From Clostridia bacterium (GTDB taxonomy: Bacteria; Bacillota; Clostridia; Christensenellales; QALW01): 64,000 bases of DNA. Under the pieces are notes generated by a model. That model made no database searches. It had not been told where the DNA came from and worked only from the letters and a program-made list of their open reading frames with translations. Both the position numbers and the translations under genes were made by a program. Positions 1 through 64,000 of the stretch are shown here, piece after piece. How positions within the stretch are numbered: the stretch's first letter is position 1; every line of letters begins with the position of its first letter. The DNA lies in NCBI GenBank assembly GCA_017516345.1, contig JAFXDC010000065.1, forward strand, positions 481-64,480, written 5' to 3'.

Positions 1-4
1 GCAC

Positions 5-180
5 GGGGAGCCAAAAAATTCCGTACACGCGAGTGTGCGGAATTTTTACTTATTACCTCTTCACTCTTCACTTTTCACTAATTTGGCGTGTACGGAATTT
101 TAGGTAAGAAGTAATAGTGAATAGTGAAGAAGTAATGGTTGATTTGCTTCACAAATCTTTTTTAATAAGTTGCAATTCCG
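5..180 (+). repeat. Structured intergenic repeat, copy 1 (hairpin, pyrimidine-rich heptad arm, distal complement, purine-rich arm, small hairpin)
   Basis: aaaattccgtacac (15-28) can pair with gtgtgcggaatttt (33-46) and perfectly with the distal gcgtgtacggaatttt (86-101). The T/C-rich arm 47-80 has a ~7-nt period (ttcactc ttcactt ttcacta) and is mirrored by the A/G-rich arm 102-138. A gatttg/caaatc hairpin lies at 141-157. Nearly identical to 2364-2545. Confidence 0.8.
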
Positions 181-223
181 TTCTATGATCACATATTGGG
201 GCAACAATTTTGCACCCTAACAC

Positions 224-258
224 AAAAGTCCTTGATTTTCAAGGACTTTTTGTTTTTT
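224..258 (+). terminator. Rho-independent terminator of an upstream + strand gene lying outside the window
   Basis: aaaagtcctt (224-233) / aaggactttt (241-250) form a 10-bp stem with a 7-nt loop, followed by a T-run. Confidence 0.6.
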
Positions 259-337
259 GGGGGTGAAAAATAACCCCTTTCACCATTGCACCTTTTCTTG
301 AACCTTATGGACTTGAACCTGCGACTTTAGCAAATTC

Positions 338-366
338 TTGAAATTTATTTATGATTGTGATATAAT
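338..366 (+). promoter_or_regulatory. Sigma-A type promoter of the GH78-like gene
   Basis: TTGAAA (338-343), 17-nt spacer, TATAAT (361-366) preceded by TGa (extended -10). A conserved upstream block (gcaccttttc...cttatggacttgaacc, about 282-320) recurs at 2633-2666. Confidence 0.6.
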
Positions 367-412
367 GTATGAGTATGATTAATTCTTGAAATACGGAAAG
401 GAATACCGAGAT

Positions 413-2329
413 ATGGTTAAAAATATTTTCAAAAAAGCAAACTGGATATGGTGCGAATCCGAAGGACAGGCAGATGAATACGGCGAATTCTATTCCTCGT
501 TCAACTATGACGGAGAGAAAAATGTAAAATTGAAAATATCCGCGGACAGTAACTACGCGGTCTATATCAACGGCAAATTTGAGGTCTTCGGGCAGTACGC
601 CGATTTCCCTTACGATAAAATATACGACGAGGTCGATATTACAAAATTCTGCAAAAACGGCAAGAATCACGTTGCCGTTATAGTCTGGTATTTTGGTATA
701 ACAACGACTTCAGTCTATTACAAAGGAGAGGCTTCCCTTATTTTCGAAATAACAGAGGGAGAAAATGTTTTGTGCTTCAGCGGCGAGCAGACTCTTTCAC
801 GCCTTAGCCGTACCTACGATCAGCATGTATGCAAGATCATCACGGGTCAGATGGGGCTTTCCTTTAGCTACGATATGACAAAAGAGGACAAGTGGAAGAT
901 GGGAGAACTTTGCGGATTTTCAAACAGCGTTATCGTTTCAAAGCATCCATCTTGCCGAATTCGTCCGAATGAGAAGCTCGTCCTTGAAAAAAAGGTTTTG
1001 GGAAAAGAAATAAAGCGCATATCCGATAGCGATGTTATTTTTGAGCTGGGAAGTGAGCAGGTCGGCTTTGTAAGTATTGATATAACCTCTGATACCGAGC
1101 AAGATATTTTGGTAGCTTACGGTGAGCATATTGTGGACGGAAACGTAAGACGTATCATCGGACCAAGAGATTTCAGCTTCAAGATTCGTTTGCGCAAGGG
1201 AAAAAATAAGTATCTCAATCCATTTCGTCGTTTGGGGGCGAGATATTTGGAGATAAAATCTGAATCTCCCGTGACGGTAAACGAAGCGGCAATCACGCCG
1301 ACCATGTATCCCGTAACTCTTAAAACCAAGCCTGAGCTTAACGAATATCGCTCGAAAATATACGATATCTGCGTAAACACACTGCGTCTCTGTATGCACG
1401 AGCATTACGAGGACTGCCCCTGGAGGGAGCAGGCGCTCTACTGTATGGACAGCCGAAATCAGATGCTCTGCGGTTATTATGCCTTCGGTGAATATAAGTT
1501 TCCGCGCTCCTGCCTTGAGCTTATATCAAAGGACGACCGTAAGGACAGGCTTCTTTCCATATACTATCCCGTAAATAACGATTATTGTATTCCTTCGTTT
1601 TCAATTCACTATATAACCGAGTGCATAGAATACCTGCAGTATTCAGGAGATAAAGCGTTTATTGAGGAGATATATCCAAAGCTTGAAAGTGTTCTTTCCG
1701 CCTTCCTTGAAAGACGCGAAAACGGACTTGTGCCGATTTTTGAAGGCAAACAGTACTGGAATTTCTACGAGTGGAGCTACGGTCTGGACGGTAACGGCAT
1801 AGGATACGAGCTGCCGAAATTCGATATCATAATGAACGCGCTGATCTCTATTGCCCTTGAAAATATGGGCAAGATCGGAGATATGCTGGGTAAGCAGAAC
1901 CAATATCGCGATAGGATCCCCGAGATCAACCGTCGCATAAGAGAAGAGTTTTGGGATGATGAAAAGGGCATATTTGCGGACTGTCCGGACAAAGCCAGAT
2001 ACAGCGTTCTCGGCAACTCTCTGGCGATTCTTTGCGGAGCAGCGGAGGATCCCAAGGGAGTATGTGAAAGAATGCTTAATTTGGAAGGCGTGACGGATAT
2101 CTCTCTCAGTATGCGTTGCTTCAAGTACGATGCGATGTTGCTTGCTGACAAGGGGAAATACAAGGAGTCTATCTTTTCCGAGATCGACGAAAATTACAGA
2201 CCTATGCTTGAGCTTGGCAACGGGACCGTTTGGGAAACGGATGAGGGCGAAAGTGATTTTGGAAAGGCAGGAAGCCTTTGCCACGGTTGGAGCGCTATGC
2301 CGATATATTACTACAATATTTTATCATAA
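413..2329 (+). CDS. Alpha-L-rhamnosidase-like (GH78-like) six-hairpin glycoside hydrolase, cytoplasmic
   Basis: ORF 386-2329. ATG 413 behind GGAAAGGA is the more likely start. N-terminal 'ANWIW...ADSNYAVYINGKF' sandwich. The 'EDCPWREQALYCMD' motif resembles the DCPxRE..GW.GD motif I recall from GH78. Same architecture as 22171-24366. No signal peptide. Confidence 0.6.
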   Translation: MVKNIFKKANWIWCESEGQADEYGEFYSSFNYDGEKNVKLKISADSNYAVYINGKFEVFGQYADFPYDKIYDEVDITKFCKNGKNHVAVIVWYFGITTTSVYYKGEASLIFEITEGENVLCFSGEQTLSRLSRTYDQHVCKIITGQMGLSFSYDMTKEDKWKMGELCGFSNSVIVSKHPSCRIRPNEKLVLEKKVLGKEIKRISDSDVIFELGSEQVGFVSIDITSDTEQDILVAYGEHIVDGNVRRIIGPRDFSFKIRLRKGKNKYLNPFRRLGARYLEIKSESPVTVNEAAITPTMYPVTLKTKPELNEYRSKIYDICVNTLRLCMHEHYEDCPWREQALYCMDSRNQMLCGYYAFGEYKFPRSCLELISKDDRKDRLLSIYYPVNNDYCIPSFSIHYITECIEYLQYSGDKAFIEEIYPKLESVLSAFLERRENGLVPIFEGKQYWNFYEWSYGLDGNGIGYELPKFDIIMNALISIALENMGKIGDMLGKQNQYRDRIPEINRRIREEFWDDEKGIFADCPDKARYSVLGNSLAILCGAAEDPKGVCERMLNLEGVTDISLSMRCFKYDAMLLADKGKYKESIFSEIDENYRPMLELGNGTVWETDEGESDFGKAGSLCHGWSAMPIYYYNILS

Positions 2330-2363
2330 GATTTTTAATGACTTCTAAAAGGTTTGAAATTGT

Positions 2364-2545
2364 TGGGGGAACTCAGAAAATTCCGTACACGCGAGTGTGC
2401 GGAATTTTTACTTTTTACCTTTTCACTCTTCACTTTTCACTAAATTGGCGTGTACGGAATTTTAAGTAATAGGTAAGAGGTAATAGTGAAAAAGTAAAGA
2501 TTGATTTGCTTCGCAAATCTTCATTTTATTAAGTTGCATTTTTAT
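2364..2545 (+). repeat. Structured intergenic repeat, copy 2 (same orientation as copy 1)
   Basis: Core aaaattccgtacacgcgagtgtgcggaatttt starts at 2377, followed by heptad arms, the distal complement gcgtgtacggaatttt and the gatttg/caaatc hairpin. Aligns base-for-base with 5-180 with few changes. Confidence 0.8.
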
Positions 2546-2550
2546 ACTAC

Positions 2551-2596
2551 GAGCCCAAAAGAAAACCACCCTGATGGGTGGTTTTTCTTTTGGCTC
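2551..2596. terminator. Bidirectional hairpin terminator (member of a repeated hairpin family)
   Basis: gagcccaaaagaaaaccaccc tgat gggtggtttttcttttggctc, with T-runs in both orientations. Its reverse complement recurs at 8081-8116. Confidence 0.6.
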
Positions 2597-2683
2597 TTTC
2601 CTTTTTTAGGCTGTTTTTTGACCTTTCTTTTTTGCACCTTTTCCCCAAGCTTATGGACTTGAATCCACGACATTTTCGCACGT

Positions 2684-2712
2684 TTGAAGATCGCCTGCTT
2701 TTCTGATATGAT
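2684..2712 (+). promoter_or_regulatory. Orphan copy of the GH78 promoter, pointing into the 3' end of araC
   Basis: TTGAAG (2684-2689), 17-nt spacer, TATGAT (2707-2712) preceded by TGa. It sits 33 nt downstream of the ttatggacttgaa motif, the same distance as in copy 1. No + strand ORF follows. Confidence 0.45.
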
Positions 2713-2751
2713 ACAGTCAGAAAGCAAGCGAGAAGTTGTCGAAAATAAATA

Positions 2752-3555
2752 TCACCATTTTAAAAATTTCACGGAAGGAGAGATTCCGAAGCGCTTTTTA
2801 TAATGTCTATAAAAGCACGAATAGTCCGAAAAACCATATTTTGAGCAAGCTTCGGTCGGCGATAGACCGGATATAATATCTTTGTGGGCATAAATTAACT
2901 TTTTTTCGATGATATATTTATATAACGGCATATGTATGTCTGTTTTAAAAGCGTGCATTATGCTTGAGCGTGAATAATTCAGGTTGCTCGATATATCTGC
3001 AACCGTTAATGAAGAACAAAGATTTTGGTTTATATAATTTAAGCATTTTTGAGTGATCGTACTGAATTTTGAAGATATATATTCTTCACTTGGATTCAGA
3101 TGTCCAAGTTCTACCAACACAGAAAGAAGCTTGGCGGGAGCAAGAATCTTTTTTTCTGAAAGGGAATATTTATTATCGTCAAGAGAGGTGAAATCGCTTA
3201 TGATATTGTCGGGCAACGATTCAATAACGCTTACGCATGTCATATTTTTGAAGATCAGCGAATTCATTTCTCTTGTGTTGTAAAAATTGAACACATACCT
3301 TTCATAATCAACCTCGTCACCATGAACGTGAAAGCGGTGAAAGGTGTTTTCCGGAATTACAATAAGAGTGTATGGCTTTAGTTGAATGGTTTTTTGTTCT
3401 GTTGTAAAAAAAGCCTCTCCGCCTATGAAAAGAAAAATTTCGTGAAATTGGTGAAATTCTTTTCCAAAAACATCGCGCATTCCCTTGGCGTGCTTATACT
3501 TGATGTCCGATGTTTGCACGATGTGCTCGAAGGTATTTTTCATATATAGCCTCAT
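2752..3555 (-). CDS. AraC/XylS-family transcriptional regulator (cupin sensor + C-terminal double HTH)
   Basis: 267 aa. N-terminal cupin-like 'HEIFLFIGGEAFF...FHRFHV' and C-terminal AraC HTH ('...SRSSIMHAFK...SPTEACSKYGFSDYSCFYRHYKKRFGISPS'). The alternative ATG at 3543 has the better AGG spacing. Confidence 0.85.
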   Translation of the reverse strand: MRLYMKNTFEHIVQTSDIKYKHAKGMRDVFGKEFHQFHEIFLFIGGEAFFTTEQKTIQLKPYTLIVIPENTFHRFHVHGDEVDYERYVFNFYNTREMNSLIFKNMTCVSVIESLPDNIISDFTSLDDNKYSLSEKKILAPAKLLSVLVELGHLNPSEEYISSKFSTITQKCLNYINQNLCSSLTVADISSNLNYSRSSIMHAFKTDIHMPLYKYIIEKKLIYAHKDIISGLSPTEACSKYGFSDYSCFYRHYKKRFGISPSVKFLKW

Positions 3556-3672
3556 TATGTATTATTTTGTTTTCATTATAACATGAAAATGCACAAATTA
3601 CAATTTAATATAACAAAATAACAATATAAATTGTTATTAATGTCATGTATAATTACAAAATGAAGGCGCTTA
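3522..3672. repeat. Divergent control region, copy A (araC 5' end plus intergenic region)
   Basis: About 150 bp nearly identical to 5041-5192. Contains a perfect 8-bp inverted repeat ataacaat-ataa-attgttat (3618-3637), a candidate operator. Confidence 0.85.
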
Positions 3673-3704
3673 TACTGAGTATAAGTAAATATGGAGGAAT
3701 GATT

Positions 3705-4790
3705 ATGAAGATCTTTGAAAATGGCAACACAAGCATTACGCTTTTGCCCGAAAACGGTATTCTTTTTGTAGACCACGAAAAGAACAATCGTAGCGGACAT
3801 TTGGGACATGCAATGGTACAATGCAAAAATGGGGATATTCTTTGCTTCTATCCGAACTGCAATACCGACGGATACGGACATTCCGGACGAGGTTGGATGG
3901 AATACACCCGAAGCACAGACGGCGGAAAGACGTTTTCCGCTGCAGAACCGTTCCCATATTCCAAGAGCCTCTATGATTTAAATATAGGCTATACCTCAAT
4001 GAACGAAAAGGCGGTGTGTGCTCCCGATGGAAGCATAATCGTATTCAATCTGATCTGCGACGTCATCAATACACCACAGTGGGAACCGTTTATGCGTCCG
4101 ACCTATCTGCGCAGCACCGATAACGGCTACACATGGAGTGATGCAAGGGTCTTTTGCCCATATCGCGGTAGGATCTATGACGTGCAGGTGATCGGCGAGC
4201 GTATCTACGTGCTTTTCTCGGGAGGTTGGAACGATACTGACAGCAATCGCTTTTTCTTGTACGTAAGCGAAGACAACGGCGTTACCTTTTTCGAGCATTC
4301 AAGACTCCCCTTTGCCAAGGGAACAACGGAGCGCTTTTACGGAACGATGGAGCAACTTGCCGACGGCAATCTTATTGTGTATACTTACAATCTTAGTGAT
4401 GAATTCAGACTCGAGTATACGTTGACTTCCGCAGACGCGGACGGATGGTCCGAGGTAAGGCACGCATACTTTAAGCGCCGCATTCGCAATCCGCAGATGA
4501 TTCGCTACAACGGAGCATATTTTATCTTTGGCAGAAGCGGAAGCTACGGTGCGCTATCCGAAAAGGAGCATTTTATATGCTATACCTCGTCGGACGGCAT
4601 AAATTGGGATGAAGGAAGATACGTTCTGCCTTGCACCGGCTGTATCAATGGCATGGGTGGCAACGGTGCATATTCAAACACGTTGCGCGTTAATTTTGAC
4701 GGCAAAGAAAGAATACTTGTGCAGGTTTCGCATGCTTACTATATAAATCAGACCAACGTTTTGCATTTTTGGCTTGACGCTGAGAATTAG
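3705..4790 (+). CDS. BNR-repeat sialidase-like (exo-alpha-sialidase fold) protein, no signal peptide
   Basis: ORF 3645-4790. ATG 3705 behind GGAGGA. Asp-box/BNR motifs are STDGGKTF, STDNGYTW, SEDNGVTF and SSDGINW. Confidence 0.7.
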   Translation: MKIFENGNTSITLLPENGILFVDHEKNNRSGHLGHAMVQCKNGDILCFYPNCNTDGYGHSGRGWMEYTRSTDGGKTFSAAEPFPYSKSLYDLNIGYTSMNEKAVCAPDGSIIVFNLICDVINTPQWEPFMRPTYLRSTDNGYTWSDARVFCPYRGRIYDVQVIGERIYVLFSGGWNDTDSNRFFLYVSEDNGVTFFEHSRLPFAKGTTERFYGTMEQLADGNLIVYTYNLSDEFRLEYTLTSADADGWSEVRHAYFKRRIRNPQMIRYNGAYFIFGRSGSYGALSEKEHFICYTSSDGINWDEGRYVLPCTGCINGMGGNGAYSNTLRVNFDGKERILVQVSHAYYINQTNVLHFWLDAEN

Positions 4791-4877
4791 GGTACTGCTT
4801 GGCTTTTGTGATATAATATAAACAAAAATGGAGTTGGCGTTTATACGTTTGCTCAGACCTGTTGGGGCAAGCTATCA

Positions 4878-5074
4878 TCAAGAATATTGGATCCCCGCCG
4901 AGCTTTGGCGGTTGTGTATCTGCTTCTTGAGCTGCTTGTCATCCGCAAGTTTCCCAAGCATGAAAGGATCAGGAGGAGCTTGTTTAATTCGGATATCTAT
5001 TTTACCGACAGCACCTCCAAGGAATATTTGGGCCAAGAGATGTACTCGAAGGTATTTTTCATATATAGCCTCAT
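4878..5074 (-). pseudogene. Decayed 5' fragment of a second araC-type regulator
   Basis: The start region MRLYMKNTFE is identical to araC at 3555, but the frame stops after 25 codons. A shifted frame continues with cupin-like '...IFLGGAVGKIDIRIKQ...' and ends at 4878. No HTH part remains. Confidence 0.7.
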
Positions 5075-5192
5075 TATGTATTATTTTGTTTTCATTATAA
5101 CATGAAATGCACAAATTACAATTCAATGTAACAAAATAACAATATAAATTGTTATTACTGTCATTTATAATTATGAAAAGGAGGCGCTTATG
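5041..5192. repeat. Divergent control region, copy B
   Basis: Aligns with 3522-3672. The same 8-bp inverted repeat lies at 5136-5155. Followed by AAAGGAGG and the ATG at 5190. Confidence 0.85.
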
Positions 5193-6905
5193 AAGATTTT
5201 ACTTTTGGATTTTGGGAGTAGTTTTGTAAAATATTCTTTTTACGATACCGAGACAAGAACAAACACGCAAGTGTTTTCATTAGAGTTTCCGCAGCCTGTT
5301 ATAGATGCCGACGGTCACTATGAGGTGGATCACCGTAAGATAGACGAGATCTTGTGGCGTATTATGAAGGAGGCGGAATTAAATGAATGTGCTGCGGCTT
5401 TTATTTGCGTTCAAATGCACGGATATCTTTTGAAATATCAAGGCACGTTTACAAATTATATTTCTTGGAAGGATAAACGCGGGCGCGCATATTTGAATTC
5501 TGCTGAAAAGAAAGCACTTTTTGATAATGGAACTCAACTTAAGGAAAATCTGCCTCGCGTATCGTTACGTGATCATGCATCTGTTGAAGGTAGGGAATTC
5601 TTTACGCTTGGTTCATATATTTCATATATCTTGACGGGGAATAACGTAACTCACATTACCGACGCATGCGCCAGCGGATTGTTTCATGTTAATACATGTA
5701 CTGCGGACAACCCGTTCGAGGGGCTCTCGCTTCCGACGGCGGTCAGAGAAATGAAGCCTTGCGGAAAATACAAAAATATTCACATATATCCTCCGATGGG
5801 TGATCATCAAATCAGCTTTCTTGGTGCAAGGGCATTTGAAGGAGAAGCGGTGTTGAATCTTGGAACCTCGGCTCAGTTATCGTTATTGGTGGATGAGGAC
5901 ACGGACTGCTTAGACGGAATGGAATACAGACCGTATTTTGTTAAAGATCATCGAATTGCAACCCTTTCGGGAATCAGCGGATCAGATGCGGAGGCAATTG
6001 TTTCGGGGATAAAAAGCTTCGCAAATGCATTTGGAAAAACGAAGTGCATTTTGGTAAGCGGAGGCGGAGCGAAGGATAAATATGATTATTTTGTCTGTGA
6101 ATTTAAAAAGCTGGGGTACAAAGTTGAGAGATGTTATCAAAACGTTGGTAACGAGGGACTCAAAAGGATTGCGGAAGGTGTCTATTCTCGACGCGGCACA
6201 ATGCTTTCAGAGGTCGAATTTGTTAATTTCCCATTTGTTCTGAAAAAAGCAAAAGTAGACTTTTTCATCATAGACAACGAACATGGAAGCTTTGAAAACA
6301 AAACGGTGATGGCGCTTGCAACGAACGCCAATGCTGTTGATGTTCAAGCGATAGTAAGATTGCCGAATAATGACAGAGCAATGATCACGAAGCTTGCCGA
6401 CGGGGGTGTCAGGGCCTTTCTGTTACCTATGACCAATCGAAAAGAGGATATAGAAAGGGTGGTTGAATACGCAAAGTATTCCCCCGACGGTAAAAGGGGA
6501 GTTTCAACTACAAGAGCGCATACGGGCTACGGTGTTGCGGATATCAAGGAATATATGAAGAGCGCAAACCGAAGAATGAAGATCTATGCGCAAATAGAGA
6601 CCCGCATTGGCGTGGAAAATGTTGAGGAGATATTGAACGTACCGGGTGTTGAGGGGGTTTTTATAGGTCCTAACGATCTTTCCTGCGACTACAATTGTAT
6701 GGGTGAAACGAAAAAAATCAAAGAATTAATTTCTGTCATCTGCAAGCAGTGTCTAAAAAAAGACAAGCCCTGTGGCATTATTACCACAGATAAAGAACTC
6801 ATAAAGCACGCACTGCTATGTGGCTGTTCAATGGTAAGCTATGGTAGTGAGATCAATATGTTAATAAAAGGAGCGAGGGAGATAACAAATGAAAAATATC
6901 TGTAA
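5190..6905 (+). CDS. Fusion protein: FGGY-type sugar kinase (N-terminal) :: HpcH/HpaI-family 2-keto-3-deoxy-acid aldolase (C-terminal)
   Basis: 571 aa. N-terminal 'LLLDFGSSFVK', 'ISWKDKR' and 'GDHQISFLG' are FGGY/ASKHA-like. The C-terminal ~240 aa 'FFIIDNEHGSF...RLPNND...LLPMTN..EDIERVV...YAQIETRIGVENVEEI...GVFIGPNDLS' match my memory of the HpcH/HpaI aldolase family. Confidence 0.65.
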   Translation: MKILLLDFGSSFVKYSFYDTETRTNTQVFSLEFPQPVIDADGHYEVDHRKIDEILWRIMKEAELNECAAAFICVQMHGYLLKYQGTFTNYISWKDKRGRAYLNSAEKKALFDNGTQLKENLPRVSLRDHASVEGREFFTLGSYISYILTGNNVTHITDACASGLFHVNTCTADNPFEGLSLPTAVREMKPCGKYKNIHIYPPMGDHQISFLGARAFEGEAVLNLGTSAQLSLLVDEDTDCLDGMEYRPYFVKDHRIATLSGISGSDAEAIVSGIKSFANAFGKTKCILVSGGGAKDKYDYFVCEFKKLGYKVERCYQNVGNEGLKRIAEGVYSRRGTMLSEVEFVNFPFVLKKAKVDFFIIDNEHGSFENKTVMALATNANAVDVQAIVRLPNNDRAMITKLADGGVRAFLLPMTNRKEDIERVVEYAKYSPDGKRGVSTTRAHTGYGVADIKEYMKSANRRMKIYAQIETRIGVENVEEILNVPGVEGVFIGPNDLSCDYNCMGETKKIKELISVICKQCLKKDKPCGIITTDKELIKHALLCGCSMVSYGSEINMLIKGAREITNEKYL

Positions 6906-8052
6906 TAATTGGGATCTGAAAAATTATCCGTATATTAATTTGACGCCGGATGATTCCGTAAGCGAGGAGCATCGCGCGTGGCAGGGGTGTCCAACCGTTG
7001 CGGTGACAAAAAAAGGCAGAGTGTTTGCGGGATGGTATACCGGAGGTGCATTTGAGCCCTGTATTGGCAACTATAATGTTCTTGTAAAAAGCGACGATCA
7101 CGGTAAAACATGGTCATCTCCTCTTCTTACCGTAGCAAGCGATGAGCAAAACAGGCTTCGCAAGATAGATATCGAGATCTGGGTGAATGAGGATAACTCT
7201 CTATGGATCATGTGGACGGTATCGCCTTATGGTGAAAAATCCTTGCCTGCTACCATCAGAACCCCTTTTGTTTTTGATTATCATCGTGAATTTCTCTATA
7301 CTGAGGTTATGATATGCAGAGATCCTGATGCAGATGAGCTGGTTTGGGAGAAGCCTCGTATGATGTGCGAAGGCTTTATGAGAAACAAGCCCATCGTTAC
7401 CTCCGACGGTAGGATCATCGCCCCTGCGTACGATTACGGCAGTGAGCAGTATAAGCTTCGTTACTCTGATGACGGTGGTGAGAGCTTTTATAATGTTGCA
7501 GTTGACGGAAAGCCCGATGCGAACATTTACGATGAAATAACCGTTTGCGAGCGACGTCCGGGCAAGCTGCGTTTTTTAGCGCGAACCAAGCGCGGCTATT
7601 ATGTATATTCGGATTCGTTCGACGGCGGTAATTCGTGGACCGATGCAAAAGAATACGAGGAGGCGCCGGGCACAAGGTGTTATTTGGGAAAGCTGAAAAA
7701 CGGGATGACCGTTTACGTGCGAAATATATCCAATACCCAAAGGAACGGTATGAAGATATGTCTATCCGAGGATGGCGGCGATACCTTCCTGTGCGAAATG
7801 GTGCTGGATGATCGCGAAAGCTTATCGTATCCCGACCTTGATGAGGATGAGGAAGGAAATATTTATATCGTTTACGACCGTGAGCGTGATAACCGCATAA
7901 AGCTGAATAGAGAAACGTGGATTTCGGAAGCGGCAAAAGAGATCATTGTCTGCAAAATTACGATTGATGACGTGATGCGTAATACATTATCTAAAGGCTC
8001 TTTTTTAAGAAGGATCATAAGTAAGGCAAGAATAGACGTGGCGGAAGCTTGA
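6889..8052 (+). CDS. BNR-repeat sialidase-like protein, no signal peptide
   Basis: 387 aa. Asp-boxes are SDDHGKTW, SDDGGESF, SFDGGNSW and SEDGGDTF. Its start overlaps the upstream gene by 17 nt. Confidence 0.7.
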   Translation: MKNICNNWDLKNYPYINLTPDDSVSEEHRAWQGCPTVAVTKKGRVFAGWYTGGAFEPCIGNYNVLVKSDDHGKTWSSPLLTVASDEQNRLRKIDIEIWVNEDNSLWIMWTVSPYGEKSLPATIRTPFVFDYHREFLYTEVMICRDPDADELVWEKPRMMCEGFMRNKPIVTSDGRIIAPAYDYGSEQYKLRYSDDGGESFYNVAVDGKPDANIYDEITVCERRPGKLRFLARTKRGYYVYSDSFDGGNSWTDAKEYEEAPGTRCYLGKLKNGMTVYVRNISNTQRNGMKICLSEDGGDTFLCEMVLDDRESLSYPDLDEDEEGNIYIVYDRERDNRIKLNRETWISEAAKEIIVCKITIDDVMRNTLSKGSFLRRIISKARIDVAEA

Positions 8053-8080
8053 AAATCAGTTACATTTTTATGCCATGATC

Positions 8081-8116
8081 AAAAAACCACCCATCAGGGT
8101 GGTTTTCTTTTGGCTT
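8081..8116. terminator. Hairpin terminator (inverted copy of the 2551-2596 hairpin)
   Basis: aaaaaaccaccc atca gggtggttttcttttggct, which is the reverse complement of the copy at 2551-2596. Confidence 0.6.
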
Positions 8117-8156
8117 ATCTTGCCGACACAAACAAACAAAGACCCGTAACCAACAG

Positions 8157-8278
8157 CCAAAGCCCCAAGGACGAAAGCTCTTAGGGCTTACTTCTTACCT
8201 ATTACCTCTTCGCTCTTACCTCAAAAACGTCCTAGGGGCTTTGGAAAGTAATAAGTAATAGGTAAGAGGTAATAAGTA
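8157..8278 (+). repeat. Structured intergenic repeat, copy 3 (same architecture, different stem sequence)
   Basis: ccaaagccccaaggacg (8157-8173) is complementary to cgtcctaggggctttgg (8228-8244) at 16 of 17 positions. Pyrimidine heptad arm 8189-8223 (tacctat tacctct tcgctct tacctc) and purine arm 8245-8278. Shares aagtaataggtaagaggtaata with copy 2. Confidence 0.75.
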
Positions 8279-8490
8279 TTTTGCAAGTTTGCCTTGTCAT
8301 TTTTGTTTTATAATGGAAAATAATAAGGTATAGTATTCTAAACGGGACTGATTTGATTCCTCGGTAGGGGGTATATGGATTTAAATGTAAAAAAATTCTT
8401 TATTTTTCTTATAAAATTCTTTACAAAATAAAAAAGTAGTAATATAATTCTAATGGTAATCCCAATCTTTTCTTTAAGGAGTTTATAAAT

Positions 8491-9276
8491 ATGAAATTGA
8501 TCATCAAAGAAAACTACGAAGAAATGAGCCTTTGGGCGGCTCAGCATATAGCCGATGCTATAAATAATCATAAAGAGGAGCGCCCGTTCGTGTTGGGTCT
8601 TCCTACAGGATCTTCTCCTCTCGGAGTTTATAGGAATCTTATCAAAATGAACAAGGAGGGCAAGGTAACCTTTAAAAACGTAGTTACCTTTAATATGGAC
8701 GAGTACGTTGGCCTTCCAAGAGAGCATGATCAGAGCTATTGGTATTTCATGCATGATAATTTCTTTGATCATATAGATATCCCTGCAGAAAACGTAAATA
8801 TCCTTAACGGTATGGCAGAGGATCTTGAGGCTGAATGCAAGCGCTACGAGGATAAGATAGCCTCCTACGGCGGAATCGACCTGTTCCTTGGCGGTAGCGG
8901 AGTGGATGGTCACATTGCCTTTAACGAGCCCTTTACCTCTCTTACCTCAAGAACGGGAGTGCGTGCTCTTACCGAGGACACCTTGATAGTTAACTCTCGC
9001 TTTTTTGGAAATGACGTAAATAAGGTGCCTAAGACCGCACTTTCGGTAGGCGTCGGTACGGTTTGCGATTCAAAGCAGGTGCTGCTTGTGATCAACGGAC
9101 ATAATAAGGCCCGTGCGCTTCGCCATTGCGTTGAGGGCGGCGTTGACCATGCATGGACAATAAGTGCTCTTCAGCTTCACCCTGACGGGATCATCGCTTG
9201 CGATGAGGCCGCTTGCGGAGAATTGAAGGTGGATACCTACAAATACTTCAAGGAGATCTACAAAAACGAAAAATAA
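8491..9276 (+). CDS. nagB: Glucosamine-6-phosphate deaminase
   Basis: 261 aa. '[19 protein letters not shown]...FNMDEYVGL...[14 protein letters not shown]' is typical of NagB. RBS AAGGAG. Confidence 0.9.
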
Positions 9277-9283
9277 CCTAAAG

Positions 9284-9308
9284 GAAGCGGGCGACCGCTT
9301 CTTTTTTT
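9284..9308 (+). terminator. nagB terminator
   Basis: gaagcgg gcga ccgcttc followed by T7. Confidence 0.75.
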
Positions 9309-9377
9309 ATTTCAGATCTTCTTTTTTGTTTAGATATTATTAAAGCAGAAAAATAAAAAAATTCTCTTGACAAATGC

Positions 9378-9419
9378 ACTCTAATGCGTTAGACTATAAT
9401 CACTCTAATGAGTTAGAGT
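9378..9419. promoter_or_regulatory. Two tandem 18-bp dyads, candidate BlaI-family operators
   Basis: ACTCTAA-tgcg-TTAGAcT (9378-9395) and ACTCTAA-tgag-TTAGAGT (9402-9419), 24 nt apart. A TATAAT hexamer (9395-9400) lies between them, directly upstream of the repressor gene. Confidence 0.5.
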
Positions 9420-9441
9420 ACAATGAGGGGAGGTAAAAAAC

Positions 9442-9804
9442 ATGGAAACGCCCAAGATATTTGAAAGCGAGTACAGGTTCTGCCTTATTCTTTGGGAGCA
9501 CGAGCCCATCAGGAGTGCGGAGCTTGTTGAGCTTTGCAACCAAAAGCTGGGATGGAAGCCCACGACTACATATACCGTGATCAAAAGACTGTCCCAAAGA
9601 GGTGTGGTAAAGAACGAGAAAAGCGTTGTAAGCGCCATTATAAGCAAGGAGGAGGCTCAGGCGGCAGAGATAAGCCGTATGGTGGAAAACACCTTTGAGG
9701 GTTCATTACCCGCCTTTATAGCGGCATTTACGAAGCATCAGAGGCTAAGCGAGGACGATGTCGAAGAGGTAAGCAGGTTGATAGATCACTACAGGAAGGG
9801 GTAG
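9442..9804 (+). CDS. BlaI/MecI/CopY-family winged-helix repressor
   Basis: 120 aa. 'ESEYRFCLILWEHEPIRSAELVE...TTTYTVIKRLSQRGVV' and genetic linkage to an M56 sensor gene. Confidence 0.8.
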   Translation: METPKIFESEYRFCLILWEHEPIRSAELVELCNQKLGWKPTTTYTVIKRLSQRGVVKNEKSVVSAIISKEEAQAAEISRMVENTFEGSLPAFIAAFTKHQRLSEDDVEEVSRLIDHYRKG

Positions 9805-9808
9805 AGCT

Positions 9809-11443
9809 ATGGCGGAGATATTTATCAAGATATTAAATATGAGCATAGCGGCCGGCTATATCATTATTGCGGTATTGATACTCAAGCTATTGCTTAAAAG
9901 GATCCCCAAGTGGATAAATACCCTGCTTTGGGGCTTTGTAGCACTGCGTCTTGTGTGCCCGTTTAATTTTGAAAGCATTCTCAGCCTTATTCCGAGCGCT
10001 CAAACCGTAAGTCCCGACATTATGAACCATACTGCACCCTCGGTGGATTCGGGTATTCCTGCGTTTAATAATGCAGTGAATCCTATAATAGAGCAATCCT
10101 TCGCGCCCAAGGTAGGGGACAGCGTAAATCCATTACAGACAGTGCTTCCCGTTGTGGCCTCGTTGTGGGCGGTGGGTGCCTTGGGCATGCTGATATACGC
10201 CGCAGTAAGCTACGTTATCCTTGCGCGTAGGGTGAGTACCGCAGTAAGGCTTAAGGATAACGTTTATCAAAGCGAAAGAGTTGTCTCACCGTTTGTTCTT
10301 GGAATCTTTAAACCGAGGATATATCTTCCGTACGAGCTTGACGGTGACCATCTTGCCTTAGTGCTTGCGCACGAGCAGGCTCATATTAAAAGATCGGACC
10401 ATATTTGGAAGCCCATAGGCTTTATTTTGTTGGCGTTATATTGGTTTGATCCTCTTATTTGGGTCGCATACGTTATGCTTTGCCGTGACATCGAATTTGC
10501 GTGCGACGAAAGGGTCATAAAGGATATGGACCGTGAAAAGCGAGCGGATTATTTGCAGATACTGCTTGCGCAAAGCGCGAGACAAAGAGTGATCTCGGCT
10601 TGCCCGGTAGCATTTGGAGAGGTAGGTGTAAAAGGAAGAATGAAAAAGATAATCAGTTATAAAAGGCCCTCCTTTTGGGTGATGATATCTGCGGTGCTTT
10701 TGGCTGCAATTATAGCGGTGTGCGGGCTTACTGACCCGATAAGCAAGCGCCTGGGAAGCATTGACGGTCTTAATATTAATTTTGACGCCACGGTGTTTTT
10801 CAGTCACGCCTCTCCCGAAGCCGATATGAATATCGCACAAAAATGCGAGCCAAGCAATATCAGGGAGCTGTTTGACCTTAAGATATCCTCAACTGCGGTG
10901 TCGAACGATCTTAGCGACAACAGGGATAAGACCCATAGCCTCCTGCTTTCATCAAACGGTGATGCCATTGGTGTTTATTTTAACGCTGATTTTACTGCAG
11001 TCTATCTTGGGATCGAGGATAAGCTCACAAGCTCCTATAGGGTCAAGGATCCAAATGCGGCAAGAAGCGTATATTATAAAATAAGCAAAAGGATAAATAT
11101 AGATGCACTCAAGCAAAAATATCCGAGCTGCTTTGAGATATCCACGTTCAAAGGACTTGAGGTATGTATTTGGCAAATGGCGAAGGATTCCTATTACTGC
11201 TTGCTGTTGCCCGGAAAAAACAGCATATATACAAATCAAGAGCTGTGGAGTATGCATAACAATGCGGTAAGGCTTTCGGATATGCAAAGGATAATTACCT
11301 ACTATATCTTAGTAGGAGAGGTGGAGCGCGACGAGGTTTTCATCCATCCCATAACAATGCCGCATTCAAGCTATGCATATAATATTGATGGTGATTACGT
11401 CGAAAAAGTAAATAACATCTTTTGGTCGGAGATATCTTACTAA
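9809..11443 (+). CDS. BlaR1/MecR1-like M56 membrane metalloprotease sensor with a non-PBP C-terminal domain
   Basis: 544 aa. N-terminal TM helices and the zinc motif 'LAHEQAHIKRSDHIWK'. The C-terminal ~250 aa show no SxxK/penicillin-binding signature. Confidence 0.75.
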   Translation: MAEIFIKILNMSIAAGYIIIAVLILKLLLKRIPKWINTLLWGFVALRLVCPFNFESILSLIPSAQTVSPDIMNHTAPSVDSGIPAFNNAVNPIIEQSFAPKVGDSVNPLQTVLPVVASLWAVGALGMLIYAAVSYVILARRVSTAVRLKDNVYQSERVVSPFVLGIFKPRIYLPYELDGDHLALVLAHEQAHIKRSDHIWKPIGFILLALYWFDPLIWVAYVMLCRDIEFACDERVIKDMDREKRADYLQILLAQSARQRVISACPVAFGEVGVKGRMKKIISYKRPSFWVMISAVLLAAIIAVCGLTDPISKRLGSIDGLNINFDATVFFSHASPEADMNIAQKCEPSNIRELFDLKISSTAVSNDLSDNRDKTHSLLLSSNGDAIGVYFNADFTAVYLGIEDKLTSSYRVKDPNAARSVYYKISKRINIDALKQKYPSCFEISTFKGLEVCIWQMAKDSYYCLLLPGKNSIYTNQELWSMHNNAVRLSDMQRIITYYILVGEVERDEVFIHPITMPHSSYAYNIDGDYVEKVNNIFWSEISY

Positions 11444-11538
11444 ATGCATAATCACATAATTTTTAGGTATTAATATGCAATTTGAGCGTAAAAATCAGCA
11501 TGATAGTAATAAATATTTATTACTATGCAAAATTTTTC

Positions 11539-11568
11539 TTGACATATGCATATAGCGGGTGTTAAAAT
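11539..11568 (+). promoter_or_regulatory. Promoter of the T-box leader
   Basis: TTGACA (11539-11544), 18-nt spacer, TGtTAAAAT (extended -10, hexamer 11563-11568). Confidence 0.6.
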
Positions 11569-11574
11569 ACCCTT

Positions 11575-11846
11575 GTAAATGCGATTGAGCAAGAACAAGT
11601 AGGCTATGGCAGAACCTTAAAGAGAGTTGTCGGTTGGTGCAAGACGATGGGGGAGCTTTGGTTGAATTCATCTTGTCAGCAGTGCACCGAACGTATTCAA
11701 GTAGGCTGCAACGGGTGTTCCCGTAACAGAACAAGGGTGTTGCTTGACACTCTAAAAGGTCGTGATCGTGAGAGAGCGATAAATTGAGGTGGTACCACGG
11801 GTCTTCTCGTCCTCTGTATTCTGTTTTGAATATAGAGGACTTTTTT
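11575..11846 (+). promoter_or_regulatory. T-box riboswitch leader, probable Phe (UUC) specifier
   Basis: Stem I start tgcgattgagcaagaa, AG box agagag (11621-11626), distal-loop ggtgcaag. Specifier-loop context gaa-TTC-atcttgtcagca (UUC at 11667-11669) parallels what I recall as glyQS 'GAA-GGC-ACUUCGAGCA'. T-box sequence aaattgaggtggtaccacgg (11781-11800). Terminator gtcctct...agaggac + T6 (11809-11846). Confidence 0.85.
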
Positions 11847-11893
11847 GTATTTAAAACGGAGCAAAATTTTCGTAAATGAAAGGAATTTGCAAA

Positions 11894-13201
11894 ATGTCAC
11901 AGAATTACTACCAAAAAGAAATTGAGACCATGCCTGTCGAGGAAATGAAAAAGCTTCAATCGGACAAGCTGGTAAAGCAGGTAAAGCACGTATACGACAA
12001 CGTGCCATATTACCGTGATCTGATGGATCAAAAAGGGGTTAAGCCTGAGGATATTAAGGGTATTGAGGATCTTTATAAGCTGCCGTTTTTGACCAAGGCC
12101 GACCTCAGAGATGCTTATCCCTACGGTCTGCTTGCCAAGCCCCTGGAGGACTGCGTTCGCATTCAGTCCACCTCGGGAACCACGGGCAGACGTGTAGTTG
12201 CATTTTATACTCAAAAGGATATCGACCTTTGGGAGGATTGCTGTGCGCGCGCTATCGTTGCGGCAGGCGGAACTAAGGCAGACGTATGTCAGGTGGCCTA
12301 CGGATACGGTCTTTTTACGGGCGGCCCGGGGCTTAACGGCGGATCTCACAGAGTAGGATGCCTCACCCTTCCCATGAGCTCGGGAAATACCGAGCGCCAG
12401 ATACAGTTTATGATGGATCTTAACGCTACCATCATCTGTTGCACACCGTCCTATGCGGCATATATCGGTGAATCCTTAAAGGAGCAGGGCTATAAGCCGG
12501 AGGATATTCCGCTTAAGGCCGGTATTTTCGGCGCAGAGCCCTGGACGGAGGAGATGCGCCGCGGTATTGAGCAGACGCTGGGCATCAAAGCCTATGATAT
12601 CTATGGTCTTACCGAGACGTCGGGCCCCGGTGTATCCTTTGAGTGCAGTGAGCAGACCGGTATGCATATAAATGAGGATCACTTCCTTGCCGAGATAATC
12701 GATCCCGAGACCGGAGAGGTGCTTCCCGAGGGGGAAAAGGGAGAGCTGGTATTTACCTCGCTTGATAAGGAGGCGTTTCCGCTTCTTCGTTACCGTACAC
12801 GCGATATCTGCGTGCTTTCCCGTAAAAAATGCTCCTGCGGACGTACACTTATCAAAATGGCAAAGCCTATGGGAAGAACCGACGACATGCTCATTATCCG
12901 TGGCGTAAACGTGTTCCCAAGCCAGATAGAAACCGTTCTTTTGAACGAGGGATATCAACCCAATTATCAGATTATCGTTGACAGAGAGAATAATACCGAT
13001 ACCTTTGACGTAAACGTAGAAATGAACCCCGAGCAGTTTACCGACAAGGTAAGTCAGATCCTTGCGATGGAGAAATCCCTTGCAAATGCCATGAAGACCA
13101 TGCTGGGCATCAATCCCAAGATACACCTTGTTGCACCTAAGAGCATTGTACGAAGCGAAGGTAAAGCGGTTCGTGTAATAGATAAACGTAAGCTGATCTG
13201 A
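11894..13201 (+). CDS. Phenylacetate-CoA ligase family (PaaK-like adenylate-forming enzyme)
   Basis: ORF 11876-13201, ATG 11894 behind GAAAGGAA. 'IQSTSGTTGRRVV', 'YGLTETSGPG' and the C-terminal 'RGVNVFPSQIE' match the PaaK family as I recall it. Confidence 0.8.
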   Translation: MSQNYYQKEIETMPVEEMKKLQSDKLVKQVKHVYDNVPYYRDLMDQKGVKPEDIKGIEDLYKLPFLTKADLRDAYPYGLLAKPLEDCVRIQSTSGTTGRRVVAFYTQKDIDLWEDCCARAIVAAGGTKADVCQVAYGYGLFTGGPGLNGGSHRVGCLTLPMSSGNTERQIQFMMDLNATIICCTPSYAAYIGESLKEQGYKPEDIPLKAGIFGAEPWTEEMRRGIEQTLGIKAYDIYGLTETSGPGVSFECSEQTGMHINEDHFLAEIIDPETGEVLPEGEKGELVFTSLDKEAFPLLRYRTRDICVLSRKKCSCGRTLIKMAKPMGRTDDMLIIRGVNVFPSQIETVLLNEGYQPNYQIIVDRENNTDTFDVNVEMNPEQFTDKVSQILAMEKSLANAMKTMLGINPKIHLVAPKSIVRSEGKAVRVIDKRKLI

Positions 13202-13215
13202 AAGGAGTAGTAGAT

Positions 13216-13647
13216 ATGTCAATAAAGCAGTTGACCGTATTTGTTGAAAATAAGCAGGGAACCATGGTGGCCATCACCGATACTCTTGCAAAGCACAATG
13301 TAAATATCAGAGCCCTTTCCATTGCCGAAACCGAGGCCTTTGGAATACTGAGACTTATCGTAAACGATGAAAAAACCGCAGAAAAGATACTCTCCGAGGA
13401 AGGATATCTCATTAAGATCACCGACGTTATAGGTGTCAAGATAGGGGATGAGCCGGGCAAGCTGTCCGCGGCACTCGGAGTGCTTGACAGAGCGCGTATC
13501 AACCTTGAATATCTGTATGCATTTATGTCGCGCACCGAAAAGCATGCCTATGTTGTTTTGCGAGTGGAGGATAATGCCGCTGCAGAGGCCGAGCTTGTAG
13601 GGGCGGGCTTCCACCTTATCGCGGATGCTGACGTGCTTAAGCTGTAA
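13216..13647 (+). CDS. ACT-domain protein (tandem ACT, PheB-like)
   Basis: 143 aa. 'LTVFVENKQGTMVAITDTLAKHNVNIRALS' is an ACT-type beta-alpha-beta start. In my recollection this is a frequent partner downstream of PaaK-like genes. Confidence 0.6.
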   Translation: MSIKQLTVFVENKQGTMVAITDTLAKHNVNIRALSIAETEAFGILRLIVNDEKTAEKILSEEGYLIKITDVIGVKIGDEPGKLSAALGVLDRARINLEYLYAFMSRTEKHAYVVLRVEDNAAAEAELVGAGFHLIADADVLKL

Positions 13648-13775
13648 GAGCCTGTAGCGGGCTCGCGCGCTTGTCGACCTGTCGACCGACAAGCACAGCT
13701 CGCCGTGCCGCTTGCACTCCTGCCCTTGGCACGCGCAAGCGGCAAACGGTATTACAATGCTTAACAAAAAAACAT

Positions 13776-13805
13776 AAGCGAGCGTTCTTGGGCGCTCGCT
13801 TTTTA
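13776..13805 (+). terminator. Terminator of the paaK-ACT operon
   Basis: aagcgagcg / cgctcgctt stem followed by a T-run. Confidence 0.7.
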
Positions 13806-13813
13806 TACAGTAA

Positions 13814-13842
13814 AAGCTCCGTCCTTCAAACAAACGGAGCTT
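13814..13842 (-). terminator. Hairpin downstream of the 13855-15564 gene
   Basis: aagctccgt / acggagctt 9-bp stem with short T-runs on both strands. Confidence 0.5.
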
Positions 13843-13854
13843 GTTTTACTTTGA

Positions 13855-15564
13855 TCATTTCTCCTGGGAATCAGGGGCAGCCTCGGCCTCGTGGGGTTTG
13901 TTTTTGGCGCTTCTTGCCTTGAATGAGGGAAGTTTAACAAATAAGAACAGTATGCCGCCAAAGAGTAAAATGGCTACGGCTGCCGTTGGAGCGATGGCGT
14001 TTAGTGTTGGGGCAATAAAGCCGGTAACGTATGGGAAGGCGCATATCGCAAGGGATATGATTGCCGACGCGCAAATGATCACGGCGCGGCTTCTGCGCAC
14101 GTTTAGAAGCTGAGCTGAGGCGTAGGCCGAGCCGCAAAGCTCCTCTGCGCGCTTATCCGCACCGATGCCCACCAGAGCGTCCTTTATAAAGCCCTTGCCC
14201 GAGGTTATCTTAATGGAGATATCGGTGGCCTTCTTTAATATTCTTGATGCATTAAGAGGATCCTTCAGCACTGTTAGCTCCAAGGCTGATATCCGGGAGA
14301 GTATCTCGCGCATTTCGTTAAGCGGGGGGATCTTGTCCCATAAGCATATGGCTCCGTCATCAAGCAGGGCGAAATTGCAGCCTTCGCTTTTGATGCTCAC
14401 GCAATAGAACTGCCCCATGCAGTCGACGGGGAGATCGATAAATAGATCGCAAAGTCGACTCTTTATCGTTATGGGACACCCGAAGAGCTCGGAAAGATCC
14501 GCGTTAAGAAGCTTTTCGCGTGCATCGATGGCGTACTTCATGGCGTGGTAATAATGAGTGCTTCCCAGCGCGGGGGATTGTGTTAACGTTATTACGGTCT
14601 TACCGCGACAGATGCTTATCTTTACGCCAAGGGGCATGGAATTATAGCTGTAGGACGGCTGCATATTTCGCATAATGCGTCTTGGAGCATCCACAACGGC
14701 ACTATAGACTATATTGCAGCTTCTGCACTCTGAGGTGCTGAAGCCTTGGATCAGCTGCTCTGCCGATTGCTCGCTTATCAGGGTTATGATTCCGTTGTCG
14801 GCGCTCTTTAAAATTCCCGTGGAGCTTGCGGCACAGTGTATTGCATCAAAACTGCAATCAAGGGTAAAGACACGCGCAGTATCATCACAGCATATAAGCA
14901 GGGAAAAGCCGCATAAGCGGGCAAAAAGCTCGGGACAAGTGCAAGTGGGGCGGTTAAGGATAAGAACTCTTCGCTCCTCAAGAAGTCCGTCCTGCATGGG
15001 AAGCTTGCTTGTAAGCTCGCGACCGTTTTCACAGTCCTTTATATAAAGATCCAGCATGCTCTCGGCCTCCGACCTTGCGGGCTGTGCCGCAGGGATCTTT
15101 GCCGAAACGGGTGCTGTGGCAATGTCCATGCCTTCAAATAAAAGCATGTCCATCATAAACTGACGAAGTATGCTGAAGATTATATCGGTCGCGCGCGCGG
15201 CGTCCTTTTCGTCCCTGATGCCGGTCAACAAATACTCGTGTATTATAGGTAGTGTGTCCACCGATTCTCTGTTAAAGGGAAGCTCTCTTTGCGCAAGGGC
15301 GTCAAGAGCATCGCACAGCATGCCTGCCGCCCTGGGCAGCTTCTGACTTTTTGATACGGTGTCGATAAGATATGCACAGGCGAGCTCGGATAGCGTGGGA
15401 CGTAAGGGGAGATACAAATTCTCCGCAGAGGGAACGCTCTCGTGGTTGCTTATGTAGTGGCGCAACGCCCCGTTGTAGCTCTGACCGCCGTAGCTTATGC
15501 TGTTGTTGTAAAGGATGATGCCCTCCGCGTCGGTGGGCTCGGTTAAATAATAAATAATACGCAT
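13855..15564 (-). CDS. Hypothetical Cys-rich protein with a C-terminal double TM anchor
   Basis: 569 aa with no motif I recognise. C-terminal hydrophobic segments 'AVIICASAIISLAICAFPYV' and 'APTAAVAILLFGGILFLFV'. Bracketed by its own terminator and an AT-rich promoter region. Confidence 0.5.
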   Translation of the reverse strand: MRIIYYLTEPTDAEGIILYNNSISYGGQSYNGALRHYISNHESVPSAENLYLPLRPTLSELACAYLIDTVSKSQKLPRAAGMLCDALDALAQRELPFNRESVDTLPIIHEYLLTGIRDEKDAARATDIIFSILRQFMMDMLLFEGMDIATAPVSAKIPAAQPARSEAESMLDLYIKDCENGRELTSKLPMQDGLLEERRVLILNRPTCTCPELFARLCGFSLLICCDDTARVFTLDCSFDAIHCAASSTGILKSADNGIITLISEQSAEQLIQGFSTSECRSCNIVYSAVVDAPRRIMRNMQPSYSYNSMPLGVKISICRGKTVITLTQSPALGSTHYYHAMKYAIDAREKLLNADLSELFGCPITIKSRLCDLFIDLPVDCMGQFYCVSIKSEGCNFALLDDGAICLWDKIPPLNEMREILSRISALELTVLKDPLNASRILKKATDISIKITSGKGFIKDALVGIGADKRAEELCGSAYASAQLLNVRRSRAVIICASAIISLAICAFPYVTGFIAPTLNAIAPTAAVAILLFGGILFLFVKLPSFKARSAKNKPHEAEAAPDSQEK

Positions 15565-15826
15565 ATTTTTACTCCGTTTCGGCTTTTTTTAAAAGGATAA
15601 CGTCAATTTTTTAATAAATGTGGTTTTATCTTTAAATATATACAAAAACCTCTGTTTTTATTATATCAAATCCCGCATAAAATGCAATAGAAATATTTAA
15701 AGTTATATGTTTCTTTTTGGATTGACTAAGTACGCGTAAAATGGTACAATTATAAAGGGATATTTCGGCAATTATTAACCGCAATGTTCGCTGAATGCTT
15801 AACAATTACTTTCGTGAGGCTTATAT

Positions 15827-16276
15827 ATGGTTTTCTACACCAATTCTTATCAGGAGACAAAGCTGCTTGCAATAAAGGTGGCAAATGCAATAAAAAATGG
15901 CTGCTTTATAGCCTTTAACGGGGATCTCGGTGCGGGTAAGACCGCTTTTGTTACAGGTCTTGCCGAGGGTCTCGGAAGCAAGGAGGCTGTGTCAAGCCCT
16001 ACCTTTGCCTTGCTTAATCAGTATACCGACGGCCGCATCCCGTTGTACCATTTCGATCTGTATCGCATAAACGGCCGGGAAATATATTCACTTGGCTTTG
16101 ACGAGATGTTTTTTGACCCGAGTATTATTTGTTGCGTCGAGTGGAGCGAACGCCTGGAGGAGCAGGATATGCCTCAAAAGCGCATAGAAATAACCATCCT
16201 TAAGCTTGATGGCGACAACCGATGCTTTTCCATAAAGCCGATAGGTTATAAAGAAGGAGAGTTTGAAATATGCTGA
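15827..16276 (+). CDS. tsaE: tRNA t6A37 biosynthesis ATPase TsaE
   Basis: 149 aa. 'GDLGAGKT' P-loop, 'SPTFAL' and 'HFDLYR'. Confidence 0.9.
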   Translation: MVFYTNSYQETKLLAIKVANAIKNGCFIAFNGDLGAGKTAFVTGLAEGLGSKEAVSSPTFALLNQYTDGRIPLYHFDLYRINGREIYSLGFDEMFFDPSIICCVEWSERLEEQDMPQKRIEITILKLDGDNRCFSIKPIGYKEGEFEIC

Positions 16277-16965
16277 TATTGGCTCTTGACACCGCAAGCA
16301 GATATTGCTCGGCGGCAATAATGCGGGATGGAGAAATAATAGCAGAGCAGACCGTCTGCTCGGGACTTGTTCATTCCAGGACCTTGATGGTGTTGGTGGA
16401 TAACGTGCTTAAAAGTGTGGGTCTGAAGGCTGAGGATATCGACCTGTTTGCTTGCTCAAGCGGACCCGGCTCATTTACCGGAATCAGGATTGCGGTAAGC
16501 ACCGTAAAGGGCCTTGCAATAAAGGATAATAAGCCTTGCATAGGGGTAAGCACTCTTCAGGCGGCGGCGGAGGGAGCGGACTGCCCCGACGCGGTGGTAT
16601 GCGCAATACTTGATGCCCGTTGCTCTCAGGTCTATGCCGCGGCATATCGCAACGGCAGTCAAATAATAAAGCCCGAGCCCATGCTGCTTGAGAGTCTGCT
16701 TGACAGGCTTTCCGATGCTGAAAGGGTGGTCTTCTGCGGAGACGGCGTGTCGGTACACCGTGATGCGATATCCGCGCGTCTTGGTGATAAGGCGTATTTT
16801 GCCGCACCTCCGCAAAGATATCAGCGCGCCGCAAGCGTAGCAAGCGTGGCGCAAAGGCTATATAATGAGGGATACAGCACAAACTGCTTTGAGCTTGATG
16901 CCACCTATTTAAGGCTCTCTCAGGCAGAGCGCGAATATGCCGCCAAGCATGGTGCGGATAAATAA
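16270..16965 (+). CDS. tsaB: tRNA t6A37 biosynthesis protein TsaB (YeaZ)
   Basis: 231 aa. 'ILALDTAS...GPGSFTGIRI'. Overlaps tsaE by 7 nt. Confidence 0.85.
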   Translation: MLILALDTASRYCSAAIMRDGEIIAEQTVCSGLVHSRTLMVLVDNVLKSVGLKAEDIDLFACSSGPGSFTGIRIAVSTVKGLAIKDNKPCIGVSTLQAAAEGADCPDAVVCAILDARCSQVYAAAYRNGSQIIKPEPMLLESLLDRLSDAERVVFCGDGVSVHRDAISARLGDKAYFAAPPQRYQRAASVASVAQRLYNEGYSTNCFELDATYLRLSQAEREYAAKHGADK

Positions 16966-16978
16966 AACGGAGATATCC

Positions 16979-17413
16979 ATGATATTTGACGGATTAAAAC
17001 AGGAATATTTGGACGGGATAGTCCAGATAGAAGAGCACTCCTTTTCCCATCCGTGGAGCAGAGGCGCCTTCGAGCGCGAGCTTGAAAACTCGGTCGCGGA
17101 TTATACCGTTGCCGTAAAGGATGGTAGGGTGGTAGCCTATGGCGGACTGTGGAAGATCCTTGACGAGGGTCATATAACCAATATCGCGGTGCATAAGGAT
17201 GAGCGCCGTAAGGGAATTGGGGATGCCTTGCTTAGGCGCATGCTCGAAAAGGGAAGGGAAAACGGCATAAACGCATTTACCCTTGAGGTGCGCATCAGCA
17301 ACCTCGGTGCGCAGGAGCTTTATAAAAAGCACGGCTTCAGAAGCGTGGGCGTGCGCAAAAGGTATTATCCTGATGGTGAAGACGCCATGATATTCTGGCT
17401 TAATTTTGATTAA
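16979..17413 (+). CDS. rimI: Ribosomal-protein-alanine N-acetyltransferase (GNAT)
   Basis: ORF 16937-17413, ATG 16979 behind GGAGA. 'NIAVHKDERRKGIGDALL' is an acetyl-CoA-binding motif. tsaE-tsaB-rimI synteny. Confidence 0.8.
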   Translation: MIFDGLKQEYLDGIVQIEEHSFSHPWSRGAFERELENSVADYTVAVKDGRVVAYGGLWKILDEGHITNIAVHKDERRKGIGDALLRRMLEKGRENGINAFTLEVRISNLGAQELYKKHGFRSVGVRKRYYPDGEDAMIFWLNFD

Positions 17414-17435
17414 ATAATAAAAGGAGGCATATTAT

Positions 17436-18185
17436 ATGCAGCTTGATATAGATGGCCTGTCGGTGCATGCGGAGCAGATGGGCGAGGGGAGCGACGTTGT
17501 GTTGCTTCACGGCTGGGGCTATGCCTCCGACCTTCTGATGCCCCTTGCAAAAAAACTGTCAGCCAAGCATAGAGTGACCCTTATCGACCTCCCCGGGCAC
17601 GGAGCCACCGATGAGCCCGAGCAAGCGTATTGCATAGAGGATTTTGCCCGTGTGGTTGCAGGCACGCTTGAAGCATTGGGTATAAAAAAGGCACATTTTG
17701 CGGGCCACAGCAACGGCGGAAGGACAATAATCGCGCTTTCCCGCAATCACGCAGATATAATGGATCGAATTGCCTTAATGGATGCATCGGGCATTCGTCC
17801 CAAAAGAGGATTGAGGTATTATTTCAAGGTCTACAGCTATAAATTGGGCAAAAAAATACTTTCCCTGCCTTTTTTTAGCGATGAAGCAAGAAAAAAATAT
17901 ACTCAAGGTAAGGGCTCGGCCGATTATAAGGTGCTCTCAGATGTGATGAAGGCTACCTTTTCAAGGATAGTAAATGAGGATCTTACCCCTCAGCTTGCCA
18001 AAATAAAATCTCCTACAATACTGATTTGGGGAGAAAATGATGCGGATACCCCGCTTTATATGGGTAAAATAATGGAGAAGCAAATACCCGACTCGGCACT
18101 CATCCTCTATGAGGGAAAGGGCCACTATGCATTTGCGGAGGATCTTAACAAGACTGCCGCCGTGCTCGGTTCGTTCTTTAATTAA
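17436..18185 (+). CDS. Alpha/beta-fold hydrolase
   Basis: 249 aa. 'VVLLHGWG' and the nucleophile elbow 'GHSNGG'. Confidence 0.75.
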   Translation: MQLDIDGLSVHAEQMGEGSDVVLLHGWGYASDLLMPLAKKLSAKHRVTLIDLPGHGATDEPEQAYCIEDFARVVAGTLEALGIKKAHFAGHSNGGRTIIALSRNHADIMDRIALMDASGIRPKRGLRYYFKVYSYKLGKKILSLPFFSDEARKKYTQGKGSADYKVLSDVMKATFSRIVNEDLTPQLAKIKSPTILIWGENDADTPLYMGKIMEKQIPDSALILYEGKGHYAFAEDLNKTAAVLGSFFN

Positions 18186-18210
18186 AATTGATGTAAGGTG
18201 AATTAATAAT

Positions 18211-19770
18211 ATGGGTGATTATATAAATATGGTACTAAACGGCATTGCAATGCTGTTGATACTGCTTGCGGCTTTAAGCGCAAGCAAATTTCATTTGCAT
18301 TTTTTACAGCTTGAATCCTACTATCTTGCGGGATATCGCCATTTCATGCTTAAAAAATGGTATTTGTTTGTTATAGCCGCCGTTCCGTCTGCGATAGGTC
18401 TTCTTAACATTGATTTCCTTTCCGGGGGCGTTGGCGTGCTGCAGGCGCTTGCGGTGTACCTCATCGGCAAAAGAGTGCTAGCCCAGACTAACGAGAAAAA
18501 GCCTTTGGTGGTTACCGCCCGCGTAAAAAGACTGATGGCTATTGAGGCGGCGCTGATGCTGGCGGTGGCAGTAAGCCTCGGGATAGCCTTTAAGCTTGAT
18601 AATATCTGCTCGCTTTTCGGCCTGGTAGTTTTGCTTGTTCCCTTTATTGTGGCGCTTGCCGCGCTTATTGCCATGCCCATCGAGTATTCGGTGCGTATGT
18701 ACTATATTAACGATGCGAAAAAAATTCTTGCCTCACGTCCCGATCTTAAAATAATAGGAATTACGGGATCTTACGGAAAAACAAGCACTAAGTTTTTATT
18801 ATCCACAATGCTGAGCGAAAAATATGCCGTGCTTACCCCTCCCTCAAGCTATAACACCACTCTTGGTGTGGTAAGGGTGATACGCGAGCGCCTTCAGCCC
18901 GACGACGAGATATTCATCTGCGAAATGGGCTCCCGTCACGTGGGGGATATCAAGGAGATATGCTCCTTTGTAAAGCCGGATATCGGTATTATAACCTCCA
19001 TCGGACCTCAGCACCTTGAGACATTCGGAAGCATGGAAAACATCCTCAAGGGCAAGTTTGAGCTTATTGAGGCTGTAAAGGAAACCGCATTCTTTCCGCT
19101 TGGGAATGAATATACCGAGCGCATGCTTCAGATGGCTGAGTGCGAAAAATATGCCTTCGGCGTGAATAAAGAGTGCTATATGTACGCGTCAAATCTTACG
19201 GTAAGTCCGGACGGCTCCTGCTTTGCGCTTGTAAACCAAAAGGGGGAGAGTGTCTTCTGCACGACTGCTCTGCTTGGCGAGCATAACGTGCAAAACATCG
19301 TGGGCTGTGCCGCCGTTGCTTACCGTATGGGACTTACCATGGAGCAGATAGCCCGCGGCATCTCCAAGCTTAAGCCGGTAGAGCATCGCCTGCAAATAGT
19401 ATCGCGACGTCCCGTAACCGTGATCGACGATGCCTTCAACTCCAGCCCCAACGGTGCAAAAGCGGCACTCAAGGTGCTCTCGGGCTTTTCGGGCAGACGC
19501 ATCATAGTTACTCCGGGCTTTGTCGAGCTTGGAGATAAGCTTGATGATTATCACCTTGAGTTTGGTAAGCAGATAGCCAAAAGCGCGAATATTGCCATTT
19601 TGGTGGGAAGCCGTACGAGCAAGATAAGGGAAGGCATAGAGTCGGAGGGCTTTGATATGGAAAACGTCAAGACCGTGGATAGCCTCGCAAAAGCCACCGA
19701 GCATATAGGCGCCATCAGCAGGGCAGGAGACGTGGTTCTGTTTGAAAACGATCTTCCCGACAACTATTGA
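18211..19770 (+). CDS. murF: MurF-like Mur ligase with an N-terminal polytopic membrane domain
   Basis: 519 aa. About 5 predicted TM helices fill the first ~165 aa, then 'IIGITGSYGKTSTK', 'EMGSRHVGDI' and 'ITSIGPQHLETFGS', which are MurF-like. The ddl gene lies immediately downstream. Confidence 0.7.
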   Translation: MGDYINMVLNGIAMLLILLAALSASKFHLHFLQLESYYLAGYRHFMLKKWYLFVIAAVPSAIGLLNIDFLSGGVGVLQALAVYLIGKRVLAQTNEKKPLVVTARVKRLMAIEAALMLAVAVSLGIAFKLDNICSLFGLVVLLVPFIVALAALIAMPIEYSVRMYYINDAKKILASRPDLKIIGITGSYGKTSTKFLLSTMLSEKYAVLTPPSSYNTTLGVVRVIRERLQPDDEIFICEMGSRHVGDIKEICSFVKPDIGIITSIGPQHLETFGSMENILKGKFELIEAVKETAFFPLGNEYTERMLQMAECEKYAFGVNKECYMYASNLTVSPDGSCFALVNQKGESVFCTTALLGEHNVQNIVGCAAVAYRMGLTMEQIARGISKLKPVEHRLQIVSRRPVTVIDDAFNSSPNGAKAALKVLSGFSGRRIIVTPGFVELGDKLDDYHLEFGKQIAKSANIAILVGSRTSKIREGIESEGFDMENVKTVDSLAKATEHIGAISRAGDVVLFENDLPDNY

Positions 19771-19878
19771 TCTTAAACGATTGACAATATTGCGGTTTTG
19801 TTATACAGTATTTTTCGCCCGTGATATTGCTTTGATATTGTAAAAATTTATTGATTATTTTAATAAAGAGGTATTTTT

Positions 19879-21081
19879 ATGTTAAAGGTAGCGGTATTTT
19901 TTGGAGGAAAGACCGTAGAGCACGATGTTTCCGTGGTTACGGCTCTTCAGCTCATGGAGAATCTTGATAAAACCAAGTATGACATCATTCCGATATATAT
20001 TACCCGTCAGGGGGATTGGTTCACAGGCAAAAAGCTTATGAGCGTCAAGGGGGTACAGTCCTTTGACCCCGCCGACAGTGAGCTTGAGCGTTGCTATCTC
20101 CCCGCAAACGTGCGCGCTCGCCAGCTTTACCGCTATAATACCAAGGATACTCTGTTTAAAAAGCAGGACAGACTCATTGCTTCAATAGACGTTGCCATTC
20201 CCGCAATGCACGGACTCAACGGCGAGGACGGAACCCTGCAGGGCTTGCTCGAGCTGGCGGGAGTGCCGTATACAAGCTGTGGCGTGCTTGGCAGTGCGGC
20301 GGGTATGGATAAGATACTTATGAAGGCGGCGTTCAAGGGTGCAGGCCTTCCCGTTCTGCCTTATATCTTTTTTGACAGAGGAAGCATTAAGGAAAATATG
20401 CAAAAGCATCTTGACGATGCCGAGGCGACCCTCAGTTATCCCATGTTTGTTAAGCCTGCAAACCTTGGCTCATCCATCGGTATAAGCAAGGCAAACAACC
20501 GCGAGGAGCTTGAAAATGCCATTGTTGTGGCATCTCATTATGACAGACGTATACTTGTCGAGCAGGGAGTTTCAAGCCTTTGCGAGATCAATTGCTCGGC
20601 TCTTGGCTTTGGCGACGACGTTACCCCCAGCGTTTGCGAAATGCCCGTAACCTGGGAGGAGTTCCTTACCTACGATGAAAAATATATGCGCGGCGGCAAA
20701 TCCGCCAAGGGAAGCAAGGGCGCAAGCGGTATGGCATCCCTATCCCGACAGATCCCCGCTCCCATTAGCGAGGATATGACCAAGGTGGTTGAGGATTGCA
20801 CCGTCAAGGCATTCCGCTTACTTGATTGTAAGGGCGTGGTCCGCATCGATTATATCATAGATAAGGCCACCGATACCCTTTATATCAACGAGATCAATAC
20901 CATCCCCGGCTCCTTTGCATATTACCTTTGGGAGCCCAAGGGAATTACCTATCCCGAGCTTCTTGATAAGCTTATCGATTATGCCATCAAGGCTCATAAC
21001 GAGAGCAAAAATAATGAATACGCCTATGATTCCGAGATACTTACTCGTTACGGTCAAGGTCAGGGTGGCGTAAAAAAGTAA
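19879..21081 (+). CDS. ddl: D-alanine--D-alanine ligase (long form)
   Basis: 400 aa. 'KVAVFFGGKTVEHDVS', 'HGLNGEDGTLQGLLE', ATP-grasp 'FVKPANLGSSIGISKA' and 'INEINTIPG'. Confidence 0.9.
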   Translation: MLKVAVFFGGKTVEHDVSVVTALQLMENLDKTKYDIIPIYITRQGDWFTGKKLMSVKGVQSFDPADSELERCYLPANVRARQLYRYNTKDTLFKKQDRLIASIDVAIPAMHGLNGEDGTLQGLLELAGVPYTSCGVLGSAAGMDKILMKAAFKGAGLPVLPYIFFDRGSIKENMQKHLDDAEATLSYPMFVKPANLGSSIGISKANNREELENAIVVASHYDRRILVEQGVSSLCEINCSALGFGDDVTPSVCEMPVTWEEFLTYDEKYMRGGKSAKGSKGASGMASLSRQIPAPISEDMTKVVEDCTVKAFRLLDCKGVVRIDYIIDKATDTLYINEINTIPGSFAYYLWEPKGITYPELLDKLIDYAIKAHNESKNNEYAYDSEILTRYGQGQGGVKK

Positions 21082-21120
21082 TTAAAATACAACGGGGCAG
21101 ACCGCCCGAAAGGAGAACCT

Positions 21121-22041
21121 ATGCCGGTTCGTATAGATGAAAACCTTCCCGCATTTGCGCAGCTTACAAAGGAGAATATCTTCGTTATGTCCTCTCAAAG
21201 AGCGGCAATGCAGGATATCCGCCCGCTTAAAATTGCAATTTTTAATATTATGCCCACCAAGGAGGTAACCGAAACTCAGCTTCTGCGTCTTATAGGTAAT
21301 ACCCCCCTTCAGGTGGATATAACCCTTCTGCATCCCGCATCCTATACCTCAAAGAATACTCCTCCCGAGCATCTTAACAGCTTCTACCGTACCTTTGCCG
21401 ATATCAAGGATACCAAATTTGACGGACTTATCATTACGGGTGCACCGGTGGAGAAAAAGGATTTCGAGGACGTTCTTTATTGGGATGAGCTCAAGCAGCT
21501 TATAAAATGGTCAAGAACCAATGTCTATTCCACAATGTATATCTGTTGGGGTGCACAGGCTGGTCTGTTTTATAATTACGGTATCAACAAGGAAAGAATG
21601 GAAAAGAAGCTTTCGGGAGTGTACGAGCATAAAAAGGCAAATATCACACATAAGCTCATCCGTGGCTTTGACGATACCTTCTACGCACCGCACTCCCGCT
21701 ATACCACGGTAAGGAAAGAGGATATTTTGGCTTGTCCTGAGCTTACCTTGCTTGCCGAGAGCAAGGATGCGGGCGTGTTCCTTATTGAAGGTAAAAACGG
21801 ACGTGAGGTCTACGTTACGGGACATCCCGAGTACGACGTGGACACGCTTGCTCTTGAATACCGCCGCGATCTGGCAAAGGGTATAGACCCCGATATCCCG
21901 GCAAACTATTTTCCCGATGACGACCCGGATCAAAAGCCAAACGTGCGTTGGAAGGGCCATGCAAACCTGTTGTTTTGCAATTGGCTAAACTATTGCGTAT
22001 ATCAGGAGACCCCTTACACCATCGAGGATATCAAAGAATAA
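21121..22041 (+). CDS. metA: Homoserine O-acyltransferase (MetA family)
   Basis: 306 aa. '[11 protein letters not shown]...[13 protein letters not shown]...GLIITGAP...ICWGAQA' are MetA hallmarks. Confidence 0.9.
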
Positions 22042-22050
22042 TAAAGGTAA

Positions 22051-22075
22051 AAGCACTCGTTCAGAGTGCTTTTTT
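22051..22075 (+). terminator. metA terminator
   Basis: aagcactc gttca gagtgctt followed by a T-run. Confidence 0.75.
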
Positions 22076-22170
22076 ATGTTAAAATACGACGTTATGTATT
22101 TTAAGGTATTGATTTTGCATGGTTAATATGTTATACTACAAAAAATAAATTAAGAAGGGTGTTTATTACC

Positions 22171-24366
22171 ATGAATGCGTCTCTGTTTAAGCATGCAAAA
22201 TGGCTGTGGGAGAAGGAAGTAAGGTGCAACCGTTGGATGATATTCTCCAAGGTGATAGAGCTTGACGAGCTTCCCGATAGCGCTTGGGCCAATATCGCCG
22301 CAGAAAATAAGTATTATCTTTATATAAACGGTGAAATTGCAGTATTTGAGGGCGGTCTTAATCGCGGTGAGAGAAACAAAGGCTATTTTGACAGCGTTGA
22401 TATTGTCAAACACCTCCAAAAAGGCAGAAACGAGATACTTGTTAAGGTGTGGTATTGGGGAAATGAGGGTAGAAATAACGTTTCCTGCGGTAGCGGAGGC
22501 TTTATATTTGCCTGTGACGGGCTTGGACTGTATTCCGACTCATCATGGGGCATGCTGCCCGAGCCCGCGCAAATGGAGGTAAACGAACCGTATCCCACCC
22601 TTAATCCCATGCAATGCACACTTTACGGCGGATATGACATCGGTTATGATGCCCGCAATGCGCTTAGTCATAACGATCTATTCTGCTTGCCGCCTGCTTG
22701 CGAGCTTGGAGGCGCGGGCGACGCTCCGTGGGGAGAGCTTGTGAAGCGCCCAATTCCTCTTTGGAAATTCAGCCGAATTAAAGACTATATCGATATAATT
22801 AAAAGCGGCGAGCGTTACCTCTGCAAGCTGCCGTTTGGCATGCAGATCACCCCCTATATGAAGATAAACGCGCGCGGAGGAGAGAGGGTGGACATAAGGA
22901 CCGATCGCTACAAGATAAGAGGAGGTCCCTTCGGTACTCACGAGCTATATAGCGTGCACAGGTGCGAATATATTGCGCGCAAGGGTGTTCAGGAGTTTGA
23001 GGTGCTTAATTGGAGCTTTGGCGAAAGGGTCATATATACCATTCCCGATAGCGTTGAGGTCATTGAGCTTGGCTATCGACAAAGCGGCTACGATTGCAGT
23101 CCCGTGGAGGGCTTCTCATGCTCGGACGGAGATATGAATCTGCTTGTGAAAAAATGCGTTACAACCATGTACGCGTGCATCAGGGATAATTTTATGGATT
23201 GCCCCGACCGCGAAAGAGGACAGTGGATCGGAGACCTTTCGGTCCAGATGCCCCAAATGTTTTATGCCTTTGATAAAAATAGCCATGCTCTTTGCAAAAA
23301 GGCGGTATACGATATAATTAATTACCGAATAGGCAGCAGAATAATGGGACTTGTGCCGGGTGCACAGCCGATAGAGCTTCCGGGGCAGAATCTGTGCGCT
23401 GTAAGTGATGTTGGTATGGTGGCTGAGTATTATGAGCATACGGGGGATAAAACCGCTCTGAAGGACTTTTTTAAGCCTCTGGAGCAGTATCTCGCGCTAT
23501 GGGATTTCGACTACTTAAGCGGTAAGATAATTACCAGACCTTGCGATTGGTATTGGCTTGATCACGGCGACGAGGTGGACAACGATATCTTACAGAACTG
23601 TTGGTATTATCTTGGACTTAGGTTTCTTAAGCGCATCGCGGGCGTGATAGGCGCTGAATGTCCTGCCCGGCTTGAGGAGAGGATGCGAGCAATAAAGGAT
23701 AATTTTGATAATAATTATCTTCATGACGACGGATATACAAGCGGCGATCTGCTTGATGACCGCGCCAATGCCTTGGCTCTGCTTTGCGGCTTTGTAAAAA
23801 AAGAGAGCATGGATACCGTCTTATCGGTGTTTGACAAGGAATATCGGTGCACTCCCTTTACCGAGTATTATTTGCTGACCGCACTGTTTGAAAGCGGTTA
23901 TCCCGAGCTTGCCATGAAGCGATTGCGCAAGCGCTACAGCGGACTTATCCACAATAAATATTCTACTCTTTGGGAGGATTTCACGGTTACGGGCACATAT
24001 AATCACGCATGGACGGGCGGGCCTCTCGTGCTTCTTAATAAGTACGGATGCGGATTGCGCCCCCTGAAGGCGGGCTATGAGGAGCTTGCCGTATTGCCCC
24101 TTGATATCGGCATCTCCAATCTTGAGACCGAGATAGAGACCGTCAAGGGAAGGATCAGGGTGGAGGTCAACCGCGACGGCTATTTCTTCCAGATAAGCAT
24201 TATGTCGCCCGATATTCCCATAACGGTGGGAGTGCCACTTAAATGGTTTGACGGACGCGAGCCAAGACTGCTTCTTAACGGACGCGAGACCGAATGGGAA
24301 ACGGTGGGGGAGCACTGCACCGTCAAGACCTGCGGAACCTACAACGAGCTTATGGGCAGAAAATAA
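22171..24366 (+). CDS. Alpha-L-rhamnosidase-like (GH78-like) glycoside hydrolase, cytoplasmic
   Basis: ORF 22159-24366, ATG 22171 behind AAGAAGGG. 'AKWLW...NKYYLYINGE' N-terminal domain and 'FMDCPDRERGQWIGD' six-hairpin motif. Confidence 0.65.
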   Translation: MNASLFKHAKWLWEKEVRCNRWMIFSKVIELDELPDSAWANIAAENKYYLYINGEIAVFEGGLNRGERNKGYFDSVDIVKHLQKGRNEILVKVWYWGNEGRNNVSCGSGGFIFACDGLGLYSDSSWGMLPEPAQMEVNEPYPTLNPMQCTLYGGYDIGYDARNALSHNDLFCLPPACELGGAGDAPWGELVKRPIPLWKFSRIKDYIDIIKSGERYLCKLPFGMQITPYMKINARGGERVDIRTDRYKIRGGPFGTHELYSVHRCEYIARKGVQEFEVLNWSFGERVIYTIPDSVEVIELGYRQSGYDCSPVEGFSCSDGDMNLLVKKCVTTMYACIRDNFMDCPDRERGQWIGDLSVQMPQMFYAFDKNSHALCKKAVYDIINYRIGSRIMGLVPGAQPIELPGQNLCAVSDVGMVAEYYEHTGDKTALKDFFKPLEQYLALWDFDYLSGKIITRPCDWYWLDHGDEVDNDILQNCWYYLGLRFLKRIAGVIGAECPARLEERMRAIKDNFDNNYLHDDGYTSGDLLDDRANALALLCGFVKKESMDTVLSVFDKEYRCTPFTEYYLLTALFESGYPELAMKRLRKRYSGLIHNKYSTLWEDFTVTGTYNHAWTGGPLVLLNKYGCGLRPLKAGYEELAVLPLDIGISNLETEIETVKGRIRVEVNRDGYFFQISIMSPDIPITVGVPLKWFDGREPRLLLNGRETEWETVGEHCTVKTCGTYNELMGRK

Positions 24367-24371
24367 AATGA

Positions 24372-24400
24372 AAAGAACCCGATCTTCTCGGGTTCTTTTT
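24372..24400. terminator. Bidirectional terminator between convergent genes
   Basis: aaagaacccga tcttc tcgggttcttt, flanked by A-run and T-run. Confidence 0.8.
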
Positions 24401-24408
24401 ATATTTGC

Positions 24409-27114
24409 TTATTTTACAAGTCTGAACTCCTCTGTTCCGAAGCGCTCAATGCTTGCAGGTACGTTAAAGGTAAGCTCGTAGGTGCCGTCGATGCAGTAGT
24501 AAGCCTGCCAGTAATCGTTTCCGTGTACGCCCTGGTCAAGTGGCTTCCATTCGCCGTTTACCTTCTGCTCGAGCCTCCAGCCCGAATATCCCTTTACGTT
24601 GCTGATGGTAATCGGAACGTACCCGATACCGCCGGTAAGGGTGAATTCAGCAACGACACCGTTTTTAGCGCCGGTGGATTTAATAAGAGGAGTGTTTACT
24701 CTCTGAAGCTCACCAACAGTTGCATTGATGCTTATGTTGTTGCGAAGTGCGTATTCATAAGCAAGCTCCCAGGTATCATATTTTTCTGCGGGCAACTGAT
24801 TAAGATACTCGCCCAAGCCGTAGTAATCCGACTTGTGCGCGGGCAGATTATAATAGTGAACGGTAAATGATACGGTGCTGCCCGCCTTTATGACGTTTCC
24901 TGCCTCCGCGGGGGGATTTATCTCAAACCCTGCACTCTTCCAGTCAAGAACGTGGGTGGTGCGTATAGAGAAGGAAGGTTGAGTATATTCCTTTCCATTG
25001 ATAACTGCTTTGTACTCCTTAATGCTTATTGCCTTGTTACCCTTGCTTTCTCCCTTGGGAGCCCCGAGAAAGGCAAACCATGCGCCCTCACCCGGCACCT
25101 GTACGGGATTACATCCCTTATGACCTACGTAATCCGGATATCCCTCAACCTGAGGGGTGGCAAATTCATCGCTGTAATGCTTGCCGTTATAATCAAAATC
25201 AATTATTCCGGAGTTATTACCTACCGCCATTTTGCTCCAATAGTCGTAGTTGTAGCTGTCCGCACCTATCTGATAAAAATACATTCTATTAAACCTGGTG
25301 TCCTCAAGGAAGGTGTAGGTAAAGGTCTGATATGCCATGGAGATATCGTTTGTTCTGGGAGTGCGGGCTACTGCCTCAAAGGCTATCTTGTTGCCCAGCA
25401 TGCCCTTATAGATCACCTCGGAGAGGTTGGGACCGTGATTCTTATACTGTATGCGCAGGTCGTTTACCTTTAGCTGATAATTGGCGGTGTCGTAAACCCC
25501 CATAAAGTCCGCACCACCGGTGTTCGTGGTCCAGTTATACTTCTTACCGTCTATGCGGGAATAAAGCCCAAATGCGCAAATATCGCCCATTGTGCACCAG
25601 GTATAGCCGCGCCCTACGTCATAGCAGAAGCTTTCGCCGTAAGCGCCAAGACTGCAGCTTTCCCATATCTTCTGTCCGCCCCAGCCTGCAAGGCAAAGCT
25701 GAGAGTGTACTACCGACTCGATGCCGCCCCACTGAGCGTAGGAAACGCAGAAATCATAGGTAACGGTCTGACCTGCGGGCACCTCTATCATGGTGTAGCA
25801 ATGATACCATTGTCCCTCCCAATATCTTCTGGGAGAATCGGAGGGAGTGGAGGTGTCGTAAAAGTGCCAGTTTCTTGTTATCTGAAGCTGATGTCCCGTA
25901 GGCTCGCCCGTTTCGGGGTCAAGAAGCATGGGGGAGGGGCCGGTAACGGCAAGAGGACGGTCCTTGATAAACTGAATCGGAACGCGCACCGTGGTATCGG
26001 TGGGATTGGTGATGCTGAAGCGCACCTTCTCATACGTGTTAAGGTTATCCTCGCTGAATTGACCCTCGGTTTTGGAAAACGCCTTGTTTAGGTCAATGCT
26101 GTACATGCCGTGGTCGGCATCGTAGGTTACCTTCTGGGTTCTTTCATTTGGTGATATCTGGCTTGCGGTAACATTTACCTCATCGCGCTTGCGGAAGGCC
26201 TCGGCATCTGCTTGGCTGGCGTTCTCGGAGGGTATAACGATAAATCCGAAGCCGTTAAACTTATTTCTTGCAAGCTTATTCACCTTGCAGGATACGATGA
26301 TATTGCTATTCTCTCTTGTAAGGGTGGCATCCACGTCCTTGGGGATGACCAAGGAGTAGCCGCTTCCGTCTGCGCTTCTTAACACAGCGGTCTTGGAGTC
26401 AGAGGATACCGTTACGTCCTTGTAGATGGAATCAATGCTGAGGGATATGGAAAGGGTGGCATCGTCAATGCGCATACCGTCGGGGAATACCTCGTAGTTT
26501 ATTGCGAAATACTCGGGAAGCACGGTCACCTCCATTCGACCGTAAACGTCATCGTTATCCTTGGCCTTGAGGTACATTACGTCCATTCGCTGAAGCAAGC
26601 TGCCGGTCTCTAACATGCGCAGACTGACGTCATCCTCGGAGGGGGTAACGTAATTCATTTTAAGGGTTACGTCATCATAAGAGAGGGTATAGCGCATGGT
26701 GAAGCCGGGAAGCTTCTTGATGTCGGAGTTAGCAATGCTCATGCGCTCGTCCCTGCCGGGGGCATCAAGTACACCAAAGCGGGAGATATATCCTGTAACT
26801 GCGTTAAGAGCAAGACCGTAGATGCCTGTGGAGGCATAGATCTCCTTAAGTGTGCCCGTATAGCCTTCGGGCCACCACATCTGGGTGTAATCCCAAGGAT
26901 ACGATTGCTGAACAAGGGTGGAGGTATCACTATCCACCGTGGGACGGGGATCCACCGATGTTGTGGGGGTCACCTCGGGAGTGGGGGTTTCGGTTGCGGG
27001 AGCATCGCTGCTCGTTACCGTAGAACCGGGAGTGGTTCCTGTGGGAGGATTACATCCTGAAAGCAGCAGGATCGCCGCCATTGAAGCTATAAACATAATA
27101 CGTAAGATCTTCAT
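24409..27114 (-). CDS. Large exported lipoprotein of unknown function
   Basis: 901 aa. Signal peptide with lipobox 'LLLSGC', a Thr/Pro-rich linker, then ~830 aa beta-rich and Trp/Tyr-rich with no motif I recognise. Confidence 0.6.
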   Translation of the reverse strand: MKILRIMFIASMAAILLLSGCNPPTGTTPGSTVTSSDAPATETPTPEVTPTTSVDPRPTVDSDTSTLVQQSYPWDYTQMWWPEGYTGTLKEIYASTGIYGLALNAVTGYISRFGVLDAPGRDERMSIANSDIKKLPGFTMRYTLSYDDVTLKMNYVTPSEDDVSLRMLETGSLLQRMDVMYLKAKDNDDVYGRMEVTVLPEYFAINYEVFPDGMRIDDATLSISLSIDSIYKDVTVSSDSKTAVLRSADGSGYSLVIPKDVDATLTRENSNIIVSCKVNKLARNKFNGFGFIVIPSENASQADAEAFRKRDEVNVTASQISPNERTQKVTYDADHGMYSIDLNKAFSKTEGQFSEDNLNTYEKVRFSITNPTDTTVRVPIQFIKDRPLAVTGPSPMLLDPETGEPTGHQLQITRNWHFYDTSTPSDSPRRYWEGQWYHCYTMIEVPAGQTVTYDFCVSYAQWGGIESVVHSQLCLAGWGGQKIWESCSLGAYGESFCYDVGRGYTWCTMGDICAFGLYSRIDGKKYNWTTNTGGADFMGVYDTANYQLKVNDLRIQYKNHGPNLSEVIYKGMLGNKIAFEAVARTPRTNDISMAYQTFTYTFLEDTRFNRMYFYQIGADSYNYDYWSKMAVGNNSGIIDFDYNGKHYSDEFATPQVEGYPDYVGHKGCNPVQVPGEGAWFAFLGAPKGESKGNKAISIKEYKAVINGKEYTQPSFSIRTTHVLDWKSAGFEINPPAEAGNVIKAGSTVSFTVHYYNLPAHKSDYYGLGEYLNQLPAEKYDTWELAYEYALRNNISINATVGELQRVNTPLIKSTGAKNGVVAEFTLTGGIGYVPITISNVKGYSGWRLEQKVNGEWKPLDQGVHGNDYWQAYYCIDGTYELTFNVPASIERFGTEEFRLVK

Positions 27115-27404
27115 GTGTGTGCCTTTCTGAATTATTTGTTTTTACTATTATAATTATAACAGAAAATATTATTTCATTAAATGCATTTTATTAACTTAAA
27201 ATAGCACGATAATAACATTATAACGGCAAAAATGACGATTTGCAACTAACAATGCCGTTTTGTTAGTATTGTGCTTGTGATTTGCTTGCTTTAAACACCT
27301 CAATTTGAGGTTTTAATTAAAAATCGGTTGCGATTTATTGAACATTGTAATAAAATAATATCGTTACTGGTTTTTTAGCATCATAATTATAAAGGACGAT
27401 AAAA

Positions 27405-28448
27405 ATGTCGAACAATTCGTTAACACTTAAATCAATACTCATCGTGGTAATGGACATAGCATTGGTGGGCATATGTCTTCTTGTTTTTGCGCTGTTCCAC
27501 CACGTTTTGCCTCAGGCGTCAAATCCCGAGGCAGGTGCTACACAGATAATCATTACCAGGCCTACCGCCACCGCAACCGTGACCCCCACACCGGGAGATA
27601 ATTCCATGCCTCCCGACGTGACCTCCACTCCTTATGTGGATTACGGTCAGTTTGGTGAAAGATTTGCCGATAAATTCGCTACAGATGATACCGTTACCCA
27701 AACCGCTACCGAGTATCGCAGTAAGGATATATATATCAGCCTTTCCATGCATACCACAGAGTTTGACAGAGGACAGGTCGTATACCACGTAGCTGATATC
27801 TACGTGCGCAATATAGAGAATTTCCGTACCAAGCTTGCACATGATACCTACGGCAGAGGCTTTACCGAGGACGTACGTAAAATGAACTTTAATGAAGGCG
27901 GCATCGTGGGACTTTCGGGAGATATGACGTCATCCACTCGCGGCGGTATTGCCATCAGAAACGGCGTTGTATATTGCTCGAAGACCTTTGGTGATGTTTG
28001 CGTGCTGTATTGGGACGGTACCATGGTTACCTATGAGGAGGACCGATTCAGCATGGACGAGGCCGTTGCAGGGGGCGCATATCAGGCGTGGGATTTCGGT
28101 CCCAAGCTACTTGACGATAACGGCGAACCGCTTGAGGAGTTCAATTCAAGAGTAAGGCTGCACAATCCCAGGAGCGTCATTGGCTATTATGAGCCCGGTC
28201 ACTATTGCTTTGTTATTATAGAGGGCAGAATAGACCGTTCCGCAGGAGCGACCATGGCGCAGACCGCCGAGATAATGCAGCGCCTCGGCTGTAAGCAGGC
28301 ATATAATCTTGACGGAGGTCAATCGGCCATTATGGCGTATAATAACGGAGATGGAGACTGGAGCAACGATTTTGTCAACATTCCGTATAATGGCGGAAGA
28401 CCGCTTACCGATATGCTTTTTATAACCGAGTATACTCCTGAGCAGTAA
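27405..28448 (+). CDS. Membrane-anchored phosphodiester glycosidase family (DUF2233-like) protein
   Basis: 347 aa. N-terminal TM anchor and Thr/Pro linker. C-terminal 'PRSVIGYYEPGHYCFVIIEGRIDRSAGATMAQTAEIMQRLGCKQAYNLDGGQSAIM' resembles the DUF2233 'R..iG...dGR...S.G.t..e.A...LG...A.NLDGGGS' pattern. Confidence 0.65.
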   Translation: MSNNSLTLKSILIVVMDIALVGICLLVFALFHHVLPQASNPEAGATQIIITRPTATATVTPTPGDNSMPPDVTSTPYVDYGQFGERFADKFATDDTVTQTATEYRSKDIYISLSMHTTEFDRGQVVYHVADIYVRNIENFRTKLAHDTYGRGFTEDVRKMNFNEGGIVGLSGDMTSSTRGGIAIRNGVVYCSKTFGDVCVLYWDGTMVTYEEDRFSMDEAVAGGAYQAWDFGPKLLDDNGEPLEEFNSRVRLHNPRSVIGYYEPGHYCFVIIEGRIDRSAGATMAQTAEIMQRLGCKQAYNLDGGQSAIMAYNNGDGDWSNDFVNIPYNGGRPLTDMLFITEYTPEQ

Positions 28449-28479
28449 GACGCGTCGCGCAACAAACGGTATAAAATAA

Positions 28480-28510
28480 AGCCATCCGCATTTGCGGATG
28501 GCTCATTTTT
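28480..28510. terminator. Bidirectional terminator (DUF2233-like gene / dnaJ)
   Basis: agccatccgca / tgcggatggct stem, followed by a T-run on + and an A-run upstream. Confidence 0.75.
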
Positions 28511-29619
28511 TATTTTCCGAATATACCCTTTTTCTTGTCCGACTCCTTGCCGTTAAGACTGTCGTCAAAGGCCCTGAGAAGCTCCTTCTGCTTGCCGGAA
28601 AGTCTCTTGGGTACGTCTACACCCACCGTGACGTAAAGGTCGCCCTTATCTGAGGAGTTAAGACGCTTTATGCCCTTGCCCTTGATGCGGAATACTGTAC
28701 CCGGCTGCGTTCCCTCGGGTATTTTATACTTGATGCTATCCTCAAGGGTGGGGACTGTTATCTCAGCTCCAAGGGTGGCGTTGGCGTAGCTTATTGCGAT
28801 CTCAAGATAAAGGTCGCTTCTGTCGCGCTTGAACATCTTGTGCGGCTTAACGGAGAAGTAGATGTAAAGATCACCTGCTGCACCGCCACGTTTGCCGTGC
28901 TCGCCCTCACCGCGCAGAGTAATGGCTTGACCGTTATCAATACCTGCCGGTACGTTTATATTGATCTTACGGGCTCTCTTGATCCTGCCCTTTCCCGAGC
29001 ATTTTTTGCAGGGAGTACGGATTATTTTACCCGTGCCGCCACAGCTTGAGCATACCTGGGTAGAGGAGAAGCTTCCGAACATGGTGTTTTGAGTGGTGCG
29101 TACGTGTCCGCTTCCGTGACAGGTGTGACAGGTTTCGGCCCCCGTGCCCTTTTCCGCACCGCTGCCGCCGCACTCGTCACAAACCTCCTCGCGGTTAAGG
29201 TTGATCTCCTTTTTAACACCGAAGGCCGCCTCTTCAAAGGTAAGGGAAATATCTACACGCAGATCTCTGCCCCTCTCGGGACCGTTCTGCTTTCTTCCGC
29301 CGCCAAAAATACCGCCGCCGAATATGTTCTCAAATATATCCTCAAAGCCGCCAAAGCCCGCACCTGAATATGCACCGCCTCCGCCAAAGCCTGTCTGAGG
29401 GTCCGCAGAACCGTATCTGTCGTAATTTGCACGCTTTGTGGAGTCCGACAGAACGGCATAAGCCTCATTTACCTCCTTGAATTTGGCCTCTGCCTCGGCA
29501 TTTCCGGGGTTAAGGTCGGGATGGTATTTTTTCGCCATTTTGCGATATGCACTTTTTATTTCATCATCAGTCGCGGTCTTGGAGACGCCAAGCACCTCGT
29601 AATAATCTTTGTCTGCCAT
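28510..29619 (-). CDS. dnaJ: Chaperone DnaJ
   Basis: 369 aa. J domain 'DYYEVLGV...KYHPD', G/F region, and four CxxCxGxG zinc-finger motifs. Confidence 0.95.
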
Positions 29620-29685
29620 TGATATGTCCTCGTGTTTTTACTTAAATGCTCCAAGCGAAGCATCTACTTCGCTTGGAGAAGGATA

Positions 29686-31524
29686 TTATTTATCGTCGTT
29701 TACGACCTCGTAGTCGGCATCGTAGACCTTTTCGCCGCCCTGATCATTGCTTGCGCTTGCGCCCGCATCTGCTCCGGGCTGACCCTGCTGAGCCTGCTGC
29801 TGATAGATCTTGCCGAATACCTCGTAGGATACGTTGGTAAGCTTCTCGGTAGCGGCCTTGATGGCGTCGAAATCGGTACCCTCAAGAGCCTTCTTGGTTG
29901 CCTCGAGCTCCGTGTTGATCCTTGCGGAATCATCTGCGGAGAGCTTATCGCCAAGCTCCTTCATGGTGCGCTCGGTCTGATAAACAAGGTTGTCTGCATT
30001 GTTGCGGGTCTCGATGTTCTCCTTGTTCTTCTTATCCTCTGCGGCGAACTGCTCGGCCTCCTTGACCGCCTTGTCGATCTCTTCATCGGAAAGATTGGTG
30101 CTTGCGGTAATGGTGATCTTCTGCTCCTTGCCGGTGCCGAGATCCTTAGCCGAAACGTGAACTATGCCGTTTGCGTCGATATCAAAGGTAACCTCGATCT
30201 GGGGAACTCCTCTGGGAGCGGCGGGGATGCCGTCAAGATTGAAGTTGCCGATGGTCTTATTGTGTGCCGCCATCTCGCGCTCGCCCTGGAGAACGTGAAT
30301 GGTAACAGCGGTCTGTCCGTCAGCGGCGGTGGAGAAGATCTGGCTCTTCTTTGCGGGGATGGTGGTGTTGCGCTCGATAAGCTTGGTGCAAACTCCGCCA
30401 AGGGTCTCAATGCCGAGAGAAAGGGGGGTTACGTCAAGCAGAAGCACGTCGTGTACCTCGCCTGCAAGCACGCCGGCCTGAATTGCGGCACCAAGTGCTA
30501 CACACTCATCGGGGTTGATTCCCTTATAGGGCTCCTTGCCGGTGGCATCCTTAACTGCTGCCTGTACGGCGGGGATACGGGTGGATCCGCCTACGAGCAC
30601 TACCTTGTCGATCTGGGAGAGGGAGAGACCGGAATCCTTGATGGCTTTGTTTACGGGATCAATGGTGGCCTGTACAAGGTCACGGGTCATCTCGTCAAAC
30701 TTGGCGCGGGTAAGGGTCATATCAAGGTGAACGGGCTCGCCGTTAGCAACGGTGATATAGGGAAGGCTGATGTTGGTGGACATCACGCCGGAAAGGTCGA
30801 TCTTGGCCTTCTCAGCAGCCTCCTTAAGACGCTGCATAGCCTTTTTGTCCTTGGACAGATCTACGCCGTCGCTCTTTCTGAACTCGTCAACCATCCAATT
30901 GATGATGCGGTTATCAAAATCGTCACCGCCAAGACGGGTGTTGCCGTTTGTGGCCAGTACCTCGAAAACGCCGTCGCCGATCTCAAGAATGGATACGTCG
31001 AAGGTGCCGCCGCCAAGATCGTAAACAAGGATCTTGTGGTTGCCGTCCTTGTCAAGACCGTAGGCAAGGGATGCGGCTGTGGGCTCGTTGATTATACGAA
31101 GAACCTCAAGACCGGCGATCTTACCGGCATCCTTGGTGGACTGACGCTGAGAGTCGGAGAAGTATGCGGGAACCGTGATAACTGCCTGAGTTACGGGCTG
31201 ACCGAGATAACTCTCCGCATCTGCCTTAAGCTTTTGAAGGATCATGGCAGATATCTCTTGAGGAGTGTAATCCTTGCCGCCCATGGATGCCTTGTAGTTC
31301 GTGCCCATCTCTCTTTTAATGGAGATGATGGTGCTGTCGGAGTTTACAACTGCCTGACGCTTTGCAATAGCGCCTACAAGACGCTCGCCGTCCTTATTTA
31401 CTGCCACTACCGAGGGAGTGGTTCTGCTGCCTTCGCTGTTAGGAATTACAACGGGCTCGCCACCCTCCATAACTGCTACGCAGGAGTTGGTCGTACCTAA
31501 ATCTATACCAATAATTTTGCTCAT
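29686..31524 (-). CDS. dnaK: Chaperone DnaK (Hsp70)
   Basis: 612 aa. '[15 protein letters not shown]', 'DLGGGTFD' and '[10 protein letters not shown]'. Confidence 0.97.
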
Positions 31525-31583
31525 AATAAAGCCTCCTAAAATTATAATTAAATTTATATATTAAACGCTTTTAGCGCCTAATG

Positions 31584-32147
31584 TCACTCTGTAACCTTTA
31601 CCATTGTGTAACGGATGACCTTGTCACCAAGCTTGTAGCCCTTCTGAAAGACCTCGCTTATAACTCCGCTTTCCATTCCTTCGGGTGCGGGCTCCTGAAG
31701 CACTGCCTCGTGAAGATTGGGATCAAACCTGTCGCCGATACTGCCGATAAGCTCAACGTTGAGATCCTCCAGGGTCTTTTCCACCTGCTTTCGGACGAGC
31801 TTTAAGCCATCTGCAACCGCATCGCCCTCCTTGGCGTGAAGAAGTGCTCTGTCAATGTTATCGATAACGGGCAGGAATGCCTTAATGGCCTCCAGCTTGC
31901 CGTCAACTATGGCCTCTGCTCTTGCCGATAGGGTGCGCTTGCGGTAATTGTCAAAATCAGCCTGAGTGCGGCGGGCAATGTCGATATAATAGTCTATCTT
32001 TGCCTGCATCTCATCTTGCTTGCTTGCAGAGTCTGCCTCTGCAGCCTCCGAGGGGTCCATGTATTCGCTTTGGGTCTGTGCTTCCTGCGCCTCTGCCGCC
32101 TCGGTATTTATTTCCTCTTGCTTTTTATCCTTCTTGCTCATGGTCAT
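31584..32147 (-). CDS. grpE: Nucleotide exchange factor GrpE
   Basis: 187 aa. Acidic N-terminus, 'RTQADFDNYRKR', and position between hrcA and dnaK. Confidence 0.9.
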   Translation of the reverse strand: MTMSKKDKKQEEINTEAAEAQEAQTQSEYMDPSEAAEADSASKQDEMQAKIDYYIDIARRTQADFDNYRKRTLSARAEAIVDGKLEAIKAFLPVIDNIDRALLHAKEGDAVADGLKLVRKQVEKTLEDLNVELIGSIGDRFDPNLHEAVLQEPAPEGMESGVISEVFQKGYKLGDKVIRYTMVKVTE

Positions 32148-33198
32148 TCTCCTTAACGTTGTTGTCTATTCGCTTGCCCGAGCTGCCAAGCACCTCTGCA
32201 AGCGAATCCTTCATATATGATAAGACCTGTATTACCTTATCGTATTTCATTCTTACAGGCCCTATAACACCTATGGTGCCCTCGGATCTGTCCCCGACCT
32301 TATATGTCGCGGTAACCACCGAGCAATCCTTGAACTGCTCGTTTTGGTTTTCGCTTCCGATGGTTATTTTAAACTCCATACCGTCATCGGAGTTTATTAC
32401 ACTGCTTATCTGTCTGTTGGAGTCAAGCAATGACAGCATGCTTCGCGCCTTATCCACGTCGTCATATTCGGGATGATTCAAAAGCCTTGCCGTGCCTCCG
32501 ACGGTAAACGAGCTGTCCGCGCTAAGCAGATGATCCCGCAGTATCTCGGTGACCTGGGTGAATATCTCGCGCTGACCCTGAAGCTCCTGCATTATCTCTC
32601 TGTGTATGTCAAGATCGTCCGCCGAAAGGACTCTGCCCGCAAATATCTTATTAAGATTTTTGCTTACGTCGTCAAGCTGATCCGCCGTAATGGGGCTGTT
32701 AAAGCTTACCGGTGTGTCTCTGACTATTCCCACGTCGGTAACAAGCACTACAAGCGCTGAGGTGCTGGTGATGGGGACGAGCTGAATGTGCCGCACCGTG
32801 ACTCGATTTAATCTTGGCGCCATTACTACGGAAACGTAGTCGGTCGCTTCGCTTATGGCGCTTGCCGCTGCTCTGAGCACCGACTCGGTCTGCACCATGC
32901 GCTCGTCATAATAATCGCACGCAAAGTTCATCTCAGGCGGGGTAAGCTGGGCCATCTCCATAAGGGAGTCAACGTACATCCTGAAGGCCTTATCCGACGG
33001 AATGCGTCCCGCAGAGGTGTGAGGCTGGTCCAGATATCCCATGCTCTCAAGCTCGTTCATCTCGTTTCTGATGGTGGCAGAGCTTATGCTCATGCCCATG
33101 TGCTCGGCTATGGTCTTGGAGCCAACCGGCATTGCTGTGGAAATATAATCGTCAATGATGGTCTTAAGGATCTTCTTTTTTCTTTCCGAAAGCTCCAT
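32125..33198 (-). CDS. hrcA: Heat-inducible repressor HrcA
   Basis: 'MELSERKKKILKTIIDDYI...PVGSKTI'. The track ORF (to 33237) reads through CIRCE. ATG 33198 behind GGAGAAG is the likely start. Confidence 0.9.
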   Translation of the reverse strand: MELSERKKKILKTIIDDYISTAMPVGSKTIAEHMGMSISSATIRNEMNELESMGYLDQPHTSAGRIPSDKAFRMYVDSLMEMAQLTPPEMNFACDYYDERMVQTESVLRAAASAISEATDYVSVVMAPRLNRVTVRHIQLVPITSTSALVVLVTDVGIVRDTPVSFNSPITADQLDDVSKNLNKIFAGRVLSADDLDIHREIMQELQGQREIFTQVTEILRDHLLSADSSFTVGGTARLLNHPEYDDVDKARSMLSLLDSNRQISSVINSDDGMEFKITIGSENQNEQFKDCSVVTATYKVGDRSEGTIGVIGPVRMKYDKVIQVLSYMKDSLAEVLGSSGKRIDNNVKENDHEQEG

Positions 33199-33230
33199 AA
33201 CGCTTCTCCTTTGCTTATGACGATTGCTCG

Positions 33231-33257
33231 TTAGCACTCAAAGCCCTTGAGTGCTAA
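33231..33257. promoter_or_regulatory. CIRCE operator (HrcA binding site)
   Basis: TTAGCACTC-aaagccctt-GAGTGCTAA, a perfect match to the CIRCE consensus TTAGCACTC-N9-GAGTGCTAA. Confidence 0.95.
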
Positions 33258-33266
33258 CCTGAACAA

Positions 33267-33295
33267 AGTATATAACTGTTATGCGTTTTTGTCAA
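33267..33295 (-). promoter_or_regulatory. Sigma-A promoter of the hrcA operon
   Basis: On the minus strand: TTGACA (33295-33290), 17-nt spacer, TATACT (33272-33267), placing the start just upstream of CIRCE. Confidence 0.75.
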
Positions 33296-33375
33296 CATCT
33301 TTTATACACTTTATTTTGAACAAATTATTAATTTTTTATTTTTATTTGTAAAACAGCGTTTTTTTTGAGTAAATA

Positions 33376-33403
33376 TAAAAAAACGAAGGCGTAGAAGCCT
33401 TCG
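33376..33403 (-). terminator. Terminator closing the five-gene operon
   Basis: On the minus strand: cgaaggc ttctac gccttcg followed by T7-8. Confidence 0.8.
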
Positions 33404-33414
33404 TTTTGTGTTTG

Positions 33415-36400
33415 TCATTCGTTGCTCGTTGCTCTCTTTGGGATCTTTAAAACGCCGTCACGGGTGATGATGTTGTAAAAATATGCGATCTCACGTCTGT
33501 TGCCGTTTACGTTAGCATATATTCGTACGCTTCGTATGGCGTTTTTCACAACGTCTCCGGGATTGATGGCCTCTCCCGAAACGGTGACCTCAAGCTCGTG
33601 CCCCGGAACAAGACTGCCGCTTACTATCCACCAGTTATCGTTTGTAAGGGGGGTGCCGTCATAGGGCTTGGAATCCGACGCCGACTGAATGATCAGATCC
33701 CTTTTAAGGATGGTCATGGTGCCGTCAAGCAGGGTTATGCTTCCGTATGATGCAGTCACGTCCTGCCCGTTTTCATCAAGAATCGCAAAGCTTGTTATCT
33801 TGTTGGGATATATGCCCGGATCTGTCTGTCCGTATCCCGATTCGCTCATGGTGATGCGCACGGTGTGACCGGGCAGCAAATATCCGTTAAGCACTCTGTA
33901 GGGGGTCTCGCTCCAACGGCTGAAGGTCTTGCCGTCATATTGCTTTGTAAGGCTGTAGGCCTGAATGGCAAAGCCTTCGGTCTCGGTGTCTTGACCCGGA
34001 TAGTCCTGAGGATGCATGGCGGGGGTCACGTCTACGGGTACCCAACCTACCGAATCGATAAATACCTCTACCCAAGCGTGTCCAACACGGAGCGGAGTAT
34101 ACTTCTTTGAGTTTACCTCGGATGCATATCCCACGACGTATCGCGAGGGTATACCGAGAGCTCGGAACATCATGGTGCCTGCACAGGCAAAGTGTTGGCA
34201 GATGCCGCGCTTTGCCTTGGTCAGGAAATATACTGCTATATCCTCCTTCGCCGCGGCGTTATTATAAAGCGTGTTCGCCCCCAGATCGTATTGTGCTGCG
34301 CTTGATATGTATTTTTTTACCGCCTCTATGGTGCTTACGATGTTGCCCGTATCAAGTCCGTTTTGATATGCGATCTTCTGCATTGCAAGACGGGTGGAGT
34401 CGGGGATCTGCAAATATTGAGAGTAAACAAATTGAGTATAATCTGTTATGCCGTCATCATTTTTCAACACTTTTCTTAAATTATACAGTTCGTTGTAATT
34501 TAAGAGGTTGTAAAAATCGAAGGTATATTCGTTGGAGCTTCCGGTAAAGTATATGTCGTTTGCCCCATAGCGCTCGGCAGAATCATAAGTAAAGTAGGGC
34601 GCAAGTATCAGATCGGGATCCTTCGTAGCAATGGATATCTTAAGCCTTGTGGAATCTCCGTACTTTGTCTTTATTCTATGACCAACGTAATCAAGCGGAG
34701 CAATGTGGTCCGGAGCAAGCTTGTTTATGCTATAGGGAACACCTATCGTGAAACCGTCGCCCGTATAATCTCCGTATGACGAATGGCGAAGATACGCAAC
34801 GGTATATATCGCATGGTCGCTGATCAGCTTTATTTGAACCTTGGGCTCTTTTGATATTTTGCTCGGATCAACAAAGCCAATACCTACGTACCCGGGAGGC
34901 TGGCTGCTACCGCCGCTGCTACCGCCACCGCTACCGCCGCCGCTTCCACCGCCGCTACCGCCGCCGCTACCGCTACCGCTTCCACCGCCGCTTCCACCGC
35001 TGCTACCGCCGCTACCGCCACCGCTATCGCCACTATTACCGCCCGGGGAAGGGGGTGTGGCGTCGGAGGGAAGAACGGTTATAGTGCCAAAGCTGTAGGT
35101 GATTATGTAGCACCCTGTGGTGTCCTCGTTGCCACTTTGAGTTGAGCGCATGCTTACTGTAAAGTAGTTGGGGCTCTGTCCAACCTCGGTCTGACTTCCC
35201 GTATAGTGCGGAAGTATCATATCTGTGCTTATAAGCTTACCTGAGGTAATGGTATATGAATAGCAGGTGAGAGGATAACCCGTGTACCTTCCGGTAATAC
35301 TACCCGAGAGCAATGATATTTCGATGGGATCGACGGTCAATGTGCCCTCATCCACTATAATATTGTATCCCTCATCGGTAACCTCCCTGCCGTTTTCATC
35401 CTTTATCACAACGTTGAGCGAGTTGGGGGAGATCCCCGCAAGGGTCTGACTTCCGTCGGTATGGCATTGCATGGTGTGATTGGGTAAGAGCTCGCCGCCC
35501 GTGTGCTTAAAGCCGGAGTGGGTCAAGGGTGTGCCGTCGTAAGACTTGGAGGCTGATTCTGTAGTGAAGGTCAATACTATCGGGCGTATCTCAATGGTTC
35601 CGGCATCCTGAATTAAGGTGTAGTTTTTGGTTACGTCCTTTCCGTTATCGTCAACGACCATTATGTCAAAATAGTTGGGATACTTGCCCCACGTCGTGAC
35701 GGGCGAGGGGGTTGCTATAATACGGTGACCCTCAATAGGCTTGCCGGATACAAGCTCCCAGTTGCCGCGGTCCACCGCAATGCCGTCGTAGTCCTTGGAT
35801 ATACTGGAGGTTTTTATGGTAAGGGTGATGGGCTTTATCTCCAGCTTTCCCGCCTGAATCTTTACGGAATATTTGCTTGTTACGTCCTTGCCGTCCTTGT
35901 TGGTTATACTGTAGGAGGTTGGGGTTATTACGTGTGTTCCCGCGTTTTCACTATAGCTTTTAACGGAAACTCTTAGCGAGTCGCCCTCTGCCAATGAGCC
36001 CTTGGTTATTTTGTAGGTTACGTTAAAGTCGAGCTTGCCGTCGTAGGTCTTGGTGATGCTACTAAAGCTTAAGGTAATGCTTCGGGGGATGATCCTGTAG
36101 CGCATATCGACCCGCTCAAGATCGTATCCCTCGGTGACGTCGGTACCGTACCTGTTAACTATTCTTATAGAGTTGTTTAAAACCATAAACAAATTGGAGC
36201 CGCTGCCCATCTCTGATACCCTCATGCTTGCTACGTCAAGACGGTCTCCTTGGGCAAGACTGTTCGCAACGGTTTTTTTGGATATGAGATCATATACACT
36301 CTCGCCGTATTCGCATTGCCCATTAAGTGTTAAGGTCAGCGGTCGCTTTGCGAGCATAAACGTGGTGCTGTTGCTGTAGCGAACCGTTCCAAATGGGCTT

Positions 36401-36756
36401 ACGGTGTATGCACGTACAGAGTACTGTCCCTGTTTATGGGGAAATGCATCCGACCAGGTGACACCGTTATCGCTTGAATATTCGTATTTTGCTATGGTAA
36501 AAAGAGTTGTCTCCTTAAACGCCTCGGTATCGCCGTATATAACGGTATCCTCGCAATTCAGGGAGGTTAAAAACGAACCGCTGAAAAAAAGAAGTGCAAA
36601 AACCGTGACTGTCAGCATGGAAACCGACGTGATGACCAAGACCTTATGTGCTGCTATCCAGTTAAGTATCTGCTTGAGACCGATCAACAGGCGTTCAAAT
36701 CTTTCGTATTTGTCACTTCTTCTAAGCTCGATATAGGTGTTGGTTAGATCACTCAT
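33415..36756 (-). CDS. Giant N-terminally anchored exported protein: YDG-type beta repeats + Gly/Ser linker + transglutaminase-like cysteine-protease core + 2 more repeats
   Basis: ORF to 36822, but ATG 36756 behind AAGGAG is the likely start (about 1113 aa). TM 'VLVITSVSMLTVTVFALLFF'. Repeats carry 'K.YDG.PL....W.L.SG.L..GH'. About 50-aa G/S linker. TGase core 'GICQHFACAGTMMFRALGIPSRYVVGY...GHAWVEVF...GWVPVDVTP' (Cys-His-Asp). Confidence 0.75.
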   Translation of the reverse strand: MSDLTNTYIELRRSDKYERFERLLIGLKQILNWIAAHKVLVITSVSMLTVTVFALLFFSGSFLTSLNCEDTVIYGDTEAFKETTLFTIAKYEYSSDNGVTWSDAFPHKQGQYSVRAYTVSPFGTVRYSNSTTFMLAKRPLTLTLNGQCEYGESVYDLISKKTVANSLAQGDRLDVASMRVSEMGSGSNLFMVLNNSIRIVNRYGTDVTEGYDLERVDMRYRIIPRSITLSFSSITKTYDGKLDFNVTYKITKGSLAEGDSLRVSVKSYSENAGTHVITPTSYSITNKDGKDVTSKYSVKIQAGKLEIKPITLTIKTSSISKDYDGIAVDRGNWELVSGKPIEGHRIIATPSPVTTWGKYPNYFDIMVVDDNGKDVTKNYTLIQDAGTIEIRPIVLTFTTESASKSYDGTPLTHSGFKHTGGELLPNHTMQCHTDGSQTLAGISPNSLNVVIKDENGREVTDEGYNIIVDEGTLTVDPIEISLLSGSITGRYTGYPLTCYSYTITSGKLISTDMILPHYTGSQTEVGQSPNYFTVSMRSTQSGNEDTTGCYIITYSFGTITVLPSDATPPSPGGNSGDSGGGSGGSSGGSGGGSGSGSGGGSGGGSGGGSGGGSSGGSSQPPGYVGIGFVDPSKISKEPKVQIKLISDHAIYTVAYLRHSSYGDYTGDGFTIGVPYSINKLAPDHIAPLDYVGHRIKTKYGDSTRLKISIATKDPDLILAPYFTYDSAERYGANDIYFTGSSNEYTFDFYNLLNYNELYNLRKVLKNDDGITDYTQFVYSQYLQIPDSTRLAMQKIAYQNGLDTGNIVSTIEAVKKYISSAAQYDLGANTLYNNAAAKEDIAVYFLTKAKRGICQHFACAGTMMFRALGIPSRYVVGYASEVNSKKYTPLRVGHAWVEVFIDSVGWVPVDVTPAMHPQDYPGQDTETEGFAIQAYSLTKQYDGKTFSRWSETPYRVLNGYLLPGHTVRITMSESGYGQTDPGIYPNKITSFAILDENGQDVTASYGSITLLDGTMTILKRDLIIQSASDSKPYDGTPLTNDNWWIVSGSLVPGHELEVTVSGEAINPGDVVKNAIRSVRIYANVNGNRREIAYFYNIITRDGVLKIPKRATSNE
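34903..35043 (-). repeat. Low-complexity GGC/AGC codon tract encoding the (G/S)n linker
   Basis: On the plus strand: ctaccgcc / gctaccgcc / gcttccacc units iterated for about 140 nt. Translates to GGNSGDSGGGSGGSSGGSGGGSGSGSGGGSGGGSGGGSGGGSSGGSS. Confidence 0.9.
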
Positions 36757-36787
36757 GCAATAGCTCCTTTCGGTGTTGTTGAATTGA

Positions 36788-38188
36788 TCAATCGACGGTA
36801 ACTCTGAGCTTACCGTATTCAAAGGTGAAACGATAATTCTTGCTTACGTCTCTGCGCTCACCGCCCGAGCGACGGTATACGGTTGCCTCAACGACGTAAT
36901 TGTCGGTGTATCCGATCTCGGTAAGTGAGGTAAAGGAAAAATCCAGTTCATCTCCCTGACATATCGTTCCTTGGAGGATCTCGTATGTCTTGCATTCCAG
37001 CGGGGTCTCGTCGTATACCTTGCTTGCGCTTCCTGTACGTATTATCACCTTGCGCGGAGTTATGGTAAGAGACCCCGGAGTCAGTATTATTTCGTATCTT
37101 GCGGTCATATCGGCTCCGTTTTGGTCAACCACCGCAAATTTGATGCTGTTAAGGGTGGTGCCTGCATCAAAGGCAGATGCAGTGGACACTATCTTGAGGC
37201 TCTCTCCGTAAGCAAGGCTGCCCGATACCAAGCGCCATTCGTCATTTGAAAGGGGAGAACCATCGTATTCCTTTGTGGCGCTGCCCGTGCTTATGTGCAA
37301 TGTAATGGCGCTTATATCAAGCTTGCCGTAATTTATTTTTACGTTATAAAGATTGGTCACGTCCTTGCCCATGGGATCCTCGATGCCCACTGAGGCAAGA
37401 TTGTCGTAAGATCCCGGCTCCACAGCCTCGCCGTAGCAATCCACCTTTAAAACGTGACCGTCAAGCAGTCTGCCGGAAATATGCTCCCAGCTGTCATTTT
37501 TAAGGGGAAGACCGTCATATTTTTTTGAGGCGGAGCCGGTCTGAAGATTGATGGTTATGGGGTTTACCGTAAGCGTTCCCATATGAAGATCGGCATCATA
37601 CATTCCCGTAACATCGTTTCCGTTTGAGTCTGTTATGGCATATAAGGGCTCGATCTCCTTCGTTCCCGGCTCGGTGATCGAGGTCTTTGCAAGGGAGACA
37701 AAGCTATGACCCGGCAAAAGCTTGCCGCTGTAAATATAAAGCTCATCGCAAACAAGGGGAGTGCCTGAATATCCTATCGTACGGTTATCGCTGGCAATTA
37801 TAAGAGGAATACCGGTTATCTTGAAATCGCCGAAATCATAAGCTATATCGTAAAAATCCGTTACGTCACTGCCTGATTCATCTACGATTATAAAAGTGGA
37901 TTCGTTAGGATAAACGCCTACCTCAGTGTAACTATCATAGGAAAGCACCGACAGCGAGTGCCCCTTGTTGAGCTTTCCTATGCTTACATAGGGGTCGCCC
38001 GCAAACTGCTCCTGACCGTTATATACAACGCTCTTATTTGCCGAGCTGACCGTTATACGCGTCTTTTTGGGCTCGAACAATCCAAGTGCGCTCATTATAC
38101 ATAATATAAATACTATTACCGCGCTGACTATGGCGAGTATTCCCGCAGTGTAGCTTACGGCGGTTACCGCATTTGTTTGCTTATTCAT
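36788..38188 (-). CDS. N-terminally anchored exported protein made of five ~85-aa YDG-type repeats (MBG-like)
   Basis: 466 aa. TM 'AGILAIVSAVIVFILCIMSALGLF', then 5 modules, e.g. 'SASKKYDGLPLKNDSWEHISGRLLDGHVLKV...GKDVTNLYNVKINYGKLDI'. RBS GAGGTG. Confidence 0.7.
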   Translation of the reverse strand: MNKQTNAVTAVSYTAGILAIVSAVIVFILCIMSALGLFEPKKTRITVSSANKSVVYNGQEQFAGDPYVSIGKLNKGHSLSVLSYDSYTEVGVYPNESTFIIVDESGSDVTDFYDIAYDFGDFKITGIPLIIASDNRTIGYSGTPLVCDELYIYSGKLLPGHSFVSLAKTSITEPGTKEIEPLYAITDSNGNDVTGMYDADLHMGTLTVNPITINLQTGSASKKYDGLPLKNDSWEHISGRLLDGHVLKVDCYGEAVEPGSYDNLASVGIEDPMGKDVTNLYNVKINYGKLDISAITLHISTGSATKEYDGSPLSNDEWRLVSGSLAYGESLKIVSTASAFDAGTTLNSIKFAVVDQNGADMTARYEIILTPGSLTITPRKVIIRTGSASKVYDETPLECKTYEILQGTICQGDELDFSFTSLTEIGYTDNYVVEATVYRRSGGERRDVSKNYRFTFEYGKLRVTVD

Positions 38189-38203
38189 AATTCACCTCGA
38201 CAG

Positions 38204-39592
38204 CTAAAAGCCCTTAGATAATTTGTTGATGTATTCCTTGCTGAGGGGCAACGTCTCCGCACCGAATATCCTGTCCATGCATGCCGTAAGGTCGTCAAGC
38301 ATGCTTCTGACGTACGCGGGATTGATCTGCTCAAGCTTTCGCAGTATCTTGCGGCAGATCATGTCGTCAAGTGCCTCCTCCTCGGTGGCGCCGCAGGCAA
38401 GCATTATTGGAACGTAGCGCTCTATCTGACCCATCATTCGGTTTCCTATGGCTATCCTGAATGCCTGATTTAAATACTCATCAAGGCTTATAAGGGCATA
38501 TCTTGCTCCCTCGGAAAGACGGTATTTGCTTCTTGCGTTGTTAAAAAGCCGGGTAAGCTCTGCGTACGATATATGGCACGCGGTGGATGGCTTGCACACA
38601 AACGGAGAGCACTTTTTATCAAGATCCAGGACCGCCGCACGGTCGTATACCTTGTCGGATATCGCAAAGGTGGAGTCGTCGTTGTTTGCTGTGCCCACAA
38701 ACCACATATTCGGAGGCAGTAAAAGCTTACCGCCTTTAAGTCGCTTGGGATCGCGGCCCCAGGAGTCGGATACCACGTCGAGATATCTTCTGTGCTCGGG
38801 AAGCTCAAGAAGAGAGAGAAACTCTGCAAAATAATACTCGATCCTTGCGATGTTTACCTCGTCAAGCACTGTGATAAATACGTCCTGTCTTCCGCCGGCC
38901 TCATAGAGCTTGCACAGCATGGTGGTCTCGTTGAACTTTTTGGTAAATTCGTTAAAATAACCGATCATATCCGAGCGCTCCTTCCACATGGGCTGGATGG
39001 GAACTACGGTGGATGGGTTTGCAAAATATTCGCCCGCAACGTATGCAAGGGAGGTCTTGCCGGTTCCCGACATACCGCGAAGCAGTATAAGCCTGGATAT
39101 TCCCATGCCTCCTATGAATCTGCGCACGTCCTTTATGTCATAGTAGAGCTTGTGCTCGCATGCAGCATAACGCTGAAAATCAACGCACAGCTTCTCAAGA
39201 GTATCCACGGTGTCAAAGCGGGCGTTAGCGTGCTTTTCCAGCTTCTTATCAAGTGCGGAAAGGGCGGGGAAGCGTACTATTTTTCCCTTTTTTACGGGCT
39301 TTTTCTTTTTGAGCCTTTTGATTCCGAGATTCTTGTATTCCCTGTAGGATCTGATACAGTATACCGATGCGCAGGCAAGCAGAGCCGCAAGCCCAATGGG
39401 AAGGGCTATGGCAAATACCACCAGGGCATTGGCAAGCTCGGTATTGGCAAAATCTGCGGCAATATGCTCCTTTATAAGAGCAGAGGTGTTGGGATACTGA
39501 AGTAATAATAAATAAAATGCTATGCTCACGACGTATATGCCTGCCGCAACGATTATAATAAACCTCTTTATTGCTTTGGTTTGGTCCTTCAT
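38204..39592 (-). CDS. Membrane-tethered McrB-family AAA+ GTPase, paralog 1 (two N-terminal TM helices)
   Basis: 462 aa. TMs 'FIIIVAAGIYVVSIAFYLLLL' and 'ALVVFAIALPIGLAALLACASVYCI'. Walker A 'GMSGTGKTS'. 'VLDEVNIARIEYYFAEFLSLLE' resembles the McrB pattern 'IDEINRaN..kifGEl..LlE'. 'PPNMWFVGTANNDDSTFAISDKVYDRA' resembles 'P.N..iIGTMNtaDRS'. RBS AGGAGG. Confidence 0.75.
   Translation of the reverse strand: MKDQTKAIKRFIIIVAAGIYVVSIAFYLLLLQYPNTSALIKEHIAADFANTELANALVVFAIALPIGLAALLACASVYCIRSYREYKNLGIKRLKKKKPVKKGKIVRFPALSALDKKLEKHANARFDTVDTLEKLCVDFQRYAACEHKLYYDIKDVRRFIGGMGISRLILLRGMSGTGKTSLAYVAGEYFANPSTVVPIQPMWKERSDMIGYFNEFTKKFNETTMLCKLYEAGGRQDVFITVLDEVNIARIEYYFAEFLSLLELPEHRRYLDVVSDSWGRDPKRLKGGKLLLPPNMWFVGTANNDDSTFAISDKVYDRAAVLDLDKKCSPFVCKPSTACHISYAELTRLFNNARSKYRLSEGARYALISLDEYLNQAFRIAIGNRMMGQIERYVPIMLACGATEEEALDDMICRKILRKLEQINPAYVRSMLDDLTACMDRIFGAETLPLSKEYINKLSKGF
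38327..39165 (-). repeat. Paralogous AAA+ core segment, copy 1
   Basis: Aligns without indels to 41377-42215 (constant offset 3050 nt) with long runs of identical bases. Confidence 0.9.
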
Positions 39593-39637
39593 GGTGCCTC
39601 CTTTTTAAAAGGATAGGTTGTAGTGCGTGTAGCCGGT

Positions 39638-41236
39638 CTAGCTTGTTGTGTTTTTGTCATGATGGTCGGAATTGCCCTTAAATACCTGCAAAAAGATGTG
39701 TTTTTTAGCCAATTTCCATTGCTTCAGATAGTATTTTTTGTATGCCTTATACTGTGCATCAAGACGGGCAAATTCCTCTCTTGTGTACCTGGCGGGGCGC
39801 TCGTCGCTTTTTAATAGCTTGTCTGCATCGTCAAATGCGCAAAGCAGATAGTATTTTTCCTCAAGCTCGGAGTATGCCTTTTTGAAATCATCGGTAAGCT
39901 TCTTGAGCTCGCTTGCGTGCCTTTCGCCCTCTGCGGCGAGGGCATCCTTGCACTGCGAGACCTCCGCGGTGCATCTTTCGAGGTTTATTTGATGGTTCCG
40001 CTTAAGATTCCTTTCACGATCCTCAAGCTCAAGTATCACGCGCTTAAGCTCTTCCTTTTCATTTTGAGCAAGCTCTGATATCCTCTCGGCCTCGGCAAGA
40101 CGTTCCTTGGCAAGTGGAATGAGCTCAAGATCCTTACGCATGGTCTCAAGCTCAAGGTCAAGAGAGCTGCTGTATCTTTCAAGCTCTGAAACGTATTTCT
40201 CCAGCCTTGCGTTGGATATCGAAAATTCGCTTCTCAGCCTTTTGAGCTTACTTTTAAGGTCCTTTAATGCCTTTGCACGCTCCATTGCCATTTGCTGATC
40301 ATATCTCATCTCGGCTCCGCGGTTAAGTCCTGCACGGCTATATGCAAGATACGATACAAGGGATATAAGCTCCGCATGCCCAAGACTTATCTTTTTATCC
40401 GGGGCGCCCACCGAGCGCGACTGACTTATCTCAAAGCCGTCTCCCTTATATGCGCATAAATAGTCATATAGCTCCGCCGCGGCGGAAAAGCATGGATTAT
40501 GAAGCAGTACGTTGGTTCTTGTTACTGCACCCTTGATCATAGGCGCGGCGGAGACCTCCATCATAAGCGGGGTCTTGAGCATGGAATCGCATATAAGCAG
40601 AATGCTCTCCATCCTTTTGATGGCGCTTACCGTCTCCTCGTTTTCGCCGATGTCGTTGCAGTTGCTCGCCATCTCGGAATAATCAAGATGTATACGCACC
40701 TTTTTATTATTAGTGGAAAATTCCTTGTCGTATACCGTATGAGCATTAAAGGAGTTGGAAAACTTGGTTATCTTGTCCTTTTTTATGGTGGTAAAATCCC
40801 TTATGTAGCATATCAGGGTGTATAAAAACCTGTTTTCGTACACCGCAAAGGTGGACCTGTTTTCCTCAACATATATCTTTTCGGGAGTTATCTCGTCGTT
40901 TATCGGCTCCTTGGTTATGAACTGACTGTGACGCGCAAGATGCTCCACCGAGCTCTTTTTTATCCTGCGCGCTTTTTCGATTATTACGGTTTCTCCCTCA
41001 CTTAAAATAAATTGCCTGTTTTCGTCGATGGCACGCTGGATCTTGGGAAGAGTTTCCTCGATCCTTGATATCCAGTCGGTCTTTATTTTACATATTCTGA
41101 AGGATGCGTCGTATACCTCGCTGCCGCTTGCAGTCAAAAGCGAGTTTATATATTCGGTATGGTCTGTTGTGGTTTCCTTGACACCGTTCATGGCGCAGAG
41201 CTTACGGTGAGCAATATCAAGCATATTTTTTTTCAT
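39638..41236 (-). CDS. Coiled-coil protein with a McrC-N-terminal/DUF2357-like motif and no recognisable nuclease
   Basis: ORF to 41263 (TTG), but ATG 41236 behind GGAGGG is the likely start (about 532 aa). The N-terminal ~320 aa contain 'VEHLARHSQFI...PEKIYVEENRSTFAVYENRFLYTLICYIRDF'. Residues ~330-500 are heptad-rich (ELERYSSSLDLELETMRKDLELIPLAKERLAEAERISELAQNEKEELKRVILELEDRERNLK). Confidence 0.55.
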   Translation of the reverse strand: MKKNMLDIAHRKLCAMNGVKETTTDHTEYINSLLTASGSEVYDASFRICKIKTDWISRIEETLPKIQRAIDENRQFILSEGETVIIEKARRIKKSSVEHLARHSQFITKEPINDEITPEKIYVEENRSTFAVYENRFLYTLICYIRDFTTIKKDKITKFSNSFNAHTVYDKEFSTNNKKVRIHLDYSEMASNCNDIGENEETVSAIKRMESILLICDSMLKTPLMMEVSAAPMIKGAVTRTNVLLHNPCFSAAAELYDYLCAYKGDGFEISQSRSVGAPDKKISLGHAELISLVSYLAYSRAGLNRGAEMRYDQQMAMERAKALKDLKSKLKRLRSEFSISNARLEKYVSELERYSSSLDLELETMRKDLELIPLAKERLAEAERISELAQNEKEELKRVILELEDRERNLKRNHQINLERCTAEVSQCKDALAAEGERHASELKKLTDDFKKAYSELEEKYYLLCAFDDADKLLKSDERPARYTREEFARLDAQYKAYKKYYLKQWKLAKKHIFLQVFKGNSDHHDKNTTS

Positions 41237-41259
41237 ATGGTTCCCTCCGGAATCTGTCG

Positions 41260-42618
41260 TCAAAGGGTGTTTTTAAGCATGGAAACGTATTGCTTGCTCA
41301 GCTCGGGGGATCGGAACAGCTCTGCAAGCTTTGCTAAAAGGGAGTCTGCCTGACTGCGAACGAATGCGGGGTTAAGCTGCTCAAGCTTTCGCAGTATCTT
41401 GCGGCAGATCATATCGTCAAGAGCCTCATCCTCGGTGGCACCGCAAGCTATCATAATGGGCACGTAACGCTCGATCTGACCTATCATTCGGTTTCCTATA
41501 CCTATCCTGAAGGTATCGTTAAGATATTTATCAAGGCTTGCAAGTGCCTCTCTGCCTTGGGCGGACAGGGAATAAGTTGAGCGTGCTTCATCAAAAAGAT
41601 GCGTAAGCTCACTGTAGGATATATGGCATTGAGGCGTGCTTTCGCTAACGAAGGGGGAGCACTTCTTATCAAGATCCAGCACCGCTGCGCGGTCGTATAC
41701 CTTGTCGGATATTGCAAAGGTGGAGTCGTCGTTGTTTGCCGTGCCCACAAACCACATATTCGGAGGCAGTAAAAGCTTGCCTCCCACAAGTCGCTCGGGG
41801 TCGTGTGCCCATGAGTCGGATACCACGTCGAGATATCTTCGGTGCTCGGGAAGCTCGAGAAGAGAGAGAAACTCCGCAAAATAATACTCGACTCTTGCGA
41901 TGTTTACCTCGTCAAGCACCGTGATAAATACGTCCTGTCTGCCTCCCGCCTCGTAAAGCTTGCACAGCATGGTGGTCTCGTTGAACTTCTTGGTAAATTC
42001 GTTAAAATAACCGATCATATCCGAGCGCTCCTTCCACATGGGCTGGATGGGCACTACGGTGGATGGGTTTGCAAAATATTCGCCCGCAACGTATGCAAGG
42101 GAGGTCTTTCCGGTTCCCGACATACCGCGAAGAAGTATAAGCTTGGAGATGCCCATGCCGCCTATAAATCTGCGCACGTCGGAAATATCATAATACAGCT
42201 TGTGCTTGTGTGCGGCAAACTGCTGAAAATCATAGCATATCTTATCAAGCGTGGAGGTTTGAAACACCGCGGGCGGAGCCTCGCTAAGTGCTTGATCTAT
42301 AGCGGTCAGCGCGGGGAAGCGGGAGGGATCGTTGCCATTGGCGGGGTCCTTGCTTCCTCCGAGGCTTGCTGCCTCCTTGCTTTTTTGCTCCTTGAATTCC
42401 GAGATGCGTCTTAAAACGTGAAAGGAGATTATCACCGCACCTGCAAGCAATGCCACGAGGATCATAAGGATGGCAAGATAAACGTCAAACGAGGACGTGG
42501 AAAGGGTGACCTTGGGAGTGGGAGTAGTAATGGGATACACCGTGTACCGCGTAGCATAGGGATTGGGCGGCGCCTCCAAAAGTGCTGCAAGGTATTGTAA
42601 GCTGCCAAGCAAAAACAT
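41260..42618 (-). CDS. Membrane-tethered McrB-family AAA+ GTPase, paralog 2 (single TM, Pro/Thr-rich N-terminal tail)
   Basis: 452 aa. 'PPNPYATRYTVYPITTPTPKV' followed by TM 'VYLAILMILVALLAGAVIISF'. Its AAA+ core differs from paralog 1 at 7 of 185 positions by my count. RBS AAGGAGG. Confidence 0.75.
   Translation of the reverse strand: MFLLGSLQYLAALLEAPPNPYATRYTVYPITTPTPKVTLSTSSFDVYLAILMILVALLAGAVIISFHVLRRISEFKEQKSKEAASLGGSKDPANGNDPSRFPALTAIDQALSEAPPAVFQTSTLDKICYDFQQFAAHKHKLYYDISDVRRFIGGMGISKLILLRGMSGTGKTSLAYVAGEYFANPSTVVPIQPMWKERSDMIGYFNEFTKKFNETTMLCKLYEAGGRQDVFITVLDEVNIARVEYYFAEFLSLLELPEHRRYLDVVSDSWAHDPERLVGGKLLLPPNMWFVGTANNDDSTFAISDKVYDRAAVLDLDKKCSPFVSESTPQCHISYSELTHLFDEARSTYSLSAQGREALASLDKYLNDTFRIGIGNRMIGQIERYVPIMIACGATEDEALDDMICRKILRKLEQLNPAFVRSQADSLLAKLAELFRSPELSKQYVSMLKNTL
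41377..42215 (-). repeat. Paralogous AAA+ core segment, copy 2
   Basis: See 38327-39165. Confidence 0.9.
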
Positions 42619-42709
42619 AGATGACCTCCTTGATTTTTGATGCTTCTAAAAGCTTCTGTATTTAAGAAGCACATGTATACGTTGTGAAAATTTTTATTTT
42701 TGTATTATC

Positions 42710-42738
42710 AGTATAACATAACCTATATTACATTGCAA
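42710..42738 (-). promoter_or_regulatory. Candidate sigma-A promoter of the five-gene operon
   Basis: On the minus strand: TTGCAA (42738-42733), 17-nt spacer, TGtTATACT (hexamer 42715-42710). About 85 nt upstream of ATG 42618. Confidence 0.55.
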
Positions 42739-42774
42739 TAGTCAATGCATAAAGAAATGTAAACTTTTTGTGAA

Positions 42775-42803
42775 ATTAAAAATGACGCGGAGGGCCGCGT
42801 CAT
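42775..42803 (-). terminator. Terminator of the flippase gene, insulating the operon below
   Basis: atgacgcgg aggg ccgcgtcat, followed on the minus strand by TTTTAATTT. Confidence 0.65.
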
Positions 42804-42812
42804 AAAATGTAG

Positions 42813-44384
42813 CTACAATTCATTTTTTTTATTAAAAACCGTGGATATTTCCTTGTCCGTGAATATCTTAAGGACCCAAACGAGCAACAAGTAGCAAAGC
42901 ACGCTGACAAGGACGGTCAAAAGCATAACGGCCCATGACATATTCGGGAACAAATAAGACGATACGATGCATATCACCGCCACCGATAGTGAGCACAATA
43001 AGCACAGAAGAGGGGTGCGCACGTTGAGCCTTAAGCCGCAATGCCTTACCGCAAAGATCAAATTAAGCACACCGGCCGTAATAAATGCTGCGGAGGAGGC
43101 TATGGGGGCGCTCTTTATTCCAAGATCGGTCAAAAGCATCAATGCGGCACCCAGACCAAGCTTGATAACTGCGGCAACTCCTATGGAGATGAGGGGTAGC
43201 CTGGTCTTTCCCACTCCCTGCAGGGCACCGTTAAACGCGTGCATAAAGCAAAGCCCTAAAATGGCAGGGCAGATGCTACGCAAAAGCTCCACTCCCAAAA
43301 GCTGATGCTCAAGAGATACCGATGAGCTGATGGGATACAAAAATTCTATTATGGGTCTGGCAAGAATAAAGAGTCCGACGGCACATGGAAGCCCGAGCAG
43401 CAGGGCAAGCTTTGATGCTATAGTAGAGCTTGTGCGCATACCGTCCATGTCGCCTGTTACCTTATAGTGGCTCATAAACGGAAGTATGGCCACCGAGAAT
43501 GACATTGCAAGTGCACCCGGTAGATTTACTATAGTGCTTACCATTCCGTTAAGCACCCCGTACATGGAGTTTATCTGAGAGTGACTGTAGCCCTTAAAGG
43601 AAAGGCAATGGGTTATAAGGTATGCATCAAGAGTATTTAAAAGGGGTATCGCGGCACCGCAAAGGGTTATGGGGACGGCAAGCCTTAAAAGCCTTTTTGC
43701 CATATCGCGGCCGCTAATTTGTGCAATTGGTGGGGGGATGGGATAGTGATGTCTGTGTCTTACGTACCGATAGTGGATAAAGGCTATGGAGATAAGCTCG
43801 CTTACCGTTACTCCGAGCAAAGCGCCCGAGGCGGCATATATTATGCCTTTTTTTGCCCACAAAAGAGCAAGCGCGGTGCCTGCGGCCAGCTTTCCTGCAG
43901 AGCCTATGACCTGCGTCACGGCAGAGGGCATCATCTGTTGCATTCCCTGAAAATATCCCATATAAGACGATACGACCACAAGCATAAGACTTGGAGCAAT
44001 GCATATAACCGCGATCTCGGCGCCGCCTATTCCCAAGGAGGAGGCTATTGCGCCCGAGAGCAGTATCATAAGCACGGTAAATACCGCGCCCACTGTCAAA
44101 AGAAGCCTTCGGGATAATACAAATACCTTGTTGGCGTTACCCTCGTCTCCTACGGCACGGTATTCCGATACGGTCTTTGCAATTGCGGAGGGAAGACCAG
44201 ATGTGGATATTATCCATAATAGAGCGTAAACAAGATAGGCCTTTGAATATATGCCCATAGCCTCTGTACCTATTATATTTGTAAGAGGAATGCGATATAC
44301 CGCACCTATCAGCTTGCAGATTATCCCCGCCGCCGACAGAATGGTGGCACCGCGGACAAACCTTGACGCGCTTTTATTATCCAA
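42813..44384 (-). CDS. MOP-superfamily flippase (MurJ/MviN - SpoVB family)
   Basis: 523 aa with about 14 TM segments. N-terminus 'RGATILSAAGIICKLIGAVYRIPLTNIIGTEAMGIY' is typical of SpoVB/MurJ-like proteins. Confidence 0.75.
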   Translation of the reverse strand: MDNKSASRFVRGATILSAAGIICKLIGAVYRIPLTNIIGTEAMGIYSKAYLVYALLWIISTSGLPSAIAKTVSEYRAVGDEGNANKVFVLSRRLLLTVGAVFTVLMILLSGAIASSLGIGGAEIAVICIAPSLMLVVVSSYMGYFQGMQQMMPSAVTQVIGSAGKLAAGTALALLWAKKGIIYAASGALLGVTVSELISIAFIHYRYVRHRHHYPIPPPIAQISGRDMAKRLLRLAVPITLCGAAIPLLNTLDAYLITHCLSFKGYSHSQINSMYGVLNGMVSTIVNLPGALAMSFSVAILPFMSHYKVTGDMDGMRTSSTIASKLALLLGLPCAVGLFILARPIIEFLYPISSSVSLEHQLLGVELLRSICPAILGLCFMHAFNGALQGVGKTRLPLISIGVAAVIKLGLGAALMLLTDLGIKSAPIASSAAFITAGVLNLIFAVRHCGLRLNVRTPLLCLLCSLSVAVICIVSSYLFPNMSWAVMLLTVLVSVLCYLLLVWVLKIFTDKEISTVFNKKNEL

Positions 44385-44495
44385 TATCCTTACTCCTAAT
44401 GTATTGTTTTTTATATTATATCACATATTTTCAAAAAAATAAAGAGGCTGACAGCGTTATGTGTCAAAAAACGGCCGCTTTATTGAAAATATCGG

Positions 44496-44524
44496 ACAAA
44501 AATGCGCCCAAGTCTTCGGGCGCA
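44496..44524 (-). terminator. gatCAB terminator
   Basis: gcgccc...gggcgc stem, followed on the minus strand by ATTTTT. Confidence 0.6.
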
Positions 44525-44529
44525 ATGCT

Positions 44530-45963
44530 TTAGATGTCATCCGTTCCAAGCAAGTCTTTCATGCATTGATCCAATAAAACGGGATTGGCATTGCCGTGGC
44601 TTAACCCCATGGCCTTTCCGAGGATGGCCTTATATGCGGTAAGCTTGCCACCGCGAAGGTCGCTTACGGCCTTTTGAGATTGCATAATGGCTTTTTCACA
44701 GATGCCTTTTAGGGTGTCGATATCGTTTATTTGCACAAGAGAGTTGTCGGTTACGTATTTGCGGGGGTCGGTATCGGTACCCCACAAAAGGCTCACAAGC
44801 TTTTTTTCGGTGGAACGGTTTATGATCCCCTCATTTGCCATTTGCGCAATGCATATAAGCTGATCGGGAGAAAGCCTTATTTCGTCATCGTCGCCTTGAA
44901 GCATGCGGAAGACCTCGCCGGTAAGGAGATTTGCCACTCCCTCGCAATCGCTGCACCTTTCAATGACAGCCTGAAAATAATCCGAAATATATTTGCTTGA
45001 TGCTATCATTTCTGCGCTTGAGCTTTTTATGCCCAGAGCGATATAACTGCTCTTGCGCTCATCGGGAAGGATGGGAAGACCCTCCTTGAGGCGGGAAACG
45101 TGCTCGATGGATATTTCAAGGGGCGGAATATCGGGCTCGGGGAAATATCGGTAGTCGTTTGCTTGCTCCTTTGTGCGCATAAGCTCGGTCCTGCCCGTGG
45201 CCTGGTCGTATCTTCTTGTTTCGGGTAATACTGTCCCGCCTCTTTCGTAAAGCTCGCACTGGCGGTCAAATTCGTATTGGATGGCCTTTACTATAAAGGA
45301 AAATGAGTTCATATTTTTTATCTCGCATCTCTCGCCAAGGGCGGTGCTTCCTTTTTTTCTGACCGAGATATTAACGTCGCACCTCAGGGAGCCCTCGTTC
45401 ATTTTGCAATCGGATATGCCAAGATAAAGCATGATGCAACGTAGCTTTTGCAGATATCCCCGTGCCTGCTCGGCGCTTTTTATATCGGGTCTGCTTACCA
45501 CCTCTATAAGAGGGACGCCGCAACGGTTGTAGTCTATCCCGGTGCAGTCCTTTTCGTGAACGAGCTTTCCCGCATCCTCCTCCAGATGTATGCGCTCTAT
45601 CCCTATTCTGGATATCTCTCCGTCTGTCTCTACGTCAATGTAGCCGTCGGTGCAAAGGGGCATATCGTATTGCGATATCTGATAGGCCTTTGGAAGATCG
45701 GGATAAAAGTAATTCTTTCTGTCGAATTTGGTTAAGGAGGCTATTTTGCAGTTAGTGGCAAGTCCTGCAAGAATGGCGTAATCAAGCGCGGCCCTGTTAA
45801 GCGTGGGAAGGGTGCCGGGCATTCCGGTGCAAACAGGACAAATATTGGTGTTTGGTGCATCTCCGAATTTTGTGGAGCACCCACAGAATATCTTGCTTTG
45901 GGTCTTAAGCTCGATATGGGTCTCAAGCCCTACCGTCATTTCGTATTTTTCGCTGTAATTCAC
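44530..45963 (-). CDS. gatB: Asp/Glu-tRNA amidotransferase subunit B
   Basis: 477 aa. 'YEMTVGLETHIELKT.SKIFC', 'RCDVNISV' and C-terminal YqeY-like tail. Confidence 0.95.
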   Translation of the reverse strand: MNYSEKYEMTVGLETHIELKTQSKIFCGCSTKFGDAPNTNICPVCTGMPGTLPTLNRAALDYAILAGLATNCKIASLTKFDRKNYFYPDLPKAYQISQYDMPLCTDGYIDVETDGEISRIGIERIHLEEDAGKLVHEKDCTGIDYNRCGVPLIEVVSRPDIKSAEQARGYLQKLRCIMLYLGISDCKMNEGSLRCDVNISVRKKGSTALGERCEIKNMNSFSFIVKAIQYEFDRQCELYERGGTVLPETRRYDQATGRTELMRTKEQANDYRYFPEPDIPPLEISIEHVSRLKEGLPILPDERKSSYIALGIKSSSAEMIASSKYISDYFQAVIERCSDCEGVANLLTGEVFRMLQGDDDEIRLSPDQLICIAQMANEGIINRSTEKKLVSLLWGTDTDPRKYVTDNSLVQINDIDTLKGICEKAIMQSQKAVSDLRGGKLTAYKAILGKAMGLSHGNANPVLLDQCMKDLLGTDDI

Positions 45964-47384
45964 CTCGTGCCTCCTTTGAGAGCTTGCTCTAAGGCGTAGC
46001 CCACGCGATAAAGAGCCTGCTCATTAAAGCTGTTTGCCATAAGCTGGAGTTCCATGGGTACGCCGTTTGAGTCGGTTCCGCACGGCAATGACATGGCGGG
46101 CAAGCCTGTTATATTTGCAATAACGGTGCAGATGTCGTTTTTATATGTATCTGCTCCCTGAAAACCGCATTCCCACGATATGTTGGGCGATACGGGACAA
46201 AGCAGACAGTCAAGATCCTTAAATACGCGTGAGAGTGTACTTTTGATCTCGTTGCGTATTGCCAATGCCTTAAGATAGTATGCGCTTCTGTTTTCGGCGC
46301 TTAAGACGTATCCGCCAAGCAACAGTCTGCGTTTTACCTCTGTGCCGAAGCCTTCAGATCTGCTCTTTGTGTAAAGAGAAGAGAGTGTTGTGCGATCGGG
46401 TGCGCTATAACCGTAGCGCACACCGTCGTATCGGGCAAGATTACTGGATGCCTCTGCGGATGATATAACGTAGTAGGCCCATAAGCACTTGCTTATTTCG
46501 GGAACGGATATCTCCTCTACGGTGCCGCCAAGCTTGGATATCATCGCGGCGGCATTTGTTATGCTCAGCCTTGTTTGACTGTCCGCGATATCGGTAAGCT
46601 CCCTTATCACCGCTATGCGCATTCCTTGTATGCCTTGAGAGAGCGCATGTACAAGATCTGCGCTTTGCTCGCTTGACGTGGAGTCCATTGCGTCCTTGCC
46701 GCAGAGCTGCTCAAGCACTGTGGCACTGTCGGTAACGTCCTTTGTAAGTACGCCTATCTGGTCAAGGGAGGAGGCAAAGGCTATAAGACCGTACCGTGAT
46801 ATTCTTCCGTAAGTAGGCTTTACGCCAACCACACCGTTGAAGGCGGCGGGCAAGCGCACCGAGCCCCCCGTATCGCTTCCAAGAGCAAATGCGCAAGCAC
46901 CCGTAGCAACGGCGACCGCACTTCCTCCCGAGCTTCCGCCTGCCGAGCGTTGCTCGTTAAAGGGATTTATCACCTTGCCGAAATAACCCGTATCGCTGGA
47001 GCTTCCCATTCCAAACTCATCCATATTGGTCTTTCCTATAAGCACCCCACCCGCAGAATGAATATGTCGGATCGCCGTGGCGTCGTATACGGGCAGATGC
47101 TCCGCAAGCATTTTTGAGGCACAAGTGGTAAGGATGCCCTTGGTGCAGATATTATCCTTTGCCGCATAGGGGATGCCGAAAAGAGGGAAGGCCTTGCGGT
47201 CTTCTCTTATGCGGTCAAGCGCCATTGCACGCTCGAGTGCTTGCTCACCCGTAACGGTAATATATGCGTTATATGGGTCAGCCTGAGCGTTTTTTATATA
47301 GGCCTCTGCTATCTCAAGACAGGATAGTCCGTCCCTTTGAAGAGAAGCAAGCTCGGTTATAGTACGTTTTGTAATGTAGGACAT
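45960..47384 (-). CDS. gatA: Asp/Glu-tRNA amidotransferase subunit A
   Basis: 474 aa. Amidase signature 'GGSSGGSAVAVA...GSDTGGSVRLPA'. Overlaps gatB by 4 nt. Confidence 0.95.
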   Translation of the reverse strand: MSYITKRTITELASLQRDGLSCLEIAEAYIKNAQADPYNAYITVTGEQALERAMALDRIREDRKAFPLFGIPYAAKDNICTKGILTTCASKMLAEHLPVYDATAIRHIHSAGGVLIGKTNMDEFGMGSSSDTGYFGKVINPFNEQRSAGGSSGGSAVAVATGACAFALGSDTGGSVRLPAAFNGVVGVKPTYGRISRYGLIAFASSLDQIGVLTKDVTDSATVLEQLCGKDAMDSTSSEQSADLVHALSQGIQGMRIAVIRELTDIADSQTRLSITNAAAMISKLGGTVEEISVPEISKCLWAYYVISSAEASSNLARYDGVRYGYSAPDRTTLSSLYTKSRSEGFGTEVKRRLLLGGYVLSAENRSAYYLKALAIRNEIKSTLSRVFKDLDCLLCPVSPNISWECGFQGADTYKNDICTVIANITGLPAMSLPCGTDSNGVPMELQLMANSFNEQALYRVGYALEQALKGGTR

Positions 47385-47415
47385 ATTGCTTCCTTTGTTT
47401 GATAATTATTATAGA

Positions 47416-47676
47416 CTAAACGGTTTTTGGAACCAAGACGTAATCGTCGGCAGCTTTTGGTGCAAGACTGAGAATTTCCTTTTGCAGATGGCTTGAATGC
47501 GCCTCGTCCTGCCTTGTTACGTTTCTTTGATCGCTGATATGTACGCAAGGCTCAAAAGCCGTATCGGGGGAGTAGGAGTTGATGAAATCTATAGCCTCCG
47601 AAAGATCTGCGCCATGCGAGCTTTCATTGGGGTCAAGCATGGTAAGCCTGTAAAGCCTTTTATCCTGATCTGTCAT
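47416..47676 (-). CDS. gatC: Asp/Glu-tRNA amidotransferase subunit C
   Basis: 86 aa. Position upstream of gatA and C-terminal '...NVTRQDE....LAPKAADDYVLVPK' pattern. Confidence 0.8.
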   Translation of the reverse strand: MTDQDKRLYRLTMLDPNESSHGADLSEAIDFINSYSPDTAFEPCVHISDQRNVTRQDEAHSSHLQKEILSLAPKAADDYVLVPKTV

Positions 47677-47842
47677 ATTGACGGCTCCTTTGGTTGATTT
47701 ATATAGAATAATACGGTTTTATTATATTTGTCTGAATTGTCTTTGTCAATATTATATTTATTTTTGTCAATTGCGTTGCTTTTTTTACCGATATGTGCGA
47801 CAATATATTCATAACAAAAGTGCATCTTTAAAAGGAGAAAAA

Positions 47843-48472
47843 ATGCAGTATACGCATATTGTGTGGGACTGGAACGGTACCCTGTTTGATGATCTTGAAT
47901 ACAGCCTTAAATGCATAAATACCTTGCTTGCAAGATACGGTCTTGAGAACCTTACGGTAAGCAGATACCACGATGTGTTTGGCTTTCCTATAAGTGAATA
48001 TTATAAACGAATAGGCTTTGATTTTGATAAGGTACCCTACAGCGCTTTGGCAAAGGAATATATGGATATATATATTCCCGGGAGCATGCATTGCCCACTT
48101 AGATCCGATGCGCAGCAGACCGTGGACAGGCTTAAGGAAAACGGGTACGTCAATATCGTGCTGTCTGCCTCCAAGGAGGGATATCTCCTTCGGCAGGCGG
48201 AGGCGGCGGGCTTGAAAAATATATATAAGTATTACGGAATAGATAATATCCACGCCGCGGGCAAGGAGGATATTGCGCGCAAGCTGAGGGAGGACCTCAA
48301 GGATGCGAGCGTTTTGTTTGTCGGGGATACCGTTCACGATAAAGCTGCGGCAACCGCCGCAGGAGCAGACTGCATCTTTGTGGGCGGAGGGCATAACGCC
48401 GCGGAAAAGCTAAAAGACCACGGCTTGGTCTTTGACAGCCTTAAGCAGGTTGCAGATTGGCTGTTAAAATAG
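47843..48472 (+). CDS. HAD-superfamily phosphatase (phosphoglycolate phosphatase-like)
   Basis: ORF 47678-48472, ATG 47843 behind AAAGGAG. 'IVWDWNGTLFDD' (DxD motif I), 'LSAS' and 'VGDTVHD'. Confidence 0.8.
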   Translation: MQYTHIVWDWNGTLFDDLEYSLKCINTLLARYGLENLTVSRYHDVFGFPISEYYKRIGFDFDKVPYSALAKEYMDIYIPGSMHCPLRSDAQQTVDRLKENGYVNIVLSASKEGYLLRQAEAAGLKNIYKYYGIDNIHAAGKEDIARKLREDLKDASVLFVGDTVHDKAAATAAGADCIFVGGGHNAAEKLKDHGLVFDSLKQVADWLLK

Positions 48473-48622
48473 ATATTTCCGAGCTTTTTACACCGAAACC
48501 GTTACGCAATTGGACATTTGTCAGTGCTTTTGATGGCTATTTATTGCAATTTTACAAACAGTTAACTGCGAAATAAGGCATTAATAACAACTTTTTTCAA
48601 TAAAAATAATAAAATGACGGAA

Positions 48623-48667
48623 TTTTTGCAAATTCTTCTTGCAAAAATACGCTAAAGCAAGTAAAAT
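48623..48667 (+). promoter_or_regulatory. Promoter with overlapping 9-bp inverted repeat (candidate RpiR autoregulatory operator)
   Basis: tttttgcaa (48623-48631) / ttgcaaaaa (48639-48647). TTGCAA (48639-48644), 17-nt spacer, TAAAAT (48662-48667). Confidence 0.5.
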
Positions 48668-48719
48668 AGGAGAGGTCTTGTTTTTCTTATGATTATTATT
48701 GTTTGGAGATGTGTTACTA

Positions 48720-49577
48720 ATGAAAAAAACCGAGCTTACCGAAAAAATAGAAGAAAAATATAAAAAGATGAGTAAGGGCCACAAGCGTATTGCGGACTAT
48801 ATTACTCAGAATTACGATAAAGCGGCATTCATGACTGCCAATAAGCTGGGTAACAAGGTGGGAGTAAGCGAATCCACCGTTGTTCGCTTTGCAGATAGCC
48901 TCGGCTACGACGGCTACCCCCATCTGCAAAGAGCCATTCAGGACGTTATCAGAAATAAGCTTACCACCGTTCAGCTTATTGAGATGACGGGGGAGCTCAG
49001 CGACCAGGAGGTGCTATCCAAGGTCTTAAAAAGCGATATGGAAAACATTCGTAATACTCTTGCCGAAATAGACCCTCAGGTCTTTGATGAGGTGGTATCC
49101 TCCATTCTTAAAGCCGATAAGGTGTATATAATGGGTATGCGCTCCGCTGCTCCCCTTGCTCAGTTCATGGGCTATTATATGGATTTTATGATGCGTAACG
49201 TATGTACCGTCAACTCGGGCATAAGTGACGTTTTTGAGCAGCTGATCCACATTTCGGATAAGGATGTGTTTATCGGGATCAGCTTCCCCAGGTACTCCAA
49301 CCGAACCATTGATGGTATGCGCTTTGCCTCATCGCGTGGGGCAAAATGCATTGCGATCACCGATGGCACCGCTTCACCGCTTTGTCAGCTCAGCGACGTG
49401 GCGCTTTGCGCAAAAAGCAATATGACAAGCTTTGTTGATTCCCTTGTGGCTCCCGTTTCCGTGGTAAATGCACTTATAGTTGCCATCGGACTTAAGCGAA
49501 AGGATGAAATGCGCCTAAGCTTTGGGGAGCTTGAAAAGATATGGATAGAGCATAACGTATATGCCGGCGGTAAATAA
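48720..49577 (+). CDS. MurR/RpiR-family transcriptional regulator (HTH + SIS domain)
   Basis: ORF 48699-49577, ATG 48720. 'MSKGHKRIADYI...TANKLGNKVGVSESTVVRFADSLGYDGY' HTH_6-like domain, then a SIS domain. Confidence 0.85.
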   Translation: MKKTELTEKIEEKYKKMSKGHKRIADYITQNYDKAAFMTANKLGNKVGVSESTVVRFADSLGYDGYPHLQRAIQDVIRNKLTTVQLIEMTGELSDQEVLSKVLKSDMENIRNTLAEIDPQVFDEVVSSILKADKVYIMGMRSAAPLAQFMGYYMDFMMRNVCTVNSGISDVFEQLIHISDKDVFIGISFPRYSNRTIDGMRFASSRGAKCIAITDGTASPLCQLSDVALCAKSNMTSFVDSLVAPVSVVNALIVAIGLKRKDEMRLSFGELEKIWIEHNVYAGGK

Positions 49578-50821
49578 TGAATATTATTGTTATAGGTGGC
49601 GGCGCGGCGGGCATGATGGCGGCTGCGCAGGCGGCCATGTGCGGAGCAAGCGTCACTTTAATTGAAAAAAACGAAAAAACGGGTAAGAAGATATATATTA
49701 CGGGCAAGGGCAGATGTAACGTAACAAACGACTGCTCCGAGGCAGAGCTTCTTGAAAACGTGGTAAGGAATCCAAGGTTTCTCTACAGCGCCGTCAACAG
49801 CTTTAACTCCGAGGACCTTAAGAATTACATTGAAGCAAACGGCGTGCCGCTTAAGGTGGAAAGAGGTAACCGCGTCTTTCCCGTAAGTGATAAGTCCAGT
49901 GATATTATAAAGGCGCTTAACAGGGGTATGGAAAATGCGGGAGTTAAGGTCCTGCTCAACACCGAGGTCAAGCGGCTTATCATTGATAACTGTTCTGCCT
50001 GCGGAGTGCTTACCTCAAGAGGGGAAATGCGTGCCGATGCGGTGATTTTAACCACAGGCGGGTGCTCATATCCGCAAACAGGCTCGGACGGTAAGGGCTT
50101 TGAGCTTGCCCGTCAGGCGGGGCATACGGTCACCAAGCTTACTCCCGCGCTCGTGCCCATAAACACAAGCGACTCTTTTCTTCCCGAGCTTCAGGGCCTT
50201 TCGCTTAAAAACGTAAGGCTTTGCGCTCAAAAGGGCAAGAAGCTGCTGTTTTCTCAGCAGGGCGAGATGCTGTTTACTCATTTTGGGATCTCGGGACCGT
50301 TGGTGCTCACCATGAGCAGCACTGTGCCTTGTGAGCTTATCTCGGAGCTTGACGTCTATATCGACCTAAAGCCCGCGCTTAGCATGGAGCAGCTTGACAG
50401 CCGTATAATAAAGGATATGCTCTCGTGCGGCAATAAACGCTTTAAAAATTCCCTTACGGGGCTTGCTCCGTCAGCCCTTCAGGGAGTATTGGTATCTCTG
50501 TCGGGGATCGATCCAAACAAAAGGGCGGATCAGCTCTCCCGCGAGGAAAGAACTCGACTTGCAAGCCTCTTTAAGCATTTTACGTTAAATGTCTCCTCAT
50601 TCAGAGGCTTTAACGAGGCCATTATCACCAGGGGCGGAGTGGAGCTTAAGGAAATAAACAGCTCGACCATGGAGTCTAAAATTACAAAAGGACTGTATTT
50701 TGCGGGCGAAATGCTGGATACCGACGCTTTTACCGGCGGGTTTAATTTGCAGATAGCATTTTCTACCGGATATCTTGCAGGCGTCAGTGCCGCGCAAAGC
50801 ATTGGAGGATATAATGGTTAA
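49577..50821 (+). CDS. HI0933/BaiN-like FAD-dependent oxidoreductase
   Basis: 414 aa. 'IIVIGGGAAGMMAA' dinucleotide fold, 'TGKGRCNVTN' and C-terminal 'GLYFAGEMLDTDAFTGGFNLQIAFSTG'. Confidence 0.7.
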   Translation: MNIIVIGGGAAGMMAAAQAAMCGASVTLIEKNEKTGKKIYITGKGRCNVTNDCSEAELLENVVRNPRFLYSAVNSFNSEDLKNYIEANGVPLKVERGNRVFPVSDKSSDIIKALNRGMENAGVKVLLNTEVKRLIIDNCSACGVLTSRGEMRADAVILTTGGCSYPQTGSDGKGFELARQAGHTVTKLTPALVPINTSDSFLPELQGLSLKNVRLCAQKGKKLLFSQQGEMLFTHFGISGPLVLTMSSTVPCELISELDVYIDLKPALSMEQLDSRIIKDMLSCGNKRFKNSLTGLAPSALQGVLVSLSGIDPNKRADQLSREERTRLASLFKHFTLNVSSFRGFNEAIITRGGVELKEINSSTMESKITKGLYFAGEMLDTDAFTGGFNLQIAFSTGYLAGVSAAQSIGGYNG

Positions 50822-51230
50822 TATTGCAGGTAGCAAGGAAATAGCAAGAGCCGCGGTGCTTATGAGCATGACTCAAAGCCGCGATGAGGAGCGAGAGCTG
50901 AAAAAGGAAAACCTCGATAATGACATTTATTCCGCCGCAGTGGATTGTGGCGGTGAATTCATTACCTCGATGAGCAAGTTTGTCGAGCGTGCCGTTGTTG
51001 CAGCAAAGCGGGAGGGAATAATAACCGATGGTCATACACAGGAGGGTGCCATTGCGGGCGCGGCTCACGAGGCTCTCAGTCAGATAAGCTCCAAGGCGAT
51101 CGGCCTTTCCGTGGGTGGTAAGATAGGTATTGCCCGCAAGGGGGATCACGTAGCGGTGGCTGTTTACTTTGCGATAGGTCTTTTGCATCTTAACGACGTT
51201 GCAATAGGGCTTGGACATCGCGCTATATAA
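50814..51230 (+). CDS. HutP-family protein (putative RNA-binding regulator)
   Basis: ATG 50814 behind GGAGGA (138 aa). The C-terminal 'HVAVAVYFAIGLLHLNDVAIGLGHRAI' resembles the Bacillus HutP C-terminus '...IAVSLYGTIG...FGVGINHI' as I recall it. Confidence 0.5.
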   Translation: MVNIAGSKEIARAAVLMSMTQSRDEERELKKENLDNDIYSAAVDCGGEFITSMSKFVERAVVAAKREGIITDGHTQEGAIAGAAHEALSQISSKAIGLSVGGKIGIARKGDHVAVAVYFAIGLLHLNDVAIGLGHRAI

Positions 51231-51249
51231 TACTGTTTCGGAGGTAAAT

Positions 51250-51909
51250 ATGGGTATTTTTCATATTGCTTTGGATGGCCCGTCCGGTGCGGGAAAAAGC
51301 ACTGTAGCCAAGGCCATTGCCAAAAAGCTTGATATTGCATATCTTGATACGGGTGCAATGTACCGTACCGTAGGGCTTTATATGTATGAAAACAACGTGG
51401 AAATATCTCCCGTTGCCGTAAAGGAGGCTCTTTCCGGATGCGAGATAGAGGTCTGCTATAACGGCGGAGAGCAGATAATGCTGCTTGGCGGCAGAAATGT
51501 AAATAAAGAGATCAGGGAGCACCACGTTTCCTCTCTTGCCTCCAGGGTGTCGGCAATTCCCTGTGTAAGGGAGTACCTTGTGGCTCTTCAGCAAAGGATC
51601 GCCGAGGGCAGAAGCTTTGTTCTTGACGGAAGAGATATCGGTACCTGTGTTTTGCCCGGGGCAAAATATAAATTTTTCTTAACTGCGACTGCCGGCGAGA
51701 GAGCCCGTCGCAGATGTGCTGAGCTTGAGCAAAAGGGTACGCCTATTGCGTTTGAGCAGGTTCTTGCGGATATTGAAAAAAGGGATTACGACGATTCACA
51801 CCGCGAGATCTCTCCGCTTCGTAAGGCGGAGGATGCCATAGTGGTGGATAGCACCGACATGGATGCACAGCAGGTGATAGACTATATTGTCGGTCTCATT
51901 AAGGAGTAG
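51250..51909 (+). CDS. cmk: Cytidylate kinase
   Basis: ATG 51250 behind GGAGGT. 'IALDGPSGAGKSTVAK..A..L...YLDTGAMYR'. Confidence 0.9.
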   Translation: MGIFHIALDGPSGAGKSTVAKAIAKKLDIAYLDTGAMYRTVGLYMYENNVEISPVAVKEALSGCEIEVCYNGGEQIMLLGGRNVNKEIREHHVSSLASRVSAIPCVREYLVALQQRIAEGRSFVLDGRDIGTCVLPGAKYKFFLTATAGERARRRCAELEQKGTPIAFEQVLADIEKRDYDDSHREISPLRKAEDAIVVDSTDMDAQQVIDYIVGLIKE

Positions 51910-51911
51910 CT

Positions 51912-52526
51912 TTGTTTTATAAGATAATGAAGGCGGTAATAACCGCAATTTCATATATAATTATGCCCGTAAGGGTCTATGGCAAGGAAAGGCTTGCAAG
52001 AGAGGGAGGCTACATCCTTGCTTGCAATCATTTGACCATGCTTGATATTCCGGCGCTTGTAATTGCCAATGAAAGATGTATTCGCTTTATGGCAAAGGCG
52101 GTGCTTTATAAAAACGGCATCATCAAGTGGATATTTGATAAAATGGGTGCATTTCCCGTGGATACCGAAAACGTGGATTTTAAGGCGGTCAGAAACGCGC
52201 TCAAGGTCATAAAGAGCAAAGAGGTGCTTGGAATATTCCCTCAGGGCACAAGAATGAAGGGGAGACCTGTGGTAAAAAGGGAGGATCTCCTTAGCGGTGC
52301 GGCATTCGTTGCTCTGCAGACCGGTGCCGACATCATCCCGTGTGTCTTTGAAGGGGACCCAAAGCTCTTTAGAGTCTGCCGCTTGCATATCGGTGATCCC
52401 ATCTCTCTTGCGGAGTACAAGGGGGTCAAAAAGGACCGTAAGGCTCTTGAAGAGGTAAGCGATAAAATATATAAGGGCATGTCTGACGCAATGCCGCAAA
52501 GGATAAAGGATAAGTATCAAGCATGA
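51912..52526 (+). CDS. plsC: 1-acyl-sn-glycerol-3-phosphate acyltransferase
   Basis: 204 aa. 'NHLTMLD' (HX4D) and 'FPQGTR'. The start may be TTG 51912 or ATG 51927. Confidence 0.8.
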   Translation: MFYKIMKAVITAISYIIMPVRVYGKERLAREGGYILACNHLTMLDIPALVIANERCIRFMAKAVLYKNGIIKWIFDKMGAFPVDTENVDFKAVRNALKVIKSKEVLGIFPQGTRMKGRPVVKREDLLSGAAFVALQTGADIIPCVFEGDPKLFRVCRLHIGDPISLAEYKGVKKDRKALEEVSDKIYKGMSDAMPQRIKDKYQA

Positions 52527-54484
52527 AGATCATAGTAGCAAAGAGCGCGGGCTTCTGCTTTGGAGTCCGTCGCGCAGTGGGTATCGTGGAGGAAAGCATT
52601 CCAAAATATAAAAGCCTGTGTACCCTTGGACCGATAATACATAATCCTCAGGTGGTCAGCTCCTTTGAGGATCAGGGTGTATTTGCGGCAGCTTCGGTTG
52701 ATGAAGTAAATACCGAGGCGGTCATTATAAGGTCGCACGGGTGCGGCAAAAAAATTAAGGAAGCACTTGAAAATAAGGGCGTCAAGATAATTGACGCAAC
52801 CTGTCCCTTTGTTAGGAAAATTCAACGTACGGTTGAGGTGGCACATAAGGAAAATAAGCATATCGTTATAGTCGGAGAGGAAGAACACCCCGAGGTCGTG
52901 GGTATAAATGGCTACTGTGACGGTACTGCAACCGTCATAAACAGCCTTGAAGAGGCAAAAAATATAGAAAAAAGTGAAAAAATCATATGTTTGGTGGCTC
53001 AAACCACAACAAATTTAAAAAAATGGCAAATAATTGTTGAATTTCTTTTGAAAAAGGGTTATAATGTAGAGGTGCATAATACCATATGCTCTGCGACCGA
53101 GGAAAGACAGACCGAAGCGGCTGTCTTGGCAAGGAAATGTCAGACTATGGTGGTCATCGGCGGCAGTCAAAGCTCTAACACTAAAAAGCTTTATCAGATC
53201 TGCAAGGCCGTTCAAGATCGAACCTATGTAATCGAGAGCTCGAAAGAGCTTGAGAAAATCAATATAAATAAAAACAATATCATAGGGATATCAGCAGGTG
53301 CGTCTACACCTGACTGGGTAATTAAGGAGGTTGTAACAACAATGAGCGAACTGGATAAGCTCGAGACACAGGATTCTGACTTTATTGAGGAGATGGCAAA
53401 AACACTTGTCAGAATCAAACCCGGACAACAGATCAAGGGAACGGTAATCTATGTTGACGATTTCGAGGTGGGCGTTAACATAGGGTATAAATCAGACGGA
53501 TTTATATCAAAAGAGAATCTTACCATCCAGGGCGATGTGGATCCAAGAGAGGTCGTAAAGCCCGGCGAGGAGATCGAGGTCGAAGTACTGAAGGTAAACG
53601 ACGGTAGCGGCAATGTGATCCTTTCCAAAAAGGCAATCGAGGAGCGTCTGCTTAAAGACGAGGCGCTTAATAAAATAAGCACCGGAGAGCCTTTTGAAGT
53701 CACCGTAAAGGAGGCAGTTAAGGGCGGTCTTATGGCTCAATTGGACGGAATACACGTCTTTATTCCCGCGTCACAGATCCGTGTTAAGGGTTTTGTTAAA
53801 GATCTTACCAAGTTTGTTGGACAGACCTTTACCGTAACTTCTCTTGAGGTGGATACCAAGAAGCGCAGAGTAGTGGCTTCCCGCTCCGCCATCCTTGCTA
53901 AGGAGCAGGCAGAGAAGGCTGAAAAATTCTGGGGCAGCATCGCAGAGGGCGACGTTGTTAAGGGAATCGTTCGCAGAATAACCGATTTCGGTGCTTTTGT
54001 TGATATCGGCGGTTATGACGGACTTCTCCACATCAGCGACGTAGCTTGGCACCGCGTTTCCAAGGTAAACGAGTGCCTTAACATTAACGATGAGATCGAG
54101 GTTAAGGTTCTTTCTCTCAACAGAGAAAAGGAGCTCATTTCTCTTGGCCTTAAACAGCTTCAGCCCAAGCCTTGGGAGACTGCAGAGGAGAGATTTGCGC
54201 AGGGTACCGTTGTTAACGGAACCGTAGTTCGCATTGCTTCCTTTGGCGCTTTTGTAAATATTGCCCCCGGCATTGACGGTATGGTACATATTTCCGAGAT
54301 CGTTAACCGCTATATCAAGAAGGTCGACGAGGTCCTTAAGGTTGGCGATCAGGTCGAGGCAGTTGTTCTTGCTTGTGATGCCGCTAACAAGCGCATCAGC
54401 CTTAGCATTAAGGCACTTGCTGAGGATGAGGAGATAGCCGAGGAGGAGCTCACCGACGTTGAGCCCATCGAGGACGCAGAGTAA
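52523..54484 (+). CDS. ispH: Bifunctional IspH (HMBPP reductase) :: ribosomal protein S1-like (four S1 domains)
   Basis: 653 aa. The N-terminal ~280 aa are LytB/IspH-like ('GFCFGVRRAV', 'HNPQVV', 'DATCPFV', 'ICSATEERQ'), followed by four S1 OB-fold repeats ('G.V.....FGAFV.I'). Confidence 0.85.
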   Translation: MKIIVAKSAGFCFGVRRAVGIVEESIPKYKSLCTLGPIIHNPQVVSSFEDQGVFAAASVDEVNTEAVIIRSHGCGKKIKEALENKGVKIIDATCPFVRKIQRTVEVAHKENKHIVIVGEEEHPEVVGINGYCDGTATVINSLEEAKNIEKSEKIICLVAQTTTNLKKWQIIVEFLLKKGYNVEVHNTICSATEERQTEAAVLARKCQTMVVIGGSQSSNTKKLYQICKAVQDRTYVIESSKELEKININKNNIIGISAGASTPDWVIKEVVTTMSELDKLETQDSDFIEEMAKTLVRIKPGQQIKGTVIYVDDFEVGVNIGYKSDGFISKENLTIQGDVDPREVVKPGEEIEVEVLKVNDGSGNVILSKKAIEERLLKDEALNKISTGEPFEVTVKEAVKGGLMAQLDGIHVFIPASQIRVKGFVKDLTKFVGQTFTVTSLEVDTKKRRVVASRSAILAKEQAEKAEKFWGSIAEGDVVKGIVRRITDFGAFVDIGGYDGLLHISDVAWHRVSKVNECLNINDEIEVKVLSLNREKELISLGLKQLQPKPWETAEERFAQGTVVNGTVVRIASFGAFVNIAPGIDGMVHISEIVNRYIKKVDEVLKVGDQVEAVVLACDAANKRISLSIKALAEDEEIAEEELTDVEPIEDAE

Positions 54485-54496
54485 TTTCAAATAATA

Positions 54497-54532
54497 AAAA
54501 AGCGTTTATCAAATTTGATAAGCGCTTTTTTT
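54497..54532. terminator. Bidirectional terminator (ispH-S1 / potD)
   Basis: aaaaagcgtttatcaaa / tttgataagcgcttttttt. Confidence 0.75.
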
Positions 54533-54552
54533 ACGTTCGTTAAACTAAGGGA

Positions 54553-55788
54553 TCAATAATTGTTCCTTATTTTTTTTCTTATTCCGAAATAAGCTCCCAA
54601 GAACACCAGAACAGCAATTATAATTCCGCAAATAACGTATATTCCGGTGCTGATCTCAATGTTGGATTTAAGCTCCTCCCAAAGCTGGTTGATCAACGCA
54701 AGCTTTTCGCCGCTTAAATTCTTGTAGGTGGAGGTCATCACGCTGTCGGTATCATACATTTTTTCATAAGCGTCATCTTTAATTTCACTCATATACTCGA
54801 TGTATTCCTCGTTTTCCACAACCACTCTGTTGGGGGAGGCGTAATAGGTGTATTCTGCGTTGGCTATTGCGGGCTCCTCTGTAAGCATAAAGTCGATATA
54901 CCTTTCCGCGATCAGCTTATTTTTGCTTGATGCGGGTATGCACATGGCGTCAACGTACAGGTTGGTGCCTTCCTCGGGATAATAAAACTCAAGATCCTGG
55001 TTGTTTTCATACATTGCAAGATAATCACCGGCATAGTACGCGGCAATTCCCGCAGAGCCGTTCTCCATCTTGTTATAGATCTCGTCCATTACGTATCCCT
55101 GAAGAATGGGCTTTTGCTCCTTCAGCTTATCAAGGGCGGCACGCCACTGCGCCTCGTCATCGGTATTAACGTCAATGCCCAAAAGGTACTGAGCGCTTCC
55201 GAAGGCATCGCGGGAGTTGTTGAACTGTAAAATGTTGCCCGCGTGCTTTTCGTCCCACATAAGCTTCCAGCTTCCGATGTTTGGATCATCCTCCGCAACC
55301 ATGGTGGTATTGTATATTATGCCGATCATACCGTAAAGGTAGGGAACCGAATAGATATTTCCGGGGTCGTATTCGGAATGTTGACTGTCCTCGCCCCAAA
55401 ATTCGGGCAGGATATTTGTTATGTTGGGGATATTTTCGTAGTTAAGAGGGGCAAGCAGATCCTCGGCTATCAGCCTTTGGATCATATAATCCGACGGAAC
55501 CACTATGTCGTAGCTGACCGAGCCTGAGCTTAATTTGGCATACAAGCTTTCGTTGCTTGAGAAGGTTGAGTAATTTACCGTTACCTTGACTCCGTAGGTT
55601 TGATAGTACCACTCTTCGAATGCGGCGTTGGAGTCGAGACAACCCTCGGAGCCGTCCGAGATGTATTCACCCCAGTTATAGACGTATAGGGTGACGCTTT
55701 CGCTTGCTGTGATTTCCGAGCAGGCGGTGAGCATTACGGGTAAAATAATCAATAGTATTGCGGTAAGTACCGAAGCTATTCTCTTCAT
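54553..55788 (-). CDS. potD: Spermidine/putrescine ABC transporter substrate-binding lipoprotein with an extra C-terminal TM helix
   Basis: 411 aa. Lipobox 'MLTAC', PotD-like body, and C-terminal 'GIYVICGIIIAVLVFLGAYFGIRKKIRNNY'. Confidence 0.8.
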   Translation of the reverse strand: MKRIASVLTAILLIILPVMLTACSEITASESVTLYVYNWGEYISDGSEGCLDSNAAFEEWYYQTYGVKVTVNYSTFSSNESLYAKLSSGSVSYDIVVPSDYMIQRLIAEDLLAPLNYENIPNITNILPEFWGEDSQHSEYDPGNIYSVPYLYGMIGIIYNTTMVAEDDPNIGSWKLMWDEKHAGNILQFNNSRDAFGSAQYLLGIDVNTDDEAQWRAALDKLKEQKPILQGYVMDEIYNKMENGSAGIAAYYAGDYLAMYENNQDLEFYYPEEGTNLYVDAMCIPASSKNKLIAERYIDFMLTEEPAIANAEYTYYASPNRVVVENEEYIEYMSEIKDDAYEKMYDTDSVMTSTYKNLSGEKLALINQLWEELKSNIEISTGIYVICGIIIAVLVFLGAYFGIRKKIRNNY

Positions 55789-56597
55789 TTTGCCCCTCCT
55801 TTTGCAATGGTCTTGCGGTTAAAGCTGCCCGCAAAGTTAACAATAAGCAGTATTACAAGGATGACCACTACGATAAGCGCAGAAAGGGCATACATGCTGA
55901 ATTTGACGTTGTGCGCCGTTTGGTTATAAACATATAACGGTAGGGTCTGAAAGTCGGGAGAGCTTACAAAATGGCTTATTACGAAGTCGTCAAGCGACAT
56001 GGTAAAGCTCAGCATAAGTCCGGATACGATGCCCGGTACTATCTCGGGAAGCTCTACCTTAAAGAATGCCTGAGACGGGGTGCATCCAAGGTCCTGCGCC
56101 GCCTCGGACATTGAGGTATCAAGCTGCTTAAATCGGGGGAGCACCGAAAGAATAACGTACGGCAGGTTAAAGGTGACGTGAGCAATAAGCATGGTGCCAA
56201 ATCCGAATAGATTTTGTGAGCCGAGGAAGCCCGCCAATGCGACGAATAAAAGCATCATGGAAACACCCGTAACGATATCGGGATTCATCATTGGGATATT
56301 TGTTACGGTGTTTATTGCGCCCTTTAACCATTTGCTTCTCATACGGTGAAGGCCAAGAGATGCAAAGGTGCCTATAATGGTGGCTATGACCGAGGAGGAT
56401 ACCGCAAGGAGCAGTGAGTTGCACAGCGAGGTAAGCGCCTCATCGTCGTTAAAGAGCTCCTCGTACCATACGGTGGAAAAGCCTGAGAATTCCGCAAGAC
56501 TGCCCGCTTCATTAAACGAGAAGACTATAAGCACTAATATCGGAACGTATAGCAACAGAAAAATTAAAAAGATGTAAGAGCGTTGCAGAAATTTCAT
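55785..56597 (-). CDS. potC: Spermidine/putrescine ABC permease
   Basis: 270 aa, 6 TM segments, 'EAAQDLGCTPSQAFFKVELP' EAA loop. Overlaps its neighbours by 4 nt. Confidence 0.85.
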   Translation of the reverse strand: MKFLQRSYIFLIFLLLYVPILVLIVFSFNEAGSLAEFSGFSTVWYEELFNDDEALTSLCNSLLLAVSSSVIATIIGTFASLGLHRMRSKWLKGAINTVTNIPMMNPDIVTGVSMMLLFVALAGFLGSQNLFGFGTMLIAHVTFNLPYVILSVLPRFKQLDTSMSEAAQDLGCTPSQAFFKVELPEIVPGIVSGLMLSFTMSLDDFVISHFVSSPDFQTLPLYVYNQTAHNVKFSMYALSALIVVVILVILLIVNFAGSFNRKTIAKGGAK

Positions 56598-57439
56598 GGC
56601 ATGAATCCTCCTCCGTTGCCCTTGGTGGGGGATTGCTTATCATCGGAGAAGCGATTCATGACGGTTACCGATATAATAATAAGTATCATCATAACCAGCG
56701 AGATCACTGCGCCGACGTTATAGGTCGACGGGTTCTGAAAGAGTCTTTCTATGGTGTCGCCTACAAGGTCTATCTTGCCTGCTCCAAGCTTTTGCGAAAT
56801 GTAAAATGTGCTTATGGAGGGCACGAAAACCATGGTAATACCCGAAATGACGCCGGATGCGGTAAGGGGCATTACCACCTTGGTCATGGTCTGCCAAGAG
56901 TTGCAACCCAGATCGTGCGATGCCTCGATATATTTCGGGTCGAGCTTTGTCATAGCGGTAAAAATGGGAAGCACCATATATGGCAGAAAATCGTATATCA
57001 TGCCCAGTATAACGCCAAAATTAGTGCCTACTATGGATAGCTTATCAAATCCGAGAGATTCAAGCAGGGAGTTAAGCAGACCTCCGTTGTCAAGCAACGC
57101 CATAAGAGCATAGGTTCTTATCAGCAGATTGCACCACATGGGCAGCATTACAAGCACCATCAGTATCTTTTGTGCGCGCGGAGACTGCTTTGACATAAAG
57201 TATGCCAAGGGATATCCGATCAAAAGACATACAACGGTGGCTATTAATGCGAATGCTATGGAAAGCACGAAAACGTGCCCGTATTGAGCAAGTGATGATA
57301 TGTTTTCAAAGGAGAACTGCCCCTTGTCGTCCGTGAAGGCAAAAAACAGCACGAATATCATTGGAAAAACAATGAACATCACGGTCCATACCATGTGCGG
57401 GACGGCGGCTAGCTTTTGAAAGATGGAAGACTTGTTCAT
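56594..57439 (-). CDS. potB: Spermidine/putrescine ABC permease
   Basis: 281 aa. '[20 protein letters not shown]' EAA loop. Confidence 0.85.
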
Positions 57440-58566
57440 TCCTCATCCTCCTCGGGGTCAGCAAGATGCTCAAGCTCGTCACTGAAGGAGGAGTAGTCTC
57501 CGAATTTGCCGGAGTATTCGGATTTCTTCATAACGTGAATGGCTTCGGGCTCGATATGAAGACCGATGACTGCATCGGGAGCAACGTAGTCCGAGGTCTC
57601 AAGCATCCATTTAAAGCCCTGTACGTCAACTATTATTTCGTAATAATCACCCTTGAAGGTTATCGAGGAAACGGTACCGGTGAGCATGCCGTTTTCAAGC
57701 GGTACAACGTCAACGTCCTCGGGTCGGACTACGATATCCACCTTTTCCTTGGGAGCAAAATTTTTGTCCACACAGTTAAAGGTGTGGCCCGAGAAGCGTA
57801 CCTTGAAATCCTCGAGCATTACGCCGTCCAGTATATTGGATTCGCCTATAAAATCCGCTACAAAAGCGTTTTCAGGCTCGTTATATATTTTTTCGGGTGT
57901 GCCTATCTGTTGGATCTTTCCGTCTGCCATTACGACTATGGTATCAGACATTGAAAGGGCCTCCTCCTGGTCGTGAGTAACAAAGATAAAGGTAATGCCG
58001 GTTTGTCTCTGCATGCGCTTGAGCTCCACCTGCATATCCTTTCGAAGCTTAAGGTCCAGGGCGCCCAAGGGCTCATCCAACAAAAGGATCCTGGGCTTAT
58101 TTATAAGAGCGCGTGCTATGGCAACACGCTGCTGCTGACCGCCCGAGAGGCTATCCACTCTGCGGCGCTCAAAACCTTTGAGGTTTACCATTGCGAGCAT
58201 ATCCTTGACCTGCTCGCGTATCTCGTTTTCAGGGGTCTTTTTAATGCGAAGACCGAATGCGATATTCTCAAAAACGTTAAGATGGGGGAAAAGCGCATAT
58301 TTCTGAAAAACAGTGTTTACAGGGCGCTTATGAGGGGGGATGTCGTTTATCAGCTTTCCGTCAAAATATACCTTTCCTTCATCAGGGGTAACGAAGCCGC
58401 CGATAATACGAAGCGTGGTTGTTTTGCCGCAGCCGGAGGGGCCGAGCAGGGTAATAAATTCGTGCTCGCGAATATCAAGATCAATGGAGCACAGGACGGT
58501 CTCATCACCGTAGGATTTCGACACGCCGCGGAGTTTGATAAGCTTTTCGTTATTCATTCCGTACAA
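57436..58566 (-). CDS. potA: Spermidine/putrescine ABC ATPase
   Basis: 'GPSGCGKTT', '[15 protein letters not shown]', 'LLLDEP' and a C-terminal TOBE-like domain. ATG 58557 is a possible alternative start. Confidence 0.9.
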
Positions 58567-59009
58567 TTCCTTTAAATAAAAATTTCCGGAAGGGGTCTAT
58601 GTCGCACGTCGGAAAAAAGCATAAAGCCGTTCGGCGTGTAAAACACGCCGAACGTAAAAAAGCCGAGTGCACTTACGTACCACAGTTTCCGAGGTTATTG
58701 TATCAAAAAATGAATTATTATGCAATGGTTTTTTATAATAACTGTTGTTTTTGCTTGAATTATATTGATTTTTGTTGTTTAATTGCGATTATTGCGAAAA
58801 AACACTGTCTGTTCGCGGTTTTTATTCAGTATGCTTCGGTATTGTATATCAATCTTCCAAAAAATGCTCGTTTTTATAGATAAAGCAGAAAAACAAACCG
58901 TTCGTATAGTTTGCAGATGATTTTTCTACTATTTTATATATTTTTATGTTGCAATTAACGTTGATTTAATGGTATTATTATCTTATTAACTTTGCTTTCG
59001 AGGTGCGAT

Positions 59010-61007
59010 ATGGAAAAGAAGCTTTATCACTGCGCGGCGTATTATCCCGAGCTGTGGGATGAAACATTCATCAGGTCGGATATCGAGCATATGAAGAAAA
59101 TAGGTATCAATTGCGTGCGTATGGCGGAATTTGCCTGGCACTTTATGGAGCCTGAGCAGGACAAAATAGACGTTTCCTTTTTTGTAAGGGTGGCAGATAT
59201 TTTATATGAAAACGGAATTGATTCCATCATTTGTACTCCCACTCCCACTCCGCCTATATGGATAACTCACGACCATCCGGAAAGGCTTATAGTTACCAAT
59301 AAGGGTGAGCATTACATACACGGCGGCAGACAGCACGTTTGCTCAAACGATGCATTCGTGCGTGAACGCTCGTATATTATCGTTGAGGCTTTGGCAAAGG
59401 CTTTTGCGAATCACCCGGGCGTTATTGCGTGGCAGATAGATAACGAGATGAAGGCAAACAACTGTATGTGTCAAAGCTGCCGTAGGCTTTGGCATAAGTG
59501 GCTTAAAGATAGATACGGTACCATTGAAGACTTGAATGAAAAATGGGGGACCGAGGTCTGGAGTCAGGCATATAATTCCTTTGATCAGGTGGTTCAGCCG
59601 TTTGTAAACCGTGAGGCACACAATCCGTCGCTGCTTACCGAATACACCCGCTTTTCAAGACAGACCCTTAACGAATATGCCTTCGCACAGGCAGATATCA
59701 TAAGAAAATACTCAACTGCGCCCATTACTCACGATATCTATTCCGGCTTCCATATAGATTCCGAGGGCTTGTTTAACTATCTTGATTTTACCTCAATGAA
59801 TGGATACACGGGGGATGACGGCTTTAACAAATGGCTTTTTGATTTTGATTTCTATCGCGGTATTCGCTCGGACGGACGCTTTTTCGTTACGGAAACAAGC
59901 CCCAATTATGCAGGAGCCATTTTGGGAGTGGGCAGGCCGCATAGGGATGGCTTTTTGGAGATCGAGGCGCTCGCCTCTTACGCAAGCGGCGGATTCGGCT
60001 TTTCATATTGGCATTTCAAGCAGCACAGATGCGGAAGCGAGCTGCCGCACGGATCTCTGCTGTCAGCATGGAATAAGCCAACGACGGGTTATTTCCAAGC
60101 GCAAAAGGTGGAAAAAATGCGCAAAACGGTAGAGAAAGCGTTTTTATCCACAACCCATGAGAAGCCGCAGATCGCCATTACTTACTCCGAAATGGCAAGA
60201 GAGTTTTATGAAACCGAGCCGATATTGGAAGGCAAAAGCTACTTTGACCATATGTTTAATCTGCATAATTGTATGCAGAATGCGGGCCTTAATAAGGACC
60301 TTTTGCCCGAGGGAGCACCCCTTGACGACTATAAACTGCTTTTTACACCCTTTTTACCCTACGTTAGCGATGATTTTCTTAATAAAGCTATCGATTTTGT
60401 TAAAAATGGAGGAACTTGGCTGATCGGCCCCATGACGGGAAGCAGAGGGGAATATCATACAGTCAATACCGATTGCTGTCTTGGTAAAATAGAACAGACG
60501 GCGGGAGTCAGCGTCGAGCTGTACCATCCCTTCAGCGGAACGGGGGCATATCTTGAGGCGTTTGGTATTTCCGCTCCCGCATTTCTTCACGGCGGAGCAC
60601 TTCGGGCTACGGATTCCCGCTCACTTGGCAGAATATCGGGAGGACTCTCCGAAGGATACTCATTTCTTACCGAAAAAAGCATGGGCAAGGGTAAGGTAGT
60701 GCTGCTTTCGGTAATGCCAAACATGTTTGAGCAGGCAGGAAGGGAGCTAATCACAAGGCTTATCGATCACTATGCCATTGGGGCGGGCGTCAGCAACAGA
60801 TACCGCGCAAGCAACGGTACGGCGGTTATTTGCAGGAGTGGCGAAGGCGAATTTAAGCGCGTTATAACCGTTATAAACGGAACCGATAGGGAGGGCTGGT
60901 ATGAGCTTGACGATGATGCCATATCTCTTTTCAGTGGGGCGGTATGTCCAAAGGGCATATGCAAGCTTGCTCCGTTCGGATATGACGTGCTCGTGGTAAA
61001 GAAATAA
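59010..61007 (+). CDS. GH42-family beta-galactosidase
   Basis: ATG 59010 behind GAGGTG. 'YYPELWDE', 'WQIDNEM', a Cys cluster 'CMCQSCRRLW' (a GH42 zinc site as I recall) and 'FVTETSP'. Confidence 0.8.
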   Translation: MEKKLYHCAAYYPELWDETFIRSDIEHMKKIGINCVRMAEFAWHFMEPEQDKIDVSFFVRVADILYENGIDSIICTPTPTPPIWITHDHPERLIVTNKGEHYIHGGRQHVCSNDAFVRERSYIIVEALAKAFANHPGVIAWQIDNEMKANNCMCQSCRRLWHKWLKDRYGTIEDLNEKWGTEVWSQAYNSFDQVVQPFVNREAHNPSLLTEYTRFSRQTLNEYAFAQADIIRKYSTAPITHDIYSGFHIDSEGLFNYLDFTSMNGYTGDDGFNKWLFDFDFYRGIRSDGRFFVTETSPNYAGAILGVGRPHRDGFLEIEALASYASGGFGFSYWHFKQHRCGSELPHGSLLSAWNKPTTGYFQAQKVEKMRKTVEKAFLSTTHEKPQIAITYSEMAREFYETEPILEGKSYFDHMFNLHNCMQNAGLNKDLLPEGAPLDDYKLLFTPFLPYVSDDFLNKAIDFVKNGGTWLIGPMTGSRGEYHTVNTDCCLGKIEQTAGVSVELYHPFSGTGAYLEAFGISAPAFLHGGALRATDSRSLGRISGGLSEGYSFLTEKSMGKGKVVLLSVMPNMFEQAGRELITRLIDHYAIGAGVSNRYRASNGTAVICRSGEGEFKRVITVINGTDREGWYELDDDAISLFSGAVCPKGICKLAPFGYDVLVVKK

Positions 61008-61128
61008 ACGTTTTTACTAATTGTAAGAGTATTTTACTATAATGTGTTGAATATAAACTTGGCAAAACGGTAGGATTGTGCTATACTATAATTTGTTATC
61101 TTATATTTATCTTCAGCAGGTGTTTTTT

Positions 61129-62226
61129 ATGGTAAACGAACCAAAACCAAAAAAGAAAAAAATCAAATTAATGCCTATTTTCATTGTGGTTTTTAACGTA
61201 TTGGCTATCGGCGGCATGGCAATAGCTGAGTTTGGCAATAGTGAAAGACCGAGTAAGCCCATTGGGGAGCTGTTATCAATGCTCGGGTCAAATTGGGTAT
61301 TCATTGCTCTGTGCTTGGCGTCGTTTTTGGCCATCGTGCTAAGCGAGACCTTAAAATACTTTTTTATGCTTAGGTCCTGCACCAAGAGTAATATGTTTAG
61401 AACAGCCTTTGAGGTGGGCGTGCTTGGAAAGTATTATGATTTCATAACTCCATCCGGCTCGGGCGGTCAACCCTTTCAAATGTACTTTCTTAAAAAAAGC
61501 GGCCTTTCTGCGGGTGTTTCGGGATCGCTGCCTGTAGTTGGATTTTTAACAAATCAGGTAGCGTTTATAGTCATTGCTATTGTTTTGTTTATAATGCGTT
61601 TGCCCTACATAGAAACGGGCATAGCCGGTGATCTTGCTGCGGGATTCGGTATAGTATGCTACGCGGCAGTGCCCACTCTGCTGCTCCTGTTTTCAATTTT
61701 CCCAAAGCTTGCAACCTCTATAGTTTCCTGGTTTATTAAGATCGGTGCTAAAATAAAGCTGGTAAAGGAGCCCGAAGCAAAGATAAAAAAGGTGTGCGAC
61801 ACGTTTGCTGAGTATCGGGATAACCTTGCGTTTATGGCAAAGTCCAAGAGCGTTATGGTGATTACGTTTTTACTCTCTGTTATTGCTCAATTGGCAAATG
61901 CTATAGTTCCGTATTTTGTGCTTGTCGCCTGCGGTGTGGAGAATGCCTCCGCCATAGATATCATAACGCTCAGCTTTTACGTTTACGCTACCGTTACCTA
62001 TATTCCCACTCCGGGCAGCACGGGTGCCGCAGAGGGAGCGTTTTATATTGTATTCAATCAGCTCTCCGAGGGAGTTTTGTTCTGGGGAACCATGATATGG
62101 CGCTTCTTCACCTATTACTCCTTCATTTTGCTGGGGATGCTTGTTACCGCTATAACCACGATGCGTGACAAAAAGACTTCAAGGCAAACTGCTGAGACTG
62201 AGCCGGAACAAACATTAACAGATTAA
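61129..62226 (+). CDS. UPF0104/LPG-synthase-TM-like (flippase-like) integral membrane protein
   Basis: ATG 61129. Lys-rich N-terminus followed by about 8 TM segments. 'TPSGSGGQPFQMYFLKK' and 'PTPGSTGAAEGAF' resemble the family. Confidence 0.5.
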   Translation: MVNEPKPKKKKIKLMPIFIVVFNVLAIGGMAIAEFGNSERPSKPIGELLSMLGSNWVFIALCLASFLAIVLSETLKYFFMLRSCTKSNMFRTAFEVGVLGKYYDFITPSGSGGQPFQMYFLKKSGLSAGVSGSLPVVGFLTNQVAFIVIAIVLFIMRLPYIETGIAGDLAAGFGIVCYAAVPTLLLLFSIFPKLATSIVSWFIKIGAKIKLVKEPEAKIKKVCDTFAEYRDNLAFMAKSKSVMVITFLLSVIAQLANAIVPYFVLVACGVENASAIDIITLSFYVYATVTYIPTPGSTGAAEGAFYIVFNQLSEGVLFWGTMIWRFFTYYSFILLGMLVTAITTMRDKKTSRQTAETEPEQTLTD

Positions 62227-62240
62227 TTACAACAATAATA

Positions 62241-62276
62241 AAGACCCTGACTCGTTTAGAGTCGGGGTCTTTGTGC
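62241..62276. terminator. Bidirectional terminator
   Basis: aagaccctgactc gttta gagtcggggtctt, a 13-bp stem with one G-U pair. Confidence 0.75.
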
Positions 62277-62280
62277 GTTT

Positions 62281-63318
62281 TCAGATATTATTCTTTATGG
62301 CATCTCCCATTTCCGAGCAGGTAACGCCGCTTTGGGATATATCGCGTGTAAATATACCTTCGGATAGGGTGGATGACACGGCTTGCTCAATGCATAACGC
62401 TTCGTCAAAAAGCCCAAAGTCTCTGAGCATCAATGCAGAGCAAAGGATCGCACCTATGGGGTCTGCAAGGTTATGCCCTGCTATTTCGACTTGCGATGTC
62501 ATTGCGGGAGTAAAGATCCCCACTTTTCCGCCAATGCATGCACATGGCGAGATGCTAAGACCGGTCAGGGAGCTTGCTTGCTCTGACAGGATATCGCCAA
62601 GCATGTTAGGACAAAGTAAAACGTCAAACTGATTCGGATCGGATATCAACCGCGCGGCCGCTTGCTCGGCATGCATATGTGTAAGCTCTACATCGGGGTA
62701 GGCGCGAGATACTGCATCCACGCATCTGCGCCAAAGCCGCGAGGAATCCAGCCTGTCGGACTTATCAACAGAACAGAGGCGTTTGTTGCGCGTGAGTGCC
62801 TGCCCGAATGCCAGCTCGGCTATTCGTTGGATCTCGCCTCCTGAGTACTCCTCGGTGTCAAAGGCACTGCTTCCGTCCGGTGCGTTGCCGTGCTTGCCGA
62901 AATATATTCCGCCCGCAAGCTCGCGTACAATAAGAATATCGGTGCCGCGACATATCTCTTCCTTTAAAGGGGAGGAGGAAATCAGAGGATCGTGAATTTT
63001 CACGTGTCGCAAATATGCATATGCGCCAACCGTACCTTGAAGGGCAAGCAAGCCGCTTTCCGGGCTCTTTTCGCGTTTGCTCCATGACGGCCCACCTACG
63101 GTGCCTAACAATACTGCGTCACTGCTCAATACCGCTTGCCGAGCATCAAATGGGAACGGGGTGCCGTAATGGTCTATTGCGGCTCCGCCAAAGTCTTTAA
63201 AAATGTAGTCGAAGCAGTGGCAATATTTTTTAGCTATTGCGTTAAGCACCTTTATTGCCTCTGCACATATCTCAGGGCCTATACCGTCGCCCGCAAGTAC
63301 TGTGATCGTCTTATTCAT
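62281..63318 (-). CDS. Isopropylmalate/isocitrate dehydrogenase-family protein, divergent
   Basis: 345 aa. 'VLAGDGIGPE', 'VRELAGGIYFG' and 'SVDKS' are conserved. The canonical 'GDILSD' reads 'GDILSE', and the 'HGSAPDIAG' loop is replaced by 'AMTSQVEIAG'. Confidence 0.65.
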   Translation of the reverse strand: MNKTITVLAGDGIGPEICAEAIKVLNAIAKKYCHCFDYIFKDFGGAAIDHYGTPFPFDARQAVLSSDAVLLGTVGGPSWSKREKSPESGLLALQGTVGAYAYLRHVKIHDPLISSSPLKEEICRGTDILIVRELAGGIYFGKHGNAPDGSSAFDTEEYSGGEIQRIAELAFGQALTRNKRLCSVDKSDRLDSSRLWRRCVDAVSRAYPDVELTHMHAEQAAARLISDPNQFDVLLCPNMLGDILSEQASSLTGLSISPCACIGGKVGIFTPAMTSQVEIAGHNLADPIGAILCSALMLRDFGLFDEALCIEQAVSSTLSEGIFTRDISQSGVTCSEMGDAIKNNI

Positions 63319-63329
63319 ACTATCGTCCT

Positions 63330-64000
63330 TTAAGAATAGCTTGCCATGGCGTCTATGCCTTCAAGCAATAGGGTCTTGGCCTCTGTTTTTGCATTATAGT
63401 GATACAGGTTGAAGGTTCCGTCCTGGTTAAGGGTGGAGAAGTAAATGCTTTCGCCGTCGCCTTGAACCTGAATACAGTCAAAGGTGTCGGCAAAAACGTC
63501 GGAGCTTACGATGCTGTATTTGGCGGTCTCTACGTTGTATACCACTAAGGTCCCGTAAATATCGGCGTTGCCGTGGTCGGCAAATTTGTCACCGTCGGTC
63601 TCGGAGATGACCACTACATCCTTAAGATATACCAGGTATTTGGCGTCATTTGTAAGCATTGAGCAGGAATAATACTGTCCGCTCGAGGAATCGTATATTG
63701 CACCGCACGAATTAATAAGCTTTTCGTGATCTTTGCCGTCGGTCATGTAGATCTCAACGTCGGTCTTATTGGCATTCGCGCTCAGTACGAGCTTGTCACA
63801 AGCCTCGTAATACAGTATTTCGTGTACCGTGCTCAACGGCACCTTGCCGTTTTTGATATATATTTGCTCGGTTATTGCGTTTCCGCTTGAAAGATCCGTC
63901 TTAAACAGCTGAAAATTCTGTGAATTGTTACCGAACAAAAGCATATATCCTTGTTTTGTTCTGCTGTTGATGGATATGTTGCTGATGCTTGAATAATATG
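63330..64000 (-). CDS. Hypothetical protein, 5'-truncated by the window edge
   Basis: The track starts at Met 63944, but the frame stays open to position 64000 (...YYSSISNISINSRTKQGY-MLLF...). Beta-rich and Tyr/Asp-rich. Ends 11 nt before the leuB-like start. Confidence 0.5.
   Translation of the reverse strand, partial: YYSSISNISINSRTKQGYMLLFGNNSQNFQLFKTDLSSGNAITEQIYIKNGKVPLSTVHEILYYEACDKLVLSANANKTDVEIYMTDGKDHEKLINSCGAIYDSSSGQYYSCSMLTNDAKYLVYLKDVVVISETDGDKFADHGNADIYGTLVVYNVETAKYSIVSSDVFADTFDCIQVQGDGESIYFSTLNQDGTFNLYHYNAKTEAKTLLLEGIDAMASYS

Follow-up and report, generated by a model that had tools for sequence, protein, structure and literature searches.

The architecture closest to the element described here is that of the 23S rRNA intervening sequence of Coxiella, which harbors an S23p ORF, has a stem formed by a 28-bp terminal inverted repeat, and is cut by RNase III (PMC4990558). 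Intervening sequences of this kind, present also in Leptospira, Brucella, and Xanthomonas relatives, hold a PF05635 gene between inverted repeats with a stem of ~28 bp; they reside in a highly expressed stable-RNA unit and are regarded as selfish (PMC4990558). The S23p (PF05635) proteins are relatives of Avd of diversity-generating retroelements, and both S23p and Avd proteins are homopentamers; for ~30 years, intervening sequences and S23p proteins have been without a known function or mobility mechanism (PMC4990558; PMC10053308). A heptad-armed structure is also on record: in the tRNA-Leu(UAA) intron of Nostoc there is a P6b stem–loop of which both arms consist of degenerate heptanucleotide repeats (PMC4476775).

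Relatives of the module analyzed in this study resemble the intervening sequences in showing, in order, one inverted-repeat arm (R), a PF05635 ORF, a terminator, and the complementary arm (P). However, the module lies in the trailer of tRNA operons or in other intergenic DNA rather than in an rRNA helix, each arm is a tandem heptad array, generally of five units, and it includes an extra segment (A′) that is matched to the host terminator; the copies that are our subject are, further, devoid of the ORF and have the junction order P–A′–R. Like the Nostoc P6b element, the module is a heptad-armed hairpin in a tRNA-linked transcript, but organism, sequence, and context (there, a group I intron) are different, and neither a terminator nor a PF05635 gene is involved there. 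Comparison with the REP, BIME, REPIN, ERIC, BOX, and Correia elements is also warranted, as these are dispersed, hairpin-forming mosaics of noncoding palindromes 3′ of genes with no transposase nearby. The arms of REPINs show correlated changes. The module differs from all of these in its link to tRNA CCA ends, its heptad arms, its interleaved second repeat, and its association with PF05635 rather than RAYT.

The region of interest (copy 3; 8157–8279, + strand) belongs to a 64-kb stretch of Clostridia DNA, called the window below, in which nhmmer with a family-derived HMM recovers three copies only, all within 8.3 kb. Copy 3 opens with segment A (CCAAAGCCCCAAGGACG, 8157–8173, + strand), made up of CCA, a short A-run, and the 5′ arm of a hairpin, H1. 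Folding and segmentation place H1 at 8160–8189 of the + strand (AAGCCCCAAGG, a loop, and TCTTAGGGCTT) as a degenerate hairpin of terminator type, with one C·A mismatch and an interrupted U-tract (CUUACUUCUU); given this degeneracy, copy 3 may be decaying. The P arm (8188–8222, + strand) consists of five heptads of the G-free pyrimidine kind (TTACTTC, TTACCTA, TTACCTC, TTCGCTC, and TTACCTC). Segment A′ (CGTCCTAGGGGCTTTGG, 8228–8244, + strand; 17 nt, 94%) occupies the loop between the heptad arms and is the reverse complement of A, the CC of CCA included. The R arm (8245–8279, + strand) is built of C-free purine heptads complementary to P, with which it forms the MFE hairpin, and a degenerate hairpin, H3 (GCAAG..CTTG), followed by a T-run (8281–8304, + strand) marks the 3′ end of the module. 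Intact H3 hairpins (GCAAGGCTTTGCCTTGC plus T-run) are present in other loci fetched for comparison (L070, L118, L126, L152, and L187; labels such as L001, L118, and L282 designate fetched loci). Homology between copy 3 and L118 extends from 8156 to 8316. There is no tRNA relic upstream of copy 3, and the gene upstream has a terminator of its own (8083–8106).

Copies 1 and 2 have the same layout, with a different pair of complementary segments. Copy 1 (11–163, + strand) comprises CCA at 11–13, H1 at 14–46, P at 46–80, A′ at 86–101, R at 102–138, and H3 at 141–157, followed by a T-run. The start of the window (gcacggggagCCA) resembles a tRNA 3′ end; the genuine tRNA-Asn genes in L261 and L279 finish ...gggggagCCA. 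The same segment of genome is found in L051, the GTDB species representative Clostridia bacterium RGIG6430, with 99.3% identity to window positions 5–2284. Copy 2 (2351–2519, + strand) begins with a decayed relic of a tRNA 3′ end (GGTTTGAAATTGTTGGGGGAACTCAG, 2351–2376; score 1.8, above the 99th percentile of controls) and continues with H1 at 2376–2409, P at 2408–2442, A′ at 2448–2463, R at 2464–2499, and H3 at 2503–2519; it is 89% identical to copy 1 over 155 nt. In both of these copies AAAATTCCGTACACGC (15–30 and 2377–2392) is matched by its exact complement (86–101 and 2448–2463), where chance would give an expectation of 0.

The first-pass annotation of this region held that the third copy keeps the architecture of the other two with a different stem sequence, that the heptad arms remain homologous, and that a 22-nt stretch is common to copies 2 and 3. 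Each of these observations is borne out. The 17-nt pair of copy 3 is complementary at 16 of 17 positions, with its halves 54 nt apart and in the same relative places; the P arms of the three copies are 88–92% identical (8 matches vs. 0 expected); and AAGTAATAGGTAAGAGGTAATA recurs exactly at 2464–2485 in copy 2 and at 8253–8274, within the R arm of copy 3. The annotation interpreted the altered stem as compensatory replacement. Compensatory evolution in place is not what the comparison shows: the stem types of copies 1 and 2 and of copy 3 are subtypes that recur in many genomes, that of copy 3 (GCCCC) in L016, L065, L118, L125, L126, L157, L161, L184, and L265. As far as the comparison of loci indicates, the difference is an exchange between pre-existing module subtypes common to many genomes.

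Pattern scans of public collections for the P arm and for the A′/R junction, followed by nhmmer on the fetched loci, yielded ~135 copies in 281 loci. The hosts are at least 40 species of Oscillospirales (Acutalibacteraceae, Oscillospiraceae, Ruminococcus, and unnamed Clostridia) from ruminant and human guts. Following H1, the general order is P, a brief spacer rich in A, A′ (whose final TTTGG is complementary to CCAAA), R, and H3. For 51 of the 104 copies that could be assessed, ARAGORN shows the module beginning precisely with the CCA encoded by a co-oriented tRNA gene, the final one of its operon; these tRNAs represent 14 specificities. Copies with no adjoining tRNA retain the CCA, and 29% of them have an upstream tRNA-relic score above the 99th percentile of controls. 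Small islets lie between a tRNA and a relic plus module in L118, L126, and L188. The same search patterns also matched unrelated heptad arrays and microsatellites in Bacteroidota, cyanobacteria, and E. coli plasmids. When a typical copy was compared by BLAST with phage records there was no match, and with plasmids the only match was an unrelated heptad microsatellite beside stcE on pO55-type plasmids of E. coli. In Rfam, only a T-box at 11575–11817 passes the gathering score within the window; permissive thresholds add nothing at the copies beyond chance-level scores of 23–28 bits, where 50–85 are needed. Full-text literature searches, sequence strings included, returned no description of the module family or of a heptad rule for PF05635. 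The module is a widespread and, apparently, so far undescribed repeat of gut Clostridia.

In every copy, H1 is formed by A and an imperfect complement, A′*, that lies directly 3′ of A and is followed by a T-run; in the window, this local partner adjoins A at 31–46, 2393–2408, and 8179–8189. Across the family, 98.6% of cells in H1 are paired, with a covariation score of 0.94 (0/500 shuffles reach the observed values), and pairing falls to 54.6% or less when the partner is slid by 1–3 columns. All eight H1 pairs have changes on both sides. The strand bias is pronounced: G·U pairs number 119–126 on the + strand vs. 4 on the − strand, and the free energy of H1 is −19.9 kcal/mol on the + strand vs. 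−15.3 kcal/mol on the − strand, the + strand being the more stable in 93 of 98 copies. Since its G·U pairs are confined almost wholly to that strand, H1 is best understood as an RNA hairpin of the + strand. As judged from the alignments, it is a terminator-type hairpin at the RNA level on the + strand, and its stem evolves freely through compensatory change. A terminator scan flagged H1 of copy 2 (2376–2409), whose stem is the same as that of copy 1; the simple scan left copy 3 unflagged. H1 has the features of an intrinsic terminator, namely a GC-rich hairpin directly followed by a U-tract (weak in copy 3) at the 3′ end of a unit, co-oriented with it and with its structure preserved on the same strand. 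A T-run lies 3′ of the 3′ arm in nearly all copies of the family. H1 resembles intrinsic terminators of the bidirectional type: it is GC-rich, has an A-run on one side and a T-run on the other, closes a transcription unit, and is conserved in structure only, with + strand G·U pairs. Ordinary terminators differ in one respect: the 5′ arm of H1 has a second partner ~70 nt downstream, itself with a U-tract. We know of no such second downstream partner for the 5′ arm of ordinary terminators.

That second partner is A′. Covariation between A and A′ was assessed on gap-free segments anchored at the A-run/T-run junctions, in 74 distinct copies for this pair. Paired cells amount to 76.4% vs. 53.9% in shuffles, and the covariation score to 0.534 vs. 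0.174, with 0/500 shuffles reaching the observed values and slid-partner pairing (1–3 columns) of at most 48%; the shuffle-based significance is inflated by related sequences, and the number of independent covariation events is close to the number of stem types (about nine) rather than of copies. Matching A′ segments accompany approximately nine different stem types. The type of A′ matches that of the stem in 41 of 68 copies, whereas 20,000 permutations gave 9.2 on average and never more than 21. The view that complementarity rather than sequence is conserved between these segments therefore holds, and low complexity does not account for it. The duplex spans the CC, the A-run, and 5–6 variable bases, beyond which pairing falls toward background; its length is only 12–14 bp in most copies. 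At positions where A′* is not Watson–Crick to A, A′ has the complement of A in 50 cases and matches A′* in 6, which ties A′ to A and argues against its being a copy of A′*. A target-site-duplication-like origin of A′ as a direct duplicate of A′* is ruled out by the same count. Judged on these comparisons, A′ is kept as a Watson–Crick complement of the CC, the A-run, and the first 5–6 (up to 12) bases of the terminator 5′ arm, and it changes type jointly with H1. Chimeric copies with an A′ of another type occur in L016, L040, L144, and the second copy in L131. Mismatches in A:A′ are symmetric (17 G·U vs. 17 C·A), so that a DNA-level explanation of this pairing retains some probability.

The heptad arms behave differently again. 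Precisely five heptads make up P in 74 of 98 copies, and R too most often has five. What is conserved in the arms is sequence; they complement each other only generically, with 21.5 matches to a copy's own partner vs. 20.8 to the partners of other copies. In the window, cargo genes do lie between R of one copy and P of the next (copies 1 and 2, copies 2 and 3), but the complementarity of these arms is of the same generic kind. The free energy of P:R is equal on both strands and there is no + strand excess of G·U; at fixed register the count is 57 T·G vs. 135 C·A. This strand symmetry does not fit simple selection on + strand RNA.

The arrangement of the two inverted-repeat pairs bears directly on what fold could be conserved. 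A/A′ and P/R interleave (A, P, A′, R) with linkers of 0–5 nt, so that the two helices are mutually exclusive and no single fold can be the conserved one. A simple H-type pseudoknot is ruled out by such linkers beside stems of 13–17 and ~30 bp, as is an origin by nested insertion by the interleaving itself. In all three window copies and on either strand, the MFE structure combines H1 with the long P:R hairpin, whose loop contains A′; forcing A:A′ in the full element costs 6–15 kcal/mol. In a transcript ending just after A′, A:A′ is the MFE structure in 3 of 3 window copies and 33 of 97 family copies; once R is included, H1 plus the P:R hairpin becomes the favored fold. RNAalifold on a MAFFT alignment of 79 copies recovered five H1 pairs only, a low yield that reflects variation in stem lengths and heptad registers, and pairs were therefore counted on anchored segments instead.

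The first-pass annotation had concluded that what is conserved is a single structured RNA or single-stranded DNA, with a fold composed of the long-range A:A′ stem and the heptad arms. The significant covariation of A:A′ speaks for this view, as does the MFE of the intermediate transcript in the three window copies; that the two helices cannot coexist, that the full-length MFE structure omits A:A′, that A pairs preferentially with the adjacent A′*, that no Rfam family matches, and that RNAalifold finds only the H1 pairs all speak against it, and we consider it very unlikely. The alternative between RNA and single-stranded DNA can be settled for part of the element only: RNA is indicated for H1 by its + strand G·U pairs, and the absence of a G·U bias in A:A′ gives no such indication there.

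What recurs beside the module is a single gene. The only recurrent neighbor is that of a four-helix-bundle protein of ~115 aa assigned to PF05635, the 23S rRNA intervening-sequence protein family, with Pfam E-values of 1e-22 to 1e-26; the gene starts 0–80 nt after R and is co-oriented with the module, and with fragments counted it is present in ~36 loci, at 3–150 nt from R. In L203 and L216 the order is R, PF05635 gene, terminator, and another P arm, so that R and P enclose the ORF. Heptad inverted repeats also enclose a PF05635 gene in L052 (Ignavibacteriae) and L102 (Bacteroidota), which were found solely through the heptad pattern. An independent sample consisted of 24 distinct viral-contig loci fetched by PF05635 protein homology alone; in 12 of the 24, tandem repeats of period 7 nt (8 nt in one locus) lie upstream and their reverse complement downstream, and the repeat unit differs by lineage. 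One locus of that sample, L282, holds a full module of the family downstream of a tRNA; its stem type is new and its matching A′ measures 17 nt. Clostridium amylolyticum and a Ruminococcus metagenome-assembled genome carry ORF-less variants in which R, a terminator, and P follow one another and fold into a single long hairpin. Judging by these genomic associations, the heptad arms belong to a PF05635-associated cassette built like a 23S rRNA intervening sequence. The 64-kb window has no PF05635 homolog, and copies 1–3 are therefore ORF-less. Since their order is P–A′–R and not R–ORF–P, they are not simply intervening sequences from which the ORF has been deleted.

The reading that we favor, with a rough probability of 55%, is that the region is the third copy of a ~170-bp Oscillospirales module that represents an ORF-less, tRNA-trailer version of an intervening-sequence-like cassette, with A′ as a second partner for the terminator. 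The ancestral home of the module would be the 3′ end of tRNA operons; its basic order is CCA, the intrinsic terminator H1, five P heptads, an A′ of 12–17 nt, five R heptads, and H3. In transcripts that read through H1, P and R would zip into a duplex of ~28–30 bp and, by analogy with the intervening sequences cut by RNase III, could part the stable RNA from the RNA downstream. A′, by its base complementarity, would offer the terminator 5′ arm a second and better-matched partner. This might provide a second attempt at termination, at the U-tract of A′; alternatively, A′ may be a loop that works in the manner of a guide, masking the 5′ arm in terminators of matching type. Counting against the proposal are the shortness of the A:A′ duplex in most copies, its status as the intermediate MFE structure in only one third of them, the persistence of chimeric copies with a mismatched A′, and the strand symmetry of P:R.

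A more far-reaching version of this proposal, which we regard as improbable, is that PF05635 genes and the lineage-specific inverted arrays of about five heptads that flank them form one widespread class of selfish cassette in stable-RNA operons, with 23S intervening sequences and tRNA trailers as two of its habitats. The homopentameric PF05635 protein might then read the five heptads, one per subunit, and A′ would be a reprogrammable guide of 12–17 nt, displayed in the loop of a hairpin that is unable to misfold. Such a guide could pair with the 5′ arm of the host terminator and override or re-use that terminator for the cassette's own expression; it is also conceivable that it directs insertion beside a terminator of matching type.

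Two explanations that place the element at the level of DNA deserve the most weight among the alternatives. The module could be a non-autonomous palindromic repeat of the REPIN or MITE kind that moves or recombines through single-stranded folds by means of an enzyme encoded elsewhere, with termination as a side effect. The strand symmetry of A:A′ and P:R, so unlike H1, would be expected of such a repeat. Modules that are 92–99% identical stand behind different tRNA genes, with sharp boundaries from CCA to about +175; metagenome contigs end at module copies; behind a tRNA-Cys gene in L118 stand H1 and H3 with P–A′–R missing, and copies with only H1 and P occur in L071, L073, L081, L112, and L134; and the chimeric copies suit recombination between modules. 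However, among 848 neighboring ORFs within 5 kb of ~100 copies there was no recurrent recombinase, transposase, RAYT, or integrase, and no Y1 transposase cluster was found within the same distance, in material consisting of genome fragments only. Nor was a target-site duplication seen to flank P..R or A..A′, or a transposase-bearing relative found, as would be characteristic of a MITE. Copies within the same genome are only 64–89% identical, nested insertion cannot yield interleaved inverted repeats, and under recognition by a protein the variable inner bases of A and A′ would drift independently. On balance, a DNA repeat of this kind is unlikely. It is less probable still that the module is the attachment-site arm of small islands that enter tRNA 3′ ends, the arrays being successive integrations by an integrase encoded elsewhere. 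That copies are co-stranded, with cargo genes in between, in all multi-copy loci except L230 (the window included), that tRNA 3′ relics lie upstream of non-first copies, and that copy 3 is set between two strain breakpoints would all follow from this model. But no integrase is encoded in window positions 1–8320 or in or near the other islets, the tRNA specificities (at least 14) are too many for one integrase family, and type-variable A and A′ are unlike core sites recognized by a protein; the model would account for the arrays and not for an A′ matched to the terminator.

Chance, in the form of AT-rich heptad microsatellites that are complementary through composition, can be discounted almost entirely. 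The generic complementarity of the arms and the capture of unrelated heptad arrays (Bacteroidota, cyanobacteria, E. coli plasmids) by the search pattern are what composition would produce; 0 matches are expected in the window, however, the parts keep the same order in ~135 copies, and A′ fits its own terminator type far above permutation.

Two further systems are instructive in relation to the favored reading, that of a tRNA-trailer cassette whose A′ is a second partner of the terminator. Transcription attenuators, including those driven by a countertranscript, resemble the module in that strand A can pair with either of two partners (A′* and A′) but not with both, and in that the weaker, local helix is the first to form. 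In the module, however, the alternative partner lies downstream of the complete terminator and not upstream of it, and A′ therefore cannot work as an antiterminator of the classical cis kind. Integron attC sites and cassette arrays share the retention of structure with variable sequence, the placement of same-strand elements between cargo, and cassette borders that vary among strains. They differ from the module in their nested R″/L″–L′/R′ palindrome with its conserved RYYYAAC and GTTRRRY boxes, whereas the module has interleaved repeats with the ends CCAAA and TTTGG, and its arrays begin at a tRNA gene, with no intI or other integrase gene in the loci.

The identification of this module ties intervening sequences and PF05635 proteins to a large and sequence-diverse family at the ends of tRNA operons in abundant gut Clostridia, and yields a structural rule, that of inverted heptad-repeat arms, mostly of five heptads, around a PF05635 gene. 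The terminator-matched A′ gives rise to an unusual three-way covariation, in which A covaries with both A′* and A′; if A′ is functional, this would represent a new way of coupling a hitchhiking cassette to a host terminator. The module also explains assembly breaks and strain-variable islets beside tRNA genes in metagenome-assembled genomes of Oscillospirales.

Such variation is visible at copy 3 itself. L159, which encodes the same BNR protein, departs from the window at about 8113, and L001, L005, L006, and L007, which encode the same NagB, align from 8320 onward only; the segment that holds copy 3 (8114–8319) is therefore flanked by two strain breakpoints. To the left of copy 1, an exact-protein look-up of the GH78-like gene returned no record for comparison of that flank. 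Pfam searches of long downstream regions returned ordinary genes only. A consensus scan lent no support to an internal promoter of the module; the promoters that look genuine are farther downstream, at 338–366 and at 8420–8448.

Flanking inverted tandem repeats look like a general rule for the PF05635 protein family (23S rRNA intervening-sequence proteins, S23p), and one so far undescribed. Among viral contigs obtained through PF05635 protein homology (L282-L317), 12 of 24 distinct loci carry tandem repeats immediately 5' of the PF05635 gene and the reverse complement of these repeats immediately 3' of it. The period in these 12 loci is 7 nt, except for one in which it is 8, and the repeat unit is lineage-dependent: GACAATT, TAACCTA, AATTCGT, TTGAAAA, TTTTGAG, AAAATAG, and GCAATCC were found, among others. 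For the Oscillospirales module, 74 of 98 family copies have a P (pyrimidine) arm of exactly five heptads, and five is also the most frequent count in the purine (R) arm; in the window's third copy these arms span 8188-8222 (P) and 8245-8279 (R). Since S23p and Avd proteins are homopentamers (PMC4990558, PMC10053308), the five-heptad arms suggest one heptad per subunit.

Nested variants without an ORF occur in a Ruminococcus metagenome-assembled genome (L047:6290-6400) and on the minus strand of a Clostridium amylolyticum locus (L146, around 4350-4450). In both, a terminator hairpin and its T-run stand between purine heptads on the 5' side and pyrimidine heptads on the 3' side, yielding a single long hairpin (predicted folds of -32.7 and -32.9 kcal/mol; z about -6). 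Heptad microsatellites resembling the R arm also recur many times in pO55/pO157-type plasmids, where they adjoin stcE (L281, Escherichia coli pO55, NC_013942.1:12822-15854); these appear to be without relation to the module family.

The window's terminator hairpins at 2561-2596 and 8083-8117 are mutual reverse complements (AAACCACCC TGAT/ATCA GGGTGGTTT). Strain L159, which encodes the same BNR protein, has the flank of the first of these hairpins in inverted orientation, fused to the end of its BNR gene, a junction that suggests inversion or recombination between the two hairpins. At a further comparison locus (L188:252-660), two tandem units of ~150 nt separate a tRNA-Arg gene from the module downstream of it. 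Each unit combines a plain terminator with a tRNA 3' relic, and the pair looks like a scar of events that recurred at the tRNA 3' end.

Elsewhere in the window, a ~155-nt non-coding duplication (3520-3673 and 5039-5191; 91-99% identity) precedes the BNR gene (3645-4790) and a kinase/aldolase fusion gene (5190-6905), and is a promoter or leader region common to both. At 9377-9424, the 24-nt direct repeats CACTCTAATGCGTTAGACTATAAT and CACTCTAATGAGTTAGAGTACAAT stand side by side immediately 5' of genes for a BlaI/MecI-type repressor (9442-9804) and BlaR1 (9809-11443), of which they are probably the operator. A plus-strand T-box leader (11575-11817; Rfam RF00230, 111.7 bits) precedes AMP-binding and ACT-domain genes starting at 11876. 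A duplication with 3050-nt spacing (38310-38897 and 41360-41947; 80-90% identity) and a GC-rich array of 12-nt period (34877-35050) are both unrelated to the module.

Follow-up and report, generated by a model that had tools for sequence, protein, structure and literature searches.

McrBC is a GTP-driven restriction motor, and defence with a nuclease as output is the role assumed for its relatives. In the coiled-coil NxD clade, McrC homologues often have no nuclease of their own and are always accompanied by another nuclease nearby (Bell et al., 2024; PMC11090510). The NxD signature of these proteins is described as being followed by E or a second D (PMC11090510), and a membrane-anchored branch has been named CoCoPALM (Bell et al., 2024, eLife; PMC11090510). 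An earlier sequence-only reading of the locus was right that coiled-coil McrBC relatives of the CoCoNuT type exist; its further statement, that these retain nucleases and lack membrane anchors, holds only in part, given that the McrC nuclease is often lost and CoCoPALM systems are anchored (PMC11090510). A literature search found no follow-up on CoCoPALM, no paper on McrB and transglutaminases together, and nothing on PDC-M26 (a PADLOC candidate system discussed below).

The locus lies in a window of 64,000 nt (the whole stretch of DNA that was analysed) from a Clostridia bacterium. Five genes are arranged in the order AAA, McrC-like, AAA and then giant MBG-repeat/transglutaminase surface proteins, between gatCAB/spoVB-like genes on one side and hrcA-grpE-dnaK on the other (Table 1). 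The operon probably encodes an McrBC-derived (NxD/CoCoNuT-related) membrane NTPase machine that acts on surface proteins, rather than a restriction enzyme. The gene at the centre of this reading is an open reading frame on the minus strand that runs from a TTG start (39638..41263, 541 aa). An ATG at 41236 is preceded by GGAGG 8 nt upstream and gives a 532-aa product whose N-terminus agrees with those of homologues (MKKNMLD compared with MQNNLLD), so that 39638-41236 is the likely gene, the span that had been proposed from the sequence.

Table 1. Features of the five-gene operon and its boundaries, in order of transcription (positions in the window).
Feature	Position	Strand	Basis or remark
Terminator-like hairpin ending spoVB-like gene	42782..42803	-	operon 5′ boundary
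Promoter-like site TTGCAA-17-TATACT with TG, upstream of first AAA gene	42710..42738	-	consensus match only
Upstream McrB-like AAA+ NTPase, 452 aa	41260..42618	-	one N-terminal TM helix
McrC-like protein, 532 aa	39638..41236	-	DUF2357 N-domain, coiled-coil stalk, conserved basic C-terminal helix
N-terminal globular domain, aa 1-304	40325..41236	-	AF2 model
DUF2357-homologous core, aa ~60-260	40466-41053	-	Pfam aa 62-200; hhalign aa 62-257; BLASTP aa 86-305
Putative pore-inserting finger, aa 77-129	40850..41008	-	inferred from conservation, AF2 and topology compared with TgMcrC (PMC7680126)
VYENRF motif, aa 132-137	40826..40843	-	invariant; common to canonical DUF2357 (DVYENRLV)
Alpha-helical coiled-coil stalk, aa 305-476	39809..40324	-	helix prediction, heptad analysis
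Conserved C-terminal basic helix, aa 486-520	39677..39781	-	W507 invariant; consensus F..LE.EY.AF......WK.AKK.IRK
Downstream paralogous McrB-like AAA+ NTPase, 462 aa	38204..39592	-	two N-terminal TM helices
Signal-anchored surface protein, 466 aa	36788..38188	-	MBG / AgI_II_C2-like repeats
Giant surface protein	33415..36822	-	MBG-like repeats, Gly/Ser linker, transglutaminase core
Cytoplasmic juxtamembrane motif of transglutaminase protein, aa 38-60	36643..36711	-	KYERFERLLIGLKQILNWIAAHK
Bidirectional terminator-like hairpin just past transglutaminase gene	33380..33407	.	operon 3′ boundary

Conservation in the McrC-like protein is concentrated in its N-domain, which has 36 invariant columns in the family alignment. 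The best-conserved part of the family (43 sequences) is the segment VEHLARHSQFI...AVYENRFLYTLICYIRDF, residues 97-148; S96, V97, E98, H99, L100 and H103 are invariant in all 43, as are Y133, E134, N135, R136 and F137. The putative finger is bordered in the AF2 model by antiparallel helices 54-71 and 127-159, and its most conserved stretch is IEK..SVEHLARHS..PEK, yet it is modelled there at pLDDT <50. The TgMcrC finger consists of antiparallel helices, a helical bundle, a beta-stalk and a loop-helix-loop tip (PMC7680126), and the secondary-structure order of the N-domain is compatible with that description; a possible tip helix in the model is the short one at 94-102. Two invariant arginines, R136 of VYENRF and R74 of NRQF, are candidates for the GTPase-stimulating basic residue, as possible counterparts of R263 in TgMcrC or K157 in EcMcrC. 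EH..H (aa 98-103) was also considered as a putative metal-binding site, and a CnuC-like relative has SH..SH at this position. The C-terminal part is predicted to form three long helices (305-338, 343-476 and 486-520), modelled mostly at pLDDT 84-95. Residues 305-520 are 42% charged and contain only two Pro and two Gly. The sequence-only reading had taken the last ~200 aa for a continuous heptad coiled coil: in the AF2 model the region is all-helical, but only two separate blocks, 321-376 and 431-503, show a heptad periodicity above the 99th percentile of shuffled sequences. Across the family the stalk varies in length and is poorly conserved in sequence.

Several lines of comparison connect the N-domain to McrC. 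Pfam PF09823 (DUF2357) matches the query with E=4.3e-5 and 23.3 bits, which equals the gathering score, and matches 36 of the 43 family members (best E=1.5e-9). An annotated Rhodoferax DUF2357 protein, from a plasmid operon of CoCoNuT-like type, is matched by BLASTP over aa 86-305 (E=1e-9), and the tblastn and BLASTP matches are exclusively DUF2357 partners of such operons; HLAxHS, YENR(F/L) and RTN(V/I)L are common to the query and CoCoNuT-type DUF2357 proteins. Cross-family HMM matches are collinear and far exceed reversed and shuffled controls. With hhalign, the alignment to the canonical DUF2357+PDDEXK_7 family is collinear and motif-to-motif over aa 62-257, although weak (E=0.042, probability ~1%), and the canonical consensus at the position of ENRF reads DVYENRLV. 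E. coli McrC itself is assigned to a different Pfam family (McrBC, PF10117), and hhalign of the N-domain profile against this single sequence gave no match. PDB sequence searches (phmmer, full-family and N-domain profiles) recovered no McrC chain, only coiled-coil proteins and Lys-tRNA ligase noise, and Foldseek against the PDB found no McrC match at E<=0.001, with the putative stalk and tip of the finger (aa 77-129) in the poorly modelled region. Among the matches listed, an N-domain profile search of representatives found only close relatives and no bridge to nuclease-bearing proteins, and none of the five operon proteins is given a family name by NCBIfam. As judged from these sequence comparisons, the N-domain is a DUF2357 domain, the N-terminal "finger" domain of McrC. 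The earlier proposal of an McrC N-terminal-like protein is supported by Pfam, BLASTP and the cross-family HMMs, and the ENRF block that it attributed to DUF2357 is indeed found in the canonical consensus.

The nuclease of canonical McrC is absent. PDDEXK, HNH and HEPN profiles have no match in the query or in the 43 family members, Foldseek found no nuclease fold for the McrC-like protein, no nuclease family was detected in any of the five operon proteins, and the genes around related loci yielded no nuclease either. Beyond residue 267 only Y348, L352 and W507 are invariant in the 43 sequences, so that a conserved D...(D/E)xK is lacking. A cryptic nuclease in the beta-strands of the N-domain was considered and rejected: they contain no conserved D/E-x-K and align to the DUF2357/scaffold part. 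Where the query has its coiled coil, the canonical DUF2357+PDDEXK_7 family shows RPD...DPKYK; a coiled coil of about 215 aa thus occupies the nuclease position of canonical McrC. The absence of a D...(D/E)xK signature had been read correctly from the letters, and profiles, motif conservation and fold search agree in detecting no cryptic nuclease fold.

The genes on either side had been called GTPase genes in the sequence-only reading, and both encode McrB-like AAA+ proteins with N-terminal TM helices. The best PDB sequence matches of these proteins are the McrB proteins of E. coli and T. gammatolerans. The upstream protein has Walker A GMSGTGKTS, Walker B LDEVNIAR and the signature GTANNDDST, and the motifs GMSGTGKTS, LDEmNIaRvEYYFAEFLSLLE and GTANNDDSTF are invariant in the family. 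In the alignment, GTANNDDST corresponds to GTANHDET in CoCoNuT-like relatives and to MNTADR in E. coli; on sequence, NNDD can be classed as an NxD-type signature (NxD, then E or another D), formally also readable as NxxD. In the window, the two motor domains share 79.5% protein identity and 85% DNA identity. Across 28 loci, the paralogous motor domains of one genome are 66-100% identical and orthologues about 50%, while the number of TM anchors differs between the paralogues (one compared with two): the motor domains have been homogenised within each genome. The AAA N-termini consist of one or two TM helices and a short linker, without coiled coil, and a DivIC/FtsB profile has no match in eight of them at E<=10 (at the sensitivity of Pfam). 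Both AAA proteins also match PADLOC PDC-M26A (E ~1e-36 to 1e-38), in the AAA domain only, over positions ~311-433 of the 724 in the profile; no other protein of the operon, the McrC-like one included, has a PDC-M26 match, and the multi-gene PDC-M26 candidate was not recovered.

The arrangement is widely conserved. At 50% identity, N-domain profile searches resolve the family into 1698 clusters, 799 of them at E<=1e-30; it occurs in 288 species genomes, all with the same architecture, from gut and rumen Clostridia and Mollicutes-like lineages. The operon recurs in about 35 long loci; among related loci, 35 of 36 have the upstream AAA gene, 36 of 37 have the downstream AAA gene, and all 32 with enough flank have an MBG/TGase giant gene. 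The conserved neighbours are MBG/transglutaminase/GH3-AAA proteins. Carriers are gut Clostridia, Acholeplasmataceae (in one case a chromosome of 1.75 Mb) and Izemoplasmataceae, and a dlt-like locus flanks the operon in locus L001. A homologue is also found in a cultured bacterium, Pumilibacter muris CLA-AA-M08. Copies were searched for on phages, viral contigs and plasmids, and none were found. Loci on contigs of <4 kb make up 44 of 87. Near-identical flanking AAA genes break metagenome assemblies, and the operon is consequently under-represented in MAG annotations. In the window, the giant transglutaminase gene likely starts at the ATG at 36756. Its product has a short cytoplasmic tail followed by a single TM helix, and C875, H915 and D931 are candidates for the Cys-His-Asp residues (assigned by eye from the sequence). 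The family consensus of the juxtamembrane motif is M-x-Y-D/E-x-Y-x-x-K-I-x-K-x-A...K/R-F/H-R.

How such a membrane NTPase machine might work can be sketched from its parts. The McrC-like protein would be the central subunit encoded by the operon, a conserved set of five genes that is chromosomal and envelope-associated. Its finger, with the tip helix SVEHLARHS, would insert into the pore of a membrane-tethered AAA+ hexamer, as in McrBC, the hexamer probably being assembled from both paralogues; an invariant basic residue (R136 or R74) would then stimulate NTP hydrolysis at one active site at a time. Homology is what suggests both ring insertion and GTPase stimulation. The coiled coil could be an output or dimerisation element that replaces the nuclease, bridging two rings as McrC dimers do, or alternatively it may pass the movement of the motor to membrane partners. 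As partner, the likeliest candidate would be the surface protein that bears the transglutaminase, through its conserved cytoplasmic tail of ~23 aa. Such a machine would assemble, activate, remodel or turn over the giant surface proteins, without nucleic-acid restriction, in analogy to MoxR-DUF58-transglutaminase modules and pilus-linked CoCoPALM systems. What joins the putative cytoplasmic machine to the surface proteins here is gene order. Since a nuclease-less McrC relative is found between membrane-anchored motors in an operon with giant surface proteins, a module for phage defence appears to have been co-opted for work at the cell envelope.

A more mechanical version is improbable but would follow from the same parts: a membrane-embedded machine in which a ring of 1-TM and 2-TM NTPases steps round an McrC-like shaft, with the coiled coil as stalk, and pulls or twists the tails of the giant surface proteins. 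It would drive surface-protein extension, adhesion cycles or gliding-like movement. The gliding machinery of Mycoplasma mobile, with its F1-like internal motor and the giant surface proteins Gli349 and Gli521, offers a loose analogy. The McrBC cycle has been noted to resemble that of F/V-ATPases (Niu et al., PMC7680126). The occurrence of the operon in Acholeplasmataceae and Izemoplasmataceae fits a gliding-like mechanical role.

The strongest competitor to a machine for surface proteins is an anti-phage role, in which the McrC-like protein would be a subunit of a system of CoCoNuT/CoCoPALM lineage (type IV restriction-like or abortive-infection) with a non-nuclease effector: membrane perturbation by the TM-anchored NTPases, or transglutaminase/protease-like proteins, triggered at the cell surface. 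Kinship points that way, in that the closest relatives of both the AAA domain (33-39% identity) and the DUF2357 domain are encoded in plasmid operons of the CoCoNuT-like kind, which also carry an SF1 helicase and a kinase. An arms race would also be in keeping with giant surface proteins that are hypervariable. The PADLOC PDC-M26A match of the AAA proteins adds to this, but it is confined to the AAA domain and the other operon proteins match nothing. The company kept by the genes argues the other way. The operon contains no nuclease or other known defence effector, whereas McrC homologues without a nuclease are reported always to have a different nuclease nearby (PMC11090510); here it lies outside a defence island, it has not been found on phages, viral contigs or plasmids, it is kept in small Acholeplasmataceae genomes, and its gene order with surface proteins, mostly extracellular, is strict. 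An anti-phage role is accordingly judged unlikely, though worth keeping in view.

Two deflationary readings fare worse. That the protein is a generic coiled-coil protein (SMC/LmuB-like or cytoskeletal) whose ENRF resemblance to DUF2357 arose by chance would explain its weak matches to SMC_prok_B, LmuB and many coiled-coil PDB chains, and also why Foldseek finds no McrC (the finger being modelled at pLDDT <50). The SMC/LmuB-type matches are, however, compositional and confined to aa 300-500, whereas the DUF2357 signal falls in aa 60-305, where Pfam (36 of 43 members), BLASTP and cross-family HMMs above controls detect it independently, and the gene is invariably sandwiched by McrB-like genes; we consider chance resemblance very improbable. 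Loss of the nuclease domain would likewise be expected of a decaying McrBC remnant with a truncated, non-functional McrC, but a pseudogene would hardly be found in 1698 clusters and 288 species genomes with uniform architecture, 36 invariant N-domain columns, intact reading frames, a conserved operon, a Shine-Dalgarno site and intact NTPase motifs. These conservation data led us to reject decay, which is effectively refuted.

In the membrane NTPase machine favoured here, the motor and its pore-inserting activator would be kept and the nuclease is absent; the machine would be membrane-bound, and its genes always occur together with those for giant transglutaminase/adhesin-like surface proteins. 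Should the envelope reading be right, the operon would be a clear case of a defence module re-used in cell-surface biology; it could equally mark an ancestral non-defence use of the McrBC module. Either way it offers a handle on the unexplored CoCoPALM-type branch. It may also be regarded as a natural experiment in heteromeric AAA+ rings, with motor domains near-identical by concerted evolution and membrane anchors kept different.

Set beside described systems, the operon shares with canonical McrBC (E. coli, T. gammatolerans; PDB 6HZ4, 6UT3-8) the McrB-type Walker B (DE-x-N-x-A), the signature asparagine and a partner with a putative DUF2357-type finger encoded adjacent to the AAA+ NTPase. 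It differs in that there are two NTPase paralogues, these carry TM helices in place of the DNA-binding N-domain, and the partner is without a PD-(D/E)xK domain and has no sequence or Foldseek match to solved McrC (its finger modelled at pLDDT <50). MoxR (MRP)-DUF58/VWA-transglutaminase operons (for example, the Bifidobacterium PFNA cluster; PMC6803598) also bring together an AAA+ ring ATPase, an adaptor and a transglutaminase-like membrane protein, to which an adhesin of the cell surface is added in some cases; the AAA proteins here have a Pfam AAA_5-type match, and the giant protein of one related locus has a sub-threshold TgpA_N match. This resemblance is a functional and architectural analogy only: the ATPase here is McrB-like, the adaptor is DUF2357 and not VWA/DUF58, and only the transglutaminase component is common to both.

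The closest detectable relatives of both subunits are CoCoNuT proteins (CnuB/CnuC; Type II/III-like plasmid operons of Rhodoferax, Nostoc, Polaromonas and Deinococcus), at 33-39% identity for the AAA proteins and 24% for DUF2357 (BLASTP E=1e-9). CoCoNuTs, which are predicted to be RNA-targeting defence systems, likewise have the NxD(D/E) signature, the HLAxHS, YENR(F/L) and RTN(V/I)L motifs and an McrC homologue with a coiled coil whose nuclease is often lost or inactive. In contrast, they have a coiled coil on the GTPase and no TM anchors, where the AAA proteins here have one or two TM helices, and they always come with nucleases (HEPN and others), a helicase and a TerY-P module, none of which are partners here. 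CoCoPALM systems (PMC11090510) are like this operon in having an NxD-type McrB-like GTPase with a membrane anchor, a coiled coil on the McrC homologue and a linkage to genes for cell-surface structures instead of DNA-targeting modules. Their GTPase is fused to an FtsB-homologous TM and coiled-coil region, whereas the AAA proteins here have no detected FtsB/DivIC-like domain (eight N-termini) and the McrB homologue has no coiled coil; their neighbours include signal peptidases (pilus assembly), of which there are none in the Pfam annotations of five loci here, where two AAA paralogues (1 TM and 2 TM) flank the McrC homologue and are followed by MBG/transglutaminase giants. Going by description, the operon appears closest to the barely described CoCoPALM systems, while its McrC-like protein is, by sequence, most closely related to CnuC proteins.

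The start that the sequence-only reading had chosen for the McrC-like gene, inside a longer ORF opening with TTG, holds: its ATG at 41236 has GGAGG 8 nt upstream, agrees with the N-termini of homologues and gives a product of 532 aa. That reading had also likened the protein to McrC N-terminal/DUF2357 domains, and the likeness is backed by Pfam, BLASTP and cross-family profile searches. The segment it quoted, beginning VEHLARHSQFI, is residues 97-148, the best-conserved stretch of the family; across 43 sequences (27-72% identity), S96, V97, E98, H99, L100, H103, Y133, E134, N135, R136 and F137 are invariant. The DUF2357 profile of Pfam (PF09823) covers residues 62-200 with E=4.3e-5, equal to the gathering score; a member-by-member scan gave a match in 36 of the 43 (best E=1.5e-9), and many database homologues already carry the annotation.

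For comparison, an alignment was built of a canonical DUF2357+PDDEXK_7 family, whose consensus includes DVYENRLV. With hhalign, residues 62-257 of the query family align collinearly with canonical positions 161-310 at weak significance (E=0.042), pairing IEKxxR with rrEraRR, AVYENRFL with DVYENRLV, and PPITRTNVL with PxRxTMVLL. Cross-family HMM searches gave collinear matches in 173 of 261 family members versus 16-18 for reversed or shuffled controls, and 12 versus 0 at E<=0.01. Only two records among 72,556 plasmids matched the N-domain by tblastn, from Rhodoferax (gene annotated as DUF2357 domain-containing protein) and Nostoc (annotated as hypothetical); each matched gene lies directly downstream of an AAA gene, itself one of the nearest plasmid relatives of the window's AAA domain. 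The query matches the Rhodoferax protein by BLASTP across residues 86-305 (E=1e-9), with HLAxHS, YENR(F/L) and RTN(V/I)L in common.

The flanking genes, previously read as a pair of GTPases, do encode McrB-like AAA+ paralogues, and the top PDB sequence matches of both are E. coli McrB and T. gammatolerans McrB. Their NTPase motifs are intact: Walker A (GMSGTGKTS), GTANNDDSTF at the signature position and an McrB-type Walker B (LDEmNIaRvEYYFAEFLSLLE; E. coli counterpart IDEINRANLSKVFGEVMMLME) are invariant. NNDD aligns with NHDE in CoCoNuT-like plasmid proteins and NTAD in E. coli and, judged by sequence, is the pattern given for the NxD clade, "NxD followed by E or a second D" (Bell et al., PMC11090510). 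Both cytoplasmic components are homologous to the McrB/McrC pair of this NxD (CoCoNuT-related) branch. The AAA+ proteins are membrane-anchored, by one N-terminal TM helix in the upstream protein and two in the downstream one, an arrangement that a hydropathy scan of 28 loci recovered in 27 for each; no FtsB/DivIC match was found in either protein or in six relatives. The window's paralogues share 79.5% protein identity (85% DNA identity over 897 nt). Within one genome the AAA cytoplasmic domains are 66-100% identical (at least 92% in 21 of 28 loci, and 100% in L007 and L048, for example), against about 50% between the window's proteins and their orthologues, which indicates concerted evolution of the motor with the anchors kept divergent. 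Among 87 loci with the McrC-like gene, 44 lie on contigs of less than 4 kb (in many cases 2.1-2.6 kb) that end in the flanking AAA genes. Short-read assemblies evidently break at the near-identical AAA paralogues, which leaves the operon under-represented in MAGs.

The nuclease has been lost from the McrC-like protein. As the sequence-only reading had it, no nuclease signature is present: profile, motif and fold searches of the protein were empty, as were Pfam profiles in 43 family members. In the canonical family a PD-(D/E)xK domain (RPD...DPKYK) starts about 30 residues past the aligned DUF2357 end; in the window's protein the coiled coil begins there instead. With respect to McrC/DUF2357 membership, the protein has the profile match and the McrB neighbours, and lacks the nuclease. 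The coiled coil had been described as continuous and heptad-rich; the AlphaFold2 model (mean pLDDT 79 at full length, 74 for the mixed alpha/beta N-domain) does place three long helices in residues 305-520 (42% charged, 2 Pro, 2 Gly), but only two heptad blocks, 321-376 and 431-503, rise above the 99th percentile of shuffles. This region is variable in length and poorly conserved, except for a terminal basic helix (F..LE.EY.AF......WK.AKK.IRK) in which W507 is invariant in 43 sequences. Residues 77-129 show the highest conservation in the family, yet have pLDDT <50; they are bounded by two long helices that run antiparallel, 54-71 and 127-159, and a short helix (94-102) lies inside them. The TgMcrC finger runs from antiparallel helices through a helical bundle and a beta-stalk to a loop-helix-loop tip, which becomes ordered within the McrB pore (PMC7680126), and the predicted order of elements here fits that description. 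The noise-level, non-significant Foldseek matches of the aa 1-320 model (E 0.5-3) include several to V1-ATPase, all to chain G (5knc_G, 6wlz_G, 3vr4_G, 5d80_G). Chain G of these entries is presumably the central-stalk subunit D. Niu et al. compare the McrBC cycle to F/V-ATPases (PMC7680126).

Downstream of the second AAA gene come a 466-aa signal-anchored protein with MBG/AgI_II_C2 repeats and then a 1135-aa protein that combines MBG-like repeats with a Gly/Ser linker and a transglutaminase core (E=4.9e-20), whose candidate Cys-His-Asp residues (GICQHFA, GHAWVEV, VPVDVTP) were picked by eye from the sequence alone. The low-complexity linker, 47 residues (GGNSGDSGGGSGGSSGG...), separates the repeats from the C-terminal half. 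The annotated TTG start of this gene, at 36822, overlaps the preceding gene; translation more probably starts at the ATG at 36756. The extracellular bulk of the protein is merely 23-36% identical between loci; directly N-terminal of its single TM helix, 28 loci share a cytoplasmic motif of about 23 aa, M-x-Y-D/E-x-Y-x-x-K-I-x-K-x-A...K/R-F/H-R (aa 38-60 in the window).

Linkage of the McrB/McrC-like genes to giant surface proteins is obligatory. Counting only loci with enough flank, the upstream AAA gene is present in 35/36, the downstream one in 36/37, and an MBG/transglutaminase giant gene directly follows the second AAA gene in 32/32. A third upstream gene, missing from the window, occurs in 22/32; its product has no signal peptide and joins a GH3-like domain (Glyco_hydro_3_C + Fn3-like) to two TM helices and, at the C-terminus, an McrB-like AAA domain. 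L041, the single copy read from end to end, has no GKT at the Walker A position, so the product may be a pseudo-ATPase third subunit. Clustered at 50% identity, the McrC-like family falls into 1698 groups (E<=1e-3), 799 of them at E<=1e-30, and it is present in 288 of 185,579 species genomes. Judged by the record titles of the 80 loci kept, the carriers are mainly MAGs assigned to Clostridia, Eubacteriales, Christensenellaceae and Oscillospiraceae, and gut, caecum or rumen stands in many of the sample names; other carriers are Acholeplasmataceae (among them a 1.75-Mb chromosome), Izemoplasmataceae, a Bacilli MAG and Candidatus Coproplasma. The cultured isolate Pumilibacter muris CLA-AA-M08 carries a homologue (NZ_CALPCN010000013.1), an experimental handle on a family otherwise known from MAGs.

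Coordinates of the operon, its signals and related loci (window positions unless a locus or accession is named)
Feature	Position	Strand	Basis or remark
hrcA-grpE-dnaK	29686-33237		housekeeping genes bracketing operon
Terminator-like hairpin, one end of five-gene operon	42803-42782		hairpin prediction
Promoter-like site	42738-42710		consensus match only
Upstream AAA+ gene	41260-42618		McrB-like paralogue
McrC-like ORF	39638-41263	-	TTG start
Downstream AAA+ gene	38204-39592		McrB-like paralogue
Cytoplasmic juxtamembrane motif, 1135-aa protein	36643-36711	-	conserved in 28 loci
Gly/Ser linker, transglutaminase protein	34903-35043	-	sequence
Terminator-like hairpin, other end of operon	33407-33380		hairpin prediction
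spoVB-like/gatCAB	44530-47676		housekeeping genes bracketing operon
Third upstream gene, examples	L005:4557-8567; L041:5058-8435		20 other loci
Plasmid relatives	L092, NZ_CP019242.1 42483-51460; L089; L090		L092 is a Rhodoferax antarcticus plasmid

These components probably form an McrBC-derived, membrane-tethered machine that acts on surface proteins, by analogy with MoxR-DUF58-transglutaminase operons (PMC6803598) and the pilus-linked CoCoPALMs (Bell et al., PMC11090510). The finger of the McrC-like protein would enter the tethered hexamer, and hydrolysis might be stimulated there by R136 or R74, both basic and conserved, in the part played by R263 in TgMcrC and K157 in EcMcrC (PMC7680126); the coiled coil, in place of the nuclease, could serve for dimerisation or as output element. 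Of the surface proteins, only the conserved tail of the transglutaminase protein is cytoplasmic, and this tail is thus the likeliest coupling point. The machine would assemble, activate or remodel the surface proteins. Defence through an effector other than a nuclease would accord with the ancestry of the McrB/McrC-like components and with a domain-level PADLOC match to PDC-M26A, but it is unlikely given the lack of a nuclease, of mobility and of a defence-island context. The operon is bordered by gatCAB and a spoVB-like gene at one end and by hrcA-grpE-dnaK at the opposite end, with no mobile-element or defence genes seen in the adjoining ~10 kb, and the phage genomes, IMG/VR contigs and plasmids searched held no family member.

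Among known systems, the operons of the closest plasmid relatives encode a protein kinase, an AAA_11/AAA_12 SF1 helicase, a hypothetical protein, an ~800-aa McrB-like ATPase and a DUF2357 protein, the layout published for Type II/III CoCoNuTs; their DUF2357 proteins (L089:7125-9020, L090:7008-9125, L092:8566-10392) have no PDDEXK Pfam match. The system in the window shares with CoCoNuTs the NxD motif and a coiled coil on the McrC homologue, whereas their GTPase coiled coil and nucleases are missing. CoCoPALM, so far named without description in the literature (Bell et al., PMC11090510), differs in its FtsB-like domain and signal-peptidase neighbours, which are missing here, but has in common with the present operon a membrane anchor and a surface-structure theme.
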